Positions 1 to 59,779 are shown, counted from the first letter of the stretch. The stretch: 59,779 bases of DNA from a bacterium (GCA_023249225.1 JAHFDA010000010.1:1-59779); one strand, 5' to 3'. Made by a program: numbers and translations. Notes: a model not told the origin generated them from the letters alone.

Positions 1-2
1 TC

Positions 3-317
3 AAACAGATCGACAAGATTTCAATAAAGCATGTTGATAATGGCCTTGCGGTGGCTCCCTATCTTTTCGACAATCGGCCAGACCTTATTTTAATGGATCT
101 CGAATTATCCGGGGGGGGGCGTGCAGGCAAACAAATCATTCAGGATTTAAAACTGCACCCTAAGCATAAAAATATTCCTATAATAGTTATTTCGGCACGG
201 CGCACGTTAGGAAGCGTTGAAGAATGTATGAGCCTGGGTGTCAGGGCATATTTAATGAAACCTCTTGATCCGGATCGTTTGGTAAAAAAAATCAACGAAG
301 TTTTATTGGGAAAATAA
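3..317 (+). CDS. Response regulator receiver (CheY-like) domain protein, 5'-truncated by window edge
   Basis: Frame is open from position 3. Receiver motifs PDLILMDLEL, IPIIVISA and YLMKP. Confidence 0.85.
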   Translation, partial: KQIDKISIKHVDNGLAVAPYLFDNRPDLILMDLELSGGGRAGKQIIQDLKLHPKHKNIPIIVISARRTLGSVEECMSLGVRAYLMKPLDPDRLVKKINEVLLGK

Positions 318-490
318 CGGGTAGCTGAATTCACCACGTAGCCTTATGTCAGCAGTTCCCAACAACAACTTCCTAAATTCTTCCTTTCATTTTATTCTTG
401 TACGTTCATGGCTAAAGGTCTTGCTTTATATAACCGTGTTCGTCGTATTTTGAAGTCTGCCCAGGTAAGCGCGGTGCAAGAGGCACTTTT

Positions 491-994
491 ATGAAAAAGG
501 TGCGCCAAAATCAATTGACCAAATCAGTCCAAAATAAGATCTATTTGCTACGTGGTCAGGAGATTGTTCTTGACAGGGATTTGGCGGAGTTTTATGGAGT
601 TAAACCATATCGTTTACGCGAACAAATAAAGCGTAATCTGCGAAGATTTCCGGATGATTTTATGTTCCAACTGGCTAAAAATGAGATCGAAGTCATGGTC
701 TCGCAAAATGCGATACCTTCAAAAAAGCATTTAGGCGGTTCATTGCCGTATGCTTTTACTGAACACGGGGCGTTGATGGTTGCTTCTGTATTAAATACCA
801 CACAAGCCGTCGAAATGAGCGTATTTATTATCCGGGCATTTGTTGAAATGCGAAAAATGCTTTCTAGTCATCAAGAGATCTTAACCTTGTTGAAGGAAAT
901 GGAACGTCACTTTAATTACAAAATCAATGTCCATCAGATTTTGATTCAAGGCATCGTTAATACGTTGGATGAATTGACTGATAGATTGAGTTAG
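491..994 (+). CDS. ORF6N-domain DNA-binding protein
   Basis: IYLLRGQEIVLDRDLAEFYGV...KRNLRRFPDDFMFQL...PYAFTEHGALMVASVLN is the ORF6N signature. Confidence 0.9.
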   Translation: MKKVRQNQLTKSVQNKIYLLRGQEIVLDRDLAEFYGVKPYRLREQIKRNLRRFPDDFMFQLAKNEIEVMVSQNAIPSKKHLGGSLPYAFTEHGALMVASVLNTTQAVEMSVFIIRAFVEMRKMLSSHQEILTLLKEMERHFNYKINVHQILIQGIVNTLDELTDRLS

Positions 995-1003
995 GACAAT
1001 ACC

Positions 1004-4000
1004 GTGGATCATCAACCAGATACAATTCAGAACATACTCAATCATAAAATCCTCCTCGTCGACGGCGCCATGGGGACGCAGATTCAGGCGCGCGCGCTGA
1101 CGGCGGCGGATTTTGGCGGGGCAGAGCTGGAGGGTTGTAACGAAAACCTAAACCTGACGCGGCCTGATGTGATTCAGAGCATTCATGAAACTTATCTTGC
1201 GGCGGGAGCGGATATTATCGAAACCAATTCCTTTGGTTCCACGCCGGTGGTGTTGGCGGAATATGGCTTGCAGGCCAAGGCTTTTGATATTTCCAAAGCG
1301 GCGGCCGAAATTGCCCGGCGCGCGACAGACAAATTTTCCACACCCGAGTGGCCGCGCTTTGTGGCCGGTTCCATGGGGCCCACCACCAAAACCATTTCCG
1401 TAACGGGCGGTATCAGTTTCGATCAGCTGCGCAAGGATTACGCTGTGCAGGCCGAAGGGCTCATTGCCGGCGGGGCGGACGTGCTGCTTTTGGAAACCGC
1501 GCAGGACACGCTGAACGTCAAAGCCGGATTGCTCGGCATTCAAGATGCCATGCATAAGCTGGGCCGCAAGATCCCGATTATGCTTTCGGTTACCATCGAA
1601 CCCATGGGCACCATGTTGGCGGGGCAGACCATCGACGCGCTCTACGCCTCCGTGATGCACTTTGACCTGCTTTCCATCGGAATGAACTGCGCCACCGGCC
1701 CTGACTTTATGACAGATCACATTCGTACGCTGGCGGAGGTCAGCCGTTTTAATGTGTCGTGCATTCCCAACGCGGGATTGCCGGATGTGGACGGCAAGTA
1801 CAACGAAACGCCGGAAATCCTGGCGAAAAAAGTGGAGCGTTTCGTGGACAGCGGCTGGGTGAACATCATCGGCGGCTGTTGCGGAACCACGCCGGAGCAT
1901 ATTGCGTTGATGCGGAAGATGTTGGATCGCGGCAAAAAACCACGGAATGTTGCCGGTACACGGTCCGCCGTGTCCCTACTTTCGGGGTTGGAACCCTTTG
2001 TCATTTCCGAAGACAAAAACCCGATTATTGTCGGCGAGCGCACCAACGTGATTGGCTCATCGGTTTTCAAAAAGTTGATCGTGGGCGGCGAGTTCGAGGC
2101 GGCGTCGGAAATCGGCCGCAAGCAAGTGCGCAGCGGCGCTCACATTGTGGACGTATGTCTGGCCAACCCCGACCGCAACGAGCTTGACGACATGAACCGC
2201 TTCCTCGACATCCTGGTCAAAAAAGTCAAAGTGCCGCTCATGATCGACACCACCGATGCCAAGATACTCGAAGAAGCGCTCAAGCGCATTCAGGGCAAGT
2301 GCGTCTATAACTCCATCAACCTCGAAGACGGTGAGGAACGTTTCGAAACAGTGCTGCCGCTGCTGCGCCAATACGGAGCGGCCGCAGTGGTGGGCTGTAT
2401 CGACGATGATCCGCAGCAGGGCATGGCGGTGTCGGTCGAGCGCAAATTGCAAGTGGCCGAACGTTCACACCAGTTGCTTACCCAAAAATATGGTCTGCCC
2501 GAAGAAGACATCATCTTTGACCCACTGGTGTTTCCGTGCGGCACAGGTGACGCGAATTACATCGGCTCGGCGGCCAAGACGGTCGAAGGCGTGCGCGCCA
2601 TCAAGCAGCGCTTTCCGCGTTGCAAGACAGTGCTGGGCATTTCCAATGTCTCGTTTGGGTTGCCGCCGCGCGGGCGTGAAATTCTCAACGCGGTGTTTCT
2701 CTATCACAACGTCAAAGCAGGTTTGGATCTGGCCATCGTCAATTCTGAAAAGCTCGAACGCTACGCCTCCATTCCCGAAAACGAGCGGCAGTTGGCCGAA
2801 GACCTTATCTTTTGGCGCGGCAGCGATCCGGTGGCGGCTTTTGCGGCGTATTTCCGCGACGTTAAGGTCAAGCCGACTTTGGACGAGCGCGCCAAACTTT
2901 CCATCGACGAACGTTTGCCGCGCAACGTTGTCGAAGGCAGCAAAGAAGGTCTCGCCGACGACCTCAACGCCTTGCTGGCCGAAGGCCGCAAGCCGCTCGA
3001 CATCATCAACGGTCCGCTCATGAAGGGCATGGACGAGGTCGGTCGGCTTTTTAACGCCAATGAACTTATCGTCGCGGAAGTGCTGCAAAGCGCCGAGGTC
3101 ATGAAGGCGGCCGTGGCGCAACTGGAACCCTTTATGGAAAAAACCGAGTCGTCCACAAAAGGCAAAATCCTTTTGGCCACGGTCAAAGGCGATGTGCATG
3201 ATATTGGCAAAAACCTGGTCGAAATTATTCTTAAAAACAATGGCTACAACGTGATCAACCTGGGCATTAAAGTTCCGCCCGAGGCGCTCATCGAAGCGTA
3301 CAAGCAACACCGGCCCGATGCCATTGGGCTTTCTGGCCTGCTCGTTAAATCCGCCCAGCAAATGGTGGTGACGGCCAGCGATTTTGAAACGGCCAAAATT
3401 GGTTGTCCGGTTTTGGTGGGTGGGGCGGCCCTCTCGCGGCAGTTTACGCATTTACGCATTGGCGCCGAATTCAGCCACCCGGTGATCTACGCGTCGGACG
3501 CCATGAATGGCCTCGACATCATGAACCAGCTCGTTGATCCCGTGCGCCGCGAAGGCTTGCTTCAAAAAGTTCAAAAGGAAATTGCACAGGCCAGGCAACG
3601 CGCGGAGGAGTCGGCGCTTCGTACGGAAAGTCAGGGGGCCGGAACCAGTGATCGGAAATCGGGAATCAGGCACGATGTTGTGCCGCTGCTTCCTCCGGAT
3701 TTGAAGCCGCATGAGGTGACAGGCGTCTCGCTCGACGAAATTTTTGGCTACATCAATCCGGTGATGCTGTATGGCAAGCACCTCGGGCTGAAAGGTTCCT
3801 TTTATAAACTCATCGAAGCGCGGGATGAAAAAGCCCTGCAGCTTCAAAAACAGGTGCGGGCCTTGCAGGATAAAATCCAGGAGCAAAAACTCCTGCGGCC
3901 GCGGGGTATCTTTCAGTTTTACCGCGCTTGTTCCGACGCTAACGATCTGATTATTCTCGACGCCAGTAAAAAGGAACTGCTCCGATTCAATCTGCCGCGG

Positions 4001-4471
4001 CAACAGCGTGAACCCTATTTGTGCCTCGCAGATTTTGTGGCGCCGCAAAGTTCCAGCCTTGAGGATTTTATTGGCATGTTCGTCGTGACTGCCGGAGAAG
4101 GCGTCATGAACCTTGCCAACCGCTTCAAGGACGAAGGTCGTTACTTTGAATCGCACGCCATTGCCGCCATTGCGCTCGAATCGGCCGAGGCCTTTGCCGA
4201 GCTATTGCACAAACGTATCCGCAGCATGTGGGGCATCCATGATGATCCGGGGCTTACGCTAGCGCAGATCCACGATGCCCAGTACCACAGCAAGCGCTTC
4301 AGCTTCGGCTACCAGGCCTGCCCGAACCTCGAAGACCAGGCCAAGCTCTGGCAGCTGCTCCAGCCGGATTCCGTAGGCGTCCGCCTGACCGAAGAATTTA
4401 TGATGGAACCGGAAGCCTCCGTCAGCGCTTTGGTGTTTTCGCACCCGCAGGCGCGGTATTTTAACGCTTAA
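1004..4471 (+). CDS. metH: Cobalamin-dependent methionine synthase
   Basis: DGAMGT, GGCCGTTPEHI (homocysteine domain), VGERTN (pterin domain), KGDVHDIGKNLV (B12 binding) and C-terminal activation domain; 1155 aa. Confidence 0.98.
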   Translation: MDHQPDTIQNILNHKILLVDGAMGTQIQARALTAADFGGAELEGCNENLNLTRPDVIQSIHETYLAAGADIIETNSFGSTPVVLAEYGLQAKAFDISKAAAEIARRATDKFSTPEWPRFVAGSMGPTTKTISVTGGISFDQLRKDYAVQAEGLIAGGADVLLLETAQDTLNVKAGLLGIQDAMHKLGRKIPIMLSVTIEPMGTMLAGQTIDALYASVMHFDLLSIGMNCATGPDFMTDHIRTLAEVSRFNVSCIPNAGLPDVDGKYNETPEILAKKVERFVDSGWVNIIGGCCGTTPEHIALMRKMLDRGKKPRNVAGTRSAVSLLSGLEPFVISEDKNPIIVGERTNVIGSSVFKKLIVGGEFEAASEIGRKQVRSGAHIVDVCLANPDRNELDDMNRFLDILVKKVKVPLMIDTTDAKILEEALKRIQGKCVYNSINLEDGEERFETVLPLLRQYGAAAVVGCIDDDPQQGMAVSVERKLQVAERSHQLLTQKYGLPEEDIIFDPLVFPCGTGDANYIGSAAKTVEGVRAIKQRFPRCKTVLGISNVSFGLPPRGREILNAVFLYHNVKAGLDLAIVNSEKLERYASIPENERQLAEDLIFWRGSDPVAAFAAYFRDVKVKPTLDERAKLSIDERLPRNVVEGSKEGLADDLNALLAEGRKPLDIINGPLMKGMDEVGRLFNANELIVAEVLQSAEVMKAAVAQLEPFMEKTESSTKGKILLATVKGDVHDIGKNLVEIILKNNGYNVINLGIKVPPEALIEAYKQHRPDAIGLSGLLVKSAQQMVVTASDFETAKIGCPVLVGGAALSRQFTHLRIGAEFSHPVIYASDAMNGLDIMNQLVDPVRREGLLQKVQKEIAQARQRAEESALRTESQGAGTSDRKSGIRHDVVPLLPPDLKPHEVTGVSLDEIFGYINPVMLYGKHLGLKGSFYKLIEARDEKALQLQKQVRALQDKIQEQKLLRPRGIFQFYRACSDANDLIILDASKKELLRFNLPRQQREPYLCLADFVAPQSSSLEDFIGMFVVTAGEGVMNLANRFKDEGRYFESHAIAAIALESAEAFAELLHKRIRSMWGIHDDPGLTLAQIHDAQYHSKRFSFGYQACPNLEDQAKLWQLLQPDSVGVRLTEEFMMEPEASVSALVFSHPQARYFNA

Positions 4472-4482
4472 GTGAAGTGTGA

Positions 4483-4496
4483 CCCCCTATAGGGGG
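4483..4496. terminator. Perfect 14-bp palindrome CCCCCTATAGGGGG after metH; possible terminator or operator
   Basis: Begins 12 nt after the metH stop. The following T tract is weak. Confidence 0.35.
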
Positions 4497-4553
4497 CCTA
4501 TTTGACACACATAAGCTTATTTATCAGATTAAAATTAACCCTTTTGAACTGTA

Positions 4554-4606
4554 TTATATATTAAAATATATAATATATATTAAATTAAATATATTTTAGT
4601 ATATAA
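4554..4606. promoter_or_regulatory. AT-rich 18-bp inverted repeat upstream of the XRE gene; probable operator
   Basis: TTATATATTAAAATATAT (4554-4571) and ATATATTTTAGTATATAA (4589-4606), one mismatch. Confidence 0.5.
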
Positions 4607-4647
4607 ATAAAAGTTTAAAATATATATTAAAGTGTATAATATTAATC

Positions 4648-5112
4648 ATGAGGCGAAGTAAGTTAAACATCATTGATAACATGGCTTTGGCTCGACTACC
4701 CGACAATGCAAAATCTTTTGTAGAACATACCTACGGGGATTGGATTCGCACACTCCGAATACGCTTGCGTATGACCCAAACCGAGTTGGCACAACGGGCC
4801 AAGGTGACCCAGGCTCAACTGGTGCATATCGAAAGTGGCAAGACGGATCCGCAAGTGAGTACGCTGAAGCGGATTTTTGAGGCGTTATCTTGTCAGTTAG
4901 TCTTGGAACCGAGACCCAAAAAACCGCTCGACGAAATTTTGCGGGGTCGCGCACGCAGCCTGGCGTTAAAGCGTTTAAAAAAAACTGCGGGCACCATGGC
5001 TTTAGAAGGTCAGGCTCCAGATGAGGATGTGTTTCGCCAACTGCTAGAAAAACAGACCGACGAGATTCTGGCTGATCCGCGTGCCAAGCTGTGGGACAAG
5101 ATGGATGAGTGA
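4648..5112 (+). CDS. XRE-family HTH protein, mobile mystery protein A type
   Basis: WIRTLRIRLRMTQTELAQRAKVTQAQLVHIESG HTH, plus a C-terminal TMALEGQA segment typical of mobile mystery A. Confidence 0.85.
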   Translation: MRRSKLNIIDNMALARLPDNAKSFVEHTYGDWIRTLRIRLRMTQTELAQRAKVTQAQLVHIESGKTDPQVSTLKRIFEALSCQLVLEPRPKKPLDEILRGRARSLALKRLKKTAGTMALEGQAPDEDVFRQLLEKQTDEILADPRAKLWDKMDE

Positions 5113-5716
5113 CGATACCCGGTTGGGGGATGCCACGGCTGGAGAAGATGTTTCTGACCTTGTTCTTAGCACTCTTTCAGACCGTCGTGCGCGTAATGCT
5201 GCCGAACTTGAAACGATTACGCGTGCGTACAATAAATATATCTTTCGGGCGAGGCGCAGAAAACCTGGGACAGGGTGGCTGACAGAAGACGTTATCTGTT
5301 GCGTCCATCGCGAAATGTTTGGCGGCATCTGGGCTTGGGCTGGAAAATTCCGCACGGTGGAGGTAAACATTGGTGTAAAGTGGCACACCATTCCGGAACA
5401 AGTACGCTTACTATGTGACGACTTTAAGTATTGGGACTCGCCGGACAGCGCCATGTCGGTTTTTGAAGTTGCCGCCCGGCTGCAAAATCGTTTGACGAGG
5501 ATTCATCCCTTTAAAAACGGCAATGGACGTCATGCCCGATTGATGACCGATATCTTTTTCTATTCCCGCCGACATGCTCTGCCGCAATGGCCGCAGCTAC
5601 AGCTTATGATTCAAGGCGATCAGATTCGCCAAGAGTACATTGCGGCAATGAAAAAGGCAGATGGCGATGATTACAGCGGGTTAATGGCCTTTATCCAACG
5701 GTGTTGCGAAAAATAA
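5105..5716 (+). CDS. Fic-domain protein, mobile mystery protein B type
   Basis: Fic motif HPFKNGNGRHAR and HREMFGGIWAWAGKFR. ATG at 5105 overlaps the end of the XRE gene. Confidence 0.88.
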   Translation: MSDDTRLGDATAGEDVSDLVLSTLSDRRARNAAELETITRAYNKYIFRARRRKPGTGWLTEDVICCVHREMFGGIWAWAGKFRTVEVNIGVKWHTIPEQVRLLCDDFKYWDSPDSAMSVFEVAARLQNRLTRIHPFKNGNGRHARLMTDIFFYSRRHALPQWPQLQLMIQGDQIRQEYIAAMKKADGDDYSGLMAFIQRCCEK

Positions 5717-5739
5717 GCATGTGAGCACGTAAACTTGGC

Positions 5740-5815
5740 TGGTGGGCCCTGCAGGACTTGAACCTGCAACCATTCGGTTATGAGCCGAGTGCTCTAACCA
5801 TTGAGCTAAGGGCCC
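5740..5815 (-). tRNA. tRNA with CAT anticodon, most likely tRNA-Ile2 (lysidine)
   Basis: Reverse complement is GGGCCCTTAGCTCAATGGTTAGAGCACTCGGCTCATAACCGAATGGTTGCAGGTTCAAGTCCTGCAGGGCCCACCA: cloverleaf with encoded CCA. The body resembles Ile2 rather than Met tRNAs. Confidence 0.93.
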
Positions 5816-5861
5816 CGCGGCTAAGGCATGCGCAGCGTTCACGTATTATATACGAGAGTAG

Positions 5862-6212
5862 ATGTTGAACTTTGGCGTGACTCCGCAAAAACATCACGAG
5901 CTTGTGACACGCATGACCAGGCTGGGTGTGACCGAAAGCGCGCTCGAAGAAAAATTCATCCGTTCAGGTGGCAAGGGCGGACAAAACGTCAATAAAGTGG
6001 CCACTTGTGTATACCTGCGGCACCCGCCTTCGGGTGTCGAAATCAAAATGCAGCGTGGCCGTTCTCAAGCGTTAAACCGTTTCTTTGCCCGACGGGCACT
6101 TTGCGAAAAACTTGAAAACCTGCGCCTGGGTAAGGCCAGTCCGGAACAACTCCAAATCGAAAAGATTCGCAAGCAAAAACAACGTCGTGGAAGACGGTCT
6201 CGAAACAAATAA
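5862..6212 (+). CDS. arfB: Codon-independent peptidyl-tRNA hydrolase/release-factor-like protein (ArfB/YaeJ family)
   Basis: RSGGKGGQNVNKV (GGQ motif), RSQALNR and a basic C-terminal tail. Confidence 0.8.
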   Translation: MLNFGVTPQKHHELVTRMTRLGVTESALEEKFIRSGGKGGQNVNKVATCVYLRHPPSGVEIKMQRGRSQALNRFFARRALCEKLENLRLGKASPEQLQIEKIRKQKQRRGRRSRNK

Positions 6213-6246
6213 CTTGTCCAATTAAAAATGCTAAAATATTCCCCAC

Positions 6247-7191
6247 ATGACTACCCGTTGTGCCGTGATTGGTCACCCTATTGAACATTCCAAATCTCCG
6301 GACATGCACACGGCGGCTTACAAAGCTTTGGGCCTTGATTTTACCTACGAAAAAATGGATGTCGAGCCACGGGGGCTTAAGGAATGGATGGCCCAGGAAG
6401 CGCCCAAGTTGCGAGGCTTTAATGTCACGGTGCCGCACAAGGTACGGATGCTTAAATTTGCCCATGCCAAAGATCCCTTGGTTGATAAAGTGGGGGCGGC
6501 CAACACCATGATCAACCAGGACGGACAGCTTTTTGCTTACAACACCGATGTCGAGGGATTTCTAAAGGCGCTGAAACAAGACCTTCAATTTGACCCATGC
6601 GACAAACACGTGCTGGTCATTGGAGCGGGTGGCGCGGCGCGGGCCGTATGTGTGGCGCTGTTTGAGAGTGGGGTTAAAAAACTGTCCATGACCAACCGCA
6701 CCCTGGTGTACGCCAAAGACATGCAAGAAGAGTTGACGCCGTTTTACCCCCTGCAAATGGAAGTATACGTTTTAAATTCGATCAACCTGCTGGGAGCCAT
6801 CGAAGAAGCCGACCTCATTGTTCAGACCACCCCTGTGGGCATGACCCCCAACGTGGGCGAGAGTCCGCTTGATAATTTTGTCACCGTACATGCGGGCCAC
6901 AAGGTGATGGATCTCATTTATTCTCCCAAGGAAACCGAGTTCATGCGTCGTTGCCGCGAGCGCGGCGCTCAAGTGGCCAATGGGCTTTCGATGCTGGTGT
7001 ATCAAGGGGTGGCGGCGTTTGAAAAAATGACTGGCCGTACGGTGGATCCTCAGGTCTTTCGTGACGCCGTCGACTTGGGGGCGCCCTTGCCACCTGAAGC
7101 CTGGGCCCGTCAGAACCGTATTCCGCTTCAAGATTTGGCGGGCGACCCGCACGCCAATGATCCGTTATCATTTACAGGGAAGCGCGGATGA
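6247..7191 (+). CDS. aroE: Shikimate dehydrogenase
   Basis: GHPIEHSKSP, GFNVTVPHK, GAANT, NTD, GAGGAARA, DLIYSP and GLSMLVYQG. Confidence 0.96.
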   Translation: MTTRCAVIGHPIEHSKSPDMHTAAYKALGLDFTYEKMDVEPRGLKEWMAQEAPKLRGFNVTVPHKVRMLKFAHAKDPLVDKVGAANTMINQDGQLFAYNTDVEGFLKALKQDLQFDPCDKHVLVIGAGGAARAVCVALFESGVKKLSMTNRTLVYAKDMQEELTPFYPLQMEVYVLNSINLLGAIEEADLIVQTTPVGMTPNVGESPLDNFVTVHAGHKVMDLIYSPKETEFMRRCRERGAQVANGLSMLVYQGVAAFEKMTGRTVDPQVFRDAVDLGAPLPPEAWARQNRIPLQDLAGDPHANDPLSFTGKRG

Positions 7192-7853
7192 ACAGCGATT
7201 ATAAAAAATATCAACGTGTGGCGGTGCTGGTCGATGTGCAGAATGTTTATTATTCGGCCCGCCATATTCACGGCGGACGCGTCCATTACAAAAAACTGCT
7301 TGAAGAAGCGGTAGACGGTCGGCAACTGGTTCGCGCCATTGCCTACATTGTTCAAACACCCGAGGCCGACCAAAGCACGTTTCGCGAAATGCTCGATCAC
7401 GAGGGTTTTGAGATCAAGGTGAAAGAAGTGCGTGTGCGTTCAGACGGTTCCATGAAGGCCGATTGGGACATGGGCATTGCCATCGATGCCATCAGCATGG
7501 CCGACAAGCTGGACGTGATTGTACTTGTCAGTGGCGATGGCGACTTTGTAGACATGGTCAACCTTCTCAAAAGTCGTGGCGTGTTTGTAGAAGTCTACAG
7601 TTTTGAAAAAAGCACCAACACCGATTTAATCAAAGTTGCCAACCGGCATTTTCCGATGGGGGCTGCACATGTGATTCGTGCATCACGTCCTGAAAATCAG
7701 TCGGCCCCAGACCGCCGTCCAGCGCAAAACAACCATCGTCCGCGACCCGATAATCCCCCCCGAACCGGAGGCCGACCGGCGCAGTCCCGCCGCATGCGAC
7801 CGCCGCTTAGGGCATCGTTGCCGTCTGGACAGGGACCGACCCAGCCTGGCTAG
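7188..7853 (+). CDS. NYN-domain (LabA/DUF88) protein with disordered Arg/Pro-rich tail
   Basis: VLVDVQNVYY, KADWDMGIAID and LVSGDGDF. Confidence 0.92.
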   Translation: MNSDYKKYQRVAVLVDVQNVYYSARHIHGGRVHYKKLLEEAVDGRQLVRAIAYIVQTPEADQSTFREMLDHEGFEIKVKEVRVRSDGSMKADWDMGIAIDAISMADKLDVIVLVSGDGDFVDMVNLLKSRGVFVEVYSFEKSTNTDLIKVANRHFPMGAAHVIRASRPENQSAPDRRPAQNNHRPRPDNPPRTGGRPAQSRRMRPPLRASLPSGQGPTQPG

Positions 7854-7873
7854 ACCTGACGCAGATCCAGAGT

Positions 7874-8761
7874 ATGCGAGTTGCCATGACCTACTATGAC
7901 GCCACCAGCGCACAGCACTTAATTGATCTTGCCCTGCACGAAGATCTGGGTCATGTGGGCGATGTCACCAGTGATTGTTTATGGGACGAATCAGTTCAGG
8001 GGCACGCCGTACTGCATGCCAAATCAAATGGTGTGTGGTGCGGGGCAGATCTTTTTAGGCAGGTCTTTCATACACTTGATGCCAAGCTCAATGTGCAGCT
8101 AAGTGCTTTGGACGGAAAGCATTTTAAGGCCGGGGATATCTTGGCCGACATGCATGGGTCGCTGGGGGCCATCCTTAAAGGCGAACGTACGGCGCTCAAT
8201 TTTGCCGGACACTTGTGTGGCATTGCCACACTGACGCGTCAGTTTGTCGATCGCATCGCCCATACGCACACCCGCATTCTTGATACTCGCAAGACCTTGC
8301 CGGGCTACCGGGCCCTCGAAAAAATGGCAGTACATTGTGGAGGCGGTCTTAACCACCGCATGGGTCTGCACGATGCGGTTCTGGTCAAAGAAAATCACAT
8401 TGCCGGATTTAAGGGCACATTGTCCGAGCTTGTCCAAATGTACCGTATCAAGCGGCCGGATCTGACGATTGAAGTTGAAGTTGAAACCCTTGCGCAGTTG
8501 CAAGAACTTATTCCTGGCCAGCCCAACCGTGTGCTGCTTGATCATTTTTCGCTAGAGGACATGCGTTCGGCCGTGGCCTTATGCCGCTTGGCGGGTATTC
8601 AGGTTGAGGCCAGCGGAAATATGACGCTCGACCGGATCGCAGCGGTGGCCGAAACCGGAGTAGACTTTATCAGCGTGGGTGCGTTAACACATTCGGCACC
8701 CGTCAGCGATTTATCCCTGCAAATTAAAACAAATCTTGAGAATACCGAGCTATCGATCTAA
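7874..8761 (+). CDS. nadC: Nicotinate-nucleotide pyrophosphorylase (quinolinate phosphoribosyltransferase)
   Basis: ERTALN, DTRKTLPG, HRMGLHDAVLVKENHI, EASG and DFISVGALTHS. Confidence 0.97.
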   Translation: MRVAMTYYDATSAQHLIDLALHEDLGHVGDVTSDCLWDESVQGHAVLHAKSNGVWCGADLFRQVFHTLDAKLNVQLSALDGKHFKAGDILADMHGSLGAILKGERTALNFAGHLCGIATLTRQFVDRIAHTHTRILDTRKTLPGYRALEKMAVHCGGGLNHRMGLHDAVLVKENHIAGFKGTLSELVQMYRIKRPDLTIEVEVETLAQLQELIPGQPNRVLLDHFSLEDMRSAVALCRLAGIQVEASGNMTLDRIAAVAETGVDFISVGALTHSAPVSDLSLQIKTNLENTELSI

Positions 8762-8863
8762 GCCACCATGCGAATACCGTCAGCGCGACCGATAGACATT
8801 GGGAAGACTCCAAGACCACGTTTCTGTGACTAGTACTTCAAAATAAGTGCTATAATTTTAAGT

Positions 8864-10024
8864 ATGATTGACAGAATTATAAGATTTCCAGAAAAAAGCT
8901 CATTTTTTCTCTTTGGTCCACGTCAGACTGGCAAAAGTACAGTCATACGGGAACGCTTTCAAAAAGACATTTTTTTAATTGATTTGGCGCAGCAGGAAAC
9001 GTTTAGCCATTACGCCAAGGATCCGGCAGTATTTCGCAAGGATATTCTAAAGCAAGCTCAAATGTACGGCGTCACCACTTTTTTTGTGGACGAAGTGCAA
9101 CGTATTCCGGATGTGCTAAACGACGTGCATTCACTGATAGAATCCCATGCCCTGCGTTTTATTTTAACGGGATCATCAGCACGTAAATTAAAGCGGGGTG
9201 GCGCAAATTTGCTGGCGGGCCGGGCGTATCTTCGGCATTTGCATCCCTGCGTTTATGAAGAAATTAAAAACAGTTTCTTTTTGGAAGACGTTTTAAAGTA
9301 TGGTGCCTTGCCCGCCGTCTTGACCCAATCGCCCGAAGAAAAGGTGGAGTTTCTAAAAGTTTATACCCAAACCTATTTGCGCGAGGAAATCAAAGCCGAA
9401 AGCATTGTGCGTCATATTGGCAACTTTACCCGCTTTTTAGATGTGGCTGCAGCGCAGTCCGGCGAGATCCTGTCATTTTCGGAAATTGCCCGTGAATGCC
9501 AGGTAAGCCCCAACACGGCGCAATCCTATTATCAAATACTCGAAGATACGTTGATCGGCTTTATCCTGTGGCCGTACCGTAAAAGTGTCCGCAAACAATT
9601 GTCGGGACAACCCAAATTTTATTTTTTCGACTGTGGCGTGCTTAACAGCATCAATCACCGCCTGCAAGAAGATCCCGACCCGGTTTACCGGGGCCGTCTG
9701 TTTGAGCATTTTATTATTTTGGAAACCCATCGCATGCAAAGTTATTTGCAGAGTGAGACTCAACTGTTTTTTTGGCGCACCCAGCAAAAAAAGGAAGTTG
9801 ACCTCTTGATCGAAAAACATGGACGCCTGTTTGCTGCCATCGAAATTAAATCCGCCACCCACCTGAACCGTCACGACCTGGGGGGTTTGTTGACCTTTAA
9901 GGCCGAACATCCCGATGTGCCCTGTATGTTGGTAGCGACGATCAGCAACCCCACAGAAATACAGGGTATTACTTGTTTGCCTTATGTGGAATATTTTAAG
10001 TGGCTTAAAGAAAATCTGGTCTAA
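8864..10024 (+). CDS. AAA_14 ATPase with C-terminal DUF4143 domain
   Basis: GPRQTGKS, FVDEVQR, LTGSSARKL, PKFYFFDCGV and FWRT..KKEVDLL...AIEIK. Confidence 0.92.
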   Translation: MIDRIIRFPEKSSFFLFGPRQTGKSTVIRERFQKDIFLIDLAQQETFSHYAKDPAVFRKDILKQAQMYGVTTFFVDEVQRIPDVLNDVHSLIESHALRFILTGSSARKLKRGGANLLAGRAYLRHLHPCVYEEIKNSFFLEDVLKYGALPAVLTQSPEEKVEFLKVYTQTYLREEIKAESIVRHIGNFTRFLDVAAAQSGEILSFSEIARECQVSPNTAQSYYQILEDTLIGFILWPYRKSVRKQLSGQPKFYFFDCGVLNSINHRLQEDPDPVYRGRLFEHFIILETHRMQSYLQSETQLFFWRTQQKKEVDLLIEKHGRLFAAIEIKSATHLNRHDLGGLLTFKAEHPDVPCMLVATISNPTEIQGITCLPYVEYFKWLKENLV

Positions 10025-10047
10025 GTATAAAATACTGTCCAAACGGT

Positions 10048-10704
10048 ATGTCCACCTACTTTCAGCTTCCGATGGATCTTGCCAATCTCCCGCTCGACGA
10101 TATTCGCGCCCAGGCCTTGCAGTGTCGGCGCTGTCATTTGTGCGAGACGCGCACGCAGGTGGTATTTGGTCAGGGCCCGGTGCCTTGTGACATCATGCTT
10201 ATCGGCGAAGGACCGGGCGCAGACGAAGATGCGCAAGGCATTCCCTTTGTAGGCCGAGCCGGGCAGTTGCTGACAAAAATTCTTGAATCAGTCGATATCA
10301 AGCGGCCTACCGATATATACATTGCCAATACCGTCAAATGCCGACCGCCTGAAAACCGCACGCCTTTTCCAAGCGAAATTGAGGCCTGTGCCGACTGGCT
10401 GGCGGCGCAAATCATGCACATCCAGCCGCGCATTCTACTTCTGGCAGGCACGCCCGCGTTGAAGTCAGTACTGGGAGATCAACTGGGGCCGCACGATACC
10501 ATTACCAAGGTGCGTGGGCGCTGGTTTAAACTTACAGTTCCTTACATGCAGGAACAACTTTACGTGATGCCCATTTTTCATCCTTCTTATTTGTTGCGTA
10601 ACGCCTCGCGTGATGTTGGCAGCCCCAAGTGGCAGACCTGGCAAGACATGAAAGAAGTCCAGGGCGCGCTCAACTTTATCCGCAAGGCCAAGGTAGAGGC
10701 CTAG
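10048..10704 (+). CDS. Uracil-DNA glycosylase family 4 (Fe-S)
   Basis: CRRCHLC, GEGPGADED, PFVGRAG, KCRPPENR and HPSYLLR. Confidence 0.95.
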   Translation: MSTYFQLPMDLANLPLDDIRAQALQCRRCHLCETRTQVVFGQGPVPCDIMLIGEGPGADEDAQGIPFVGRAGQLLTKILESVDIKRPTDIYIANTVKCRPPENRTPFPSEIEACADWLAAQIMHIQPRILLLAGTPALKSVLGDQLGPHDTITKVRGRWFKLTVPYMQEQLYVMPIFHPSYLLRNASRDVGSPKWQTWQDMKEVQGALNFIRKAKVEA

Positions 10705-10746
10705 CATGAATGCTTACGCCTCACGCTTCACGGCGGACGCTTCACG

Positions 10747-11520
10747 ATGCTAGTCGCCGGTATCCAAATCAGCACTATCAACGGTGATTTTCGGGCCAAT
10801 CTCGAAAAAGTGCTCCCGCTTTATCGCCGTGCGGCTGAAAAAGGTGCAAAGCTTATTTTGCTGCAGGAATTCTGGGGCGTCGGGTTTAAAGTTCGGCCCA
10901 CGGACGAGACAGTGGTCGAACGCTGTTCCGAACTCTTGTGCAAAATTTCGGGTTTGTGCATCGAAACCAGAACCTGGTGTATCGCAGGTTCCCTGCCGCG
11001 TTTCAATAAAGACCGCCAGGTGGCCAACGCCATGGCCGTTATCGATCCGGGCGGAAAAATTGTGGCCGAGTACGAAAAGGTCAATCTCTTCCGCCCCGAC
11101 GACGAGCACAAAACCTTTGCGTCCGGCAGTGTGCCCCAAAGCATCACGGTCGACGGCATTTGCATCGGACTGACCATTTGTTTTGACCTGCGTTTTCCGG
11201 AACTCTTTATGCAGCACCGCGAAAAAGGCGCGCACTTTTTTGTGGTGCCGGCGCAGTGGCCGCACAAGCGTGTTGAGCACTGGGAGGCCCTGCTGCGTGC
11301 GCGTGCCATCGACACGCAATGCTACGTTTTGGGTGTCAACCGTGGCGGACGCGATCCGGAAGTGGAGTGGGGCGGACGCAGCCAGTTCATCGATCCCTGG
11401 GGCACGGTGCAGGATCGCTGTGATGGCGATGAAGGTATTGTTTACGGCCACGTGGATCTTGAAAGACTCAACAAAATCCGCGAAAGGCTGCCTATATGGG
11501 AGTGCCGTACGTCAAGTTGA
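10747..11520 (+). CDS. Carbon-nitrogen hydrolase (nitrilase superfamily amidase)
   Basis: E-K-C triad contexts LLQEFW, YEKVNLF and ICFDLRFPE; also RARAIDTQ. Confidence 0.92.
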   Translation: MLVAGIQISTINGDFRANLEKVLPLYRRAAEKGAKLILLQEFWGVGFKVRPTDETVVERCSELLCKISGLCIETRTWCIAGSLPRFNKDRQVANAMAVIDPGGKIVAEYEKVNLFRPDDEHKTFASGSVPQSITVDGICIGLTICFDLRFPELFMQHREKGAHFFVVPAQWPHKRVEHWEALLRARAIDTQCYVLGVNRGGRDPEVEWGGRSQFIDPWGTVQDRCDGDEGIVYGHVDLERLNKIRERLPIWECRTSS

Positions 11521-11535
11521 ATAACACTTGGCGCA

Positions 11536-11555
11536 ATTATACCTATAGGTATAAT
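11536..11555. promoter_or_regulatory. Perfect 20-bp palindrome ATTATACCTATAGGTATAAT containing TATAAT; probable operator
   Basis: Self-complementary and 20 nt upstream of the ATPase start. A further GGTATAAT half-site lies at 11563. Confidence 0.65.
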
Positions 11556-11575
11556 GACATTTGGTATAATGAGAC

Positions 11576-12691
11576 ATGGATAATCCTTTTGTGTTTGGGC
11601 AGTCGGTCAGCGGCGAGTATTTTTGTAACCGGGTTAAGGAGCAGTCTGATCTGGCAGCGTATATGCGTTCGGGCCAGAATGTTTTTATCTACTCCTATCG
11701 GCGTTTGGGCAAAACATCGTTGGTTAAGCAGACCATGGCGGGTCTGGATGTCAAACACTTTACCTTTGTATTTGTGGATATGGAGCGGGTCAGTACCCAG
11801 GCTCAATTTGTGGAAGTCTATTCCAAGGCGCTGGCGGATGCCATGGTTAAAGTCGACAAGCTGCAAAAAATTCGCAACCTGTTTGGCGTGCTGGTGCCCA
11901 CCTTTGAGATATCGCCGCAAGGCGAGGTGTCGTTTGAGTTTAATTTGGCCAAAAAAGTTTCGTCGGTACAAAGGGGGCTTGAGGAGGTGATGGAGCTGCC
12001 GAAAAAAATTGCCACGCGTTACAAGCGGCGGGTGGTGGTTATCTTCGACGAATTTCAGGAAGTTGAAAACATCGGTGGGGCTACTTTTGAAAAGTTCTTA
12101 CGTTCATATATTCAACATCACAAGGATGTCTGCTATATCTTTATGGGCAGCAAGACTACCGTGATGTTTGATATGTTCAACGATCCAAAACGGGCGTTTT
12201 ATCGTTCGTCCTCGGTGTTCCCACTCAAAGCCATACCGGCGCCCGAGCTGGTGGCACACATGATCAAATGCTGTCGCAAGAGTGGTAAAAGCATATCTAG
12301 GTCTTTGGCAAATGAGCTTGTAAGCATGGCGGGGGGCTTGCCGCATTACGTTCAAATGTTGGCCTGGCATACGTGGGAAACAGCCAGGGGTAAAATTGCG
12401 GCCAAACATTTGGAGCAGGGTATTAAAAATGTTCTGCAGTCGCAGTCTGACTTGTTTCAGACCTGGTACGAGCAGGCCACGCTTAGGCAGCGGGCCGTGT
12501 ATCGGGCGCTGGCCGTGCGCCAGGATATATTTTCTGGCCAGGCACTGCACGATTTTGACCTGGGATCGGCCTCAACGGTGCAAAGCGTATTACGGGTGCT
12601 GGTAAAAAAAGGGCTGATTAACCATGAAAATAACGTCTATGCCCTGGCGGATCCGTTTTTTGGGTTGTGGTTGAAAGAACGCAAAGTGTAA
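11576..12691 (+). CDS. Archaeal-type (ATPase_2-like) AAA ATPase with probable C-terminal winged helix
   Basis: NPFVFG start, YRRLGKTS Walker A variant, VIFDEFQE Walker B, GGLPHYVQ, and LVKKGLI...DPFFGLWL. Confidence 0.85.
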   Translation: MDNPFVFGQSVSGEYFCNRVKEQSDLAAYMRSGQNVFIYSYRRLGKTSLVKQTMAGLDVKHFTFVFVDMERVSTQAQFVEVYSKALADAMVKVDKLQKIRNLFGVLVPTFEISPQGEVSFEFNLAKKVSSVQRGLEEVMELPKKIATRYKRRVVVIFDEFQEVENIGGATFEKFLRSYIQHHKDVCYIFMGSKTTVMFDMFNDPKRAFYRSSSVFPLKAIPAPELVAHMIKCCRKSGKSISRSLANELVSMAGGLPHYVQMLAWHTWETARGKIAAKHLEQGIKNVLQSQSDLFQTWYEQATLRQRAVYRALAVRQDIFSGQALHDFDLGSASTVQSVLRVLVKKGLINHENNVYALADPFFGLWLKERKV

Positions 12692-12698
12692 AACGGTA

Positions 12699-12878
12699 TT
12701 AGACTTGGCGGCTGGCGTAGTCGGCAAACTGATCGGTTTTTAGCAGATCGATGAGTTTGACTTCGGGGTCGGCCAGAAGATGTTTTCGAATCCAGTAACT
12801 TTTGCCAGCCTTGCGTGGTCCCCACAAAAAGGCGCTCTTGCCTTTGGGTAATTTGAGGTCGATGACTCTTTGGATCAT
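12699..12878 (-). pseudogene. 59-aa N-terminal fragment of an AAA_14/DUF4143 ATPase
   Basis: Manual translation is MIQRVIDLKLPKGKSAFLWGPRKAGKSYWIRKHLLADPEVKLIDLLKTDQFADYASRQV*. It has Walker A and stops before Walker B. Too short for the ORF track. Confidence 0.8.
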
Positions 12879-12934
12879 TTTTCCAGTACAGTATAAATTG
12901 TAAACACCATAAGAAATCGATGTTTGGTTTGCGC

Positions 12935-12946
12935 GGGGGGGGGGGG
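12935..12946. repeat. G12 homopolymer tract
   Basis: Twelve consecutive G, ending 35 nt upstream of ATG 12982. Confidence 0.9.
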
Positions 12947-12981
12947 ATAACTGTTGTAGTTATTCATTCAGGGAGGAAACC

Positions 12982-13386
12982 ATGGTCGAATTCAACGCGC
13001 GTTTATCTACCGAAAATCCCCGCTATAAGCCGGAGATTGCGGGTATTGGGGCCGAATTAGAAGTGGATCAAAATAATGACGGTCAGGTGACGTATAAGGA
13101 AATCCTGCAGGCGGTGAAGGATTTATATCCCGATGCGGGTTTGAATAAAGTGCAGATGATAACGGAGGATTTTATACAAGATATTGGCTTGGCGGACAAG
13201 TTCGACGGGTCCTACATGCGGTGGGATGGCAAAGGAAGTCCGGATCTGACTGATTTTTTTGCGGCAGTACTTAAATACGACAAAGTGCGTTCTAACCCGG
13301 TAACTATGGATATTTTAAAAGCCTTGGGAGACAAAGGAATGATCAAGTTTGAAGCGCAGCGAAAGAACCAGCCGACGGGTGGTTAG
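12982..13386 (+). CDS. Hypothetical protein with one EF-hand-like loop
   Basis: Strong RBS GGGAGG. DQNNDGQVTYKE fits the 12-residue EF-hand loop. Confidence 0.7.
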   Translation: MVEFNARLSTENPRYKPEIAGIGAELEVDQNNDGQVTYKEILQAVKDLYPDAGLNKVQMITEDFIQDIGLADKFDGSYMRWDGKGSPDLTDFFAAVLKYDKVRSNPVTMDILKALGDKGMIKFEAQRKNQPTGG

Positions 13387-13507
13387 AGATATAGATTTTT
13401 TGATTTTCCCTTAAGGCCTTTGAAAACCACAAGTACCAGAAAACCCCGATAGATCGGTGCTCTGATTTTTAGAATCTATATTCTATAATTAAGAATATGG
13501 ATGTTTT

Positions 13508-13750
13508 ATGAAAACCACTCTTGTGCTTGATGACTTTATCGTCAACCGCGCCCAGCACTACGCCCGGCAGCGCAGCATGACGCTTAGCCAGGTGATCAGC
13601 GAATGGTGTCGTTTGGGCTGGGAGGGCATCCGACAAAAAAACAAGGCCGAGCACAAGCGCAGTTTTAAGCCGCTGAACCTTGGCGGCTCCGCGCGCGTCG
13701 ACCTCAACAACCGCCAACTATGGATGGACCAGTTGGATGATCGGGCTTGA
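13508..13750 (+). CDS. vapB: VapB-type antitoxin (ribbon-helix-helix)
   Basis: MKTTLVLDD...MTLSQVI N-terminus; overlaps the downstream PIN gene. Confidence 0.8.
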   Translation: MKTTLVLDDFIVNRAQHYARQRSMTLSQVISEWCRLGWEGIRQKNKAEHKRSFKPLNLGGSARVDLNNRQLWMDQLDDRA

Positions 13751-14156
13751 TACCAACATCGTCATTTACGGCATGGTGTCGTCGGTACCGCAACATGCCA
13801 AGGCCTTGGCGTGGTTTAACAAAAACCAGGAGGCCTTGGCGCTAACATCGGTTTCGGTGGGCGAGACGCTGCGCTTGCTCACTCATTCCCAGGTATTTCC
13901 CAAGCCGTTGGACCTCACCAAGGCCGTCGCAGCGCTTGCGGCCTTTGTGTCCGACTTTCGCGTGTCTGTGCTCGAGGAAGATCCGGATTGGTGGACGCAG
14001 TTGCCAGACTTGCTTGCGGACTTTCCGGGTCTGCGTGGCAATGCCGTTTACGATGCGCGGATCGCATTGTGTTTTAAATTCCACGGAGTTCGGCAGCTGT
14101 GCACCAACGATGCGGAGTTTAAGAAGTATGGGTTTTTAAAGGTGCTGACGATCTGA
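13737..14156 (+). CDS. vapC: VapC PIN-domain toxin
   Basis: MIGLDTNIVIY, GNAVYDARIA and CTND. ATG 13737 is preferred over the track start at 13680. Confidence 0.9.
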   Translation: MIGLDTNIVIYGMVSSVPQHAKALAWFNKNQEALALTSVSVGETLRLLTHSQVFPKPLDLTKAVAALAAFVSDFRVSVLEEDPDWWTQLPDLLADFPGLRGNAVYDARIALCFKFHGVRQLCTNDAEFKKYGFLKVLTI

Positions 14157-14222
14157 GCAAGCAAGGTACCCATATCTTAAGCCTAAGGGTGCTCTCAAGA
14201 TATAATGAAGTGACCATCCTTT

Positions 14223-14681
14223 ATGACCCGTCTCTCCGACCACTTTTCCGCCGAAGATCTACGTTGCAGTTGCCAGACTTGCGGGGGCAGCCTGCGCATC
14301 AGCCTGGTGCTGGTGGGTATGCTCGAAGAGATTCGGTACTATTACAATCGCCGTGTACATGTGCTGGCTGGTTATCGTTGTGAGGCGCGGCTTAAGGAAC
14401 TTAAGCGTTCGCGCAAAAGCTATCATGGCCTGGGCAAGGCGGTGGATATCCACCTTTCGGGTATTTCCAGCCAGGATCTCTTTGATTTTTGCAGAGGGTT
14501 TAAGGCCATCAAAGGCTTGGGTTATTACCCCGAACAGGATTTTGTGCATATCGACCTGCGTGATCAAAAAGAGCGTTTCGAATTTGTGAACCTGCGTGGC
14601 GAGTACCTGCCATTGACCGGGGATCTGGCCGCAACCTACGGACTCAAAATGGTGGATCATGCCGCCGCAGCCAGCGCCTAA
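14223..14681 (+). CDS. Peptidase M15A (YcbK/D-Ala-D-Ala carboxypeptidase-like) zinc peptidase
   Basis: HFSAEDLRC, AGYRC, SYHGLGKAVDI and FVHIDLR. Confidence 0.9.
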   Translation: MTRLSDHFSAEDLRCSCQTCGGSLRISLVLVGMLEEIRYYYNRRVHVLAGYRCEARLKELKRSRKSYHGLGKAVDIHLSGISSQDLFDFCRGFKAIKGLGYYPEQDFVHIDLRDQKERFEFVNLRGEYLPLTGDLAATYGLKMVDHAAAASA

Positions 14682-15582
14682 CCGTGTTCACGGCATAGAG
14701 GCTTTTGCGCAGTACTTACGCTTGCAAAAACGGGCCTCGCCGCATACGGTGGCGGCGTACAGACGCGACCTGAAACAATGGGTGCTTTACCTTGGGCAGA
14801 CGGGTGTGTCGGATGCCGATGGGGTGCAAGCCGATACCCTGCGACGCTGGCTGCTATGGCTTGAGACTCAAGGACTTTCGCCGCGTAGCGTGCGACGCAA
14901 GTTTTCGGCGCTGCGCAGTTACTACAAATTCCGGCACCAGAAAGATGTGCAGGCCCACGATCCGTTTGTGCGTATCCAGGCTGCCAAAGCCAAACATCAC
15001 TTGCCGACTGTTTTGTCGCTTGCAGAGGTCGAAAAACTGCTGGCTGCGGGTACCGGGCACGCGTCAGAAGACAGTCGCGATACGGCCTTGATTGAATTGC
15101 TTTATGCCGGGGGTCTGCGTATTTCGGAACTGTTGGCGCTGGGCACGGGCGATGTCAGCCAGTTGCAGCACGGAAAACTGCGTGTGCTTGGCAAGGGTCA
15201 AAAACCGCGCGATGTGTTTTTACACGCACGCGCTGTGGCAGCGCTGACACGTTATTTCAATGAAGCCCGGGCACGCTTTTTACAAAAAGCCACGGCTCGC
15301 GCTAAAGAACGCTTGTTTCTGGGACGGCGTGGCACCATGCTTAGTTCCCGCAGCGTGCAGCGGATGATCAAAAAACGGGCCTTGCTGGCCGGAATATTCA
15401 AAGAAGTAACCCCGCATACGCTTAGGCACAGTTTTGCCACCCACCTGCTTTCCGGTGGCGCTGATCTGCGGGCGGTACAGGCCTTGCTTGGGCATGCGCA
15501 TCTTTCCACCACCCAGATTTACACCCAGCTTTCAGATACGCAACTCCGTGCCGATTTTGACCGCTTTCATCCCAGGGCTTAG
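14659..15582 (+). CDS. xerC: Tyrosine recombinase XerC/XerD
   Basis: SPHTVAAYRRDL, LYAGGLRISEL, GKGQK and HTLRHSFATHLL...LLGHAHLSTTQIYT. XerC versus XerD cannot be resolved by eye. Confidence 0.85.
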   Translation: MPPQPAPNRVHGIEAFAQYLRLQKRASPHTVAAYRRDLKQWVLYLGQTGVSDADGVQADTLRRWLLWLETQGLSPRSVRRKFSALRSYYKFRHQKDVQAHDPFVRIQAAKAKHHLPTVLSLAEVEKLLAAGTGHASEDSRDTALIELLYAGGLRISELLALGTGDVSQLQHGKLRVLGKGQKPRDVFLHARAVAALTRYFNEARARFLQKATARAKERLFLGRRGTMLSSRSVQRMIKKRALLAGIFKEVTPHTLRHSFATHLLSGGADLRAVQALLGHAHLSTTQIYTQLSDTQLRADFDRFHPRA

Positions 15583-16374
15583 GTGGCAAACAAGCCTTTA
15601 AAAATGCGTTTAGATGAACTGCTGCTGGCACGTGGTTTGTCCGAGTCGCGGGCGCGGGCACAGGCGCACATTCTTTCGGGCAACGTGCTGGTCAACGATT
15701 GTCCCGTGACCAAAAGCGGTCATCAGGTTTTGTCCGACGCGGATATCCGTTTTAAAAAACCAGTGAGTGAATATGCCAGTCGGGGTGCGTACAAGTTGCT
15801 GGCAGCCCTGGATGTTTTTGGTATTGACGTGCGCGACCAGGTGCTTCTCGACATTGGTCAATCCACAGGCGGTTTTACGGATGTGCTTTTGCGCCGGGGA
15901 GTCAATCGGGTGATTGGTGTGGATGTAGGGTATGGTCAGTTACATCCTCATATCAGGCAGGATCCAAGGGTATGGGCCATCGAGCGCTGCAATGCTCGAC
16001 ATTTAACGCGGGATCAGCTCGAAAAGCTTATCCGCAGACCGGCGTCTGAAACACAAGATATATTGAATCAGATCGAAGGATTTGTGATGGATGTTGCGTT
16101 TATTTCAGTGACTAAAATTCTTCCGGCCATCAGCGCCTTATTAGCGCCTAAAGCGTGGGGCGTGATCCTGATCAAACCGCAGTTTGAAGCCAGCCGCGAC
16201 CAGGTGGAGGCCGGTGGTATAATCAAAAATCAGCAAATCCTTAAAAATGTGTTGCTCGCGGTGAGTGAGCAAGTGGCGCAGCAAGGTTGGGTGACGCGCG
16301 CCATGTGTCCAGCTCCCATCAAAGGGGCCGAGGGCAACCAGGAGTATTTGCTATGGGTGACCAATTACCTATGA
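15583..16374 (+). CDS. tlyA: TlyA-family rRNA 2'-O-methyltransferase
   Basis: S4 domain RLDELLL, SRGAYKL, DIGQSTGGFTD, LIKPQFE and GAEGNQEY. Confidence 0.95.
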   Translation: MANKPLKMRLDELLLARGLSESRARAQAHILSGNVLVNDCPVTKSGHQVLSDADIRFKKPVSEYASRGAYKLLAALDVFGIDVRDQVLLDIGQSTGGFTDVLLRRGVNRVIGVDVGYGQLHPHIRQDPRVWAIERCNARHLTRDQLEKLIRRPASETQDILNQIEGFVMDVAFISVTKILPAISALLAPKAWGVILIKPQFEASRDQVEAGGIIKNQQILKNVLLAVSEQVAQQGWVTRAMCPAPIKGAEGNQEYLLWVTNYL

Positions 16375-16883
16375 ACCTCATTCAATCTGTAAGTATGGCT
16401 GTGATGGCAGGGGTGGGAGCACATCCGCAGCTGGTATTCAGCTTTTTTTTGGTGGTTCTGGTGTGGATGGGCGTGTTTATTGGTGCCTATGGTTTCTATG
16501 TGGCCCAAAGAGCGATCCGCTATTTTCATGACGCTCAAATTCAAAAAGACGCATCACAGGTGGATCAAAACGCGCGACTGATCCTGGAACAGATGGGGTT
16601 TTCAATCGCAAAAAACATCGACAAACAAATCATCCGCGTATACCAGGATGGCAACCCGCTGGATGTGCCCATCAGACCGGACATGTTGGTGAGTAAAGGC
16701 GGTAAGTCTTATGTGGTTGACATTAAGACCAAGCATCAGCGTCCGCGCCTGTCGTATCCAGAAACACGGCGGCAGCTTTTGGAATATTATGTCACCTACA
16801 AGCCCGATGGCGTACTGCTCATGGACATGGAAAACAAGCGCATACACGATGTCCGCTTTGACTTGTTTACAAACGGTTTTTAG
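16371..16883 (+). CDS. Membrane-anchored hypothetical protein with PD-(D/E)xK-like motif
   Basis: N-terminal hydrophobic helix and RPDMLVSKGGKSYVVDIKT. ATG overlaps the tlyA stop. Confidence 0.65.
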   Translation: MNLIQSVSMAVMAGVGAHPQLVFSFFLVVLVWMGVFIGAYGFYVAQRAIRYFHDAQIQKDASQVDQNARLILEQMGFSIAKNIDKQIIRVYQDGNPLDVPIRPDMLVSKGGKSYVVDIKTKHQRPRLSYPETRRQLLEYYVTYKPDGVLLMDMENKRIHDVRFDLFTNGF

Positions 16884-16891
16884 GTTTTGCG

Positions 16892-18517
16892 ATGATTACT
16901 TATTTGCGCGTTAAAAATTTTCAGTTGATCGAAGACATCGAGATCGAAGTGTCCGCTGGCCTGACTGTGCTTACCGGCGAGACTGGCGCAGGCAAGAGTA
17001 TGCTGGTTGAGGCACTCATGTTTGCCCTGGGTGGACGGGCCCGCAGTGAATGGGTGGGTGCCTGGGGCGATGAAGCCACCGTGGAGCTGCAGTGGCAATC
17101 GACAAACGACCCAGATCCGCAGGTGCTTGTTCGGCGTTGTCACCGCGATGGCCGCAGCGTGATTAAACTAAGTGATGCATTGGTGACGCTATCGGAACTT
17201 GAAAACCGTTTTCAGGATCTGGCCCTGCGCCAGCGCCAGGGTCAGACGTGGCTGCTTAAAAAGAGCCATTATCCCCGTCAGGTACTCGATGATTATGGGC
17301 GCGAAGATATCCAGCCGATGAAAATCAAATTCAGCGCGGCACACACACAGTGGCAGGCCTGCCAGGCGGCGCGTACGCAGCTCGATACACGCCTGAAGCA
17401 ACTCGAAAAAGATGCTGACTACATCACCCACCAGCATGCAGAACTTTCAAAACTTGAGACCGGAGAAATAGATGAAGACGTTCTGCAGACGCGGCGCCAG
17501 CGACTGGCCAATCAGGTGCGCATTACCGAACGCTTGTCGCAGGCGCTCGAAGCGCTTGACGGCGTAGAAGAACGCTGGCACAACCTGGCCGGAGTGCTCG
17601 ATAAACTGCAGGCCGATTGGAGCGACCCGGCACTCTTTGAAGAAGCCTTGCGTGGCGTTGAAGCCTATGTGCAGGACGTCCGTACCAAATTGGGCACGCT
17701 TCCAGAAGACATGGCTGACCCGCGCGCGCTCGATGAAGTCGAGGAACGGCTGGCCTTGTTGCGACTTTTAAAACGTAAATATGGCGACGACCTGTCACAA
17801 GCCATTGCGCAGGCCCAGCGCGATATGCAGGATCTGCAACAGGGGCGGATGCAACTGGTGGAATTGTCTACCCAGGCCCAAACGTTCGAGCGTGCCATGC
17901 AGGCAGCAGGCGAGCAACTTTCACAGCAACGTTGCGTGTGGGCGCAAAAATTGGCAGGTGCCTGTCAGCAGCAGCTTAAGTTGTTGGGGTTTGCATATCC
18001 GCAGTTTAAAGTTCAGACAGAATTACTGCCTTTGCCCGGCCCCGAAGGTTTTGACGACATTCAATTTTTATTTAGCGCCAACCCCGATGTGGCGCCGCTG
18101 CCCATGGCCCAGGTGGCTTCGGGAGGCGAGTTATCGCGGGTATTACTCGCGCTTTACAGCGTCAGCGCCCACAAGATGGCGGTTCCGGTGCTGATCTTTG
18201 ACGAAATCGACAGCGGCCTGGGCGGCCAGACCGCCAATCAGGTGGGTGCGCTACTGCGACAGCTGGGGTCGCATGGCCAGGTTTTGGCCATTACGCATCT
18301 GGCCCAGGTGGCTGCCACCGCCCATCACCATTGGCACCTTGAAAAACAGATTAAAAATAAACGTAGCTGCCTATTGGTGAAAATCGTGTCTGTAAACGAC
18401 CGTCCCAAGGTTTTGGCTGAACTGATGGGGGATCAGGGCACAGAAGCGGGTCTTGAGCATGCCGAATTGCTGCTTAAAAAGGCCGGAGCCAAACTTAAAC
18501 ATGAGAGAATGAAATAG
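16892..18517 (+). CDS. recN: DNA repair protein RecN
   Basis: TGETGAGKS, ASGGELSR, LIFDEIDSG and ITHLAQVAA. Confidence 0.95.
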   Translation: MITYLRVKNFQLIEDIEIEVSAGLTVLTGETGAGKSMLVEALMFALGGRARSEWVGAWGDEATVELQWQSTNDPDPQVLVRRCHRDGRSVIKLSDALVTLSELENRFQDLALRQRQGQTWLLKKSHYPRQVLDDYGREDIQPMKIKFSAAHTQWQACQAARTQLDTRLKQLEKDADYITHQHAELSKLETGEIDEDVLQTRRQRLANQVRITERLSQALEALDGVEERWHNLAGVLDKLQADWSDPALFEEALRGVEAYVQDVRTKLGTLPEDMADPRALDEVEERLALLRLLKRKYGDDLSQAIAQAQRDMQDLQQGRMQLVELSTQAQTFERAMQAAGEQLSQQRCVWAQKLAGACQQQLKLLGFAYPQFKVQTELLPLPGPEGFDDIQFLFSANPDVAPLPMAQVASGGELSRVLLALYSVSAHKMAVPVLIFDEIDSGLGGQTANQVGALLRQLGSHGQVLAITHLAQVAATAHHHWHLEKQIKNKRSCLLVKIVSVNDRPKVLAELMGDQGTEAGLEHAELLLKKAGAKLKHERMK

Positions 18518-18523
18518 ACAACC

Positions 18524-20359
18524 ATGTGCGGAATTGTTGGATATGTCGGCAATAAAGATGTGCTCTCGGTGCTTCTCGTGGGCCTTGAGCGCCTGTCTTA
18601 CCGAGGTTACGATTCGGCTGGCATTGCCACCCTGGCGCAGGGCGAGCTTTTTGTGCGTAAGGAAGTGGGCAAATTACGCACTTTGGGTGCGGCGCTCGAG
18701 GGCAAGCCGGTGCGCGGCGAGCTTGGTTTAGGCCATACGCGTTGGGCCACGCATGGCGCCCCCTCGCAGGAAAATAGTCACCCGCACACAGACTGTAGCG
18801 GACGTATTGCCATGGTGCATAACGGCATCATCGAAAACTATCACGAGTTGCGTCAACAGCTGATGCGCGAGGGGCATATTTTTAAAAGCGACACCGACAC
18901 CGAAGTCATGGTGCACCTTTTAGAACGTTATCTGACGCCCGAACTTAACTTTCTGGATGCCCTGCGGCGTACGCTTAAAGATGTACGTGGCAGTTATGCG
19001 GTTGCGATCATTTCAGAAATGCTTCCGGGATCCATCTTTGTAGCCCGTCAGGGCAGTCCACTGGTGGTGGGTTTGGGTGCTGATGAAAATTTTGTAGCCT
19101 CCGATGTGGCAGCCATGGTGGGTCATACCCGCGATATCGTGTATATGGAAGACGGCGAGATGGCGGCGATCACCAAACAAGCGGTGGTGTTTTATAACGT
19201 TGCGGGTGAGGAACTCATCAAACAGCCGCAAGTGGTGGAATGGGACACGACCCAAATTGATAAAGGCGATTACGATTACTACATGGCCAAAGAAATTTTT
19301 GAACAACCCACCGTGGCTCGCAGTGTGCTTTCACGCAAACTGGGCCCAGGTGGCCTGATCAATTTAGGAGATCTGGGACACTTTAGCAAAGCCGACCTTT
19401 CAAAAGTCACGCGCATCATCATTCAGGCCTGTGGCACAAGCTGGCATGCGGGGCTGGTGGCTAAATACTGGTTTGAAAAATACACCCGTACCTATACCGA
19501 GGTCGATATCAGTTCGGAGTTCCGTTACCGCTCGGCGATCCTTGATCCCAGCACCTTGGTGATGGCCATTACCCAGTCGGGTGAAACGGCCGATACGCTG
19601 GCGGGCATCCGTGAGGCCAAGAGCAAATTTCTTCCGGTGCTTTCGATCTGTAACGTTGAAAAAAGCAGCATTGCCCGCGAATCAGATGGCGTGATTTTTA
19701 CCGAAGCCGGCCCGGAAATCGGGGTGGCCTCCACCAAGGCTTATACCAGCCAGTTGCTGGCCATTTACCTTTTGACGCTCTATCTGGCGCAGGTCAAATG
19801 GACCCTTTCGCCCGAAGAAGTGCAGACCAAAATCAATGATCTTAAAACCATTCCAGGCAAAATGGAAATTGTGCTGGCGCAAAACGATCAGGTCAAACGG
19901 ATTGCCCAACGCTTTGCGCATTCAAGGGACTATATTTACATTGGTCGCGGTTTCGATTATCCAACGGCTCTCGAGGGCGCCCTTAAAATGAAAGAAATCA
20001 GCTATATCCATGCCACCGGTTACCCGGCCGGAGAACTGAAGCATGGTCCTATTGCGCTCATCGACGAAGAGATGCCTGTGGTTTGCATTGCGACAAAGGG
20101 TTATTGGTATGAAAAAATGCTTTCAAATATTCAAGAGGTCAAGGCGCGCAAAGGCATGATCATCGCGCTTGGCACCGAAGGTGACGACAACCTTGCGCGC
20201 TTGGCAGATGAAGTCATTTGGATTCCGCCGGTGGCCGAAGACTTGGCGCCCTTGCTTACCGCCTTGCCTTTACAACTTTTGGCTTACCACACAGCCATCA
20301 AGCTGGGATGTGATGTGGATCAGCCGCGTAATTTGGCTAAATCCGTTACCGTCGAATAA
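18524..20359 (+). CDS. glmS: Glutamine--fructose-6-phosphate aminotransferase
   Basis: MCGIVG, GHTRWATHG, SQ/TQSGETAD-type motif, and C-terminal DQPRNLAKSVTVE. Confidence 0.99.
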   Translation: MCGIVGYVGNKDVLSVLLVGLERLSYRGYDSAGIATLAQGELFVRKEVGKLRTLGAALEGKPVRGELGLGHTRWATHGAPSQENSHPHTDCSGRIAMVHNGIIENYHELRQQLMREGHIFKSDTDTEVMVHLLERYLTPELNFLDALRRTLKDVRGSYAVAIISEMLPGSIFVARQGSPLVVGLGADENFVASDVAAMVGHTRDIVYMEDGEMAAITKQAVVFYNVAGEELIKQPQVVEWDTTQIDKGDYDYYMAKEIFEQPTVARSVLSRKLGPGGLINLGDLGHFSKADLSKVTRIIIQACGTSWHAGLVAKYWFEKYTRTYTEVDISSEFRYRSAILDPSTLVMAITQSGETADTLAGIREAKSKFLPVLSICNVEKSSIARESDGVIFTEAGPEIGVASTKAYTSQLLAIYLLTLYLAQVKWTLSPEEVQTKINDLKTIPGKMEIVLAQNDQVKRIAQRFAHSRDYIYIGRGFDYPTALEGALKMKEISYIHATGYPAGELKHGPIALIDEEMPVVCIATKGYWYEKMLSNIQEVKARKGMIIALGTEGDDNLARLADEVIWIPPVAEDLAPLLTALPLQLLAYHTAIKLGCDVDQPRNLAKSVTVE

Positions 20360-20449
20360 ATTCAAATTATTTTGTTAGCGAGAAATAGATGTTCTATAAC
20401 ATCCAATCATCGCTTCAATAACAGGTTTCGATATAGCAAAAGAGTGTTG

Positions 20450-21982
20450 ATGCCTGCATTTTTTTTGTGCCGTCAGGTTGCCATTGCCTTGCCAAAGTTA
20501 GATGTCCGGTGGCGTACGCGCGTGCAAAATTTTGAGACGAGCGTCAACGCGCTTGTCCAGCAAATGCAAAACGATCAGCTCGATGGCGCAATTGCCTTAC
20601 ATGCCATTGCGCAAGAATTAGGCAAGCTGGCGGTCAATGCCGATACCATTCGTTTTTTTTGGGTCAAGCGCCCCAAGGGTCATCACATTGCCCTTCCGGT
20701 GGTGCGTTTTACCAATTATGAAAACTCGCGTGAGGTCACCAGGTGCATGAGCAAAATTGGCCGCGAAGTGGCTCGCAATGTCGATGACATTAAAAAGAAA
20801 CTACCTTTCGATGTGCATGTGCTTTTAGATGGCGCAGTGGATGCTCATGATTATGCTTACGTGGCTGCGATTGCGGCGCCCAACCGCCAGTATCTTGATT
20901 TACGGTCGCTTGAAGCACTGGGCAAGGCTGTGCTGGGTGAGGAGGTCATCACCATTACGCCTAAACAGCTTTTGTCATTTTTTGAGGGTGATCATTTTTC
21001 GGATCTCATGCTAGACATGTTTAGCAGTTACTACGGCGAACGCTTTACCCAGGGTGGCGCTCAAATTATTCCGGTCTTTAACGGTTCTGAACCGCTGGGT
21101 TATTTTGAACTGACATCACCCTTTACGGGTTTGCCGGCGGCTCTGCCCAAGGTTGTGGCGCGCAGCGTGGGACATATTCTGCACCAAGCCCTGGTGCCCG
21201 TAAGCGACCGTTTGCTTGATCGGATTCCCACAGATCCAACGCTTGACCGCACCCAGTTTTCGGGCCCGCTGCCGATTGAAGCCATTGATCCTAAACCCCA
21301 GAGTTGGTCTTTTACCAGCGAAAAGTGGACGGTGGTTAAAGCCAACGTCAATCAAATTCCGCCCAGGATTCTTGAGGCCCTGCGTTCCACCGCACGCGAG
21401 GTGCATAGCACCTTTTTTGCGGGATACGACAGCCGTTATGATCAACAATTTGATCCGCAGGCCACTTATATTTTTGTGTTGGCGGGGGAACAGCCAGTAG
21501 CCTGTCTGCGGATTATCCACCGCAAAAACGATGTAGAAGGATGTGTGCCGCTGCCGACCGAGCAAGCCCAGACATTTAAACCTAGTTCACAGGAGACGTT
21601 TCAACGTACCCTGGAGTCTGACCACCCGGCGGAACTGTCTACTTTTTTTATCATCGACCATGATCCAGCGGTAGAAAGAATGTTGCGTTGGGCTTTTCAT
21701 AAATATTTGCGTGAATGTGGCCCCAAAAAACTTTATCTGCTGGTGGATCCCCAGTATCCCTACGTGCTCATGAAGATGGGGTCGAACGTGGAACGCTCCG
21801 AATATGAACAACGTTGTTTTTTTCAAGGGTACTCTCGGCGAAAGCATCCGGGATCTACCTTGATAGAAGAAAATCCGGCCTTATGGGAAGTTCACCGTTA
21901 CAAAATTCCGAGCCGCGCCAATGATGACGGCATGCCTGTCAGGGTAGTCACGCCAGCATTTAAATTGAACGGGTCCAAATGA
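20450..21982 (+). CDS. Hypothetical protein: GAF-like central region plus C-terminal GNAT-fold acyltransferase-like domain (LuxI/FeeM clan)
   Basis: QIIPVFNGSEPLGYFEL resembles a GAF terminal strand. YDQQFDPQATYIFV...VACLRII...AELSTFFI resembles LuxI/FeeM motifs. Start uncertain (20372 TTG or 20450 ATG). Confidence 0.55.
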   Translation: MPAFFLCRQVAIALPKLDVRWRTRVQNFETSVNALVQQMQNDQLDGAIALHAIAQELGKLAVNADTIRFFWVKRPKGHHIALPVVRFTNYENSREVTRCMSKIGREVARNVDDIKKKLPFDVHVLLDGAVDAHDYAYVAAIAAPNRQYLDLRSLEALGKAVLGEEVITITPKQLLSFFEGDHFSDLMLDMFSSYYGERFTQGGAQIIPVFNGSEPLGYFELTSPFTGLPAALPKVVARSVGHILHQALVPVSDRLLDRIPTDPTLDRTQFSGPLPIEAIDPKPQSWSFTSEKWTVVKANVNQIPPRILEALRSTAREVHSTFFAGYDSRYDQQFDPQATYIFVLAGEQPVACLRIIHRKNDVEGCVPLPTEQAQTFKPSSQETFQRTLESDHPAELSTFFIIDHDPAVERMLRWAFHKYLRECGPKKLYLLVDPQYPYVLMKMGSNVERSEYEQRCFFQGYSRRKHPGSTLIEENPALWEVHRYKIPSRANDDGMPVRVVTPAFKLNGSK

Positions 21983-24459
21983 TTGCCAGCGTACTTTTGC
22001 TGGCAGCCGTGTGTACGTATAGCCTGGGCGTGGTGGCGGTGGCCAGGGGACAGCAAGTCGACCGCAGCCGGTCCTTTTTTGTATTTTGCATGTTGGTGGG
22101 CGCATGGCTGACGTGTTATGGCCTTACGTATCTTTTGGCACCCGCTTTTACGGGGGTGCTCACGCGTTGCATTGTGGCGCCAGCCATATTTATTCCACCG
22201 GTATTACTTTATTTTTTACGCACCTTTGAACGCCAGAAACAGTACTTAAGCCCTATAGAAATCTGTGTTTTTGGTTTGGGCGGTTTGGCCGTGCTTGCGT
22301 CGGTTCCAACCTCATGGCACATGCGGCATATCCGTTTTGAATCTGGCGCCATTTTGTTTGAACCCGGACTGATGTATCACCTTCAGGGGCTCTTGCTGCT
22401 TGCGGGCCTGGTGCTGGCTGGACGCACCCTTTGGATGGCTTACCAAAAAGCCCTGCCAGAACAAAAGATTCAAATCAGTCTGGTGTGCGCAGGCATTGGT
22501 GTCAGCGCGTTGGCCGGATTGATTTTTAACTTTGTCTTGCCCGCGCTGGGGTTTGAGCAGTGGAACCGTTTTGGTCCCTTGGCGGTGTTTGCGCTGGTAC
22601 TTACGTCTTACTACGCCATGCTGCGGCATCGTTTTCTTGATGTCAAACACCTGATTCAACGTTCGATGGTGTATGCACTGCTGTATGTGTCGCTGGTTGG
22701 CCTGATGTGGTTTGGAATTTTGGGGGTGGGCACTTATGCCCAGCGTAGGTTTGGCTTGCCTTTGATCACGGTGCTCATTTTTGTGTCTTTTGTGACGGTG
22801 GCTTTGTATGAACCCCTTAAACGTATCTTTCACAAACTGACGCACAGCTTGTTTTTAATTGGCGAACAGACCGAACCAGAATGGGTCAGCCGCTGGATGC
22901 TTGCAACCTCTATGGGTAGCGATCAAAACAATTTACTTAAAGAAGTGTTGGACATACTGGTCAATGACTATGGTATTTCGCGGGTGGGGGTGTATCTTTC
23001 AGAAGATAATGCCGGGCGATTTAGCATGGCTCAATCGGTGGGTGTGTGGCAGCCAGAAACAGAGGCAGTCGAGTCGCTCGGATGGGTGCAGGCCATTAAA
23101 CAAGATCCGCGTATTGTGCTTGGCGAGCTGGAACAGCTTGAAGGCCATGTGCTGCCCGAAGCCCTGACGCAGTTTATGCTGACGCATGGCGTCGAAGCCT
23201 TGGTGCCTTTGCGTTTTCAGGATGCCTGGCAAGGCCTGCTGCTGCTCGGAGAAAAACGGTCGCAGCAAAGGTTTACCCGCGAGGATGGCCACTTGTTAAA
23301 GACCTTGGCCACGCCGCTTTCGGCAGCGTTGGCCAATGCCAAACTCTATAGCAGCGTGTTTAATCTTAAGACGTATTTCGAGTCGGTGCTGGATCGATTG
23401 CCGGTGGGGGTGCTGACCTTTCGTGAAAGCGGACAGGTTTCGTACATTAACAAAAAAGGCGTAGCGTTTTTAGGCGTGATGCCTGGCGCAGACATTCAAC
23501 GTAAGCCGTGGGGCGAAGTTGCCGAACTTTTACCATTTGCGTTTTTACTTGAAGAAGCCTTTCGCGGAGGCCAGATGTATGACTTTATCGAAGTGGAACA
23601 CCATGGGGTGGCCTTTGGCGTGTCGGTGGCGCGCACCATGACGCCGCTAGAGTCTGACGGCCAACAGGGGGTGTTGTTGGTATTGGCAGATCTGACTTCG
23701 TTGCATGAACTGCAATCGCAACTGGCACGCCACGAGCGCCTGGCGGCCCTGGGAGTGATGGCCGCCGGCATTGCGCACGAAATCCGAAACCCAATGGTCA
23801 GCATTAAAACTTTTTCGCAGCTGGTTCCGGTCAAGTTCGAAGATCCGTCTTTCCGTGAAAAATTTGTGCAGGTGGTGTTGCCACAGCTCAACCGCATCGA
23901 AGACCTGGTCACGGCCTTGCTGCATGCCGGACGCCCGCGCAAGCCCAGCCGCGATCTGGTGGACGCCAACGAAATTATCAAGGACGTGCTACTTTTGTGC
24001 GAGGCCGAGCGCCGCGACCACAATTGCAGTTTTTCTTTTGAACCCAGTCGACCGGTGCTTATTTACGCCGATCGCTCGCAGATGACGCAGGTGTTTTTAA
24101 ATCTGGTGCGCAATGCCATTCAGGCCATAGCCAGCAAGGGCCTGTTACAGGTGACGGCTCGTGAAATAGATGAGCGTTGGGCCGAGATCGAGTTTAAAGA
24201 TACGGGCATTGGCATGACCGAAGAACAACTTGAACATCTGTTTGATCCCTTTTATACCACCAAAGATGAAGGCACCGGGCTGGGGTTATCCATCAGCTAT
24301 CGCATTATCGAAGAACATGGTGGACGCATTATCCTTGATAGCACTCCCAAAGTGGGCACGTCTTTCACCTTGCGCATGCCGCGCCGTGCCGATGTCAGCA
24401 CCAAGACGCATTTAAAGATTTTTACCCGCAGTGCCAAGTCTCGGGTGCACGTGTCCTGA
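21979..24459 (+). CDS. Sensor histidine kinase: multi-TM N-terminus (HisKA_7TM-like), GAF, PAS, HisKA, HATPase
   Basis: About 9 hydrophobic segments, GLLLLGEKRSQQRFTRED (GAF), AHEIRNP H-box, NLVRNA, DTGIGM, FDPFYTTK and GTGLGL. Confidence 0.95.
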   Translation: MIASVLLLAAVCTYSLGVVAVARGQQVDRSRSFFVFCMLVGAWLTCYGLTYLLAPAFTGVLTRCIVAPAIFIPPVLLYFLRTFERQKQYLSPIEICVFGLGGLAVLASVPTSWHMRHIRFESGAILFEPGLMYHLQGLLLLAGLVLAGRTLWMAYQKALPEQKIQISLVCAGIGVSALAGLIFNFVLPALGFEQWNRFGPLAVFALVLTSYYAMLRHRFLDVKHLIQRSMVYALLYVSLVGLMWFGILGVGTYAQRRFGLPLITVLIFVSFVTVALYEPLKRIFHKLTHSLFLIGEQTEPEWVSRWMLATSMGSDQNNLLKEVLDILVNDYGISRVGVYLSEDNAGRFSMAQSVGVWQPETEAVESLGWVQAIKQDPRIVLGELEQLEGHVLPEALTQFMLTHGVEALVPLRFQDAWQGLLLLGEKRSQQRFTREDGHLLKTLATPLSAALANAKLYSSVFNLKTYFESVLDRLPVGVLTFRESGQVSYINKKGVAFLGVMPGADIQRKPWGEVAELLPFAFLLEEAFRGGQMYDFIEVEHHGVAFGVSVARTMTPLESDGQQGVLLVLADLTSLHELQSQLARHERLAALGVMAAGIAHEIRNPMVSIKTFSQLVPVKFEDPSFREKFVQVVLPQLNRIEDLVTALLHAGRPRKPSRDLVDANEIIKDVLLLCEAERRDHNCSFSFEPSRPVLIYADRSQMTQVFLNLVRNAIQAIASKGLLQVTAREIDERWAEIEFKDTGIGMTEEQLEHLFDPFYTTKDEGTGLGLSISYRIIEEHGGRIILDSTPKVGTSFTLRMPRRADVSTKTHLKIFTRSAKSRVHVS

Positions 24460-24501
24460 TGATGTTTAATTTTTGGCGCAGATGGGAATACACACCCATG
24501 T

Positions 24502-25020
24502 ATGCGTCGCAGTGGTTTTATGCTTTGTTTGCTATTGGCGGGTTTCTTGTTGTTTCCGGTCAAAGCGCAAGCCTGGTATTTTTGGTTTTTTGACGAGCCG
24601 CTGGCGTATCAGTCTTTTAACCTGACGCTGGTTCCAAAAGATCCCAAAGAAAACGAACTGGATAGTTTTGTCGGACGCCGTATTACATTGGCGCATGCCA
24701 CAAAAGATGCGCCGGTTTATACCTTTGACATTGGGCCCAATACCTTGCTCCGCAAGCGCATGTTCCGTTTTCTGGCGCCACGGGTGATCCAGGGTTCATA
24801 TACGATCAGTGTCACGGGCATGGCCGAGGGTGAAAAACTGGTTCCTGAAAAAGTTGAAATTAATGGTAAAACCAACGATTTATTGATTCAGTATGTTTTT
24901 GCCAAACCCGAAGGGGAAAGCAAAGAATCTAAAGGAGAAAAATCCAAGCCTGCGTCTAAGCAGCAGCGTGAAAGCCAGCAAACCCATGGCGAAGCTCAAA
25001 CCCCGGGAGAACATGGTTAA
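24502..25020 (+). CDS. Secreted hypothetical protein
   Basis: Signal peptide ending AQA; charged low-complexity tail. Confidence 0.7.
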   Translation: MRRSGFMLCLLLAGFLLFPVKAQAWYFWFFDEPLAYQSFNLTLVPKDPKENELDSFVGRRITLAHATKDAPVYTFDIGPNTLLRKRMFRFLAPRVIQGSYTISVTGMAEGEKLVPEKVEINGKTNDLLIQYVFAKPEGESKESKGEKSKPASKQQRESQQTHGEAQTPGEHG

Positions 25021-25874
25021 GACCAGATCATGCAGGCCATACCGGCCAGCATCACCAGGGCACCCAGCAATCTTTCTTTAAAGCCTTTTTCTTTAAAAAC
25101 CACAAAGCCAAGTACGGCGCTCATCAAGGTACTGGTGCGTTTGATAGAAATCACATAAGGCACCAGGGCCATTTGCAGTGCCGTCATTTGTGACAGCAAG
25201 GATAAAGCGTTCATCAGGCCAATGGGCAACAGCGCCCGCAGAGTTTTGCCATGTTTGAGCGTTTTGAGTTTGGGCAGCACCAGGGGAAGAAAACCCACGC
25301 TTAATGCGCTGTTGAGTCCAATGATCCACGCCAGGGGCGAGGAGGCTTGGATACCCGTCTTGTCTAAATTGGCCGTGATGCCCCATAGCAGGGCCACCCC
25401 CAGCATGTAACGCGGTCCGGTTTCTTGAAACATGGCAAGGAATGGTGCCAGAAAACCCTGATTTTTTTTTTGGAAATTCAAAATATATGAACCCGCCACA
25501 ATCAGCAGTACGCCCCCCAGCCCGAGCAGCGACGGATATTCACCCAAAATCAGCGGCGATGTGACCAGCAGAAAGAGCGGGCTTATGGCCAAAAGCGGTA
25601 CGGTGTTCGAAAGGTCTCCGTACTTAAGGGCCTTGATGTACCAAAGGTAGGCAATTAAATTGAGGACGCCACTGATGCCGAGTGACCACCAATAGGCGGT
25701 TTGCAGTGTTGGCCAATCTTGGAATACCAAAAACACCAGCAGAAACGGCAGCGAGAATGCGCTCCATGACCAGGCCACCAAGGCCTCGTCAAAATGCTTG
25801 ACGCTGTGCTTGCTAAAAGCATCTTTAACAGCCTCAAGACCCGCCGTGGTGAGTGCCAGCCAGAACCAAGTCAT
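25017..25874 (-). CDS. EamA/DMT-family transporter
   Basis: About 10 TM segments, ALKYGDLSNTVPL and YVISIKRTS...FKEK. Confidence 0.9.
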   Translation of the reverse strand: MTWFWLALTTAGLEAVKDAFSKHSVKHFDEALVAWSWSAFSLPFLLVFLVFQDWPTLQTAYWWSLGISGVLNLIAYLWYIKALKYGDLSNTVPLLAISPLFLLVTSPLILGEYPSLLGLGGVLLIVAGSYILNFQKKNQGFLAPFLAMFQETGPRYMLGVALLWGITANLDKTGIQASSPLAWIIGLNSALSVGFLPLVLPKLKTLKHGKTLRALLPIGLMNALSLLSQMTALQMALVPYVISIKRTSTLMSAVLGFVVFKEKGFKERLLGALVMLAGMACMIWS

Positions 25875-25895
25875 ATCCCATCAATATACGGCTCA

Positions 25896-25923
25896 CGTCA
25901 TTCTCGCGAAAGCAGGAATCCAG
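25896..25923. repeat. Degenerate REP-like palindromic element (GTCATTCCCGCGAAAGCGGGAATCCA type)
   Basis: CGTCATTCTCGCGAAAGCAGGAATCCAG in a divergent intergenic region. Confidence 0.6.
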
Positions 25924-25969
25924 CTTGCTATATTCGTATTTTTTTCGCATATTTTGCTATGCTGGTGCT

Positions 25970-27040
25970 ATGTTGCGTTATCTTGAACCCATCAAAGGCC
26001 GTGGGGCACCCGACAATGCCAATAACCGTTTCGAAGTACTAGGCTATCATCTCGATACAGACATCACCGACGTGTCGGTGCTTGAAAACCCAGACCGTCC
26101 CAAGACCCAATTTTTTAAAGACTCTTCCAAGACCATCATCAATAAAAATGACAGCCCCGATATAGGCTTTAGCTACAGTGTCAATCCTTACCGTGGCTGC
26201 GAGCACGGCTGCATTTATTGTTTTGCGCGTCCCACGCATGAGTATCTTGGTTTTTCGCCAGGCATTGATTTTGAAACTAAAATAATGGTCAAAGAGAATG
26301 CGCCCCAATTGCTGCGCAAGGAACTTTCTAAAAAATCATGGCAGGCCGACCCGATTGCCTTTGGCATCAACGTCGATGCCTTTCAGCTGGTGGAGCGCAA
26401 GCTGGAGCTCTCGCGCCGCTGTCTGGAGGTTTTTGCCGAATTTCGGCAACCGGTTACTTGCATCACCAAAAACTTCTTAATCACACGTGACATTGATTAT
26501 TTAAGTATGCTGGCTCGGGATCAGGCCGTACTGGTGCTGGTGTCGATCACATCACTCGATCAATCCCTGCAATCCAAAATGGAACCGCGCACGTCTATTC
26601 CGCAAAAGCGTTTGGAAGCCATCCGCACGCTGACCGACGCAGGCATTCCCGTTGGTGTCATGGTGGCGCCCGTTATTCCGGGCCTTACCGACCATGAGAT
26701 TTTGCCCATCATGGACGCCGCCAAAAAAGCCGGGGCGGTGACAGCCGGTCACACGCTTGTGCGTTTGCCTTTTGCAGTCAAAGATCTTTTTGAAAACTGG
26801 CTCACGGCCCATTTTCCGGAACGTAAAGACAAAGTGCTGGCGCGCATCCGCGATGTGCGTGGCGGCAAACTCAACGACCCCAACTTCGGCTCGCGCATGC
26901 GCGGACAGGGCATCTTTGCCGAGCAGATTCATGCCACCTTTAAGATTGGCCGGCAAAAGCTGGGTTTTGGGCACTTTGCGGGGCTTTCAAGCGCGGCCTT
27001 TCGGTCGCCGCGCGGGAAGCAGATGGGGTTGTTTGCTTAA
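25970..27040 (+). CDS. PA0069/Rv2578c-family radical SAM protein
   Basis: NPYRGCEHGCIYCFARPTHEYLG and FGSRMRGQG. ATG 25970 is preferred. Confidence 0.93.
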   Translation: MLRYLEPIKGRGAPDNANNRFEVLGYHLDTDITDVSVLENPDRPKTQFFKDSSKTIINKNDSPDIGFSYSVNPYRGCEHGCIYCFARPTHEYLGFSPGIDFETKIMVKENAPQLLRKELSKKSWQADPIAFGINVDAFQLVERKLELSRRCLEVFAEFRQPVTCITKNFLITRDIDYLSMLARDQAVLVLVSITSLDQSLQSKMEPRTSIPQKRLEAIRTLTDAGIPVGVMVAPVIPGLTDHEILPIMDAAKKAGAVTAGHTLVRLPFAVKDLFENWLTAHFPERKDKVLARIRDVRGGKLNDPNFGSRMRGQGIFAEQIHATFKIGRQKLGFGHFAGLSSAAFRSPRGKQMGLFA

Positions 27041-27119
27041 AATCCTGATTTTTCGCGACAAGGTATTTATGAGAGGGCTTCTAAAGTTTGGGGCAGGCTC
27101 AATCGTGCTGGTTAATGGA

Positions 27120-27677
27120 TTACCCCCCGGCATTGGGATCGTGTACGGTGCAGGTTCTTGACGTTGAATAGGTTGTTGGAGAGAGTTTGCCTAATGTTTT
27201 TGTAATGGTGTAGTTGGTGTACGAGTAAAAGGTTTGCGTGTGTGTGTCACTTCCGTTTTTGTATAAGACCCTGATGGTTACGTTCTCGATCAGGTTGCTG
27301 CCTGTGGAGCCAAACTTGGTGGCATTCATACTATAAGTTAATTTACCAGAAGATGCGCTCATGGTTCCGGAGAGGGTTTGAGTTTCAGACTTGGCGCCGC
27401 TAAGGTATCTGATGGTAATGGTGGCGCTATCAAAGGTATAAGTTTTCGAGCAATGGGTGGCAGAGTCGTCAGAAATGTAAGTTGAACTTGAATCGAGGTC
27501 ATTGACGACAAACTTAAGCTGGCTACCGACCCTGCCTTCGACCGTTGGGTCACTGAATCCGTAATCGTAATAGGTGCCATCGCCACTATCAACACACTCT
27601 TCATACTCGGTAATATCGGCATAAACGGATGTGCTTAAAAAAGCGGCCAGTAATAAGGCCATCATGGGTAACTTCAT
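27120..27677 (-). CDS. Secreted Ser/Thr/Tyr-rich hypothetical protein
   Basis: Signal peptide MKLPMMALLLAAFLSTSVYA; beta-strand-like composition. Confidence 0.7.
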   Translation of the reverse strand: MKLPMMALLLAAFLSTSVYADITEYEECVDSGDGTYYDYGFSDPTVEGRVGSQLKFVVNDLDSSSTYISDDSATHCSKTYTFDSATITIRYLSGAKSETQTLSGTMSASSGKLTYSMNATKFGSTGSNLIENVTIRVLYKNGSDTHTQTFYSYTNYTITKTLGKLSPTTYSTSRTCTVHDPNAGG

Positions 27678-27782
27678 GATTTATTTTTTCCCAGAAATCC
27701 AGGTTTTTAAACTTGGCAACAGAAACATTCATTATGTCTAGATTATTTGATACATATAAATTTAAAAAGATCGATACAGAGT

Positions 27783-28940
27783 ATGTGGCACAGACAGCTC
27801 ACAACACCCAGTGCAGGCACACTCGATTTTCACACATCCCTGGCCGATCATTATCTGGCCACAAGCCCGGTGCCGGGTTGGGGTTTACGGCAAGCATTGG
27901 TCGATCAGGTGTGGGCGGCATGGGAAGATGGCCGTCCGGTTTTAGTCACGGGCTTACCCAAAATTGGAAAGACCACTCTGGGTCTTGATGTGCTGGCGTC
28001 CTGTGAGGGTTCCAAAGTTTATATAAACGCTTCGGACTTTGATGCGTCTGCCCAATCAGCGTCGCTTTTCCGTCGCCAGTTTGGATTGCCCGAAATTCTA
28101 GAGACCTATCTGGGAGGGTTGCGTTTTAGGCGCCGACTTTCGCAAGCGGAACTGGATGTTGAACGGGCCGTATGGTTGCAGGCCGCGCAAGCCGAAAATG
28201 CTCCCACCGCCTTTGCCTTGTGGCAGAACTGGTTGCAGAAAAGTGACCAGTCTGCTGTGGCGGTCATCGACAATGTGGGTTTTCGAGAGTTCCATGGTGC
28301 CATAAGTCCCGTGGATTACTTTCAGTATATTTCGACGCTTCCGTTTTATCATCGCATCCGCTTTTTAATGGTGCTGGACGGATGCAGCCTGCCATTTATG
28401 GAAAAGCTAGGATTGATGCGCCAATTTGACGGTTACGTGCGTGTGCATGTGCCGCCCCTGACACAGGCAGAGGCATACAGCTTGATTCGGTATCCGTTGA
28501 CCGCTGCGGGCATTTCGTTTTCGGATGAAGATTGTCAGACCTTTTGGGCTTTTGCTGGCAGCCACCCCCAGGTTCTGCAGATTTTATGTCAGACTTTTTT
28601 TACACAACAGGGTTTTGTGGGCAAAAAAATTGAACCGCTCGCCATGACCCGGTTTTTTGCCGAGATGCTTGCGCCGTCGAATGAAAGTAGTGAGAAAACG
28701 CTGAACAAGGCCATGAACGCCTATGTGGATGCGCTGGTTTTTGGCTTGCCATCTGAACTCAAAGATTGGCTGGTGCGGCATGTGTTGGATGATGGCATGC
28801 TCACGGATCTGCCTCCCGAAGCAGGCTGGTTGGATACGTTGATGGGCCACGGATTTGTCATACAGAAGCAAGACGGCACTTACCGTTTGCAAGGCATACT
28901 GCTGCTTAAGGCCTTACGCAGTTTGCAGCGGGTGATATAG
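27783..28940 (+). CDS. STAND/AAA-like P-loop protein with degenerate Walker B
   Basis: GLPKIGKTT, AVIDNVG, AGSHPQVLQIL and a winged-helix-like C-terminus. Start 27783 ATG is preferred over 27747. Confidence 0.7.
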   Translation: MWHRQLTTPSAGTLDFHTSLADHYLATSPVPGWGLRQALVDQVWAAWEDGRPVLVTGLPKIGKTTLGLDVLASCEGSKVYINASDFDASAQSASLFRRQFGLPEILETYLGGLRFRRRLSQAELDVERAVWLQAAQAENAPTAFALWQNWLQKSDQSAVAVIDNVGFREFHGAISPVDYFQYISTLPFYHRIRFLMVLDGCSLPFMEKLGLMRQFDGYVRVHVPPLTQAEAYSLIRYPLTAAGISFSDEDCQTFWAFAGSHPQVLQILCQTFFTQQGFVGKKIEPLAMTRFFAEMLAPSNESSEKTLNKAMNAYVDALVFGLPSELKDWLVRHVLDDGMLTDLPPEAGWLDTLMGHGFVIQKQDGTYRLQGILLLKALRSLQRVI

Positions 28941-28942
28941 GC

Positions 28943-30232
28943 TCACTCTAACAACCACTTCCAAACTGGGAGAATATGGATCCTGACGGAATGGCCTGAT
29001 TTGAGTTTTGCGCTTTCCTCGCCTTGTTCATCGTGGGTCAGAATCCATCCTTCTTTTAAGCGGTAGCACTCCAGGGCCTCCAACAGGCCGCTCAATTCAC
29101 GGTTACGGGTTTCGGCCTGATCCATGTTCTGGGTTACCTGAATGGCCATGCGGATATGCAGGCCATCCTGGATGACAAAGTCGCATTCGCGCGCGCCTTG
29201 ATGGTAAAAGATTTGTTTGCCCCGGCGTTTAAGTTCGAGCAGCACCACATTTTCGAGCATGCGGCCCGGTTCATCTGTAAAACGAAAGCCAATCGTTTGG
29301 GCCAAAGCCAGGTCGATCATATAGGCCTTTTTGGGCGCCAGTATTTGCCGTTTGACTGATTGATCATATTTATTGATGGTAAACGCCAAGTAGGTGCTTT
29401 CAATATAGTCAAAGTAGTCTTTGACCGTGCTGGCGCTGCCCAGGCCCAGGTGCTGCTTCATTTTTGAAAAACTGATTTCTTTACCTATGTTACTGGCAAT
29501 ATAATGCACCAGGCTTTTCATGACCCGTTCGTTGGTTAATTTGTGCCGCGTCATGATGTCGCGATACAAGATAGACTCGTACAACGATTTTAAATATTCG
29601 GGCTGCTTGTTTTTAAGGTATTCCGGAAACCCGCCTTCGTTCAAGTGGTGCCTGAACAGATTCATCAACTTTCCTTTTAGCGTCGTGGTCGGATTGAGCG
29701 CTTTTTCGGGGGATATGCCGTGGGCGTCCACCAGCTCTTTAAATGAAATCGGAAAAAGTTCCACCGGCACATAACGGCCAGTCAGATGGGTCCCCAATTC
29801 GCGGCTAAGCAGATTGGCATTGGATCCGGTGATAAAAACCTGGTCTCCCTGATCTTTCAGGCGTCGGACAAAGCGTTCCCAGCCGGGGACATTTTGGATT
29901 TCGTCAAAATAAAAACATTTTTGTTCCCCAAACTCTTCCACCAAAAGCTCGTACAGCATTTGAAAATGCTCCACGCCAAAGCCGATCAGGCGGTCATCGT
30001 CAAAATTGACGTAATAGTCCTGATGCCGGGCTTTTTTTCGCACAGCGTTTAATAAAGTCGATTTGCCGCAACGCCGCACACCCGACACCACCACCACCTG
30101 GCCGCTCTTCCCGAGCGACTGAACCTTGCCCAGGGCTTGTCTGGGAATCTCCATGGATTGCTGGTCGGCAGATTTTCTTTGATCTCGAATGACTGGCAAC
30201 AGCTGGTTTTTATTCATGACCAATACATCCAT
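28943..30232 (-). CDS. AAA_14 ATPase with DUF4143 domain
   Basis: GVRRCGKS, FDEIQNV, ITGSNANLLS, KKAYMIDLA and ECDFVI...AIQV. Confidence 0.92.
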   Translation of the reverse strand: MDVLVMNKNQLLPVIRDQRKSADQQSMEIPRQALGKVQSLGKSGQVVVVSGVRRCGKSTLLNAVRKKARHQDYYVNFDDDRLIGFGVEHFQMLYELLVEEFGEQKCFYFDEIQNVPGWERFVRRLKDQGDQVFITGSNANLLSRELGTHLTGRYVPVELFPISFKELVDAHGISPEKALNPTTTLKGKLMNLFRHHLNEGGFPEYLKNKQPEYLKSLYESILYRDIMTRHKLTNERVMKSLVHYIASNIGKEISFSKMKQHLGLGSASTVKDYFDYIESTYLAFTINKYDQSVKRQILAPKKAYMIDLALAQTIGFRFTDEPGRMLENVVLLELKRRGKQIFYHQGARECDFVIQDGLHIRMAIQVTQNMDQAETRNRELSGLLEALECYRLKEGWILTHDEQGEESAKLKSGHSVRIHILPVWKWLLE

Positions 30233-30372
30233 TCATAATGGATATTATTACACATAAACCTCCATTCTAAACAGATAGAATTTTAGACCGCTTGAATTTG
30301 GCCCGGATGAAACCAGGGCATAGAATCTAAATCTACCAATCTATTTAAATTTAGAAACCTCGATATTAATTC

Positions 30373-33351
30373 GTGCCCATTTTTTACAAACGCATTGCTG
30401 CTGCTTTTGAAACCAGTGATCGCCGGTTTTTAAATTTCGCCAGGGTCACCGATCCGTCAGAGTTTGCTCGTGTTAAAGCATCTTTGGACGAGTTGTTGGA
30501 TTCCGGCGCGGCACTGATTCACGACCTGGCCGAAATTCATCCGCAGCGCAGCGCTGTCCGGCATGGCCTGAACGCCGTTGTTCAAACGTATCGTCATCTC
30601 GTTTTTTCAACTGGCCAACGTGAAATCGGACGGTTTTTAAGAGAGGCTCAAAATTTGGTGCCAATCGAAAGTTTTTACGCCAAGCAAGGGCATGCTTTAC
30701 AGGTCTATCCGCGTTTTTTGAATTTGGTCGCCAATGTGGAAACTCTGCTGGCGTGGAATCAACTGTTCCAAAGCAGCATCGAGAGTGGGCAAGTCGATCT
30801 GGCACAGCTCGAACACGTGTTGTCGCACTGGAACACCTTTGCGGATGCTTTCGAGTTTTACATGGCCCAGGCACTTGGAAAAAAATCCGGTCGCATTCTT
30901 GACTTAACGTTAAAAGAAGAGTGGGTGCCTTTGCACGAGCGCATCACACAAGACCTGGCGCACACGCTGCTACCCATGCTCGCCCGGCAACTGCATTGTC
31001 CGCAACTTGCGGAGGAGACAGATTATCACCACTTGCTTTTGGCCATACGCCTCAAGCATTTTGGTTTTGCGCCTCTGCGTTACGGCGAGCTTGATCCGCA
31101 GTACGTGCGCGCGCGACTCGAAGTCCGTCCGACCTATGTAAACGAGTTTCCCAGCGAGGATGACCTTTCGCAAATGGAGGCCCTGTATCAGTCCGGTGTT
31201 TGGCCCATGATTATTTGTGAGGACGATTGCTGCGACGAGCGTTACTGCGATGGTCGCCTGCGGGTGTACGTTAAACAAGCCATTGTGCGCGGTCCGGACG
31301 GCTGGTACATGCACAGGTTCAAGGAACCGGTGCTGGTGCATTATGGCGAATGGGGCTACGCCGACATGCCTGGCCCTAGCAGCGATTTTCACGATCAAAT
31401 TTCTGACAGTAAAGATTTGGCGCAGCGCTTATTGCAGGCGCAAGGCGTGCGGGTGCCTGAAACCGTGTGGCTTCCGGGCAGGGATCATGAAAGCGGAAAT
31501 CGTTTTACCAACGCTTTGCACGCGGCCAATCCCCTCGAAACCTGGACCGGTGGTCATCCCGGCCTTTTGCTAAAAAAACTCAAAGCCCGCGGCTGGGATC
31601 AAGTGGTGCTTAAACCCGACAACAGCAACGGGGGCGTGGGTGTGCGCATCGGGTCGCTGCATGATTCCGAGTTTGCTGCATGGATCGCGGACTATGTTGG
31701 CGCACTTTTAAAAACGGGGCAGGGCTTTTTAATTCAGCAACGCATCGAGCCGCCGTATTTATCCATCTCCGGTGCGCTGCACGATTGGAATCTGCGCGTG
31801 TTCATTACGCGCACGGTGGCAGGCGACCCCCTGGTGGCTCCTGCGGTGGTGCGCCATCGCCGGTCGGGCGAGCCGGTCAACATTTCCATCGACGCCCAGG
31901 TGCTGACGATGCCGGGCCTGCGCAAATGTCTTGGCCTCGACGCCGCCGATTTTGAAACCTTGCAACAGGCCATTGATTCTGTGGCGCTGGCCACCTATCG
32001 CGCTGTCGCCGCAGCCGTTGCACCGTATACCCCGCAGCCGCTCGACTGGTGTGGCATCGACATTATCGTCCGGCGCGAAGCGGGGCGTTGGCTTCCGTAT
32101 GTCATTGAAGTCAACGGCGACGGGGCTGGGGCCATGTGGGATCTGGGCAACGCCGCCGGCGATCTTACGCTGGCCTGTCGTGATTGGGCGCAAGGGGTGA
32201 TGGTGCGGGCGCAGGCTTATAAGCAAAAAGTTGCCGGCGAAGACGCGCAGCTTGGAGTCAAACGCTGGAAAAATTCCGGCATGCGGCAAGATGAAAAATA
32301 CTGGCTGCGCAAGCTTGAACAAAACCCGGATGACAAAAGTGCTCTGTGGGAGCTGGTAGAGATGTATGTCCGCCAAAACCGCTTTAAAAAGGCCCAGCCC
32401 ATGGGTGAGCGTTTGGTGGCGCTGGTGCCCCGGCACGCCGACTACTGGGATTATTTGGGTGTGGCCCTGGCCAATCAGAAAAAATGGGCCGAAGCTTTAC
32501 CGTGTTTTGAAAAAGCCTGGGCCTTGGGTCTGCGGACGTCACGCCTGTCAATCAATCTGGCCAGAGCTTGTCGGGAGCTTGGTCAACAAGTCCCGGCGCA
32601 GCGTTATTACCGGTACGCGGTGCGACAGGACCCCCAAAGTTTTGCCATCGGGGCCGAGGTCTGCGGCTTTATGTTGGAGCAGCGTCAGTGGCCGCAGGCC
32701 CGGCGGCAGATGAAAGTTTTGCTGGGTGACATGCCAGCCAACGATCCCGGGATCTGCACTTGGATCGATGATGAGTGGGCTCTGGGCATGGAGCTGGCCG
32801 ATAAAATATTTTCCTCCGGCCAGTCAGATGTTCCGCTGTATGCGGAATTTTTGACGCAGTTTGAGCTTTGGGCACTACGGGAGAAAGAACCAGAGATGCT
32901 TGCTTGGTTGCTCAACCACTATCTGGATCACAATGATCCTGTGCGGGCCATACGGGCGCTTGCAAATATGCTCGAGCTGGATGACAAAAATCCCGAAGCA
33001 GAGTTGATGCTGGCCAAACTTTATTACGAACAAGGTTGGGACATAGAAGCTCAAGAGTTGGCACAGGGAGTTCTGGAGCAGGATCCGGATGCGATTGGGG
33101 GGTATGAAATCCTGATCCTGGCTCTGCTGGCGCAGGAACGCTTCGAGGAAGCTTTTCAGGGGTTTTTGCGCTTAAGGCGGGCCAGACCCTTGAATCCTGA
33201 AGATGCCGGCATAATTCCGCTTTTGACGGAACTATCCGGGCAATTGATGGTTGCAGGCTGTATAAACAATGCGGTCGAGGTGGTGAGTGAAATTTTGCGG
33301 CTCAAGCCCGAGCTGGTGGGCAGCTTCAGGGACGTGCTTGCAGACCATTGA
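30373..33351 (+). CDS. ATP-grasp ligase (YheC/D- or RimK-like) fused to C-terminal TPR repeats
   Basis: SKDLAQRLLQAQGVRVPET, VLKPDNSNGGVGV, LIQQRIEP, NLRVFI, GIDII and VIEVNG. TPR-like WDYLGVALANQKKWAEALPCFEKA. Confidence 0.8.
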   Translation: MPIFYKRIAAAFETSDRRFLNFARVTDPSEFARVKASLDELLDSGAALIHDLAEIHPQRSAVRHGLNAVVQTYRHLVFSTGQREIGRFLREAQNLVPIESFYAKQGHALQVYPRFLNLVANVETLLAWNQLFQSSIESGQVDLAQLEHVLSHWNTFADAFEFYMAQALGKKSGRILDLTLKEEWVPLHERITQDLAHTLLPMLARQLHCPQLAEETDYHHLLLAIRLKHFGFAPLRYGELDPQYVRARLEVRPTYVNEFPSEDDLSQMEALYQSGVWPMIICEDDCCDERYCDGRLRVYVKQAIVRGPDGWYMHRFKEPVLVHYGEWGYADMPGPSSDFHDQISDSKDLAQRLLQAQGVRVPETVWLPGRDHESGNRFTNALHAANPLETWTGGHPGLLLKKLKARGWDQVVLKPDNSNGGVGVRIGSLHDSEFAAWIADYVGALLKTGQGFLIQQRIEPPYLSISGALHDWNLRVFITRTVAGDPLVAPAVVRHRRSGEPVNISIDAQVLTMPGLRKCLGLDAADFETLQQAIDSVALATYRAVAAAVAPYTPQPLDWCGIDIIVRREAGRWLPYVIEVNGDGAGAMWDLGNAAGDLTLACRDWAQGVMVRAQAYKQKVAGEDAQLGVKRWKNSGMRQDEKYWLRKLEQNPDDKSALWELVEMYVRQNRFKKAQPMGERLVALVPRHADYWDYLGVALANQKKWAEALPCFEKAWALGLRTSRLSINLARACRELGQQVPAQRYYRYAVRQDPQSFAIGAEVCGFMLEQRQWPQARRQMKVLLGDMPANDPGICTWIDDEWALGMELADKIFSSGQSDVPLYAEFLTQFELWALREKEPEMLAWLLNHYLDHNDPVRAIRALANMLELDDKNPEAELMLAKLYYEQGWDIEAQELAQGVLEQDPDAIGGYEILILALLAQERFEEAFQGFLRLRRARPLNPEDAGIIPLLTELSGQLMVAGCINNAVEVVSEILRLKPELVGSFRDVLADH

Positions 33352-33382
33352 TTCCGGTCGGTGCGGAGAGGCATCTTAAAAA

Positions 33383-33400
33383 CGTACGTTATAATGTACG
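33383..33400. promoter_or_regulatory. Palindromic operator around the -10 box of the TA promoter
   Basis: CGTACGTTATAATGTACG is a near-perfect palindrome with central TATAAT, followed by RBS GGAGG. Confidence 0.7.
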
Positions 33401-33411
33401 CAGGAGGATTT

Positions 33412-33666
33412 ATGCAAACTGTGCCAGTGACCGCTGCAAGACAAAACTTATTCAATTTGATTCATCAGGCGATTCAAAGGCATATGCCGTTTCGGATTAC
33501 CACCAAGGCGGGTGGAGCGGTGGTATTGCCCGAGGGCGAGTACGAAAATTTACTGGAAACACTGTATCTTTTGGCGCAACCGGGCTTTAAAAAAAGCATC
33601 CAAAAAGCCAAAAAAGAAATCAAACAGGGCCACTTGTATTCCATGGAAGCTGTTTTTGGAAAATGA
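33412..33666 (+). CDS. Phd/YefM-family antitoxin
   Basis: PVTAARQNLFNLI and YENLLETLYLL; GGAGG RBS before ATG 33412. Confidence 0.92.
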   Translation: MQTVPVTAARQNLFNLIHQAIQRHMPFRITTKAGGAVVLPEGEYENLLETLYLLAQPGFKKSIQKAKKEIKQGHLYSMEAVFGK

Positions 33667-33920
33667 AGCGGTATGAGATCGTTTTTACCAAACAGGCCAA
33701 AAAAGATGTTGACCTGCTTATGCCCAAGCTTAAACAAAAACTCAAATCCATCCTTGAAAACGTGATCGCGGTAGATCCGTATGCCGGTAAAAAGCTGGTG
33801 GGGGAGTTGGCTGGATACTATAGTTACCGGTTAAGCTATCAGGATCGTATTGTGTATCAAATTGAGGCACACAAGATTCGGGTGATTATTTTAAGGGTGC
33901 GGACGCATTATGGAGACTAG
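33663..33920 (+). CDS. RelE/YoeB-family toxin
   Basis: FTKQAKKD, KKLVGELAGYYSYRLSYQDRIVY and RTHYGD; ATGA overlap with the antitoxin. Confidence 0.92.
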   Translation: MKRYEIVFTKQAKKDVDLLMPKLKQKLKSILENVIAVDPYAGKKLVGELAGYYSYRLSYQDRIVYQIEAHKIRVIILRVRTHYGD

Positions 33921-34701
33921 ACCCATGATCACCCTTACCACCGATTACGGTATTTCGGACGGCAATGTGGCGGCGCTTAAGGGCGTCATTTATTCCATTG
34001 ATCCGCGCGCCCAAGTGGCCGACATGGTGCATGATGTTCCGCCTTTTGACATTGTTCATGGCGCTTTTGTCATCGGCACGTCGTACATGTTCTTTCCTAA
34101 AGGCACCATCCACGTGGGTGTGGTGGATCCGGGCGTGGGCACGCGGCGGCGGCCAGTGCTGATTCAAACAGTTTCGGGCCACATATTCATCGGCCCTGAC
34201 AATGGTTTGTTCAGCCTGGTTTTGGAACGTGAAAAAATTCGTAGCATCCACGAGCTTGTGAACCCCAAATACTTTTTGCCCGAAGTCAGCCGCACCTTTC
34301 ATGGGCGCGACATTTTTGCGCCGGTGGCGGCGCATTTGGCGCGCGGGGTGGCGGCGGCAAAATTCGGAAGGCGTTTGCAGGCGGTGCAGCGGCTCGACAT
34401 GTTTTCGGTGCAGGTGAATAAAAATTCCGTTAGCGGACAGGTGATACATCTCGATCATTTTGGAAATGTGGTGACTTCTATTCCTTCGAAGTTACTTAAG
34501 GAAAATGATCGTTCCATTGTGGTACAGGTCAAAGGCCACAGCATTCGTGGCTTATCGGGAACATTCGGCGAAGTTTCCAAGGGCGCGCCGCTGGCCTATG
34601 CCGGCAGCAGTGGTTACCTGGAACTGGCATTGTGCGAAGGGTCGTTGGCAACGCGTTGGGACATTCAGCGGGGCGCTAAAATCAGCGTCACTTATAAATA
34701 A
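33910..34701 (+). CDS. SAM hydroxide adenosyltransferase/chlorinase-fluorinase family (DUF62)
   Basis: ITLTTDYG, VVDPGVGTRRR, GPDNG, TFHGRDIFAP and DHFGN. Confidence 0.93.
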   Translation: METRPMITLTTDYGISDGNVAALKGVIYSIDPRAQVADMVHDVPPFDIVHGAFVIGTSYMFFPKGTIHVGVVDPGVGTRRRPVLIQTVSGHIFIGPDNGLFSLVLEREKIRSIHELVNPKYFLPEVSRTFHGRDIFAPVAAHLARGVAAAKFGRRLQAVQRLDMFSVQVNKNSVSGQVIHLDHFGNVVTSIPSKLLKENDRSIVVQVKGHSIRGLSGTFGEVSKGAPLAYAGSSGYLELALCEGSLATRWDIQRGAKISVTYK

Positions 34702-34707
34702 AACTGC

Positions 34708-36333
34708 TTATTTGATATTTTTTCCCATGGCGCGCCCAAGCCGTAACAGGGCGTCCGAATGGTCAAAGGGATCAAGTTGCACGTTAATCAGCGAAAAGCT
34801 GGTGCTGTTCAAGCGGGCCTGGCGCAGGGCGTCCTCAAGCTCTCCTTCGGTATGCACCTCACAACCCCAGCCTTTGCGCACAATTTGCGGCCACAGATGG
34901 TAGGCCCATTCATGGATATCATTGTAGGGGCCATCGTGGATAAAGCGTTCGGTGGTGTAGCCTTTGTTGTTAAGCACAAAGATGATCGGGTTTAGGCCGT
35001 AACGCGCGATGGTCGAAATTTCCTGGCCGGTCATTTGAAAGGCCCCATCGCCCACAAACACCACGGGCCGTAGTTTTGGATTACGCATCTGGGCACCAAT
35101 GGCGGCGGGTACGGCAAAGCCCATGGATGTGTAATAGGCAGGACTAATAAATTCGGTGCGGCGGTGAATCGTAAGGTCAGCGGCTCCAAGCAAACTATCG
35201 CCAATGTCGCAGATGACCACATTCTTTGGACCTAAGAAGTGGTTCAGGCGCGCAAAGAAACGGTTCACCGTAATATTTTTTTTGGCAATGCTCTTAAACG
35301 CCTGGGGCAGGGTGGGTGCTGGCCAGCGTCGGCGGGCAGCTTTAAGCGGAAACTTTGTCAGACCGCGGATCATATCCTCGAGCCGGATGTCGGCATAATG
35401 ATGGTGCTTGATGGTGACCAGGCCTTCGTTGATTTGCACAGACCGCTGCGGATTAAGCTGCGCGGTGTTGATGCCAAGGTTGATATCGGTCATAAACACG
35501 CCCAGCATCAGCAGGCAATCGGCTTGTTCTACCAGCTTTCTGACGGGCTGTTTGCCCATGGCGCCCACATAAATGCCCGCATATTGGCGATGGGTTTCGC
35601 TGATGACCGATTTACCCAGCAGAGTAGCGGCCACCGGGTAGCCGGTTTTCTCTACCAGGCGCACCAGGCGCTGTTGCAGTCCGTAGCGGTGAATTTCCAC
35701 ACCGGCCAAAATCACGGGTTGCCTGGCTGCGGCCAACATGGCGTGGCTCTCGAGCAGCGCTTCTTTTAGAGCGTTGCTGTTACTGCGGTAGGCCACGTGG
35801 GCCAAAGGGCCTCTGGGTGCTGGGCAGGGCACATGCACCATATCACGGGGCAGTTCGATGTAGACCGGACGTTTGTGTTGCAGGCAAGCCGACAGCGTGT
35901 GGTCGATCTGGGTGGGCGCCAGCCCGGCGTCTTCGATGGCCACCGAGGCTACGGTGACCTTTTCAAAAATGGACTGTTGCGTATTAAAGTTACCGACGCG
36001 ATGGTGCATGTTGGGCGTGCGTCGACGCTCTGCCATACCGGGCGCGCCGCTGATGATCACCAGGGGAGATTTTTCGGCGTAAGCTCCGGCCACCGCATTG
36101 AGCACGTTAAAACCACCCACGCAGTATGTGACGCACACCGCTCCCAGTCCGTTGACGCGTGCGTAGGCATCGGCGGCAAATCCGGCGCCGATTTCGGAAC
36201 ACGTGCCAATAACCTTGATGGGACTGTCGACCAACTGGTCGTAAAACCCCAGCACATAGTCGCCCGGAATGCCAAAGACGTGTTTAAGCCCAATTTGTTG
36301 CAGACGCTTGATAAGGTATTGGCCGATGTTCAT
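34708..36333 (-). CDS. TPP-dependent 2-oxoacid decarboxylase (indolepyruvate/pyruvate decarboxylase family)
   Basis: FGIPGDYVL, AADAYAR, GAYAEKSP, and TPP motif GDGAFQMTGQE...LNNKGY. Confidence 0.93.
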   Translation of the reverse strand: MNIGQYLIKRLQQIGLKHVFGIPGDYVLGFYDQLVDSPIKVIGTCSEIGAGFAADAYARVNGLGAVCVTYCVGGFNVLNAVAGAYAEKSPLVIISGAPGMAERRRTPNMHHRVGNFNTQQSIFEKVTVASVAIEDAGLAPTQIDHTLSACLQHKRPVYIELPRDMVHVPCPAPRGPLAHVAYRSNSNALKEALLESHAMLAAARQPVILAGVEIHRYGLQQRLVRLVEKTGYPVAATLLGKSVISETHRQYAGIYVGAMGKQPVRKLVEQADCLLMLGVFMTDINLGINTAQLNPQRSVQINEGLVTIKHHHYADIRLEDMIRGLTKFPLKAARRRWPAPTLPQAFKSIAKKNITVNRFFARLNHFLGPKNVVICDIGDSLLGAADLTIHRRTEFISPAYYTSMGFAVPAAIGAQMRNPKLRPVVFVGDGAFQMTGQEISTIARYGLNPIIFVLNNKGYTTERFIHDGPYNDIHEWAYHLWPQIVRKGWGCEVHTEGELEDALRQARLNSTSFSLINVQLDPFDHSDALLRLGRAMGKNIK

Positions 36334-36417
36334 GGATTGGCGAATATATTGTAGCTGCCCGGAGGCAGATGGTTTTAAACTTCCAGTTTGTCATATAATG
36401 GCTTACAGAAACATCAT

Positions 36418-36648
36418 ATGAAGAAAGCTCATATTAATAAGATTGTAAGTTCGTTAGAGGATTTAAATGATCAGTATGGACCACAGGTACTAAACTTTGT
36501 TTCATATCTGGCTGCTGTTCAGGATTTTGATCAGGACATGCCCCTTTCGGACGAAGCAAAATCCATTCAAGATTTTCGCAAGAAAAAACAAAAAACGATT
36601 CCAGTGGACAAACTTTTAAAAGAGTTCAAGGTTCGTGTATCACGTTGA
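36418..36648 (+). CDS. Putative antitoxin of unrecognised family
   Basis: Small ORF overlapping the downstream RelE gene; assigned by position only. Confidence 0.6.
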   Translation: MKKAHINKIVSSLEDLNDQYGPQVLNFVSYLAAVQDFDQDMPLSDEAKSIQDFRKKKQKTIPVDKLLKEFKVRVSR

Positions 36649-36892
36649 AGTTAGTGACAAGGCCTATAAAGCCTTAAAAAAGTTTCCGCTTTTTCATGCC
36701 CAGGTTATTTTACGCAAGATCCATCTGTTAAAGCACTACGATCCATTGATGCCTAACATAAAGGCTTTAAAAGGCGAGTGGCAGGGAGTGTTTCGCCTGA
36801 GGGTTGGGAACTACCGCATTGTTTTTGAAATTCACCAAAGAAGTCTTGCCATCTTGATCATCGATATTTTTCATCGCGGCAAGGGTTACTGA
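36635..36892 (+). CDS. RelE/ParE-family toxin
   Basis: KAYKALKK and IKALKGEWQGVFRLRVGNYRIVF...IFHRGKGY. Confidence 0.92.
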   Translation: MYHVEVSDKAYKALKKFPLFHAQVILRKIHLLKHYDPLMPNIKALKGEWQGVFRLRVGNYRIVFEIHQRSLAILIIDIFHRGKGY

Positions 36893-36904
36893 AACAGGAT
36901 CACT

Positions 36905-37948
36905 ATGTCAGCGCAAACCAATTTTCCTTTTCCGACGACTCACCCTCTTATCAACGAAGCCAGGTTTGCAGTGGACGCGGTGCGTCGGGCGGCCTTGCTG
37001 GCGGTGCAGATTCAAGGTCAGTTGGACGGAGCCAAGCTCAATAAGCCAGATTCCTCTCCGGTGACCATGGCCGACTTTGCCATTCAAGCTTGTATGGGCA
37101 AACTTTTGCAAGATCAGTTTCCGGACGATGTGCTGGTGGGCGAAGAAAGTGCAACGGCTTTGCGTTCGCCCACAGGTGACACGATGCGCGGGGCAGTCAC
37201 AGAATGGGTGCGGCGCTGGCCATCTGATTCCGAATTCAAGTTTGCTTCGGCCAGGCCCGAGCAGGTTTGTGACTGGATTGATTTTGGCCAGGCCGAACCC
37301 GGGCGACGTTTTTGGATGCTGGATCCCATTGACGGCACCAAGGGTTTTTTGCGTGGTCAGCAATATGCGGTGGCTCTGGCGCTGATGGTGGATCAAGAGG
37401 TACAGCTGGGCGTTTTAGGTTGTCCTTGTCTGACGCAGGCCCGTTTTCAGGACAGCCAGGGTCCGGGCAGTTTAATGGTGGCTTTAAAAGGAGCGGGGGT
37501 TTTTACGGCTCCCTTGCATGGCGAAATGGTGTTTACAGCGCTTAAGACGTCTTTGCGTTCACAGGCGGCCGAACTTCAGGGGCTGCGTTCGGTAGAGTCG
37601 AGCCGCAGCAGCATCGAAAAATATGACGCCATTTTAAATCGGATCGGTGCCACCAAAGCTCCTATTCTGATGGACAGCCTGGCCAAGTACGCCGTGGTGG
37701 CCAGTGGCATGGCCGATTTGGTGTTGCGTCTGGTGTCGCCGCGCAGCACGCGCAAGGGCGAGTACATTTGGGACGTGGCGCCCGGAGCCCTAATGGTGAC
37801 TGAAGCCGGTGGCCAGGTGACAGATCTTGATGGCCACGCGCTCGATTATTCTGCTGGAAAAATTCTTACGCACAACCGTGGCGTGGTTGCTTCTAACGGA
37901 AAAATTCACGCACAATTGCTGGCGGCCATCAAAGATGAAGTGGCATAA
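36905..37948 (+). CDS. 3'(2'),5'-bisphosphate nucleotidase (HAL2/SAL1-like, inositol monophosphatase superfamily)
   Basis: KPDSSPVTMADF, GEES, LDPIDGTKGFLRGQQYAVALAL, MDSLAKY and IWDVAPG. Confidence 0.9.
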   Translation: MSAQTNFPFPTTHPLINEARFAVDAVRRAALLAVQIQGQLDGAKLNKPDSSPVTMADFAIQACMGKLLQDQFPDDVLVGEESATALRSPTGDTMRGAVTEWVRRWPSDSEFKFASARPEQVCDWIDFGQAEPGRRFWMLDPIDGTKGFLRGQQYAVALALMVDQEVQLGVLGCPCLTQARFQDSQGPGSLMVALKGAGVFTAPLHGEMVFTALKTSLRSQAAELQGLRSVESSRSSIEKYDAILNRIGATKAPILMDSLAKYAVVASGMADLVLRLVSPRSTRKGEYIWDVAPGALMVTEAGGQVTDLDGHALDYSAGKILTHNRGVVASNGKIHAQLLAAIKDEVA

Positions 37949-37971
37949 GGGGCAGTTGTATACTAGAAAAC

Positions 37972-38934
37972 ATGAATCCTGCCATGCCGTACCGGGCACT
38001 GGGGCGCTGTGGGACCAAGGTAAGTGCTTTTGGCTTGGGAGGCTGGGTGACTTTTGGTGACAGTCTGCGCGATGTGCAGAGGGTTCGCGATATTATCCAC
38101 AAGGCCTTTGAAGCCGGCATTAATTTTTTTGATACGGCCGATATCTACGCGCGGGGCGAGTGCGAACGCATCATGGGTGAGGCTTTGCGCGAGTTGCCAC
38201 GCGAACGCCTGGTGATTTCGAGTAAACTTTTTTGGCCGATGAGCCACGATGTCAACGACCGTGGCCTGTCGCGCAAGCACATCATGGAATCAGTCGAACG
38301 CAGCCTTAAGCGCCTAGGTACCGATTATCTGGATCTTTATTTTTGTCACCGCTTTGATGCCGAAACGCCCCTTGAAGAAACCGCCCGGGCCATGGACGAT
38401 CTGGTGCATCAAGGCAAGGTGCTGTACTGGGGTACCAGCGAGTGGAGCGGAGACCAGATTAACGAAGTGCAGGCGTTGTGCCAGGATCACGGCTTATATC
38501 GACCCCAAGTCGAGCAGCCGCAATATAACCTATTGGCGCGGCGGCGATTTGAGCAGGATGTACTCCCGGCAGCCCGCGAATGGGGCATGGGTCTGGTGGT
38601 TTGGAGCCCTCTGGCTTCTGGGGTGCTTAGTGGCAAATACGATCAGGGTTTTCCGGAAGGTTCGCGCCTGGCCCGACCCGAATTACAGTGGCTTAAAGAC
38701 TCGGTGGCCAGTCCCCAACAGGTCGATCACACCCGTAAATTTAAGGTTCATGCCGAAAAAATTGGGGTGTCGCGGGCCCAGCTGGCCCTGGCCTGGCTAC
38801 TGCTGCAACCAGGGGTTTCAAGCGTTATTTTAGGGGTCACCCGCCTGGAACAACTTCAAGAAAACCTGGCTGCCCTCTCGGTTGATTTGACCAGGGGGGT
38901 GGTAGACGCGGTTGAAAAGCTTTTTCCGGACTAA
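37972..38934 (+). CDS. Aldo/keto reductase, Kv-beta-like subfamily
   Basis: GWVTFG, FDTADIY, GLSRKHIMES, YWGTSEW and WSPLASGVLSGKY. Confidence 0.95.
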   Translation: MNPAMPYRALGRCGTKVSAFGLGGWVTFGDSLRDVQRVRDIIHKAFEAGINFFDTADIYARGECERIMGEALRELPRERLVISSKLFWPMSHDVNDRGLSRKHIMESVERSLKRLGTDYLDLYFCHRFDAETPLEETARAMDDLVHQGKVLYWGTSEWSGDQINEVQALCQDHGLYRPQVEQPQYNLLARRRFEQDVLPAAREWGMGLVVWSPLASGVLSGKYDQGFPEGSRLARPELQWLKDSVASPQQVDHTRKFKVHAEKIGVSRAQLALAWLLLQPGVSSVILGVTRLEQLQENLAALSVDLTRGVVDAVEKLFPD

Positions 38935-38983
38935 ATGCGATCCTAGGTTTAAAGATTAAACAGGCCGGGAAATTCCGCATACG

Positions 38984-39526
38984 ATGTCTTTATCTAAGTG
39001 GCTGATGGGCGTAGGGCTTGTGGTCGTGCTGTGTGTGCCGCGTCCGGCATTTGCCGCCCAATATGTTCCCAAGCCAGTGATTGCCGAGGGTCTGGCGCGG
39101 CGGTTGGTGGTGGTGGCATCCAATGTTCCCGAAGCCTTTGACCTTAAAGAGGGCGACCCTAAAGCGCCTTCTTCGGCACCAGAAGCGGGAACAGTATCTT
39201 ATGAACTTGACGATATCGAAGTGGGGCTCTGGTATAACGATGGCCAAAAGAATCAGTATGCCCCGCAGTCGATGGTACGCAAGGGTGCGGGGGTGTGGCT
39301 GTGCAATTATCACCGGTCAGCCTTAGAAATTGGAAAATGGTATGGCAATATTTATAAATTGGACGTGACGCTTTGGTTTCAATCAGGTGATGACACCAAA
39401 CGCATCAGGCGGCGCTATAGTACGGCAGAGGGTGCCGTCTTGCAGTCCTTGCATGTGGACATTTCAAGAATCACGCCCCGAGAAATAAACTTGGATATGT
39501 CCAAAATAGACCCTAAGATGGAATAG
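38984..39526 (+). CDS. Secreted hypothetical protein, paralog A
   Basis: Signal peptide; shares YELD..GxWYNDG.KN and GKWxGNIYK with the next ORF. Confidence 0.75.
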   Translation: MSLSKWLMGVGLVVVLCVPRPAFAAQYVPKPVIAEGLARRLVVVASNVPEAFDLKEGDPKAPSSAPEAGTVSYELDDIEVGLWYNDGQKNQYAPQSMVRKGAGVWLCNYHRSALEIGKWYGNIYKLDVTLWFQSGDDTKRIRRRYSTAEGAVLQSLHVDISRITPREINLDMSKIDPKME

Positions 39527-39534
39527 AAAAGGAG

Positions 39535-40098
39535 ATGAAAATGAAGGTGATGGGTGGTCTGCTGGCAGGTCTTTTGCTTTTGGCATCGCCGTTGTATGCC
39601 GAGCAATTTCTTAAAGTGCCTATTTTTAAAGATGGCCAGTCGCGGGCGATTGCCGTCCATCTTGAAAGTGTGCCCGAAAGCTTTGAGCAAGAAACGGTAG
39701 ACTATATCGAAAGCCCCGGCAGCAGCGAAAACCTCACCACGCGTTCAGAAATAAAAATAAAAACAGCTTATGAACTTGACCAGGCCACCTTTGGCATGTG
39801 GTACAACGATGGTGATAAAAACAAGTTTATCGATGTACCTATGTACCGGCGCGCCAAAGGCCAATGGGTTTCTAATTTTCACCGGTCTTTGTTTTTTCCA
39901 TCCGGAAAATGGTTTGGCAATATTTACAAGGTGCAGGTGCAACTCGAGTATCAAAACCAGGATAACACCAAATCGTTGGTACGCATTTACAGCACAAAGT
40001 CCGGAGACCTGCTGTATTCACTGCGGGCAGCCACCATTTCTATGAGTCCTGCTGAATTGCTGCTTAATTTGCAAGGAGTCGACCCGTTGCAGAATTGA
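39535..40098 (+). CDS. Secreted hypothetical protein, paralog B
   Basis: AGGAG RBS, signal peptide, and colinear similarity to 38984..39526. Confidence 0.75.
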   Translation: MKMKVMGGLLAGLLLLASPLYAEQFLKVPIFKDGQSRAIAVHLESVPESFEQETVDYIESPGSSENLTTRSEIKIKTAYELDQATFGMWYNDGDKNKFIDVPMYRRAKGQWVSNFHRSLFFPSGKWFGNIYKVQVQLEYQNQDNTKSLVRIYSTKSGDLLYSLRAATISMSPAELLLNLQGVDPLQN

Positions 40099-41240
40099 AA
40101 TCCACACTAAGGAATTTCGCACTTTTTTTAGTTACTCTGCTTTTGACAGGGCTTGGTTTGGGAACGACCGAGTGGCTGGCTCGAAAGTGGCTGCTTAAAC
40201 ATGTAGGCGGCGACCACGAAGCCTATACCCGGAAGCATTTTGCCTGGTCCGGACAGGTGGGATATTACTACGGTCAAAATATAAAACTGAACGACCCGTT
40301 GGGGTTTCATGTGATTGCCGGTCCACCTTTTAACGTGGTGCGTAAGCATAATCGAGAATTTAGAATATTGATGCTGGGGGGGTCGGCTGTAGAGGGTTTT
40401 GACACCGGTCCCGAATTAAATTTACCTTCGGAACTCAATCGCCTGCTACAGCAGTTTAATCCCGATCTTGAATTTCATACGCTCAATGGGGGCGTAAGCG
40501 GTCACCTTTCGTTTACAGAAAATGTCCAGCATTGGTCTTTTCGTAATTACGATTTTGATCTGGTACTGGTCTATACCGGCTACAACGACATGTACTATTT
40601 TTTTATGGATCCCGACTATTATGCGCGTTCAGAGGAATATTGCCATCGTCGTTTTTCTGTTTTAAATCAGGTATCAGAACATCTGGCCGAAAAATCACTG
40701 GTTTTTGCCTGGCTGCGTCATAAGCGTGTGGCTGCTCGGCTGCTCTACGAGATGGTGTCTCAAAGGCGTACCACTGGCTGGGAGGCGCTCGACGCATCGA
40801 GTATCACCTTGTTTAAGGAAAATCTCTCGGAACAGGTGAGGCAAATCATTGAGCGTAGCCAGGCCAGGTCGATTCCGATCATATATCTGATGCAACCTTA
40901 TTTGACCGACCTGCAGCGGAGCCGACTCCTAACGCATTTTGAGATGGAGAAAAAGAGTGTGTATTTAAAGGATAAGAACGCCCAGTGGGAGGCGGTGGTA
41001 GACAGCGTTATGCCGGCGATGGTTGAAACCGTCAGCGGTCTGTGTCAGCAACAGGGTGTACCTTTCATATATTTTAAGGATGTCATCAGTAAGTACACGG
41101 ATATGTTTTATGACGATGTGCACCTGCACGGCACCGGCATGTCGCTTGCAGCCCTAGAGTTGGCTAAAATTGTGCAGCAAAAGGTACTTAAACGCAGTAT
41201 CGAGGGTTGGCCGATATATGGGCGTACATCGGCGTTATAA
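40095..41240 (+). CDS. Membrane-anchored SGNH/GDSL hydrolase-family protein
   Basis: N-terminal TM, ILMLGGSA (block I), NGGVSG (II), YTGYND (III) and DDVHL (V). Confidence 0.85.
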   Translation: MKSTLRNFALFLVTLLLTGLGLGTTEWLARKWLLKHVGGDHEAYTRKHFAWSGQVGYYYGQNIKLNDPLGFHVIAGPPFNVVRKHNREFRILMLGGSAVEGFDTGPELNLPSELNRLLQQFNPDLEFHTLNGGVSGHLSFTENVQHWSFRNYDFDLVLVYTGYNDMYYFFMDPDYYARSEEYCHRRFSVLNQVSEHLAEKSLVFAWLRHKRVAARLLYEMVSQRRTTGWEALDASSITLFKENLSEQVRQIIERSQARSIPIIYLMQPYLTDLQRSRLLTHFEMEKKSVYLKDKNAQWEAVVDSVMPAMVETVSGLCQQQGVPFIYFKDVISKYTDMFYDDVHLHGTGMSLAALELAKIVQQKVLKRSIEGWPIYGRTSAL

Positions 41241-41443
41241 CAGGTTTTGCCACAGCCACACTCGCTCCAGTTTTATTTTTGTCACTCAAAATAGCGAGGG
41301 TTTTTTTACATCCATTTGATGCATGGCGCGCAATGCGTGGCCGACAGCATCATGCCCGGCCTTGAAATCCACCTGCGTTCGCGCTTGTATCACGGCAGGT
41401 TTCCAAGCGTTTAAAAATTTTACATACTGGGAAGTTTGCATGT

Positions 41444-44400
41444 ATGGGTCTGTTGCGCCAAGTGACGGATGTTTTGCCTATCGAGCCTTATCAGGTATCG
41501 CCTGCCATGCGCCGGGTGGCCTTGCCACAGTTGGTGGCTTTTTTGGAACATGCCACCAGTCTGCCAGTCGAGCAACGGCCCGCGGTTGAACTCTGGGCGC
41601 AGGACTTTGTTTTTTTTGCGCGTGATTTCAGTGCCTGGTATGTGACGGCCAGCAACCGAGGTGCGGTGACCGAAAAAGATCTGACGGCCTTAATTCAAAA
41701 TCAGGCCGAACATCGCTACCAGAGTTTTCTTGAATCAGTCTGTAATGCCATCGACGCCATGGCCGGCGGGCATAGCGACATCGGGCGTTTTGGGGTGGGG
41801 GTCTTTCAGATTTTCCGTGAACTCGAAAACTTTGGGGACCGTATTACGATTGAGTCGCAGACGCAGCGCGGAACAGGCCTGCGCCTTGACTTTGAAAAAG
41901 ACCGCAGTGGTGAAATTCTGGTGTCGTGGCAGACGGTCAACAAAACGTCGCCTGGGGTCACGCTGCGCTTGCAAAAATCCCTCACCACAGCGGCACAAAC
42001 CGAAATCAGTGGTTTTCTTGAACATAAACTAAAACTTAACCGCCGTGTCGCCCTGCGACTTAACACGGTTTCCATGAACCCGTTGAATGACTGGAAATCT
42101 GTCGAGGGAGAGCAACCAGTCTACGGTGAGTCGCATGGGCAGGTGGACATCAGTATCAACGCAGCAGGATTTACGGTGACGGATTCCGGCACCGGCATGG
42201 ACCCCGAAACTTTGTTTGGCGTTTTCTTGTTGCCGGGCGTCAGCTCAAAATTCCGCTCGCTGGCCAGAGACACGCGCGTGTTTTACCGGCCGCAGCCCGG
42301 CCAAACTTCCGCGTCACCGGCATGCGTGCGCTTGCAAGTGAGTGGAGTCGAGATTAAAACCATCGCGATACCAGCCGATGCCTTTGAAATGCCGTTTTTA
42401 GCGGCCGAAGTTGTACTTGAACTCGGTGAACATACCTGGCTGCCCGAGTCGCGCAACGAAGTTGCGGTGGATGCTGCCTTTAAGCGCAGTTTTGAGCAAG
42501 CATTGGATCAGGTCTTGGCTGCGCTGGCAGATTCTGCACACGATTCCCAGCGTGTTGCGGAGCTGATGGGCGTGATTAACAGCCTGTGGCAGGTAGCCCT
42601 GGCGTTGCAAAAAAAGAACAAATCCACGTTACGGTCTGATGATCTCACCTATGTGATGCTTCAAAAGCTGCGCCCGGTCTTTGAAATGTTAGAGCGCAAG
42701 GGTTATGTTTTTGCCCCCGCCAGCGAAGGATTTTCAAACTTGTCTGCTGACGGGACAAAAACCATTTTGTTTTATTCCCCCGTGGTGGCTCTGGACGGGA
42801 GTGCGCTGTATCTACTGAAACCAGCCGCATTGCCGGGCGCAAGGCAACTTGCTGCCGAGACGGGTACGCATCACGAGGCGTGGATGGTGGATACTTCCGA
42901 CGAGTCGCCCTCGGTTTTTATGTCGGGAGACAAAGTCTTTATTGCGCGTTGGGCGTATGAACGCAACGCAGATGACCTGACCATGATCAACTTGCAGATT
43001 AACCCCTTGGGCGGCACCGGCAACGAACAGCCCTTGCGCTTGTGGCTGACGGGCGGAGAAAAATCCATAGAAAAAAAAGGTGAACCGGTCGAATGGTCAC
43101 ACCATCTGCCCGTGCAAAGATCCGGAGCGGTTTCTGATTTGGTGATCTGGAATCAGGAGCAGGTGCAAAACGCCCATGATGTGGTGGCCGATGCGCTGGG
43201 AGTCGTGGGTATTAAAGTATCCGAAGTCAACCAACACTACCTGGAGGCGCTGACTTTAATGACCTTGTTTGATCAAAGCCATGGCGTGGATGCCCCGCTT
43301 GAAGCCTGGGTGGCTGTGTCTAAGGCGCTGCAGGCGTTGGCGGCCCGTCTTAAAGCCCTGCAAGATGCGGGGCTGCCGGTTCCGGAACTGGCTGCCACGA
43401 TGCACTGGTTGCGATCTCATGAATTCAATTTCGAAAAAGTTCATGAAGATAACGACTTGTCTTTGGATGCATTTACTTTTATTCATAAGAGCCGGGGGTA
43501 TTTGGTGGGTACTTTTATGGCCCAGGTATTTTTTATTAGCAGGTATAAAGAGGATTACTTTAGCGGACGGGAATTAAAAAAAATGGTCAAAGGAGTCAGG
43601 TTTGGGTGCGGATACCTGAATGCTTTGCCTATACCGGAAGCACAGGATGATGGAAGTCTAGATTTCAGCACTGTCCACAAGGAGCTCAATGATTTTGTAG
43701 AGCAGCATGCCTGGCTGCGTGGGCCTTATGCTTTTGATCAGAGCGAATGCCTTGTCCGTAATATCTTGCGCGGATATAAACAGCCCCAGAATTATTTACT
43801 GGCCGCCTTTTTTGAAGTGGAAACCTTGCAACGTCTGTACCCCGAAACCTGCCTTGTGCTACGTGCATTGCTGGCAGACAAGCCCATGGAATACATTCAA
43901 GACTTTTTTGTATTGCCGTCTATATTGCAACAGGTTCCGGCAGACAAGCTGGATGAGGAGGCTTTAAACCGCCTGCTGCAGCGTTGGGCCCGCCTGTATG
44001 CCGGCAGCAAGCGTCATGGCGATGAACTGGCCAGGCGTTTTACGTGCAAAGGAATTTTTACAGATTGGAAGCGATTTCATGATGCGGTTCAATCATTTCA
44101 AAACAGTCCAAATCCGGTTGAACAGGCATATGGAAATGCCATGGCAGAGAGACTGCGTTACACGACAGACGTTGTTGCTTCGTTGCAGCTTGAGCTTCCG
44201 CAGGGTCTTTACCCCATGCTTTATGGGCAACCTTTTCCGCCCGAACTGCGCTGGGTAGAGTTTTTGCTGGCAGACAAGGTCAATATACTACCGGTCAGGC
44301 AGCTGTCTGCAGATCTGGCGCCGGGTACTCGTGAGGATGCATGGTTGTCTACGGCGGTACATGCCCGGGTTGTATCCGACATGGGCGGGTCTTTTCCGCT

Positions 44401-46315
44401 GGCGCTGTTTACTCTGATTGAACGCGAAGAGCGCGAGCAGCTTGGCGTGGGCTTATCTTTGTCTATGTTTTCGCGCCTGGCTGGCTTGTATCGCGGCCGC
44501 CCGCTCACACGTGTCGAAGCCCAGCTACGCGAAGTGATCGCTGGCCAGGATCAGGCCGAAAATCTGTTTTTACGTGAAGTGGCTGCCCAAAACCCGCGTG
44601 ATTACTTTCGCTCGCATCAAATACCGCGTGAGCAACGGCGGGTCGATGTGCGCCATGAAATCTGTGAAAGTATTGCGCGGGGCGTGGTGACAGACACATG
44701 GTCGGTGGTGACAGTAGAAAATTCTGGGCGTGTCAGTCTGGGCGACCTGGTTCGCTACCTCTTTCCGCTGGATGCCAGCTCTAAACGGGGCCGGGTCTTA
44801 AACCCGGAGCTTCTTACGGGCATGTTCGGGCGTGGGTTTTATACGGTGTTTGCCGATTTTGACCGTGTGCGGGTGACAGCGGGTGACGGTCGCGGGCGGG
44901 TGTGGGAGGTGGACATTGAAAAACATGTCGATGGCCGTATTTGGGTGCGTGACCTGCGTGAACGGCACGAAAAATTTTCTGGCTTGCGCGTGGAGCGTTT
45001 TAAACGCGTTGATCCTGCCCAGGTCTGGCAGGCCCATATGGAAGGCGTGTTTATCAAAGAAGATCTTTATTTGTACGCATCGGCGATCCATGACATGGAT
45101 ATTTATTACAACGATAATGAACGCATCAATGAATCCCTGGTGAATATCGATCCGCAGCCTATGGCGGGTGAGCCCCAGGTACAGTGGCGGGTCTTTCACA
45201 GTCCATGGCGCCGTTGTCGTGTGACCCAGGATCGGCTGTACGTCTGTGATCTTGATGCCAATTTTAACGCGGCTGTTCCCGACTGGTTAAAAAAATACGT
45301 CGATGACTGGGGTCTTGTCATCGATCTGCCGCGCACGCTGCCGCTGACGCGTACGCGCAATGCCCAAGCGGGTCTGACCGAGGCCGACCGCGCTGATTTG
45401 CGGCAACATGTGTTTCATCTGTATTTGCGAGCTGCGATCCACTGTTTTTTAGAGACCGGTACTTTGCCAGGGGGTCCAAAGGACTTTTTGTATAGCGCCA
45501 ACATTGGCATAGATGACAATGCCATGGATCTTTTGTTTGGCATGTCACTACCTGATCTGCACGAACAATATGTCGTGGCGATGCAAGCAGGCGATACGGA
45601 ACTGCTGATTAGAATCGAGGCGGTGCTGATCAGCGCTGGGGTCTTGCTGGCCGCAGAGCGTGTTCAGCATTACCAGGCAGATCCGCGGGTGCTGTTTCAG
45701 CTGCTTTCGCACGTAAAAATCATGTTCAATGAGCGTCTGCTGTCGATGGACGATGTGCGCCGGGCTTGTCTTGAGCGGCGTGATATTCCGGAACTGGGGC
45801 TCTTGCTGCGTGATACCGTTACGGCATTACAACCGATGGTGCTTGGCCGACACGAGCGAGACATCCACGAGATCCGCGATGATTTTTCAGGCCGCTCTGC
45901 TGCGATTGATTTTGCAGCCCGGTTTTTAAGTGGGGCCTATACCGATAAACCGATCAGCCCTGACCAAGTGTTGTTTTATTCAGGTTACGAAGGGGTAAGC
46001 ATGTATATGGTGGCTGACCAGGAATTGCTCATGAACATCAATTCCGAAGGCACCCGAGATTTTTTAGGGACATTCTCCGAGCCTGATGATGAAATCTCTT
46101 TGTTATCTTCCACGTCGTCTTTTGCCAGGGGCTGCCAGGTGCTGGTACACGAAGGCGCGCACCGCATGCAAGACGATCAATATGTGCATGACGAAACGCC
46201 GGGTGCCGAAGGCACGCAAATTGCCTTGGAATATCAAGCCCGCGAGCGGCTGATTCGCGCGGGGGTGTCGCCGCTGGCGTTATTGCGTCAAAGCCTAGTG
46301 AATAATCCAGGCTAG
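41444..46315 (+). CDS. 1623-aa protein with two GHKL (Hsp90-like) ATPase modules and a C-terminal HExxH motif
   Basis: ESVCNAIDA (aa ~97), GRFGVG (~114), DSGTGM (~247), REVAAQNPRD (~1044), GMFGRGF (~1126) and HEGAH (~1569). Confidence 0.75.
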   Translation: MGLLRQVTDVLPIEPYQVSPAMRRVALPQLVAFLEHATSLPVEQRPAVELWAQDFVFFARDFSAWYVTASNRGAVTEKDLTALIQNQAEHRYQSFLESVCNAIDAMAGGHSDIGRFGVGVFQIFRELENFGDRITIESQTQRGTGLRLDFEKDRSGEILVSWQTVNKTSPGVTLRLQKSLTTAAQTEISGFLEHKLKLNRRVALRLNTVSMNPLNDWKSVEGEQPVYGESHGQVDISINAAGFTVTDSGTGMDPETLFGVFLLPGVSSKFRSLARDTRVFYRPQPGQTSASPACVRLQVSGVEIKTIAIPADAFEMPFLAAEVVLELGEHTWLPESRNEVAVDAAFKRSFEQALDQVLAALADSAHDSQRVAELMGVINSLWQVALALQKKNKSTLRSDDLTYVMLQKLRPVFEMLERKGYVFAPASEGFSNLSADGTKTILFYSPVVALDGSALYLLKPAALPGARQLAAETGTHHEAWMVDTSDESPSVFMSGDKVFIARWAYERNADDLTMINLQINPLGGTGNEQPLRLWLTGGEKSIEKKGEPVEWSHHLPVQRSGAVSDLVIWNQEQVQNAHDVVADALGVVGIKVSEVNQHYLEALTLMTLFDQSHGVDAPLEAWVAVSKALQALAARLKALQDAGLPVPELAATMHWLRSHEFNFEKVHEDNDLSLDAFTFIHKSRGYLVGTFMAQVFFISRYKEDYFSGRELKKMVKGVRFGCGYLNALPIPEAQDDGSLDFSTVHKELNDFVEQHAWLRGPYAFDQSECLVRNILRGYKQPQNYLLAAFFEVETLQRLYPETCLVLRALLADKPMEYIQDFFVLPSILQQVPADKLDEEALNRLLQRWARLYAGSKRHGDELARRFTCKGIFTDWKRFHDAVQSFQNSPNPVEQAYGNAMAERLRYTTDVVASLQLELPQGLYPMLYGQPFPPELRWVEFLLADKVNILPVRQLSADLAPGTREDAWLSTAVHARVVSDMGGSFPLALFTLIEREEREQLGVGLSLSMFSRLAGLYRGRPLTRVEAQLREVIAGQDQAENLFLREVAAQNPRDYFRSHQIPREQRRVDVRHEICESIARGVVTDTWSVVTVENSGRVSLGDLVRYLFPLDASSKRGRVLNPELLTGMFGRGFYTVFADFDRVRVTAGDGRGRVWEVDIEKHVDGRIWVRDLRERHEKFSGLRVERFKRVDPAQVWQAHMEGVFIKEDLYLYASAIHDMDIYYNDNERINESLVNIDPQPMAGEPQVQWRVFHSPWRRCRVTQDRLYVCDLDANFNAAVPDWLKKYVDDWGLVIDLPRTLPLTRTRNAQAGLTEADRADLRQHVFHLYLRAAIHCFLETGTLPGGPKDFLYSANIGIDDNAMDLLFGMSLPDLHEQYVVAMQAGDTELLIRIEAVLISAGVLLAAERVQHYQADPRVLFQLLSHVKIMFNERLLSMDDVRRACLERRDIPELGLLLRDTVTALQPMVLGRHERDIHEIRDDFSGRSAAIDFAARFLSGAYTDKPISPDQVLFYSGYEGVSMYMVADQELLMNINSEGTRDFLGTFSEPDDEISLLSSTSSFARGCQVLVHEGAHRMQDDQYVHDETPGAEGTQIALEYQARERLIRAGVSPLALLRQSLVNNPG

Positions 46316-47049
46316 AGCAGTGTTTTAACTTTTATAAAAATCTGGTCAAACATGGCTTCGGTCAGTTTTCCGGTAAAGGTGTTTTGCTGGCTGGGGTGGT
46401 ATGAGGCTAACAAATAGACCCCCTCACCCTCAATCCCTCTCCCCGGAGAGAGAGGGATGAAAGGTATAGTAGCACCGTGTTTAAAGATGGGCCGTTTGGT
46501 GGGCCGAATCAGCCTGGCGGCCAGCAAGGCATCAAAAGCATTGTCGAAGCCGATCTTTCCGAGTCCGAGTACCACGCGGACATTCCGAAGCAGTGCAAGT
46601 TCACGCAGCAGAAACGGACGACAGGTTTTAAGTTCATTGGGAGTGGGTTTGTTATCCGGCGGAGCGCAGCGGCAGGCGGCGGTGATGTAACAATCTTTGA
46701 GCAACAAGCCATCATTGCGATGTTCCGAGTTTGCTTTGTTGGCAAAACCAGCCTTGTGCAGGGCGCGGTAAAGCCACTCGCCGCTTTTGTCGCCGGTAAA
46801 CATGCGTCCGGTGCGGTTGGCGCCGTGGGCGGCGGGGGCCAGGCCCACAATCAACAGGCGTGCATTTAAATCTCCAAAACCGGGCACAGGTTTACCCCAG
46901 TAATTCCAGTCTAAAAAACGTTTGGTTTTTTCGTGGGCGACTTTTTCGCGCCAGGCGACAAGGCGGGGACAGCGGCGGCAGTGGGTGATGCTTTTTTCAA
47001 GTTTGCGCATAACCCTCCCTAAATGTTGGATGCTTAAATGTGTATCCAC
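46312..47049 (-). CDS. Uracil-DNA glycosylase family 5 (UdgB-like)
   Basis: CRRCPRL, YWGKPVPGFGD, GLAPAAHGANRTGRMFTGD, CAPPDNKP and YHPSQQNT. The true start may be slightly downstream. Confidence 0.95.
   Translation of the reverse strand: MDTHLSIQHLGRVMRKLEKSITHCRRCPRLVAWREKVAHEKTKRFLDWNYWGKPVPGFGDLNARLLIVGLAPAAHGANRTGRMFTGDKSGEWLYRALHKAGFANKANSEHRNDGLLLKDCYITAACRCAPPDNKPTPNELKTCRPFLLRELALLRNVRVVLGLGKIGFDNAFDALLAARLIRPTKRPIFKHGATIPFIPLSPGRGIEGEGVYLLASYHPSQQNTFTGKLTEAMFDQIFIKVKTLL
46419..46458. repeat. Palindromic REP-like element (CCCTCACCC..CCCTCTCCC..GAGAGGG type) in-frame inside the UDG5 gene
   Basis: ATCCCTCTC/GAGAGGGAT 9-bp stem; translates as IPLSPGRGIEGEG. Confidence 0.75.
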
Positions 47050-47827
47050 TTTGCAGGATCAACGCATTCATACAACGTTTATTGCTTTGACGCGTGCGGC
47101 TGTGTGGGTCGGATGCCGCGCTTTGGGCGAGTGTGACGTTGAGTTTGTCTGCCAGCCACGTCAGTACGGTGTTGAGTTCGGCGGGGTCGTGGTCGACGCC
47201 CAGGTATACCGGTTTTGGATTTTTAAGTTTTAGCACATGGGTGAGTATGCCCACAGCGTCATCGCGATGGATGCGGTTGACGTATACAGGCGGCCCGCCA
47301 CGTAACACGGCTTTTCCGCTGCGCACATGTTCTAGCAACGTGCTGCGGCCGGGGCCGTAGATGCCACCTAAGCGCAGTACCGTACTTGCCAAGCCGCTTT
47401 CAAAGACCAACTCTTCAGACCGCAGCATGATTTGGCCTGAAAAATGTTCAGGGTGGGTTTCAGAATTTTCATTGACCCACTCGCCATTTTGTTGGCCATA
47501 AACCGAGGTGCTCGATACAAAAATGAAACGTTTTAGAGGGCGGCGCTTTTTAAGGCAGTCGAGCAAGTTCATTAAGGCATCCTGATAGGTGCTGCGGTAA
47601 GCGGCCTCGTCATGATCCTGGGGGGACAACATAAAACATGCAATATCCAATGGGTCTGGGATCTTTTTTAGTAATTGGGGCTGTAAAAGGTCGACCGTCA
47701 GGGCGTGGATGGGGGCGGGCGGTTTATCAGCCTTACGCCGCAGGCCCCACACCGTATGGCCAGCCCGTGCCAGCTCTATACCCAGGGCAGTACCAAGATA
47801 ACCGCATCCAGCAATTAGAATTTTCAT
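46997..47827 (-). CDS. NAD-dependent epimerase/atypical SDR (YeeZ-like)
   Basis: IAGCGYLG, VSSTSVYG, LRLGGIYGPGR and NRIHRDD. Confidence 0.92.
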   Translation of the reverse strand: MKILIAGCGYLGTALGIELARAGHTVWGLRRKADKPPAPIHALTVDLLQPQLLKKIPDPLDIACFMLSPQDHDEAAYRSTYQDALMNLLDCLKKRRPLKRFIFVSSTSVYGQQNGEWVNENSETHPEHFSGQIMLRSEELVFESGLASTVLRLGGIYGPGRSTLLEHVRSGKAVLRGGPPVYVNRIHRDDAVGILTHVLKLKNPKPVYLGVDHDPAELNTVLTWLADKLNVTLAQSAASDPHSRTRQSNKRCMNALILQSGYTFKHPTFREGYAQT

Positions 47828-47904
47828 ACCATTGATGGCTCTAACGTAATGTTACTTGACCAACCAGTAAAATCTGAAAAAATAGTCTACATTCCAAAAA
47901 AGCT

Positions 47905-49101
47905 ATGGGGCGGGTACTGATCATTGGCGCGGGCGGTGTGGGAGGTGTGGTGACACACAAGTGTGCGCAGGTGCCAGGCGTATTTTCCGAAATTTGCCTG
48001 GCAAGCCGCAGTTTAGAAAAATGCCAACGCATTCAGCAAGCGCTCAATCGGGATATTCAAATTGCCAAGGTCGATGCCGACCAGCCCAGCGATGTGGTGC
48101 GCCTGATTCAATCTTTTAAGCCGCAGGTGCTGATCAACGCTGCCTTGCCCTATCAAGACTTGTCGATCATGGAGGCCTGCTTGCAGACCGGCGTGCATTA
48201 CATTGATACGGCCAACTACGAACATCCTGATGAGGCTAAATTTTCATACCATTGGCAATGGGCTTACCACGATCGTTTTAAAGAACGCGGCATCATGGCT
48301 CTGTTGGGTTGTGGATTTGACCCAGGCGTGACCAATGTATTTTGCGCCTGGGCGCAGAAACAACATTTCGACTGGATCCAAAACATCGATATCCTTGACT
48401 GCAATGCCGGTCATCACGGTCATGCCTTTGCCACCAACTTCAATCCCGAAATCAATATACGCGAGATCACCCAGCCCGGCCGTTATTGGGAAGACGGTCG
48501 CTGGATCGAAACGGCGCCGCTCGCAATGCAAATGATGCATGATTATCCCGAGATTGGCCCGCGCGCGAGTTATTTGCTTTATCACGAAGAACTCGAATCT
48601 CTGGTTAAAAATATCCGTGGTCTAAAACGGATTCGTTTTTTTATGACCTTTAGCGAGTCGTATCTGATGCACCTGCGTGTGCTGCAAAACGTGGGGTTGA
48701 CGCGCATTGATCCGGTAGACTTTGAAGGTCAAAAAATTGTTCCACTTAAGTTTCTGAAGACGCTTTTACCCGAACCTTCGACTTTGGGTAAACACTATAC
48801 CGGCAAGACCAATATCGGTTGCCAGATCGAAGGCATTAAAGACGGGCAGCCACGCAGCCTGTACATCTACAACGTATGCGACCATGCCGAGTGTTACCGC
48901 GAGGTGGGATCGCAGGCGGTGTCGTACACCACGGGTGTGCCGGCCATGATCGGTGCCAAGCTGATGCTCACTGGCCAATGGCATGGCGCGGGCGTGTTTA
49001 ATATCGAACAGCTTGATCCGGCGCCTTTCATGCATGATCTTAACCTCTATGGTTTGCCATGGTCCGTCAAGGAACTTGTGCCGCAACTGGTTCCGGCATA
49101 A
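47905..49101 (+). CDS. Carboxy(nor)spermidine dehydrogenase (saccharopine dehydrogenase family)
   Basis: IIGAGGVG, DTANYE, GFDPGVTNV and FATNFNPEINIRE; adjacent to nspC. Confidence 0.93.
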   Translation: MGRVLIIGAGGVGGVVTHKCAQVPGVFSEICLASRSLEKCQRIQQALNRDIQIAKVDADQPSDVVRLIQSFKPQVLINAALPYQDLSIMEACLQTGVHYIDTANYEHPDEAKFSYHWQWAYHDRFKERGIMALLGCGFDPGVTNVFCAWAQKQHFDWIQNIDILDCNAGHHGHAFATNFNPEINIREITQPGRYWEDGRWIETAPLAMQMMHDYPEIGPRASYLLYHEELESLVKNIRGLKRIRFFMTFSESYLMHLRVLQNVGLTRIDPVDFEGQKIVPLKFLKTLLPEPSTLGKHYTGKTNIGCQIEGIKDGQPRSLYIYNVCDHAECYREVGSQAVSYTTGVPAMIGAKLMLTGQWHGAGVFNIEQLDPAPFMHDLNLYGLPWSVKELVPQLVPA

Positions 49102-49108
49102 TTTTCGG

Positions 49109-50323
49109 GTGCCACACGCCACGGCCCAACGCAGCGAAGCGGATCTGGCGCTCAAAACAGCCTGGCCTGGCCTGCTCAAGTTACCCACGCCCTGTTACGT
49201 TATCCATGCCGGAGTCTTAAAAGAAAATCTCCAGATTTTGGACCAGCTTCGTCGGCGCAGCGGCTGTAAGGTTCTTTTGGCGCTCAAAGCGTTTGCCGCA
49301 TGGCAGTTTTTTCCGCAACTGCGGACCTTTTTAGATGGCAGCTGCGCCAGTGGCCTGTACGAGGCGCGTCTTGGGCGCGAAGAATTCGGTGGTGAGTTGC
49401 ATGTGTATGCCCCGGCCTATCGCAGCCAGGAGTTTTCTGAACTTTTAAAATATGCCGATCACATTAGTTTTAACTCGTGGACACAGTGGCAAAAGTTCAG
49501 GACACAGGTATCCGTTCAGGATAAAAAAATTCAGTGCGGATTGCGCATTAACCCCCGGCATTCCGAAGTCGAGACGGCGCTTTATGATCCTTGCGCGCCA
49601 GGCTCGCGTCTGGGCATGACGGCAGAACAGCTTGCGGGTCGGGATCTTTCGGGTATTTCTGGCTTGCATTTTCATGCCTTGTGCGAAAAAAATGCCGATG
49701 CTCTGGAACGTACGCTGACGGCAGTGGAGCAAGGTTTTGGCATTTACCTGAAACAAATGCGCTGGATTAACTTTGGCGGCGGGCACCTGATCACACGGGC
49801 AGATTACCAACTGAAACGCTTATGCGATCTGATTGACAGTTTTAAAAAACGTTATGAAGTCGATGTGTATCTTGAACCAGGGACAGCGGTTGTTCTTGAT
49901 GCGGGGTATCTTGTGACCACGGTGTTGGATCTTGTCCAAAACGAGGTCTGCACTGCGATTTTGGACACTTCCGTTACGGCGCACATGCCCGATGTGCTTG
50001 AGATGCCGTATCGGCCCGAAGTGAGCAGGCCGAAAGAAGGTGGCTTTGAGTTGGCGGGGAAGGCGGAAGAATATGCGTACACCTACCGTCTGGGTGGCCT
50101 GACTTGTCTGGCCGGGGATATCATGGGCGACTATTCTTTTTCAGAGCCGCTTGAAGTAGGTGACAAGCTGGTTTTTATGGACATGGCGCATTACACCATG
50201 GTTAAAAACAACACGTTTAACGGCATTGCTTTGCCATCAATCGCGGTTTACGATCCCAGCACAGACACAGCTCGAATTGTTAAAAGCTTCGGTTATGAAG
50301 ATTACAAGCAGCGCTTGTCGTAG
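49109..50323 (+). CDS. nspC: Carboxynorspermidine decarboxylase
   Basis: PTPCYV, LLALKAF, ASGLYEARL, HFHALCE, NFGGGH, CLAGD and HYTMVKNNTFNG. GTG 49109 is preferred. Confidence 0.95.
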   Translation: MPHATAQRSEADLALKTAWPGLLKLPTPCYVIHAGVLKENLQILDQLRRRSGCKVLLALKAFAAWQFFPQLRTFLDGSCASGLYEARLGREEFGGELHVYAPAYRSQEFSELLKYADHISFNSWTQWQKFRTQVSVQDKKIQCGLRINPRHSEVETALYDPCAPGSRLGMTAEQLAGRDLSGISGLHFHALCEKNADALERTLTAVEQGFGIYLKQMRWINFGGGHLITRADYQLKRLCDLIDSFKKRYEVDVYLEPGTAVVLDAGYLVTTVLDLVQNEVCTAILDTSVTAHMPDVLEMPYRPEVSRPKEGGFELAGKAEEYAYTYRLGGLTCLAGDIMGDYSFSEPLEVGDKLVFMDMAHYTMVKNNTFNGIALPSIAVYDPSTDTARIVKSFGYEDYKQRLS

Positions 50324-50329
50324 TTTCAT

Positions 50330-50713
50330 TTAACATTGCGGTGTGGTCAGAATCCATAGCAAACCCAGGGTCGACAATATCGTCAAGAGGATGCGTACTC
50401 TATGGCCAGGATCCATTTTTCTGGAAGCCTGACATGAGGTTAGAATCAGGGTGCCTTCTTCGGGAATAATGCCGCTTACATGCCACCACAGCGTGTGGGT
50501 GCTATCAAAGGTCCGGATGATTGTTCCCTGGCGCAGGGTACCCAGGCGGCTTAATGTGGCAAAAAGATCCAGGCGATGCGCTTCGTTCATAGCGGCACTG
50601 GTTTGGAATTTATAAATTTCTGCCAGTCTGCTTTCGCCTAAATTTCCGGCGACCCATACATAAACATGCGGGTACGGGAGGGGCACTATTTCGGCCACCT
50701 TTTTAAAACGCAT
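50330..50713 (-). CDS. Hypothetical protein with C-terminal hydrophobic segment
   Basis: The ORF fills the gap between genes; no motif recognised. Confidence 0.5.
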   Translation of the reverse strand: MRFKKVAEIVPLPYPHVYVWVAGNLGESRLAEIYKFQTSAAMNEAHRLDLFATLSRLGTLRQGTIIRTFDSTHTLWWHVSGIIPEEGTLILTSCQASRKMDPGHRVRILLTILSTLGLLWILTTPQC

Positions 50714-50736
50714 GGTGTTACTATACCATCGTAATC

Positions 50737-51177
50737 ATGGCCCCCGACCAGCGACCCATGCCGCTCACCAGCCCTGCCTGTCGCTACCTTTTTGTGTATG
50801 GTACTTTGCGTAAAGGCGCCGAAATTCCCGAAGCCTCGCTGCTTGCGCGCATGTGCCGTCTGGTTGGAACAGGCAAAATCAATGCGCGCCTTTACGATAT
50901 CGGGGCTTATCCGGGCATGGTCAAGGCCGAGCGCCCCGACGAGTGGGTCATGGGCGAAGTGCACGAAATGTTTCATCCCGAGCGGCTTTTGCAGATGCTC
51001 GACGATTACGAGGGCTGCGGCCCTAAACATCAGCGGCCTTACGAGTTCGAACGTGAGGTGGTCAAGCTGACACTCAACCATTCCATGCCCACCGAAGCCT
51101 GGGTGTATTGGTACCGCCCCGACCCCTCCAAATTCCGCCGTATTATATCGGGCGACTACCTTACCGAAAAAAAATAA
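50737..51177 (+). CDS. Gamma-glutamylcyclotransferase (AIG2-like)
   Basis: LFVYGTLRKG, GAYPGMV, LDDYEG and AWVYWY. Confidence 0.92.
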   Translation: MAPDQRPMPLTSPACRYLFVYGTLRKGAEIPEASLLARMCRLVGTGKINARLYDIGAYPGMVKAERPDEWVMGEVHEMFHPERLLQMLDDYEGCGPKHQRPYEFEREVVKLTLNHSMPTEAWVYWYRPDPSKFRRIISGDYLTEKK

Positions 51178-51258
51178 TGCGGATGCGGCGCGGGTGGTGA
51201 TGGGCGATGATGAGTTTCAGAACGTTTTAAAACGGGTGGAAAGCCGTATAATAAACCG

Positions 51259-51813
51259 GTGAATATTCTGGTTTTTTCTGCCTCGCTGCGCAAAGATTCC
51301 TTTAACACCAAGTTGGCGGCGCTGGCGGCTGAAGCCGCGCGTCAAGGCGGGGATTCTACGGTAGAGCTCATCCGCCTCAACGATTACGACATGCCGGCTT
51401 TTAGCAGCGATACCGATGCGGCAGGCAAGCCCGAGGCTGTCGAGCGGTTTAAAAAACTTTTGGATGCCCACCCGGCATTGATCATTGCTTCGCCGGAGTA
51501 TAACTACTCCATGCCGGGGCATCTCAAAAATCTGATTGATTGGATTTCGCGTTATCGGCCCATGCCCTGGTCGCGCAAGGCGATCTTGCTGATGTCGGCT
51601 TCTACATCGGCCATGGCGGGCGTGCGCGGCCTGTGGCAGTTGCGACAACCCTTCGAAGGTTGCGGGGCCTTTGTGTTTCCGGACATGCTTACCGTGGCCC
51701 AGGCCCAGAGCGCTTTTGGGCCTGATGGTCGGCTGGCCGATGCCAGGCAAATGCAACGTCTGCAGGATGTCGTTAAATCATTTGTGGCTTTTGTCGGAGG
51801 GTTAAAATACTAA
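51259..51813 (+). CDS. NADPH-dependent FMN reductase
   Basis: SLRKDSFN and SPEYNYSMPGHLKNLIDWISR. Confidence 0.95.
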   Translation: MNILVFSASLRKDSFNTKLAALAAEAARQGGDSTVELIRLNDYDMPAFSSDTDAAGKPEAVERFKKLLDAHPALIIASPEYNYSMPGHLKNLIDWISRYRPMPWSRKAILLMSASTSAMAGVRGLWQLRQPFEGCGAFVFPDMLTVAQAQSAFGPDGRLADARQMQRLQDVVKSFVAFVGGLKY

Positions 51814-51911
51814 AGTCCGTCAGTGACTCTTTCGGAAGTCCCCAATTGGTATAATTTTATATTATGAATGCATTTAATGTCATATTATGGTATAAATTGC
51901 ATGTATAATAT

Positions 51912-52718
51912 ATGAAAAAAAATACTCAAACTGGCCTTAGCTCCTCCGAAAGAAAAATAGTTGCACATTTTTCTGCAAATGAGCAAACGAGCATTGACGT
52001 TGATGCCCTACTGGGCGTCATGAGCATTTCTAGACCCGCAGCCCATCAAATTCTTAGTCGGCTAGAACGCAAGGGGTGGTTGCAACGATTGAAGCGCGGA
52101 AAATATGCCCTCGTTCCCATTTCATCGAATAGTGCAAACCCCGTTATCGAAGATGCGCTTCCTCTTGCAATGGATTTATTTAAACCTGCTTTTATCAGTG
52201 GTTGGTCAGCTGCCGAGCACTGGGATTTAACCGAACAAATTTTTAATAGCGTTTCAGTGGTAACGGCAAAGACGCAGCGTCAATCGGAAGTTAAAGCGGG
52301 CGGTATTCTATTTCGCCTGAGGGTAATACCCAAAGATCGTTTTTTTGGAAGCAAGTCGATTTGGTTTGGTAGTAAACAAGTTGAGATTGCTGACCCAAGC
52401 CGCATGGTGATCGATATTTTAGACTTGCCTCGATTTGGAGGTGGCGGCCGCCATACGGTGGATGTGATACGCGAGTATCTAAAATCAAAACACTGTAATC
52501 TGGACTTGTTGCTGGAATACGCCTTGCGTTACAAAAAAGGTAGCGTGTTTAAACGGCTGGGGTTTTTGGTTGAAAATTTTCATCCAGCGGTCACTGGGGA
52601 TTGGTGTCATCGATGCATCAGCAATTTAAGCGCAGGTGTTTCTTTGCTAGATCCTGACGGACCCAGCCAGGGAAAGACTTCGACCAAGTGGAAATTGCGC
52701 ATTAACCTGCCGATATAA
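51912..52718 (+). CDS. abiEi: AbiEi-type antitoxin/regulator (type IV TA)
   Basis: N-terminal wHTH LSRLERKGWLQRLKRGKY, ISGWSAAEHWDLTEQ and KRLGFL. Confidence 0.85.
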   Translation: MKKNTQTGLSSSERKIVAHFSANEQTSIDVDALLGVMSISRPAAHQILSRLERKGWLQRLKRGKYALVPISSNSANPVIEDALPLAMDLFKPAFISGWSAAEHWDLTEQIFNSVSVVTAKTQRQSEVKAGGILFRLRVIPKDRFFGSKSIWFGSKQVEIADPSRMVIDILDLPRFGGGGRHTVDVIREYLKSKHCNLDLLLEYALRYKKGSVFKRLGFLVENFHPAVTGDWCHRCISNLSAGVSLLDPDGPSQGKTSTKWKLRINLPI

Positions 52719-52724
52719 ACAACG

Positions 52725-53915
52725 ATGATCACCAAAGCGGAAATACTTGCCTTATCAACCCATTTAAACTTGCTGAATACGATCGTTCAAAAAGACTACG
52801 TGATTGGGTGGTTGCTCCGTGGCTTCTCACAGCACGGTGTGCTTTCTGAATGGATATTTAAAGGCGGAACTTGCCTGAAGAAGTGCTATTTTGAAACGTA
52901 CCGATTTTCGGAAGACTTGGATTTTACGGTTCCGGCACACCAAAAAATAGATGTTCCTTTTTTAGAAACACATTTGAATGAGATGGCGGAGTGGGTGGAA
53001 TCAAATTGCGGTCTAACATTTCCACGCGAAGTCTGGAAGATTGAAGCCTACGAAAATACGCGTGGCAAAATGTCGTACCAAGTTAAGCTGCCTTTTTCGG
53101 GACCCCTGGGTCTTTCAAAAAATCAATTACAGCGAGTCAAGCTGGATATTACCCAGGACGAACTGCTCGTGAGCCAGCCTGTCCGACGCAACTTGCATCA
53201 CGACTATTCAGATAAAACGATGCCAATGTCTGAGGTGTTGTGTTATTCGATAGAAGAAGTTTTGGCCGAGAAAACACGAGCACTTTTTGAACGAAGCGGC
53301 CGCGCACGTGACGTTTACGATGTGGTAAACATCAGCCGTCATTTTAGAAGCGAGATAGATCCCGACCAAGTGATACACATAGCCAAGGAAAAATTTCGCT
53401 TCAAAGGAATCTCGGAACCTACGGTCGATCTGATTATGAACAGCCTGGATATTGCTACCTTGGGGGCCAATTGGAAACATCAACTGGCCCACCAAATTAA
53501 TTTGCTTCCGGCGGTTGAAACTTTTATTGAAGACCTTTCGGATGCTTTGGCGTGGTGGCTGGAGCCTAAAAAAGCCAAGCCTGATTTACAGCAAAATCCC
53601 AGTGCTGTTGGTAGGTTAATGGAACGGGTTATGTTTCCCGAGGTCAGCGTCCAACGTGGATTGTCCGCAATGGATCAAATTCGATATGCGGCGCGTAACC
53701 GCTTTTGTGCGGTTGTCAGTTATCACGGTTCAACTCGGCTCGTCATACCTTATTCAGTTCGCTATCCTAGTGCTGGCAACCCATTGCTTCATGCATGGGA
53801 ATTAATGAATGATGGTAAAGCCATCAATGACCACCGAGCCTATAAAATAGACGAAATCACGGAGGCGTCGGTCTCTACCGAAACTTTTGTGCCCAAGTGG
53901 TCGGTGGAATTGTAA
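52725..53915 (+). CDS. abiEii: AbiEii nucleotidyltransferase toxin with C-terminal WYL-like domain
   Basis: QKDYVI, FKGGTCLKKCY, RFSEDLDF, AEKTRAL and RDVYD. The last ~80 aa include Y..STRLVIPYS and RAYKIDEI. Confidence 0.88.
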   Translation: MITKAEILALSTHLNLLNTIVQKDYVIGWLLRGFSQHGVLSEWIFKGGTCLKKCYFETYRFSEDLDFTVPAHQKIDVPFLETHLNEMAEWVESNCGLTFPREVWKIEAYENTRGKMSYQVKLPFSGPLGLSKNQLQRVKLDITQDELLVSQPVRRNLHHDYSDKTMPMSEVLCYSIEEVLAEKTRALFERSGRARDVYDVVNISRHFRSEIDPDQVIHIAKEKFRFKGISEPTVDLIMNSLDIATLGANWKHQLAHQINLLPAVETFIEDLSDALAWWLEPKKAKPDLQQNPSAVGRLMERVMFPEVSVQRGLSAMDQIRYAARNRFCAVVSYHGSTRLVIPYSVRYPSAGNPLLHAWELMNDGKAINDHRAYKIDEITEASVSTETFVPKWSVEL

Positions 53916-54022
53916 TTTTACTTTGAATCTCTAACCCGGATTATTCACTCATATGAAGCGGACACCTACACACGGGAGCCCGCTGCAAGAAGATATGAAT
54001 AGTGCGGGCTAATGGGTTCATT

Positions 54023-54043
54023 CCCCGTGGGCTTGCCCCGGGG
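54023..54043. repeat. GC-rich hairpin CCCCGTGGGCTTGCCCCGGGG resembling IS200/IS605-end or REP hairpins
   Basis: CCCCG/CGGGG plus GGGC/GCCC stems, lying between convergent genes. Confidence 0.55.
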
Positions 54044-54116
54044 TTCTTTTACTTCTGAATAACCAATTCCATTTTTTGAAACACTGTTATCTTCCATAGA
54101 CTTGCAAAACCGGGAT

Positions 54117-55166
54117 TTAAGGTGTTTTGATCTGATACACCGCCGACCGACCTCCGCCCAGACGCTGGATAATTTCAAGCTGGGTCAGCTTGTTTAAATC
54201 AGCCACGGTTTGTGTTCTTCCCAAACCCAAAAGGGTAGCGTAGTCGGCAGCTTTCAGTTTTTTGTGTTTTTTAAACAGGCCGACGGCTTTTTGCAGGCGT
54301 TCCTCAAGCTCAAGCAGGGCAGGGTCGCTGGGTGCGGCGGCCTGGCAGCGGGAGAGGGCTTCGGCATAGGTTTTTTCAAGACAGCCCAGCCAGTAATTCA
54401 GCCAGGGCGTCAGATCAATGTCCGTGGGGATGTCGTAAAAAGTGGGGGCCTGCAAACGGCGCAAGGCGCGGTAATAGGCGGCACGGTTGAGTTCATGCTG
54501 TTTTTCGATGGCGGCATAGTGCGCCACGGTGTAACCCTGGTGTTCCAAGATAAAGTTGGTCAGCAGTCGGGTGCTGCGGCCGTTCCCATCCAAAAAGGGA
54601 TGGATGGTGACAAAGTAATAATGAAAAATGGGCGCTATCAAAAGCGGGCTGGTCTTGGCCAGCGTGGATTGGCGCACCCAGGCCAGCAGGGATTTCATCA
54701 GTCCCGGAACATCGTCGGCCTGCGGAGGCAGGTACACGATGGCGTTGGAGCCTGTATCTTTGATGACGTTCTGGGATTGACGGTAGTGGCCGGCCAGTTT
54801 GCCCATGAGAATGTTTTTGACCAGTTGCTGGTGTACCCCTAGAACCAAAACGTTATCCATCGTTTTGGCCTTGTCCAAAAGAAAGGCGCGAGCCTTGGCG
54901 TAATTAAGCACCTCTTTAAGATCGCGCTGGGATTTGGTTTTGGGCTTTTGACCGCCCAAGGCGCGGGTCACTTGTTCGTACGACAGCGTGTTGCCTTCGA
55001 GTTTGGTGGAAAAATGCACGGCGTCGATGTTGGCCAGGGCATAAATGTGGGTGGCATCTCCCACGCTATGGAGGGAGCTTTGCATTTGTCCCTGCATACG
55101 GGCAATGGTTTCGAGATGTACAAGCAGTTCCGAGGTTAACTGATATTGCGGGCGATAGACCCCCAT
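54117..55166 (-). CDS. Fic-family protein with C-terminal HTH
   Basis: HFSTKLEGN (inhibitory-type motif), HPFLDGNGRSTR, and HTH-like RTQTVADLNKL...GGGRSAVY. Confidence 0.93.
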   Translation of the reverse strand: MGVYRPQYQLTSELLVHLETIARMQGQMQSSLHSVGDATHIYALANIDAVHFSTKLEGNTLSYEQVTRALGGQKPKTKSQRDLKEVLNYAKARAFLLDKAKTMDNVLVLGVHQQLVKNILMGKLAGHYRQSQNVIKDTGSNAIVYLPPQADDVPGLMKSLLAWVRQSTLAKTSPLLIAPIFHYYFVTIHPFLDGNGRSTRLLTNFILEHQGYTVAHYAAIEKQHELNRAAYYRALRRLQAPTFYDIPTDIDLTPWLNYWLGCLEKTYAEALSRCQAAAPSDPALLELEERLQKAVGLFKKHKKLKAADYATLLGLGRTQTVADLNKLTQLEIIQRLGGGRSAVYQIKTP

Positions 55167-55179
55167 GACACCAGAATAT

Positions 55180-55210
55180 TATTCTTTCGCTATTCTTTCA
55201 ATATTCTTTC
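55180..55210. promoter_or_regulatory. Three TATTCTTTC direct repeats at 11-bp period
   Basis: Copies at 55180, 55191 and 55202, between the tmRNA 3' end and the Fic start. Confidence 0.65.
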
Positions 55211-55218
55211 ACTAAGCT

Positions 55219-55609
55219 TGGTGGAGACGGCGGGAATTGAACCCGCGTCCGAAACACAAGCACAGCACAGGCGCTACGAGCATAGCCCTACGTTAATCTC
55301 GCAACCAGACGGAGTAAGACATCCACGTTGGTTGCCAGCCTGCAGAGTTAAGTTTCATGCGCGTGCCCGCAGGCACACAAGCGCACTAGCCAGAAGATGG
55401 TCGTTGTTTTAAAGCCTCTGGCAGACCTTAAGCAACGACTAGCGGAATATGTCCGCCAGGTTTAAGCCGCTAAAGCGTAAGCTTCGGCGGTCTCAAACGA
55501 AGCAACTAGGTTGTTTGCGTTTGTTTTTTTGTGCCTTGATAACGGGGCCTGGCACCTCCCCGGCTCGCTCCCATACCGTCTTCTATCCCGTCGAGACCAT
55601 TTCGTCCCC
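55219..55609 (-). ncRNA. ssrA: tmRNA
   Basis: 5' GGGGACGAAATGGTCTCGAC and 3' GGACGCGGGTTCAATTCCCGCCGTCTCCACCA. Tag ORF 55518..55462 reads ANNLVASFETAEAYALAA*. Confidence 0.95.
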
Positions 55610-55674
55610 ACAGATAAGTACGATTGCTACATTATATTAGATGACTGGGCTGATCCCTAGGAACCACGATGATT

Positions 55675-55956
55675 TTACTGATAAAGACACAGATAAGAAC
55701 TGTCTTCGTCGACCCGAATCTGGAACTTTTGCTTGGCGGCTACTGTAAAACTTGCCCCAGCGTGCACGGGTTGCCATGTTGCTGAACCGGGCAACTTAAC
55801 AGACACATGCCCGCTGATCATGGTCATCACTTCTTTGCTCGATGTTCCAAACTCGTATTCTCCCTTGGCCATGACCCCCACTGTGGCCGGACCTTGGGCG
55901 GTGTTAAAGCCTAGAGATTTAACCTGGCCGTTAAAATATTCGTTAACCTTGAACAT
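55675..55956 (-). CDS. ppnP: Pyrimidine/purine nucleoside phosphorylase (DUF1255)
   Basis: [17 protein letters not shown]...[15 protein letters not shown]...SYLCLY. Confidence 0.95.
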
Positions 55957-56024
55957 GCGCTGCTCCCTTACACAAATGGATCAATCCGCTGAATGAATAT
56001 TTTACAGTATAATTGTGGCTTCGG

Positions 56025-56101
56025 GGACGCTTAGCTCAGGTGGTTAGAGTACTTGCTTGACATGCAAGGGGTCACTGGTTCGAGTCCAGTAGCGTCCACC
56101 A
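56025..56101 (+). tRNA. tRNA-Val(GAC)
   Basis: GGACGCT/AGCGTCC acceptor stem, anticodon arm CTTGC-TTGACAT-GCAAG, GGTTCGAGTCC T-loop and encoded CCA. Confidence 0.96.
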
Positions 56102-56151
56102 TACGAAATCCGAACGTTTTGACGTCCGAATCTTGGGGAATAAATGAGATC

Positions 56152-57510
56152 ATGCGTTTGGCTGAAATCCTACCTCCTTTAGGTGGGTCAGAAAGAAACC
56201 ATCCTCGAATTCGTGAGCTACGAGCAATCGAAAATCGATCGCCTCAAGACGAAGCTGAGCTTCGAAGCTATTGTGCCTTTCCTGACAATCCAAGTGCAAG
56301 GGATCTGTTTGTAAAGAACTATTTAACCGAGCAAGGTTTGTCGAAAATGAGCGCAGAAGAGTTGGCCGATTTGAGGGCCTTTCATCGAATACTATTTCTT
56401 CAAAATGAACTCAAAGAATTTGGTGGCATGGCCTGCTCGATTGAAGACCTTGAAAAGATGCTACTGCTGCATTTTGAGATTAACCCGTTGGCCAGCCCAC
56501 TGGAGCGTATTAATGAAATCGTTGCCAAGTTACCTAACTGCATTATTCCGGTTAACACATTGAGTGGAGCAGCCTTCGGATCTAATCCGGGAGAAGCCCT
56601 GGTTAAATTATTTTTAAAAGGAATCCACCTTATCGGAGACTGGGCGACCCAAAGAACCAATGGATGCCTAGCGATATATGAATCCATTGATTGCATACGC
56701 GATGAAGTACGTACCAAAAAATTTCTTCTCGCAATTGACAAATGTATGGCCAATCTTGCTACGCGCAGGCAAGAAAGGATCAATGTACTTGACGCAGGCT
56801 GCGGAGCCATTCCGATCATGGGAATTTATGCAGCGTTGCTAAACCCAAATGCAGCGGTTACGTGCTTGGAACTTAATCCTAAAGCTGCGCGATTTGCCAG
56901 AGCTATTGTTCATTCGCTCGGACTTCAAAAGCAAATAACCGTTGTCAACGCAGACGCGATTACCTATCGCCCGCCACAAAGCATTGATCTGCTGATATCT
57001 GAGACCATGCACAGTGGACTAATTAATGAACCCATTGTGCCGATCATGAAAAACCTGGTGAGTTTTGTGGCAGCCGATGGATTTACCTTGCCCTCTCAAA
57101 TTGAGCTTTTCGCAGGGCTAATACCCCTGAATAGCTTGACCAAGCAAATGATCTTTTACAAAAACGATCCTAGGAACTCGCGGTATTACGCCGCGGGGCC
57201 GTGGAATTCGGTGATGTACTATCAACCCGGATCAGCACTCGATGAAATTAATTTTACCATCGATATTTCCGAGCTCGAGCCAGGAATATATCTGATTTAC
57301 GTGTGCGATAGAGTTTCGCTCTTTGACGAAAGCATCGAAATTCACGACTCGCTCATCACTTCGCCGCAAAACGTTCTTGCCGATGGAAGCAACGTGCAAG
57401 ACCAAGATCCCTGGATTTTGGACTTACGTAACCGGCCATTGAATGGAAAAGTTAGAATCTCATACAAGCCAGGCGGAACACTGGTGGGCGCAGGAAGTTT
57501 TGTTCCGTAG
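56152..57510 (+). CDS. Class I SAM-dependent methyltransferase, PRMT-like C-terminal half
   Basis: DEVRT, VLDAGCG, CLELNP, VVNADA and DLLISETMHSGLINE...LPS. The start is moved downstream of the tRNA. Confidence 0.8.
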   Translation: MRLAEILPPLGGSERNHPRIRELRAIENRSPQDEAELRSYCAFPDNPSARDLFVKNYLTEQGLSKMSAEELADLRAFHRILFLQNELKEFGGMACSIEDLEKMLLLHFEINPLASPLERINEIVAKLPNCIIPVNTLSGAAFGSNPGEALVKLFLKGIHLIGDWATQRTNGCLAIYESIDCIRDEVRTKKFLLAIDKCMANLATRRQERINVLDAGCGAIPIMGIYAALLNPNAAVTCLELNPKAARFARAIVHSLGLQKQITVVNADAITYRPPQSIDLLISETMHSGLINEPIVPIMKNLVSFVAADGFTLPSQIELFAGLIPLNSLTKQMIFYKNDPRNSRYYAAGPWNSVMYYQPGSALDEINFTIDISELEPGIYLIYVCDRVSLFDESIEIHDSLITSPQNVLADGSNVQDQDPWILDLRNRPLNGKVRISYKPGGTLVGAGSFVP

Positions 57511-57629
57511 ATAAAAACTTATAGTTCAGCGGATTACCAGACTTTTGGCGATCAAAATTTATGGGATTAGGGCTGGATAGTTACTAATTCCGAAGGAAAT
57601 TAAATCTTAGTGAAATTGAAAAATAAGAT

Positions 57630-58043
57630 TTACTTTCCCCGATCCGTTATAAACCCAATCCTTGTACTCTTTGATTCAGGCGGCACCATTAACTGCCGAA
57701 TAGCTTCAAACAAAGATTGAATATGCCCATCATGGTCTTGCAGCCGAGACTCTAGTTCCGACAACTTGATGGCCAGCGTTCGATGGTTGACTAGCATCTC
57801 GCGCAGCTTGATAAATGTTTTGACTACGATTTTGCTGATTTCAATCGCCCGATTTGAGTTCAAGACATTGGCAGCCATTACCACACCATATTCAGTAAAT
57901 ACCTGAGGTAAATTGGGGGAAAATTTGAGCTTTTCAAGGTGGTCACAAATTGTGACCACCTCCTGCTTCTCTTTTTTTGTCATACGAAACATAAACTCCG
58001 ACGAAAACCGATCTTGATTACGTTTAACAGACGGGTTTAACAT
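57630..58043 (-). pseudogene. N-terminally truncated ORF6N-domain gene
   Basis: Begins at LNPSVKRNQDRFSSEFMFRM and contains VFTEYGVVMAANVLNS. The upstream in-frame remnant SELSTIYGM is cut off by two stops. Confidence 0.7.
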
Positions 58044-58116
58044 TTAAAGTCATACACAAAAAGACATCACTAAACTCAAGCTAAATACCATGCCATATAT
58101 CGTTGAAAGCTCTGAC

Positions 58117-58869
58117 TTATTCCCGTCTTTGTTGCAGTTTCATGAGCAGGCGCAAGATTTCTATATAAAGCCATACCAACGTCACCAAAAGGCCAAAACC
58201 AGCGTACCACTCCATGTATTTAGGTAGCCCTTGTTCACTGGCGGTTTCAATAAAATCAAAATCCAAGACCAGATTCAGTGCGGCCACCACCACCACAAAC
58301 AAGCTAAAAATAATGCCAATGGGGCCGCTGGAGTGCAGCATGGGTATCTGAACCCCAAACATGCCAATCACCATGGACACCAGGTAAAAAAGCGCCAGTC
58401 CCCCGGTGGCAGCCACCACACCCAGCTTAAAGTTTTCGGTGGCTTTAATCAGGCCGCTGCGGTAAGCCATCAGCAGGCCAGCCAGCGTGCCAAAAGTAAT
58501 TGTGACTGCCTGAATGGCAAGGCCCGGATACAGGGCATCCACACTGGCCGAAAAAGCACCCAGAAACAAGCCTTCAAACACGGCATACACGGGCGCGGTT
58601 ACCGGGGACCATTCTTTTTTAAAGATCGTCACCAGAGCAGCGATAAAAGCAATGATGGCCCCACCTAATGTCAGCAGCGTCATGGGGCCAGCAGCCAACT
58701 GGCCGTAACTGACCCACGCAGCGGCAGCCGTGAGCAAAATTAAAAAGCCAGTCTTGTTGACCGTGCCTGCCAGCGTCATGACCTGGTTGTCAGCAGCAGA
58801 ATCAGGGGTCAGTATGCGCGCGCCTTTAAAGGCATTCTCGTTAAGCGCCGGGTTAGCGGTACGGATCAT
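58117..58869 (-). CDS. Bax inhibitor-1/YccA-family membrane protein
   Basis: RTANPAL, MTLAGTVNKT, LVLDFDFIE and EWYAGFGLLVTLVWLYIEILRLL. Confidence 0.93.
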   Translation of the reverse strand: MIRTANPALNENAFKGARILTPDSAADNQVMTLAGTVNKTGFLILLTAAAAWVSYGQLAAGPMTLLTLGGAIIAFIAALVTIFKKEWSPVTAPVYAVFEGLFLGAFSASVDALYPGLAIQAVTITFGTLAGLLMAYRSGLIKATENFKLGVVAATGGLALFYLVSMVIGMFGVQIPMLHSSGPIGIIFSLFVVVVAALNLVLDFDFIETASEQGLPKYMEWYAGFGLLVTLVWLYIEILRLLMKLQQRRE

Positions 58870-58920
58870 GGATAAACCTCCTGCTTAGTTTTCACTATTA
58901 TAATCTACGCTGGTTTCTGA

Positions 58921-59703
58921 TCAGTGGATGAGTTGGTAGCACAGCGAACGCAGGCGCCGTCGCAACATACGCAGCTCAAACCACAGCCGACCACGCCACT
59001 GTTGGCTGACATACGCCACAGAATCACCGCTGGGGATCCACGGGTACTGTTCCTGACAAAGCTTAAATATGCGTTCGGCAATGGCTTCGGTTGTCAGGGT
59101 ATCGCGCGTCACAGGGCCGTGCATGCGGGTGTTCATGCCGCCGGGATTAAAAGCATAGACCCGGATGGGGTAGCCTTTTTCGCGGAATTCGTAGCCCATT
59201 GATTGTGCCAAACCATTTTGAGCAAACTTCACGGCTGCATAACCGGCATGTTCCGCTGCGCCAATCAGGCCAAAGACCGAGCCCACAAACACCACGCAAC
59301 CGGAGCCATGCTTCATAAACTCGGGTAATACGGTTTGCGTGATTTGCACGGGAGCGCCTACGCCCACAGTCCAGGCATTTTGCAAGGCCTTTAACGAGAG
59401 ATCTTGTGCAAAGGATTGGCAGCGTTCGGCGGCGTTATGAATCAGCACCTGGGGCTGATCCAGTTGTTTGATCTTTGCGCAAAGCAAGTCTACGTCGGCT
59501 GCCTGTGACAGGTCGCAGCGTAGAACCAAACAGTCTACGTGATTTTGAGTGAGTGCTGTTTTTAATCCTTCCAAAGCGGCAGAGTCACGGCCAAACGTAA
59601 AAATGTTAAAACCGGCTTGCGCGAAATGCAGGCACAGGGCTTTGCCAAGCCCCCGCCCCCCGCCCGAGATGATTGCCCACGGTCGAACCAAGTTAAAAAT
59701 CAT
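58921..59703 (-). CDS. Short-chain dehydrogenase/reductase
   Basis: SGGGRGLG, HNAA, YAAVK and NPGGMNT. Confidence 0.92.
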   Translation of the reverse strand: MIFNLVRPWAIISGGGRGLGKALCLHFAQAGFNIFTFGRDSAALEGLKTALTQNHVDCLVLRCDLSQAADVDLLCAKIKQLDQPQVLIHNAAERCQSFAQDLSLKALQNAWTVGVGAPVQITQTVLPEFMKHGSGCVVFVGSVFGLIGAAEHAGYAAVKFAQNGLAQSMGYEFREKGYPIRVYAFNPGGMNTRMHGPVTRDTLTTEAIAERIFKLCQEQYPWIPSGDSVAYVSQQWRGRLWFELRMLRRRLRSLCYQLIH

Positions 59704-59779
59704 TGTATGCTTTTAGGGTGAACCCGAGTCAAATTAATATTTCGGTGATCATCCCAGCGTATAACGAAGAAAAAGATCT

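Follow-up and report, generated by a model that had tools for sequence, protein, structure and literature searches.

A rare predicted FeeM-like acyltransferase encoded beside a 7TM histidine kinase: a possible make-and-sense circuit in an uncultured groundwater bacterium

The locus lies in a window of 59,779 nucleotides (the whole stretch of DNA that was analysed; GCA_023249225.1 JAHFDA010000010.1:1-59779) from an uncultured groundwater bacterium and is built around two consecutive genes on the plus strand. The first of these, ORF-A (20450..21982, +; protein P0001, 510 aa), encodes a predicted cytoplasmic protein of two domains and no predicted transmembrane segment. A longer frame opens with TTG at 20372; we took the ATG at 20450 as the start, because the resulting N-terminus aligns with that of its homologue P0003 residue by residue. 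This homologue (37% identity) was the single true one in an exhaustive search of 1.84 billion representatives, while no word-based homologue appeared among 5.8 billion clusters and a Pfam search of the P0001 protein returned no match. The description of ORF-A as an orphan, with which the original prediction set out, thus holds for Pfam and word-based searches but not for P0003; judged by its sequence, ORF-A is a rare enzyme. All motifs that had been quoted for it were recovered from the translation: QIIPVFNGSEPLGYFEL spans residues 205-221, YDQQFDPQATYIFV residues 330-343, VACLRII residues 350-356 and AELSTFFI residues 394-401. Between P0001 and P0003 there is no change at D335, R354, E395 and S397 or in the GGAQ-IP and GY-EL stretches, and since the key residues are retained despite an identity of only 37%, the quoted motifs are not chance strings.

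The stop codon of ORF-A overlaps the start codon of the second gene in an ATGA sequence (21979..21982, +), as had been predicted: In the junction DNA, ...TCCAAATGATTGCC..., the TGA stop at 21980-21982 shares two nucleotides with the ATG at 21979-21981, and the two genes are accordingly predicted to be translationally coupled. The downstream gene (21979..24459, +) encodes a sensor histidine kinase of 826 aa (P0002) with the architecture HisKA_7TM-GAF-PAS-HisKA-HATPase and no Response_reg domain by Pfam, so that the anticipated multi-transmembrane GAF-PAS kinase was borne out by domain matches and by about nine hydrophobic segments within residues 1-276. The membrane sensor domain HisKA_7TM (PF16927; 21994..22644, +) was identified in a six-frame search (44.1 bits vs a cut-off of 28.6); PF16927 was absent from the hmmscan output for the P0002 protein. 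The assignment is supported by BLASTP matches of P0002 to the 7TM kinases of two relatives, G111 and G091, which pass PF16927 (E 2e-42 for the whole protein, 2e-16 for residues 5-285). A GAF_2 domain (22921..23331, +; residues 315-451; 29.2 bits vs 28.6) and a PAS_4 domain (23389..23706, +; residues 471-576; 25.1 bits vs 23.1) precede the kinase core (23752..24387, +), which consists of HisKA (residues 592-652; 35.3 bits) and HATPase_c (residues 698-803; 93.6 bits) and is nearest to the AtoS/ZraS types. The literature found for the term HisKA_7TM consists of censuses or reviews of archaeal and eukaryotic kinases.

Beyond the kinase, 42 nt past its stop, a small ORF (24502..25020, +) encodes a protein of 172 aa that carries a single hydrophobic segment at its N-terminal end. 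It has no Pfam match and no counterpart was seen in related loci; a search for terminator-like sites between 24459 and 24502 gave none, and the small ORF may be co-transcribed with the kinase gene. The genes flanking ORF-A and the kinase carry no receiver domain, and the sole match on this contig among the 28 receiver matches of the genome lies at 15-296, in keeping with the expectation that no response regulator is adjacent.

The FeeM/LuxI clan includes enzymes that attach a fatty acyl group, donated by acyl-ACP or acyl-CoA, to an amine. FeeM-type synthases conserve a catalytic acidic residue in the central strand, as well as Asp and Arg motif columns that they have in common with LuxI enzymes. 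According to sequence profiles and a structural model, the C-terminal domain of ORF-A (21302..21979, +; residues 285-510, ~225 aa) belongs to the FeeM/LuxI/Acetyltransf_5 clan of GNAT acyltransferases. Direct matches are faint: P0001 and P0003 hit NCBIfam NF047533 independently (E 1e-4 to 1.6e-5; 24.7 bits and E 1.6e-5 for the C-terminus of P0001) at scores far under the cut-off (22-25 vs 110 bits), TIGR03694 matches the C-terminus of P0001 at E 0.008 with 15.6 bits vs a cut-off of 111.95, and both proteins stay below the Pfam thresholds for FeeM, Autoind_synth and Acetyltransf_5. PF21926 (FeeM) gave no match at E <= 10 in P0001, its C-terminal part or P0003, nor did a six-frame search. The connection to the family runs through profile searches: A profile of the two proteins (A1) retrieves a protein of genome G111 (E 9.6e-4), and the G111, G091 and G095 proteins that are linked to P0001 in this manner pass PF21926 themselves (32, 44.5 and 41.3 bits vs a cut-off of 27). 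A nine-sequence profile (A5) matches the AHL synthase BjaI at E 1.5e-4, with the D, R and E motif columns aligned, and LasI at E 0.78. D335 (21452-21454, +), R354 (21509-21511, +) and E395 (21632-21634, +), which P0001 shares with P0003, correspond to these columns; the Glu column is kept in eight of the nine A5 rows and holds Asp in the remaining one. The LuxI-type E-x-S-R block is altered in ORF-A (ELSTF), where Thr replaces Arg.

An AF2 model of residues 285-510, computed from nine sequences, reached a pLDDT of 55.5; model residues 1-145 are moderate to good, whereas residues 146-226 fall below 50, which renders the C-terminal 80 residues unreliable. Foldseek returned ten matches for this model at E <= 0.001, all matches listed having a GNAT fold, with FeeM (2g0b) at rank 3 and, at 20%, ahead of the other top ten rows in identity. 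In VIA, FeeM 2g0b_C came first with Z 10.7 (rmsd 3.1, 155 aligned), and BjaI and LasI scored 10.4 each. FeeM is, however, tied by Z with the ordinary acetyltransferases GCN5, NatD and AAC(2'), and the fold alone consequently does not indicate "long-chain acyl". ESM-Atlas structures of FeeM, Autoind_synth and unnamed GNAT clusters gave TM values of 0.62-0.71. The GNAT fold that had been proposed for the C-terminal half is thus supported by the NCBIfam matches, profile A5, the AF2 model with Foldseek and VIA, and ESM-Atlas.

The N-terminal domain (20492..21220, +; about residues 15-257) is putatively GAF-like, which we regard as a lead only. ESM-Atlas relates it to GAF clusters with a feature score of 0.88, while the structural TM of 0.47-0.52 is under the tool's bar, and the GAF-like secondary-structure pattern comes from a poor model. 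No Pfam or NCBIfam match was obtained at E <= 10, and hhalign of profile A1 against four kinase GAF domains was not significant (probability 0.2%, E 0.32), the alignment covering solely the hairpin QIIPVF...GYFEL. The DTIRFF, APNRQYLD and GGAQ-IP motifs of the domain are conserved in P0003.

A search of 146 genomes of the phylum with profile A5 yielded eight FeeM-like loci in seven genomes. In seven of these eight loci a HisKA_7TM kinase gene lies directly downstream on the same strand, so that homologues of the two genes are indeed neighbours and the gene order from enzyme to 7TM kinase is kept across the phylum; the genomic context of P0003, the only full-length homologue, lies outside this count. 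With this linkage and the GNAT assignment, neither outcome named as speaking against the original prediction, a C-terminal half that is not GNAT or homologues that are never adjacent, was encountered. The linked pairs are joined by ATGA in three loci (G091 and G095 again show the overlap), by TAAATG or TAATG in G091 contig 26 and G001, by a 36-nt gap, and, in the G009 copy, by a junction with an apparent frameshift. PF16927 has 517 matches in 112 of the 146 genomes, and at about 3.5 per genome we put chance adjacency well below 1% for each gene. When 30 7TM domains were placed in a tree, those of the seven FeeM-linked kinases all fell within one well-supported split (96/97) of 11 rows, and the FeeM-linked label requires two changes as compared with a shuffled mean of 6.5 (0 of 500 shuffles as low), in a biased sample, as the 20 "other" kinases were hand-picked from the top of a PF16927 list of about 500. 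The enzyme tree is roughly congruent with the kinase tree, and ORF-A forms its longest branch (1.91) with a composition unlike that of its relatives. In G091 (two loci) and G095, the FeeM-like gene is immediately preceded by a methyltransferase gene (class I SAM or ICMT/PEMT type) and has fabF, fabG and fabK-like genes as neighbours.

Among known systems, FeeM itself (PF21926) is close in its GNAT fold and conserved D, R and E columns and through the relatives of the same gene arrangement, but P0001 and P0003 carry an extra N-terminal domain of 284 aa; we found no paper that describes a FeeM-like enzyme paired with a 7TM kinase. LuxI-type synthases (BjaI 5W8A/5W8C, LasI 1RO5; PF00765) share the clan, and an Autoind_synth cluster occupies one of the ESM-Atlas structure rows (TM 0.63), but the partner of ORF-A is a kinase and not LuxR. 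A LuxI/LuxR system was rejected: PF00765 had no match in P0001 or P0003, nor in the genome in a weak search that also left the control genomes without a match, and PF03472, the LuxR-type autoinducer-binding domain, had none in the 97%-complete genome, the E. coli control being positive. In LuxM/LuxN, AinS/AinR and CqsA/CqsS (LqsA/LqsS), the autoinducer synthase gene adjoins that of a polytopic membrane histidine kinase which acts as the receptor. The locus resembles these in its logic, with a putative lipophilic-signal synthase beside a multi-transmembrane kinase that has no periplasmic domain and whose response regulator would be encoded elsewhere. The families are nevertheless unrelated, as the enzyme is of the FeeM/LuxI clan and the sensor is HisKA_7TM, the kinase is not a hybrid, and the putative synthase carries a sensor-like domain of its own. 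The comparison with LuxN hence stands as an analogy, in that the multi-transmembrane kinase is shared while the sensor type and the receiver domain are not.

PEP-CTERM/exosortase-associated N-acyl amino acid synthases (TIGR03694, NasY) reportedly occur with the PrsK kinase, an association ascribed to Craig et al. in 2011. An N-acyl amino acid synthase family is tied to a multi-transmembrane GAF kinase in both cases, and besides the weak TIGR03694 match the kinase core matches PrsK (TIGR02916) at E 1.1e-40. Membership in this system was rejected, as the TIGR03694 score and that of TIGR02916 (139.9 vs 300 bits) are far under their cut-offs and the 97%-complete genome yielded no exosortase (PF09721) at E <= 0.01, with one control positive. 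FeeM+cNMP_binding fusions (G008 and P0007; an ESM-Atlas cluster of 60 members) likewise join the acyltransferase to a small-molecule-binding regulatory domain; their sensor is C-terminal and binds cyclic nucleotides, and no kinase follows the G008 gene, whereas in ORF-A the extra domain is N-terminal and putatively GAF-like and a kinase follows. Since such sensor-fused FeeM enzymes exist elsewhere, a gated synthase is plausible. As far as the accessible parts of the respective papers show, FeeM-type N-acylation is the first step toward specialised lipids or signals in mycobacteria, where N-acyl amino acid synthases feed oxazolone lipids (TyzA, TrzA; PMC10404671, PMC12856293), and in the N-acyl-cyclolysine signals of Bacteroidota (PMC13419125). 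These clusters add nitroreductase or ThiF-type enzymes, none of which lies beside ORF-A, and the same parts of these papers (PMC10404671, PMC12856293, PMC13419125) report no kinase receptor for either system.

Taken together, we tentatively favor a reading to which we assign slightly less than an even chance: ORF-A would be a cytoplasmic, sensor-gated N-acyl-amide synthase, and the 7TM kinase would sense its lipid product. That the enzyme makes the signal and the kinase serves as the receptor is inferred from gene linkage, and the operon linkage fits equally with a kinase that controls the enzyme or responds to another stimulus. One such arrangement, which we consider unlikely, is a regulator and output unit for membrane lipid remodelling: The enzyme would make a structural aminolipid, as do the OlsB-type members of the same clan in the case of ornithine lipids, and the 7TM kinase would sense the state of the membrane or envelope or an external cue, rather than the enzyme product, and control the operon via its regulator. 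The linkage data apply equally here, and the fab genes and lipid-type methyltransferases of G091 and G095 suit bulk lipid and signal synthesis alike. Structural aminolipid synthases normally require a second acyltransferase of the OlsA type, however, and none was seen beside ORF-A; moreover, the patchy occurrence of the enzyme in seven of 146 genomes is what one would sooner expect of accessory signalling than of core membrane lipids, and a GAF-like or cNMP-binding gate is better suited to a signal than to bulk lipid.

It is quite improbable that the GNAT domain acylates a protein (the kinase, its regulator or another target) and that ORF-A modifies the signalling pathway post-translationally, gated by its N-terminal domain. 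The fold scores of the model in VIA, tied with GCN5 and NatD at Z 10.1-10.5, would allow for it, and tight translational coupling is often seen where two proteins act on one another, but all sequence links (NF047533, TIGR03694, PF21926 in relatives, BjaI) lead to small-molecule N-acyl synthases of the FeeM/LuxI type and none to any protein acetyltransferase, and the ESM-Atlas neighbours are FeeM, Acetyltransf_5 or Autoind_synth. The reading that we consider least probable of all is that ORF-A is catalytically dead and only serves the kinase as an accessory sensor in the cytoplasm, by binding ACP or an acyl ligand. Its extreme divergence (no Pfam match, the longest branch, an unusual composition), the missing Arg of the E-x-S-R block and the poor modelling of the C-terminal half point in this direction; the retention of D335, R354, E395 and S397 in P0001 and P0003, the acidic residue in every A5 row and the relatives of identical gene arrangement that pass Pfam FeeM argue against it.

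In the favored circuit, binding of an intracellular ligand to the GAF-like N-terminal domain would gate the activity of the enzyme, whose lipophilic product would enter or cross the membrane and then be sensed by the kinase through its 7TM bundle. The GAF and PAS domains of the kinase itself would relay this to autophosphorylation and onward to a response regulator encoded elsewhere, perhaps an NtrC-type sigma-54 activator, as suggested by the AtoS/ZraS-like kinase core. Such a circuit would operate like LuxM/LuxN or CqsA/CqsS quorum sensing, using unrelated parts. Because the pairing of enzyme and kinase recurs in distant relatives, the locus may represent a make-and-sense circuit that has not been described before.

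The putative acyltransferase gene ORF-A (protein P0001, 510 codons by ORF listing and translation) occupies positions 20450–21982 of the forward strand, downstream of recN (16892–18517, +) and of glmS, which lies between the two (18524–20359, +). It is directly followed by the gene of the histidine kinase P0002 (21979–24459, +, 826 codons). A longer alternative frame of ORF-A opens with a TTG codon at 20372; the ATG at 20450 matches the N-terminus of P0003, the only full-length homologue, residue for residue. The original prediction had the two frames overlapping in an ATGA, quoted several motifs in ORF-A and saw no adjacent response regulator: The overlap is present in the DNA, all quoted motifs were found in the translation, and a scan of the nearest genes for receiver domains was empty, the sole one of the 28 receiver matches of the genome that falls on this contig being located at 15–296. 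Its observation was thus confirmed, and its interpretation is supported in part. On the 3′ side of the kinase lies an ORF of 172 aa whose N-terminus contains a single hydrophobic segment and which matches no family, and further downstream an EamA transporter gene on the opposite strand and a radical-SAM gene follow. A promoter and terminator scan of the locus returned fewer sites than it did in shuffled sequences, none of them informative.

Pfam assigns to P0002 a GAF_2 domain (residues 315–451), a PAS_4 domain (residues 471–576) as well as HisKA and HATPase_c, and the nearest NCBIfam models to its core are AtoS and ZraS. The first ~280 residues contain about nine hydrophobic segments, and a six-frame family search placed a HisKA_7TM domain (PF16927) at 21994–22644 (+), its 44.1 bits exceeding the cut-off of 28.6. 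This domain was not reported by hmmscan of the P0002 protein even at E ≤ 10; the HMMER filters probably dropped the hydrophobic match, and 7TM kinases may therefore be under-called by plain hmmscan. Homology of P0002 to the 7TM kinases of two other genomes of the phylum (G111 and G091) was confirmed by BLASTP. The genome encodes one other HisKA_7TM kinase, a 666-aa protein on contig 100. No acyltransferase gene lies upstream of it, and the gene after it codes for a sigma-54 activator of the NtrC type, the two frames overlapping as listed (L040:4339–7882 for this stretch). A gene for an ATPase with AAA_14 and DUF4143 domains lies near each of these two kinases, possibly by coincidence: Three such genes were noted, at 8864–10024 and 28943–30232 of the window and at L040:2107–3405 on contig 100.

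The assignment of the C-terminal domain of ORF-A (residues 285–510) draws on several comparisons. NCBIfam model NF047533 ("LBL_2463 family") was matched independently by P0001 and P0003 with E values of 1e-4 to 1.6e-5, at scores of 22–25 bits that lie far under the 110-bit cut-off, and the P0001 domain weakly matched TIGR03694, an exosortase-associated acyltransferase (E 0.008). In ESM-Atlas, the feature neighbours (0.93–0.95) were FeeM, Acetyltransf_5 and Autoind_synth clusters, and the structural model reached TM 0.62–0.71 to clusters of these types and to unnamed GNAT clusters from Spirochaetota. A profile of P0001 and P0003 retrieved two weak C-terminal matches from 146 genomes of the phylum, one of which, a 315-aa protein of G111, passes the Pfam FeeM model (32 bits vs 27). 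AlphaFold, supplied with the nine-sequence C-terminal alignment A5, gave a half-confident model (pLDDT 55.5) that is moderate to good over residues 1–145 and poor over the last 80. All Foldseek matches listed for this model have a GNAT fold, FeeM (2g0b) ranking third and showing the highest identity among the first ten rows; the structure comparison VIA placed FeeM first (Z 10.7), but tied with GCN5, NatD, AAC(2′), BjaI and LasI (Z 10.3–10.7). The A5 profile moreover matched the sequence of the AHL synthase BjaI (E 1.5e-4), and its motif columns for Asp, Arg and Glu were aligned; the corresponding residues of P0001 are D335, R354 and E395, all three invariant in P0003. On the basis of these matches and residues, we assign the domain to the FeeM/LuxI clan of GNAT domains, and the GNAT fold originally predicted for this half is borne out. 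Its divergence is too great for a place in Pfam FeeM or Autoind_synth.

The GAF-like character predicted for the N-terminal domain (about residues 15–257) stands as a lead. ESM-Atlas returned GAF clusters at 0.88 with TM 0.47–0.52, under the tool's own bar, and the strand-helix order is GAF-compatible in the single-sequence AlphaFold2 model of full-length P0001, a poor model (pLDDT 34.7) that is unusable as such. Pfam and NCBIfam scans of the domain found no family, and an hhalign comparison of the P0001/P0003 profile with four kinase GAF domains was not significant, the aligned stretch being only the hairpin "QIIPVF...GYFEL". The fusion of such a domain to a FeeM-clan enzyme was seen in two proteins only, P0001 and P0003: Since the N-terminal extensions of the relatives in G111, G001 and G009 are shorter and cannot be aligned with it, the 284-aa N-terminal domain is special to these two proteins.

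Full-length relatives of ORF-A are rare. No Pfam family matched P0001, and a word-indexed search of 5.8 billion clusters returned nothing besides the query. When 1.84 billion representatives were searched exhaustively with HMMER, P0003 (511 aa, E 4e-83) was the single genuine relative, with 37% identity along the full protein; the third row of this search, the 1056-aa tandem-repeat protein P0004, matched in nine short stretches and was rejected as spurious. Among 40 same-class genomes, the nearest rank represented in the comparison, a single-protein search with P0001 gave no convincing match (its sole hit: a short frame with five stops, E 0.004). In word-based searches, the C-terminal profile A2, built from two sequences, drew no score from any of 1539 candidates, and profile A4 gave three matches, one being the G095 protein itself; sequence searches of the PDB with P0001 and A2 produced chance-level matches only. 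Two scans each of genome contigs and metagenome contigs for DNA coding for P0003 gave no confirmed locus. The stretch itself is present in a groundwater metagenome, and another groundwater sample from that study contains short contigs of ~90–93% identity that cover parts of ORF-A and the kinase (window 21326–23142), which suggests that the gene pair is probably also present in a related strain or species. The metatranscriptome of the sample with the stretch itself contained a single short contig piece of <90% likeness.

We then consider the gene neighborhood of the C-terminal domain across the phylum. At E ≤ 0.001, the A5 profile identified eight loci in seven of the 146 genomes; six of these loci had contributed to the profile, and the two new ones are on G001 contig 86 and G091 contig 26. 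A HisKA_7TM kinase is the next same-strand gene in seven of the eight FeeM-like loci, so that the neighborhood of enzyme and kinase genes is conserved. The junction is an ATGA in our genome, in G091 contig 5 and in G095, a TAATG in G001, a TAAATG in G091 contig 26 and a 36-nt gap in G111. In G009 contig 146, the FeeM-like gene (L005:187–778) stops early after "...VELSTFLANDIFF" and resumes in another frame after a T run, this other frame continuing to the kinase start; the apparent frameshift reflects a faulty assembly or a genuine break. The exception is G008, where a fusion of FeeM with a cNMP_binding domain has no kinase adjoining. HisKA_7TM domains are frequent in the phylum (517 PF16927 matches in 112 of 146 genomes, ~3.5 per genome), and we estimate the chance adjacency of an enzyme and a 7TM kinase at well under 1% per gene. 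Weak profile matches were rejected: a 491-aa ORF on G001 contig 94 that reads as amidase-like by its sequence alone, short and stop-containing matches in G130 and G037, and a 146-aa ORF on G083 contig 75 (23.6 bits, below the FeeM cut-off), likewise RimI-like by sequence alone, which is outside the count of eight.

In a tree of 30 7TM domains (seven enzyme-linked, three nearby, and 20 others from the top of the match list and thus a biased sample), all seven enzyme-linked kinases fall into one well-supported split of 11 rows, which also contains the contig 100 kinase. The enzyme-linkage label requires two changes on this tree compared to a mean of 6.5 in shuffles, and none of 500 shuffles was as low. 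P0002 groups on a long branch with the kinases of G009 and G001. The enzyme tree unites our genome with G111, G001 and G009, and both copies of G091 with G095; apart from G091 contig 26, its branching roughly follows that of the kinase tree. Because the linked kinases cluster and the two trees roughly agree, the two genes look to have been inherited together in this phylum. In both G091 loci and in G095, the gene immediately upstream of the FeeM-like one codes for a methyltransferase (L014:6655–7551, L019:3340–3960 on contig 26, and L015:6175–6975, respectively), which is of the class I SAM type in two loci and of the ICMT/PEMT membrane type in one; fabF-like (ketoacyl-synthase), fabG- and fabK-type genes accompany it in the G091/G095 loci, where the product may be a methylated acyl amide. 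ORF-A has no gene of this sort at its flanks in the window. Receiver-only genes adjoin the kinases of G111, G001 and G091 contig 26. The cytoplasmic linker of the G001 kinase (L018:5984–8044, residues 331–428) faintly matches the LuxR-type autoinducer-binding domain PF03472 (16.5 bits vs a cut-off of 23), probably as noise from a GAF/PAS-like fold.

Other features of the window are scattered around the locus. Four consecutive ORFs without a Pfam match (180, 187, 381 and 1623 aa, the last at 41444–46315) span 38984–46315 (+). Genes of mobile, defence or toxin-antitoxin type (ORF6N, HTH with Fic/DOC, PIN, AbiEi/AbiEii and a second Fic) occur at 491–994, 4648–5716, 13680–14156 and 51912–55166, and a tyrosine recombinase is encoded at 14659–15582.

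In its working, the locus would resemble the LuxM/LuxN and CqsA/CqsS circuits, with which it has no family in common. Since the genome yielded neither a LuxR ligand domain nor a match to Autoind_synth (PF00765), the latter in a weak search in which control genomes gave no match either, the gene content argues that the locus is not a LuxI/LuxR circuit. Likewise, family scores far under the cut-offs and the lack of an exosortase among the genes found in the genome argue that it is not a PEP-CTERM system. By domain prediction, sensor-fused FeeM enzymes exist within and beyond the phylum, as in the FeeM/cyclic-nucleotide-binding fusions of G008 (L016:4526–5728, 401 aa) and P0007 (374 aa); these carry a cNMP-binding domain, whereas ORF-A carries the GAF-like domain instead. 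A literature search found no paper describing the pairing of a FeeM-type enzyme with a HisKA_7TM kinase.

How might such a circuit work? The FeeM-like enzyme would attach a fatty acyl chain to the nitrogen of a small amine, and the 7TM bundle of P0002 would sense the acylated product; synthesis would be gated by the N-terminal domain of ORF-A, and the kinase output would pass to a regulator encoded elsewhere. What the analysis shows comprises the domain identities as qualified here, the translational coupling, the kept gene order and the clustering of the linked kinases. That the pair makes and senses its own signal is a tentative reading, to which we give somewhat less than an even chance. 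Three alternatives compete with it: An operon in which lipids are remodelled under kinase control is a rather unlikely candidate, acylation of proteins of the signalling pathway by ORF-A is improbable, and a dead enzyme that serves as an accessory sensor appears slightly less probable again.

The make-and-sense reading can be extended to the whole clade: Its HisKA_7TM kinases would be receptors for N-acyl amide lipids produced by the adjoining upstream FeeM-like enzyme, forming a self-contained quorum-type circuit that has no relation to LuxI/LuxR and would be distributed among uncultured bacteria with small genomes. In the present locus the synthase would in addition have gained a GAF-like gate, so that signal output would depend on a second, intracellular cue and the circuit would have two inputs. 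We regard this joint reading as doubtful.

Many bacteria produce long-chain N-acyl amino acids and amides related to them. To our knowledge, little has been described of their native role and receptors, and likewise of what HisKA_7TM, a widespread sensor domain, binds. The conserved, translationally coupled enzyme-kinase pair offers one cheap, concrete system that bears on both the role and the ligand question. If the reading is true, bacterial N-acyl amino acids would gain a first receptor and the HisKA_7TM domain a first ligand class, and the GAF-like fusion would exemplify allosteric gating of the signal synthase itself. As the phylum combines small genomes with many 7TM kinases, the answer would therefore bear on the communication of uncultured groundwater bacteria.
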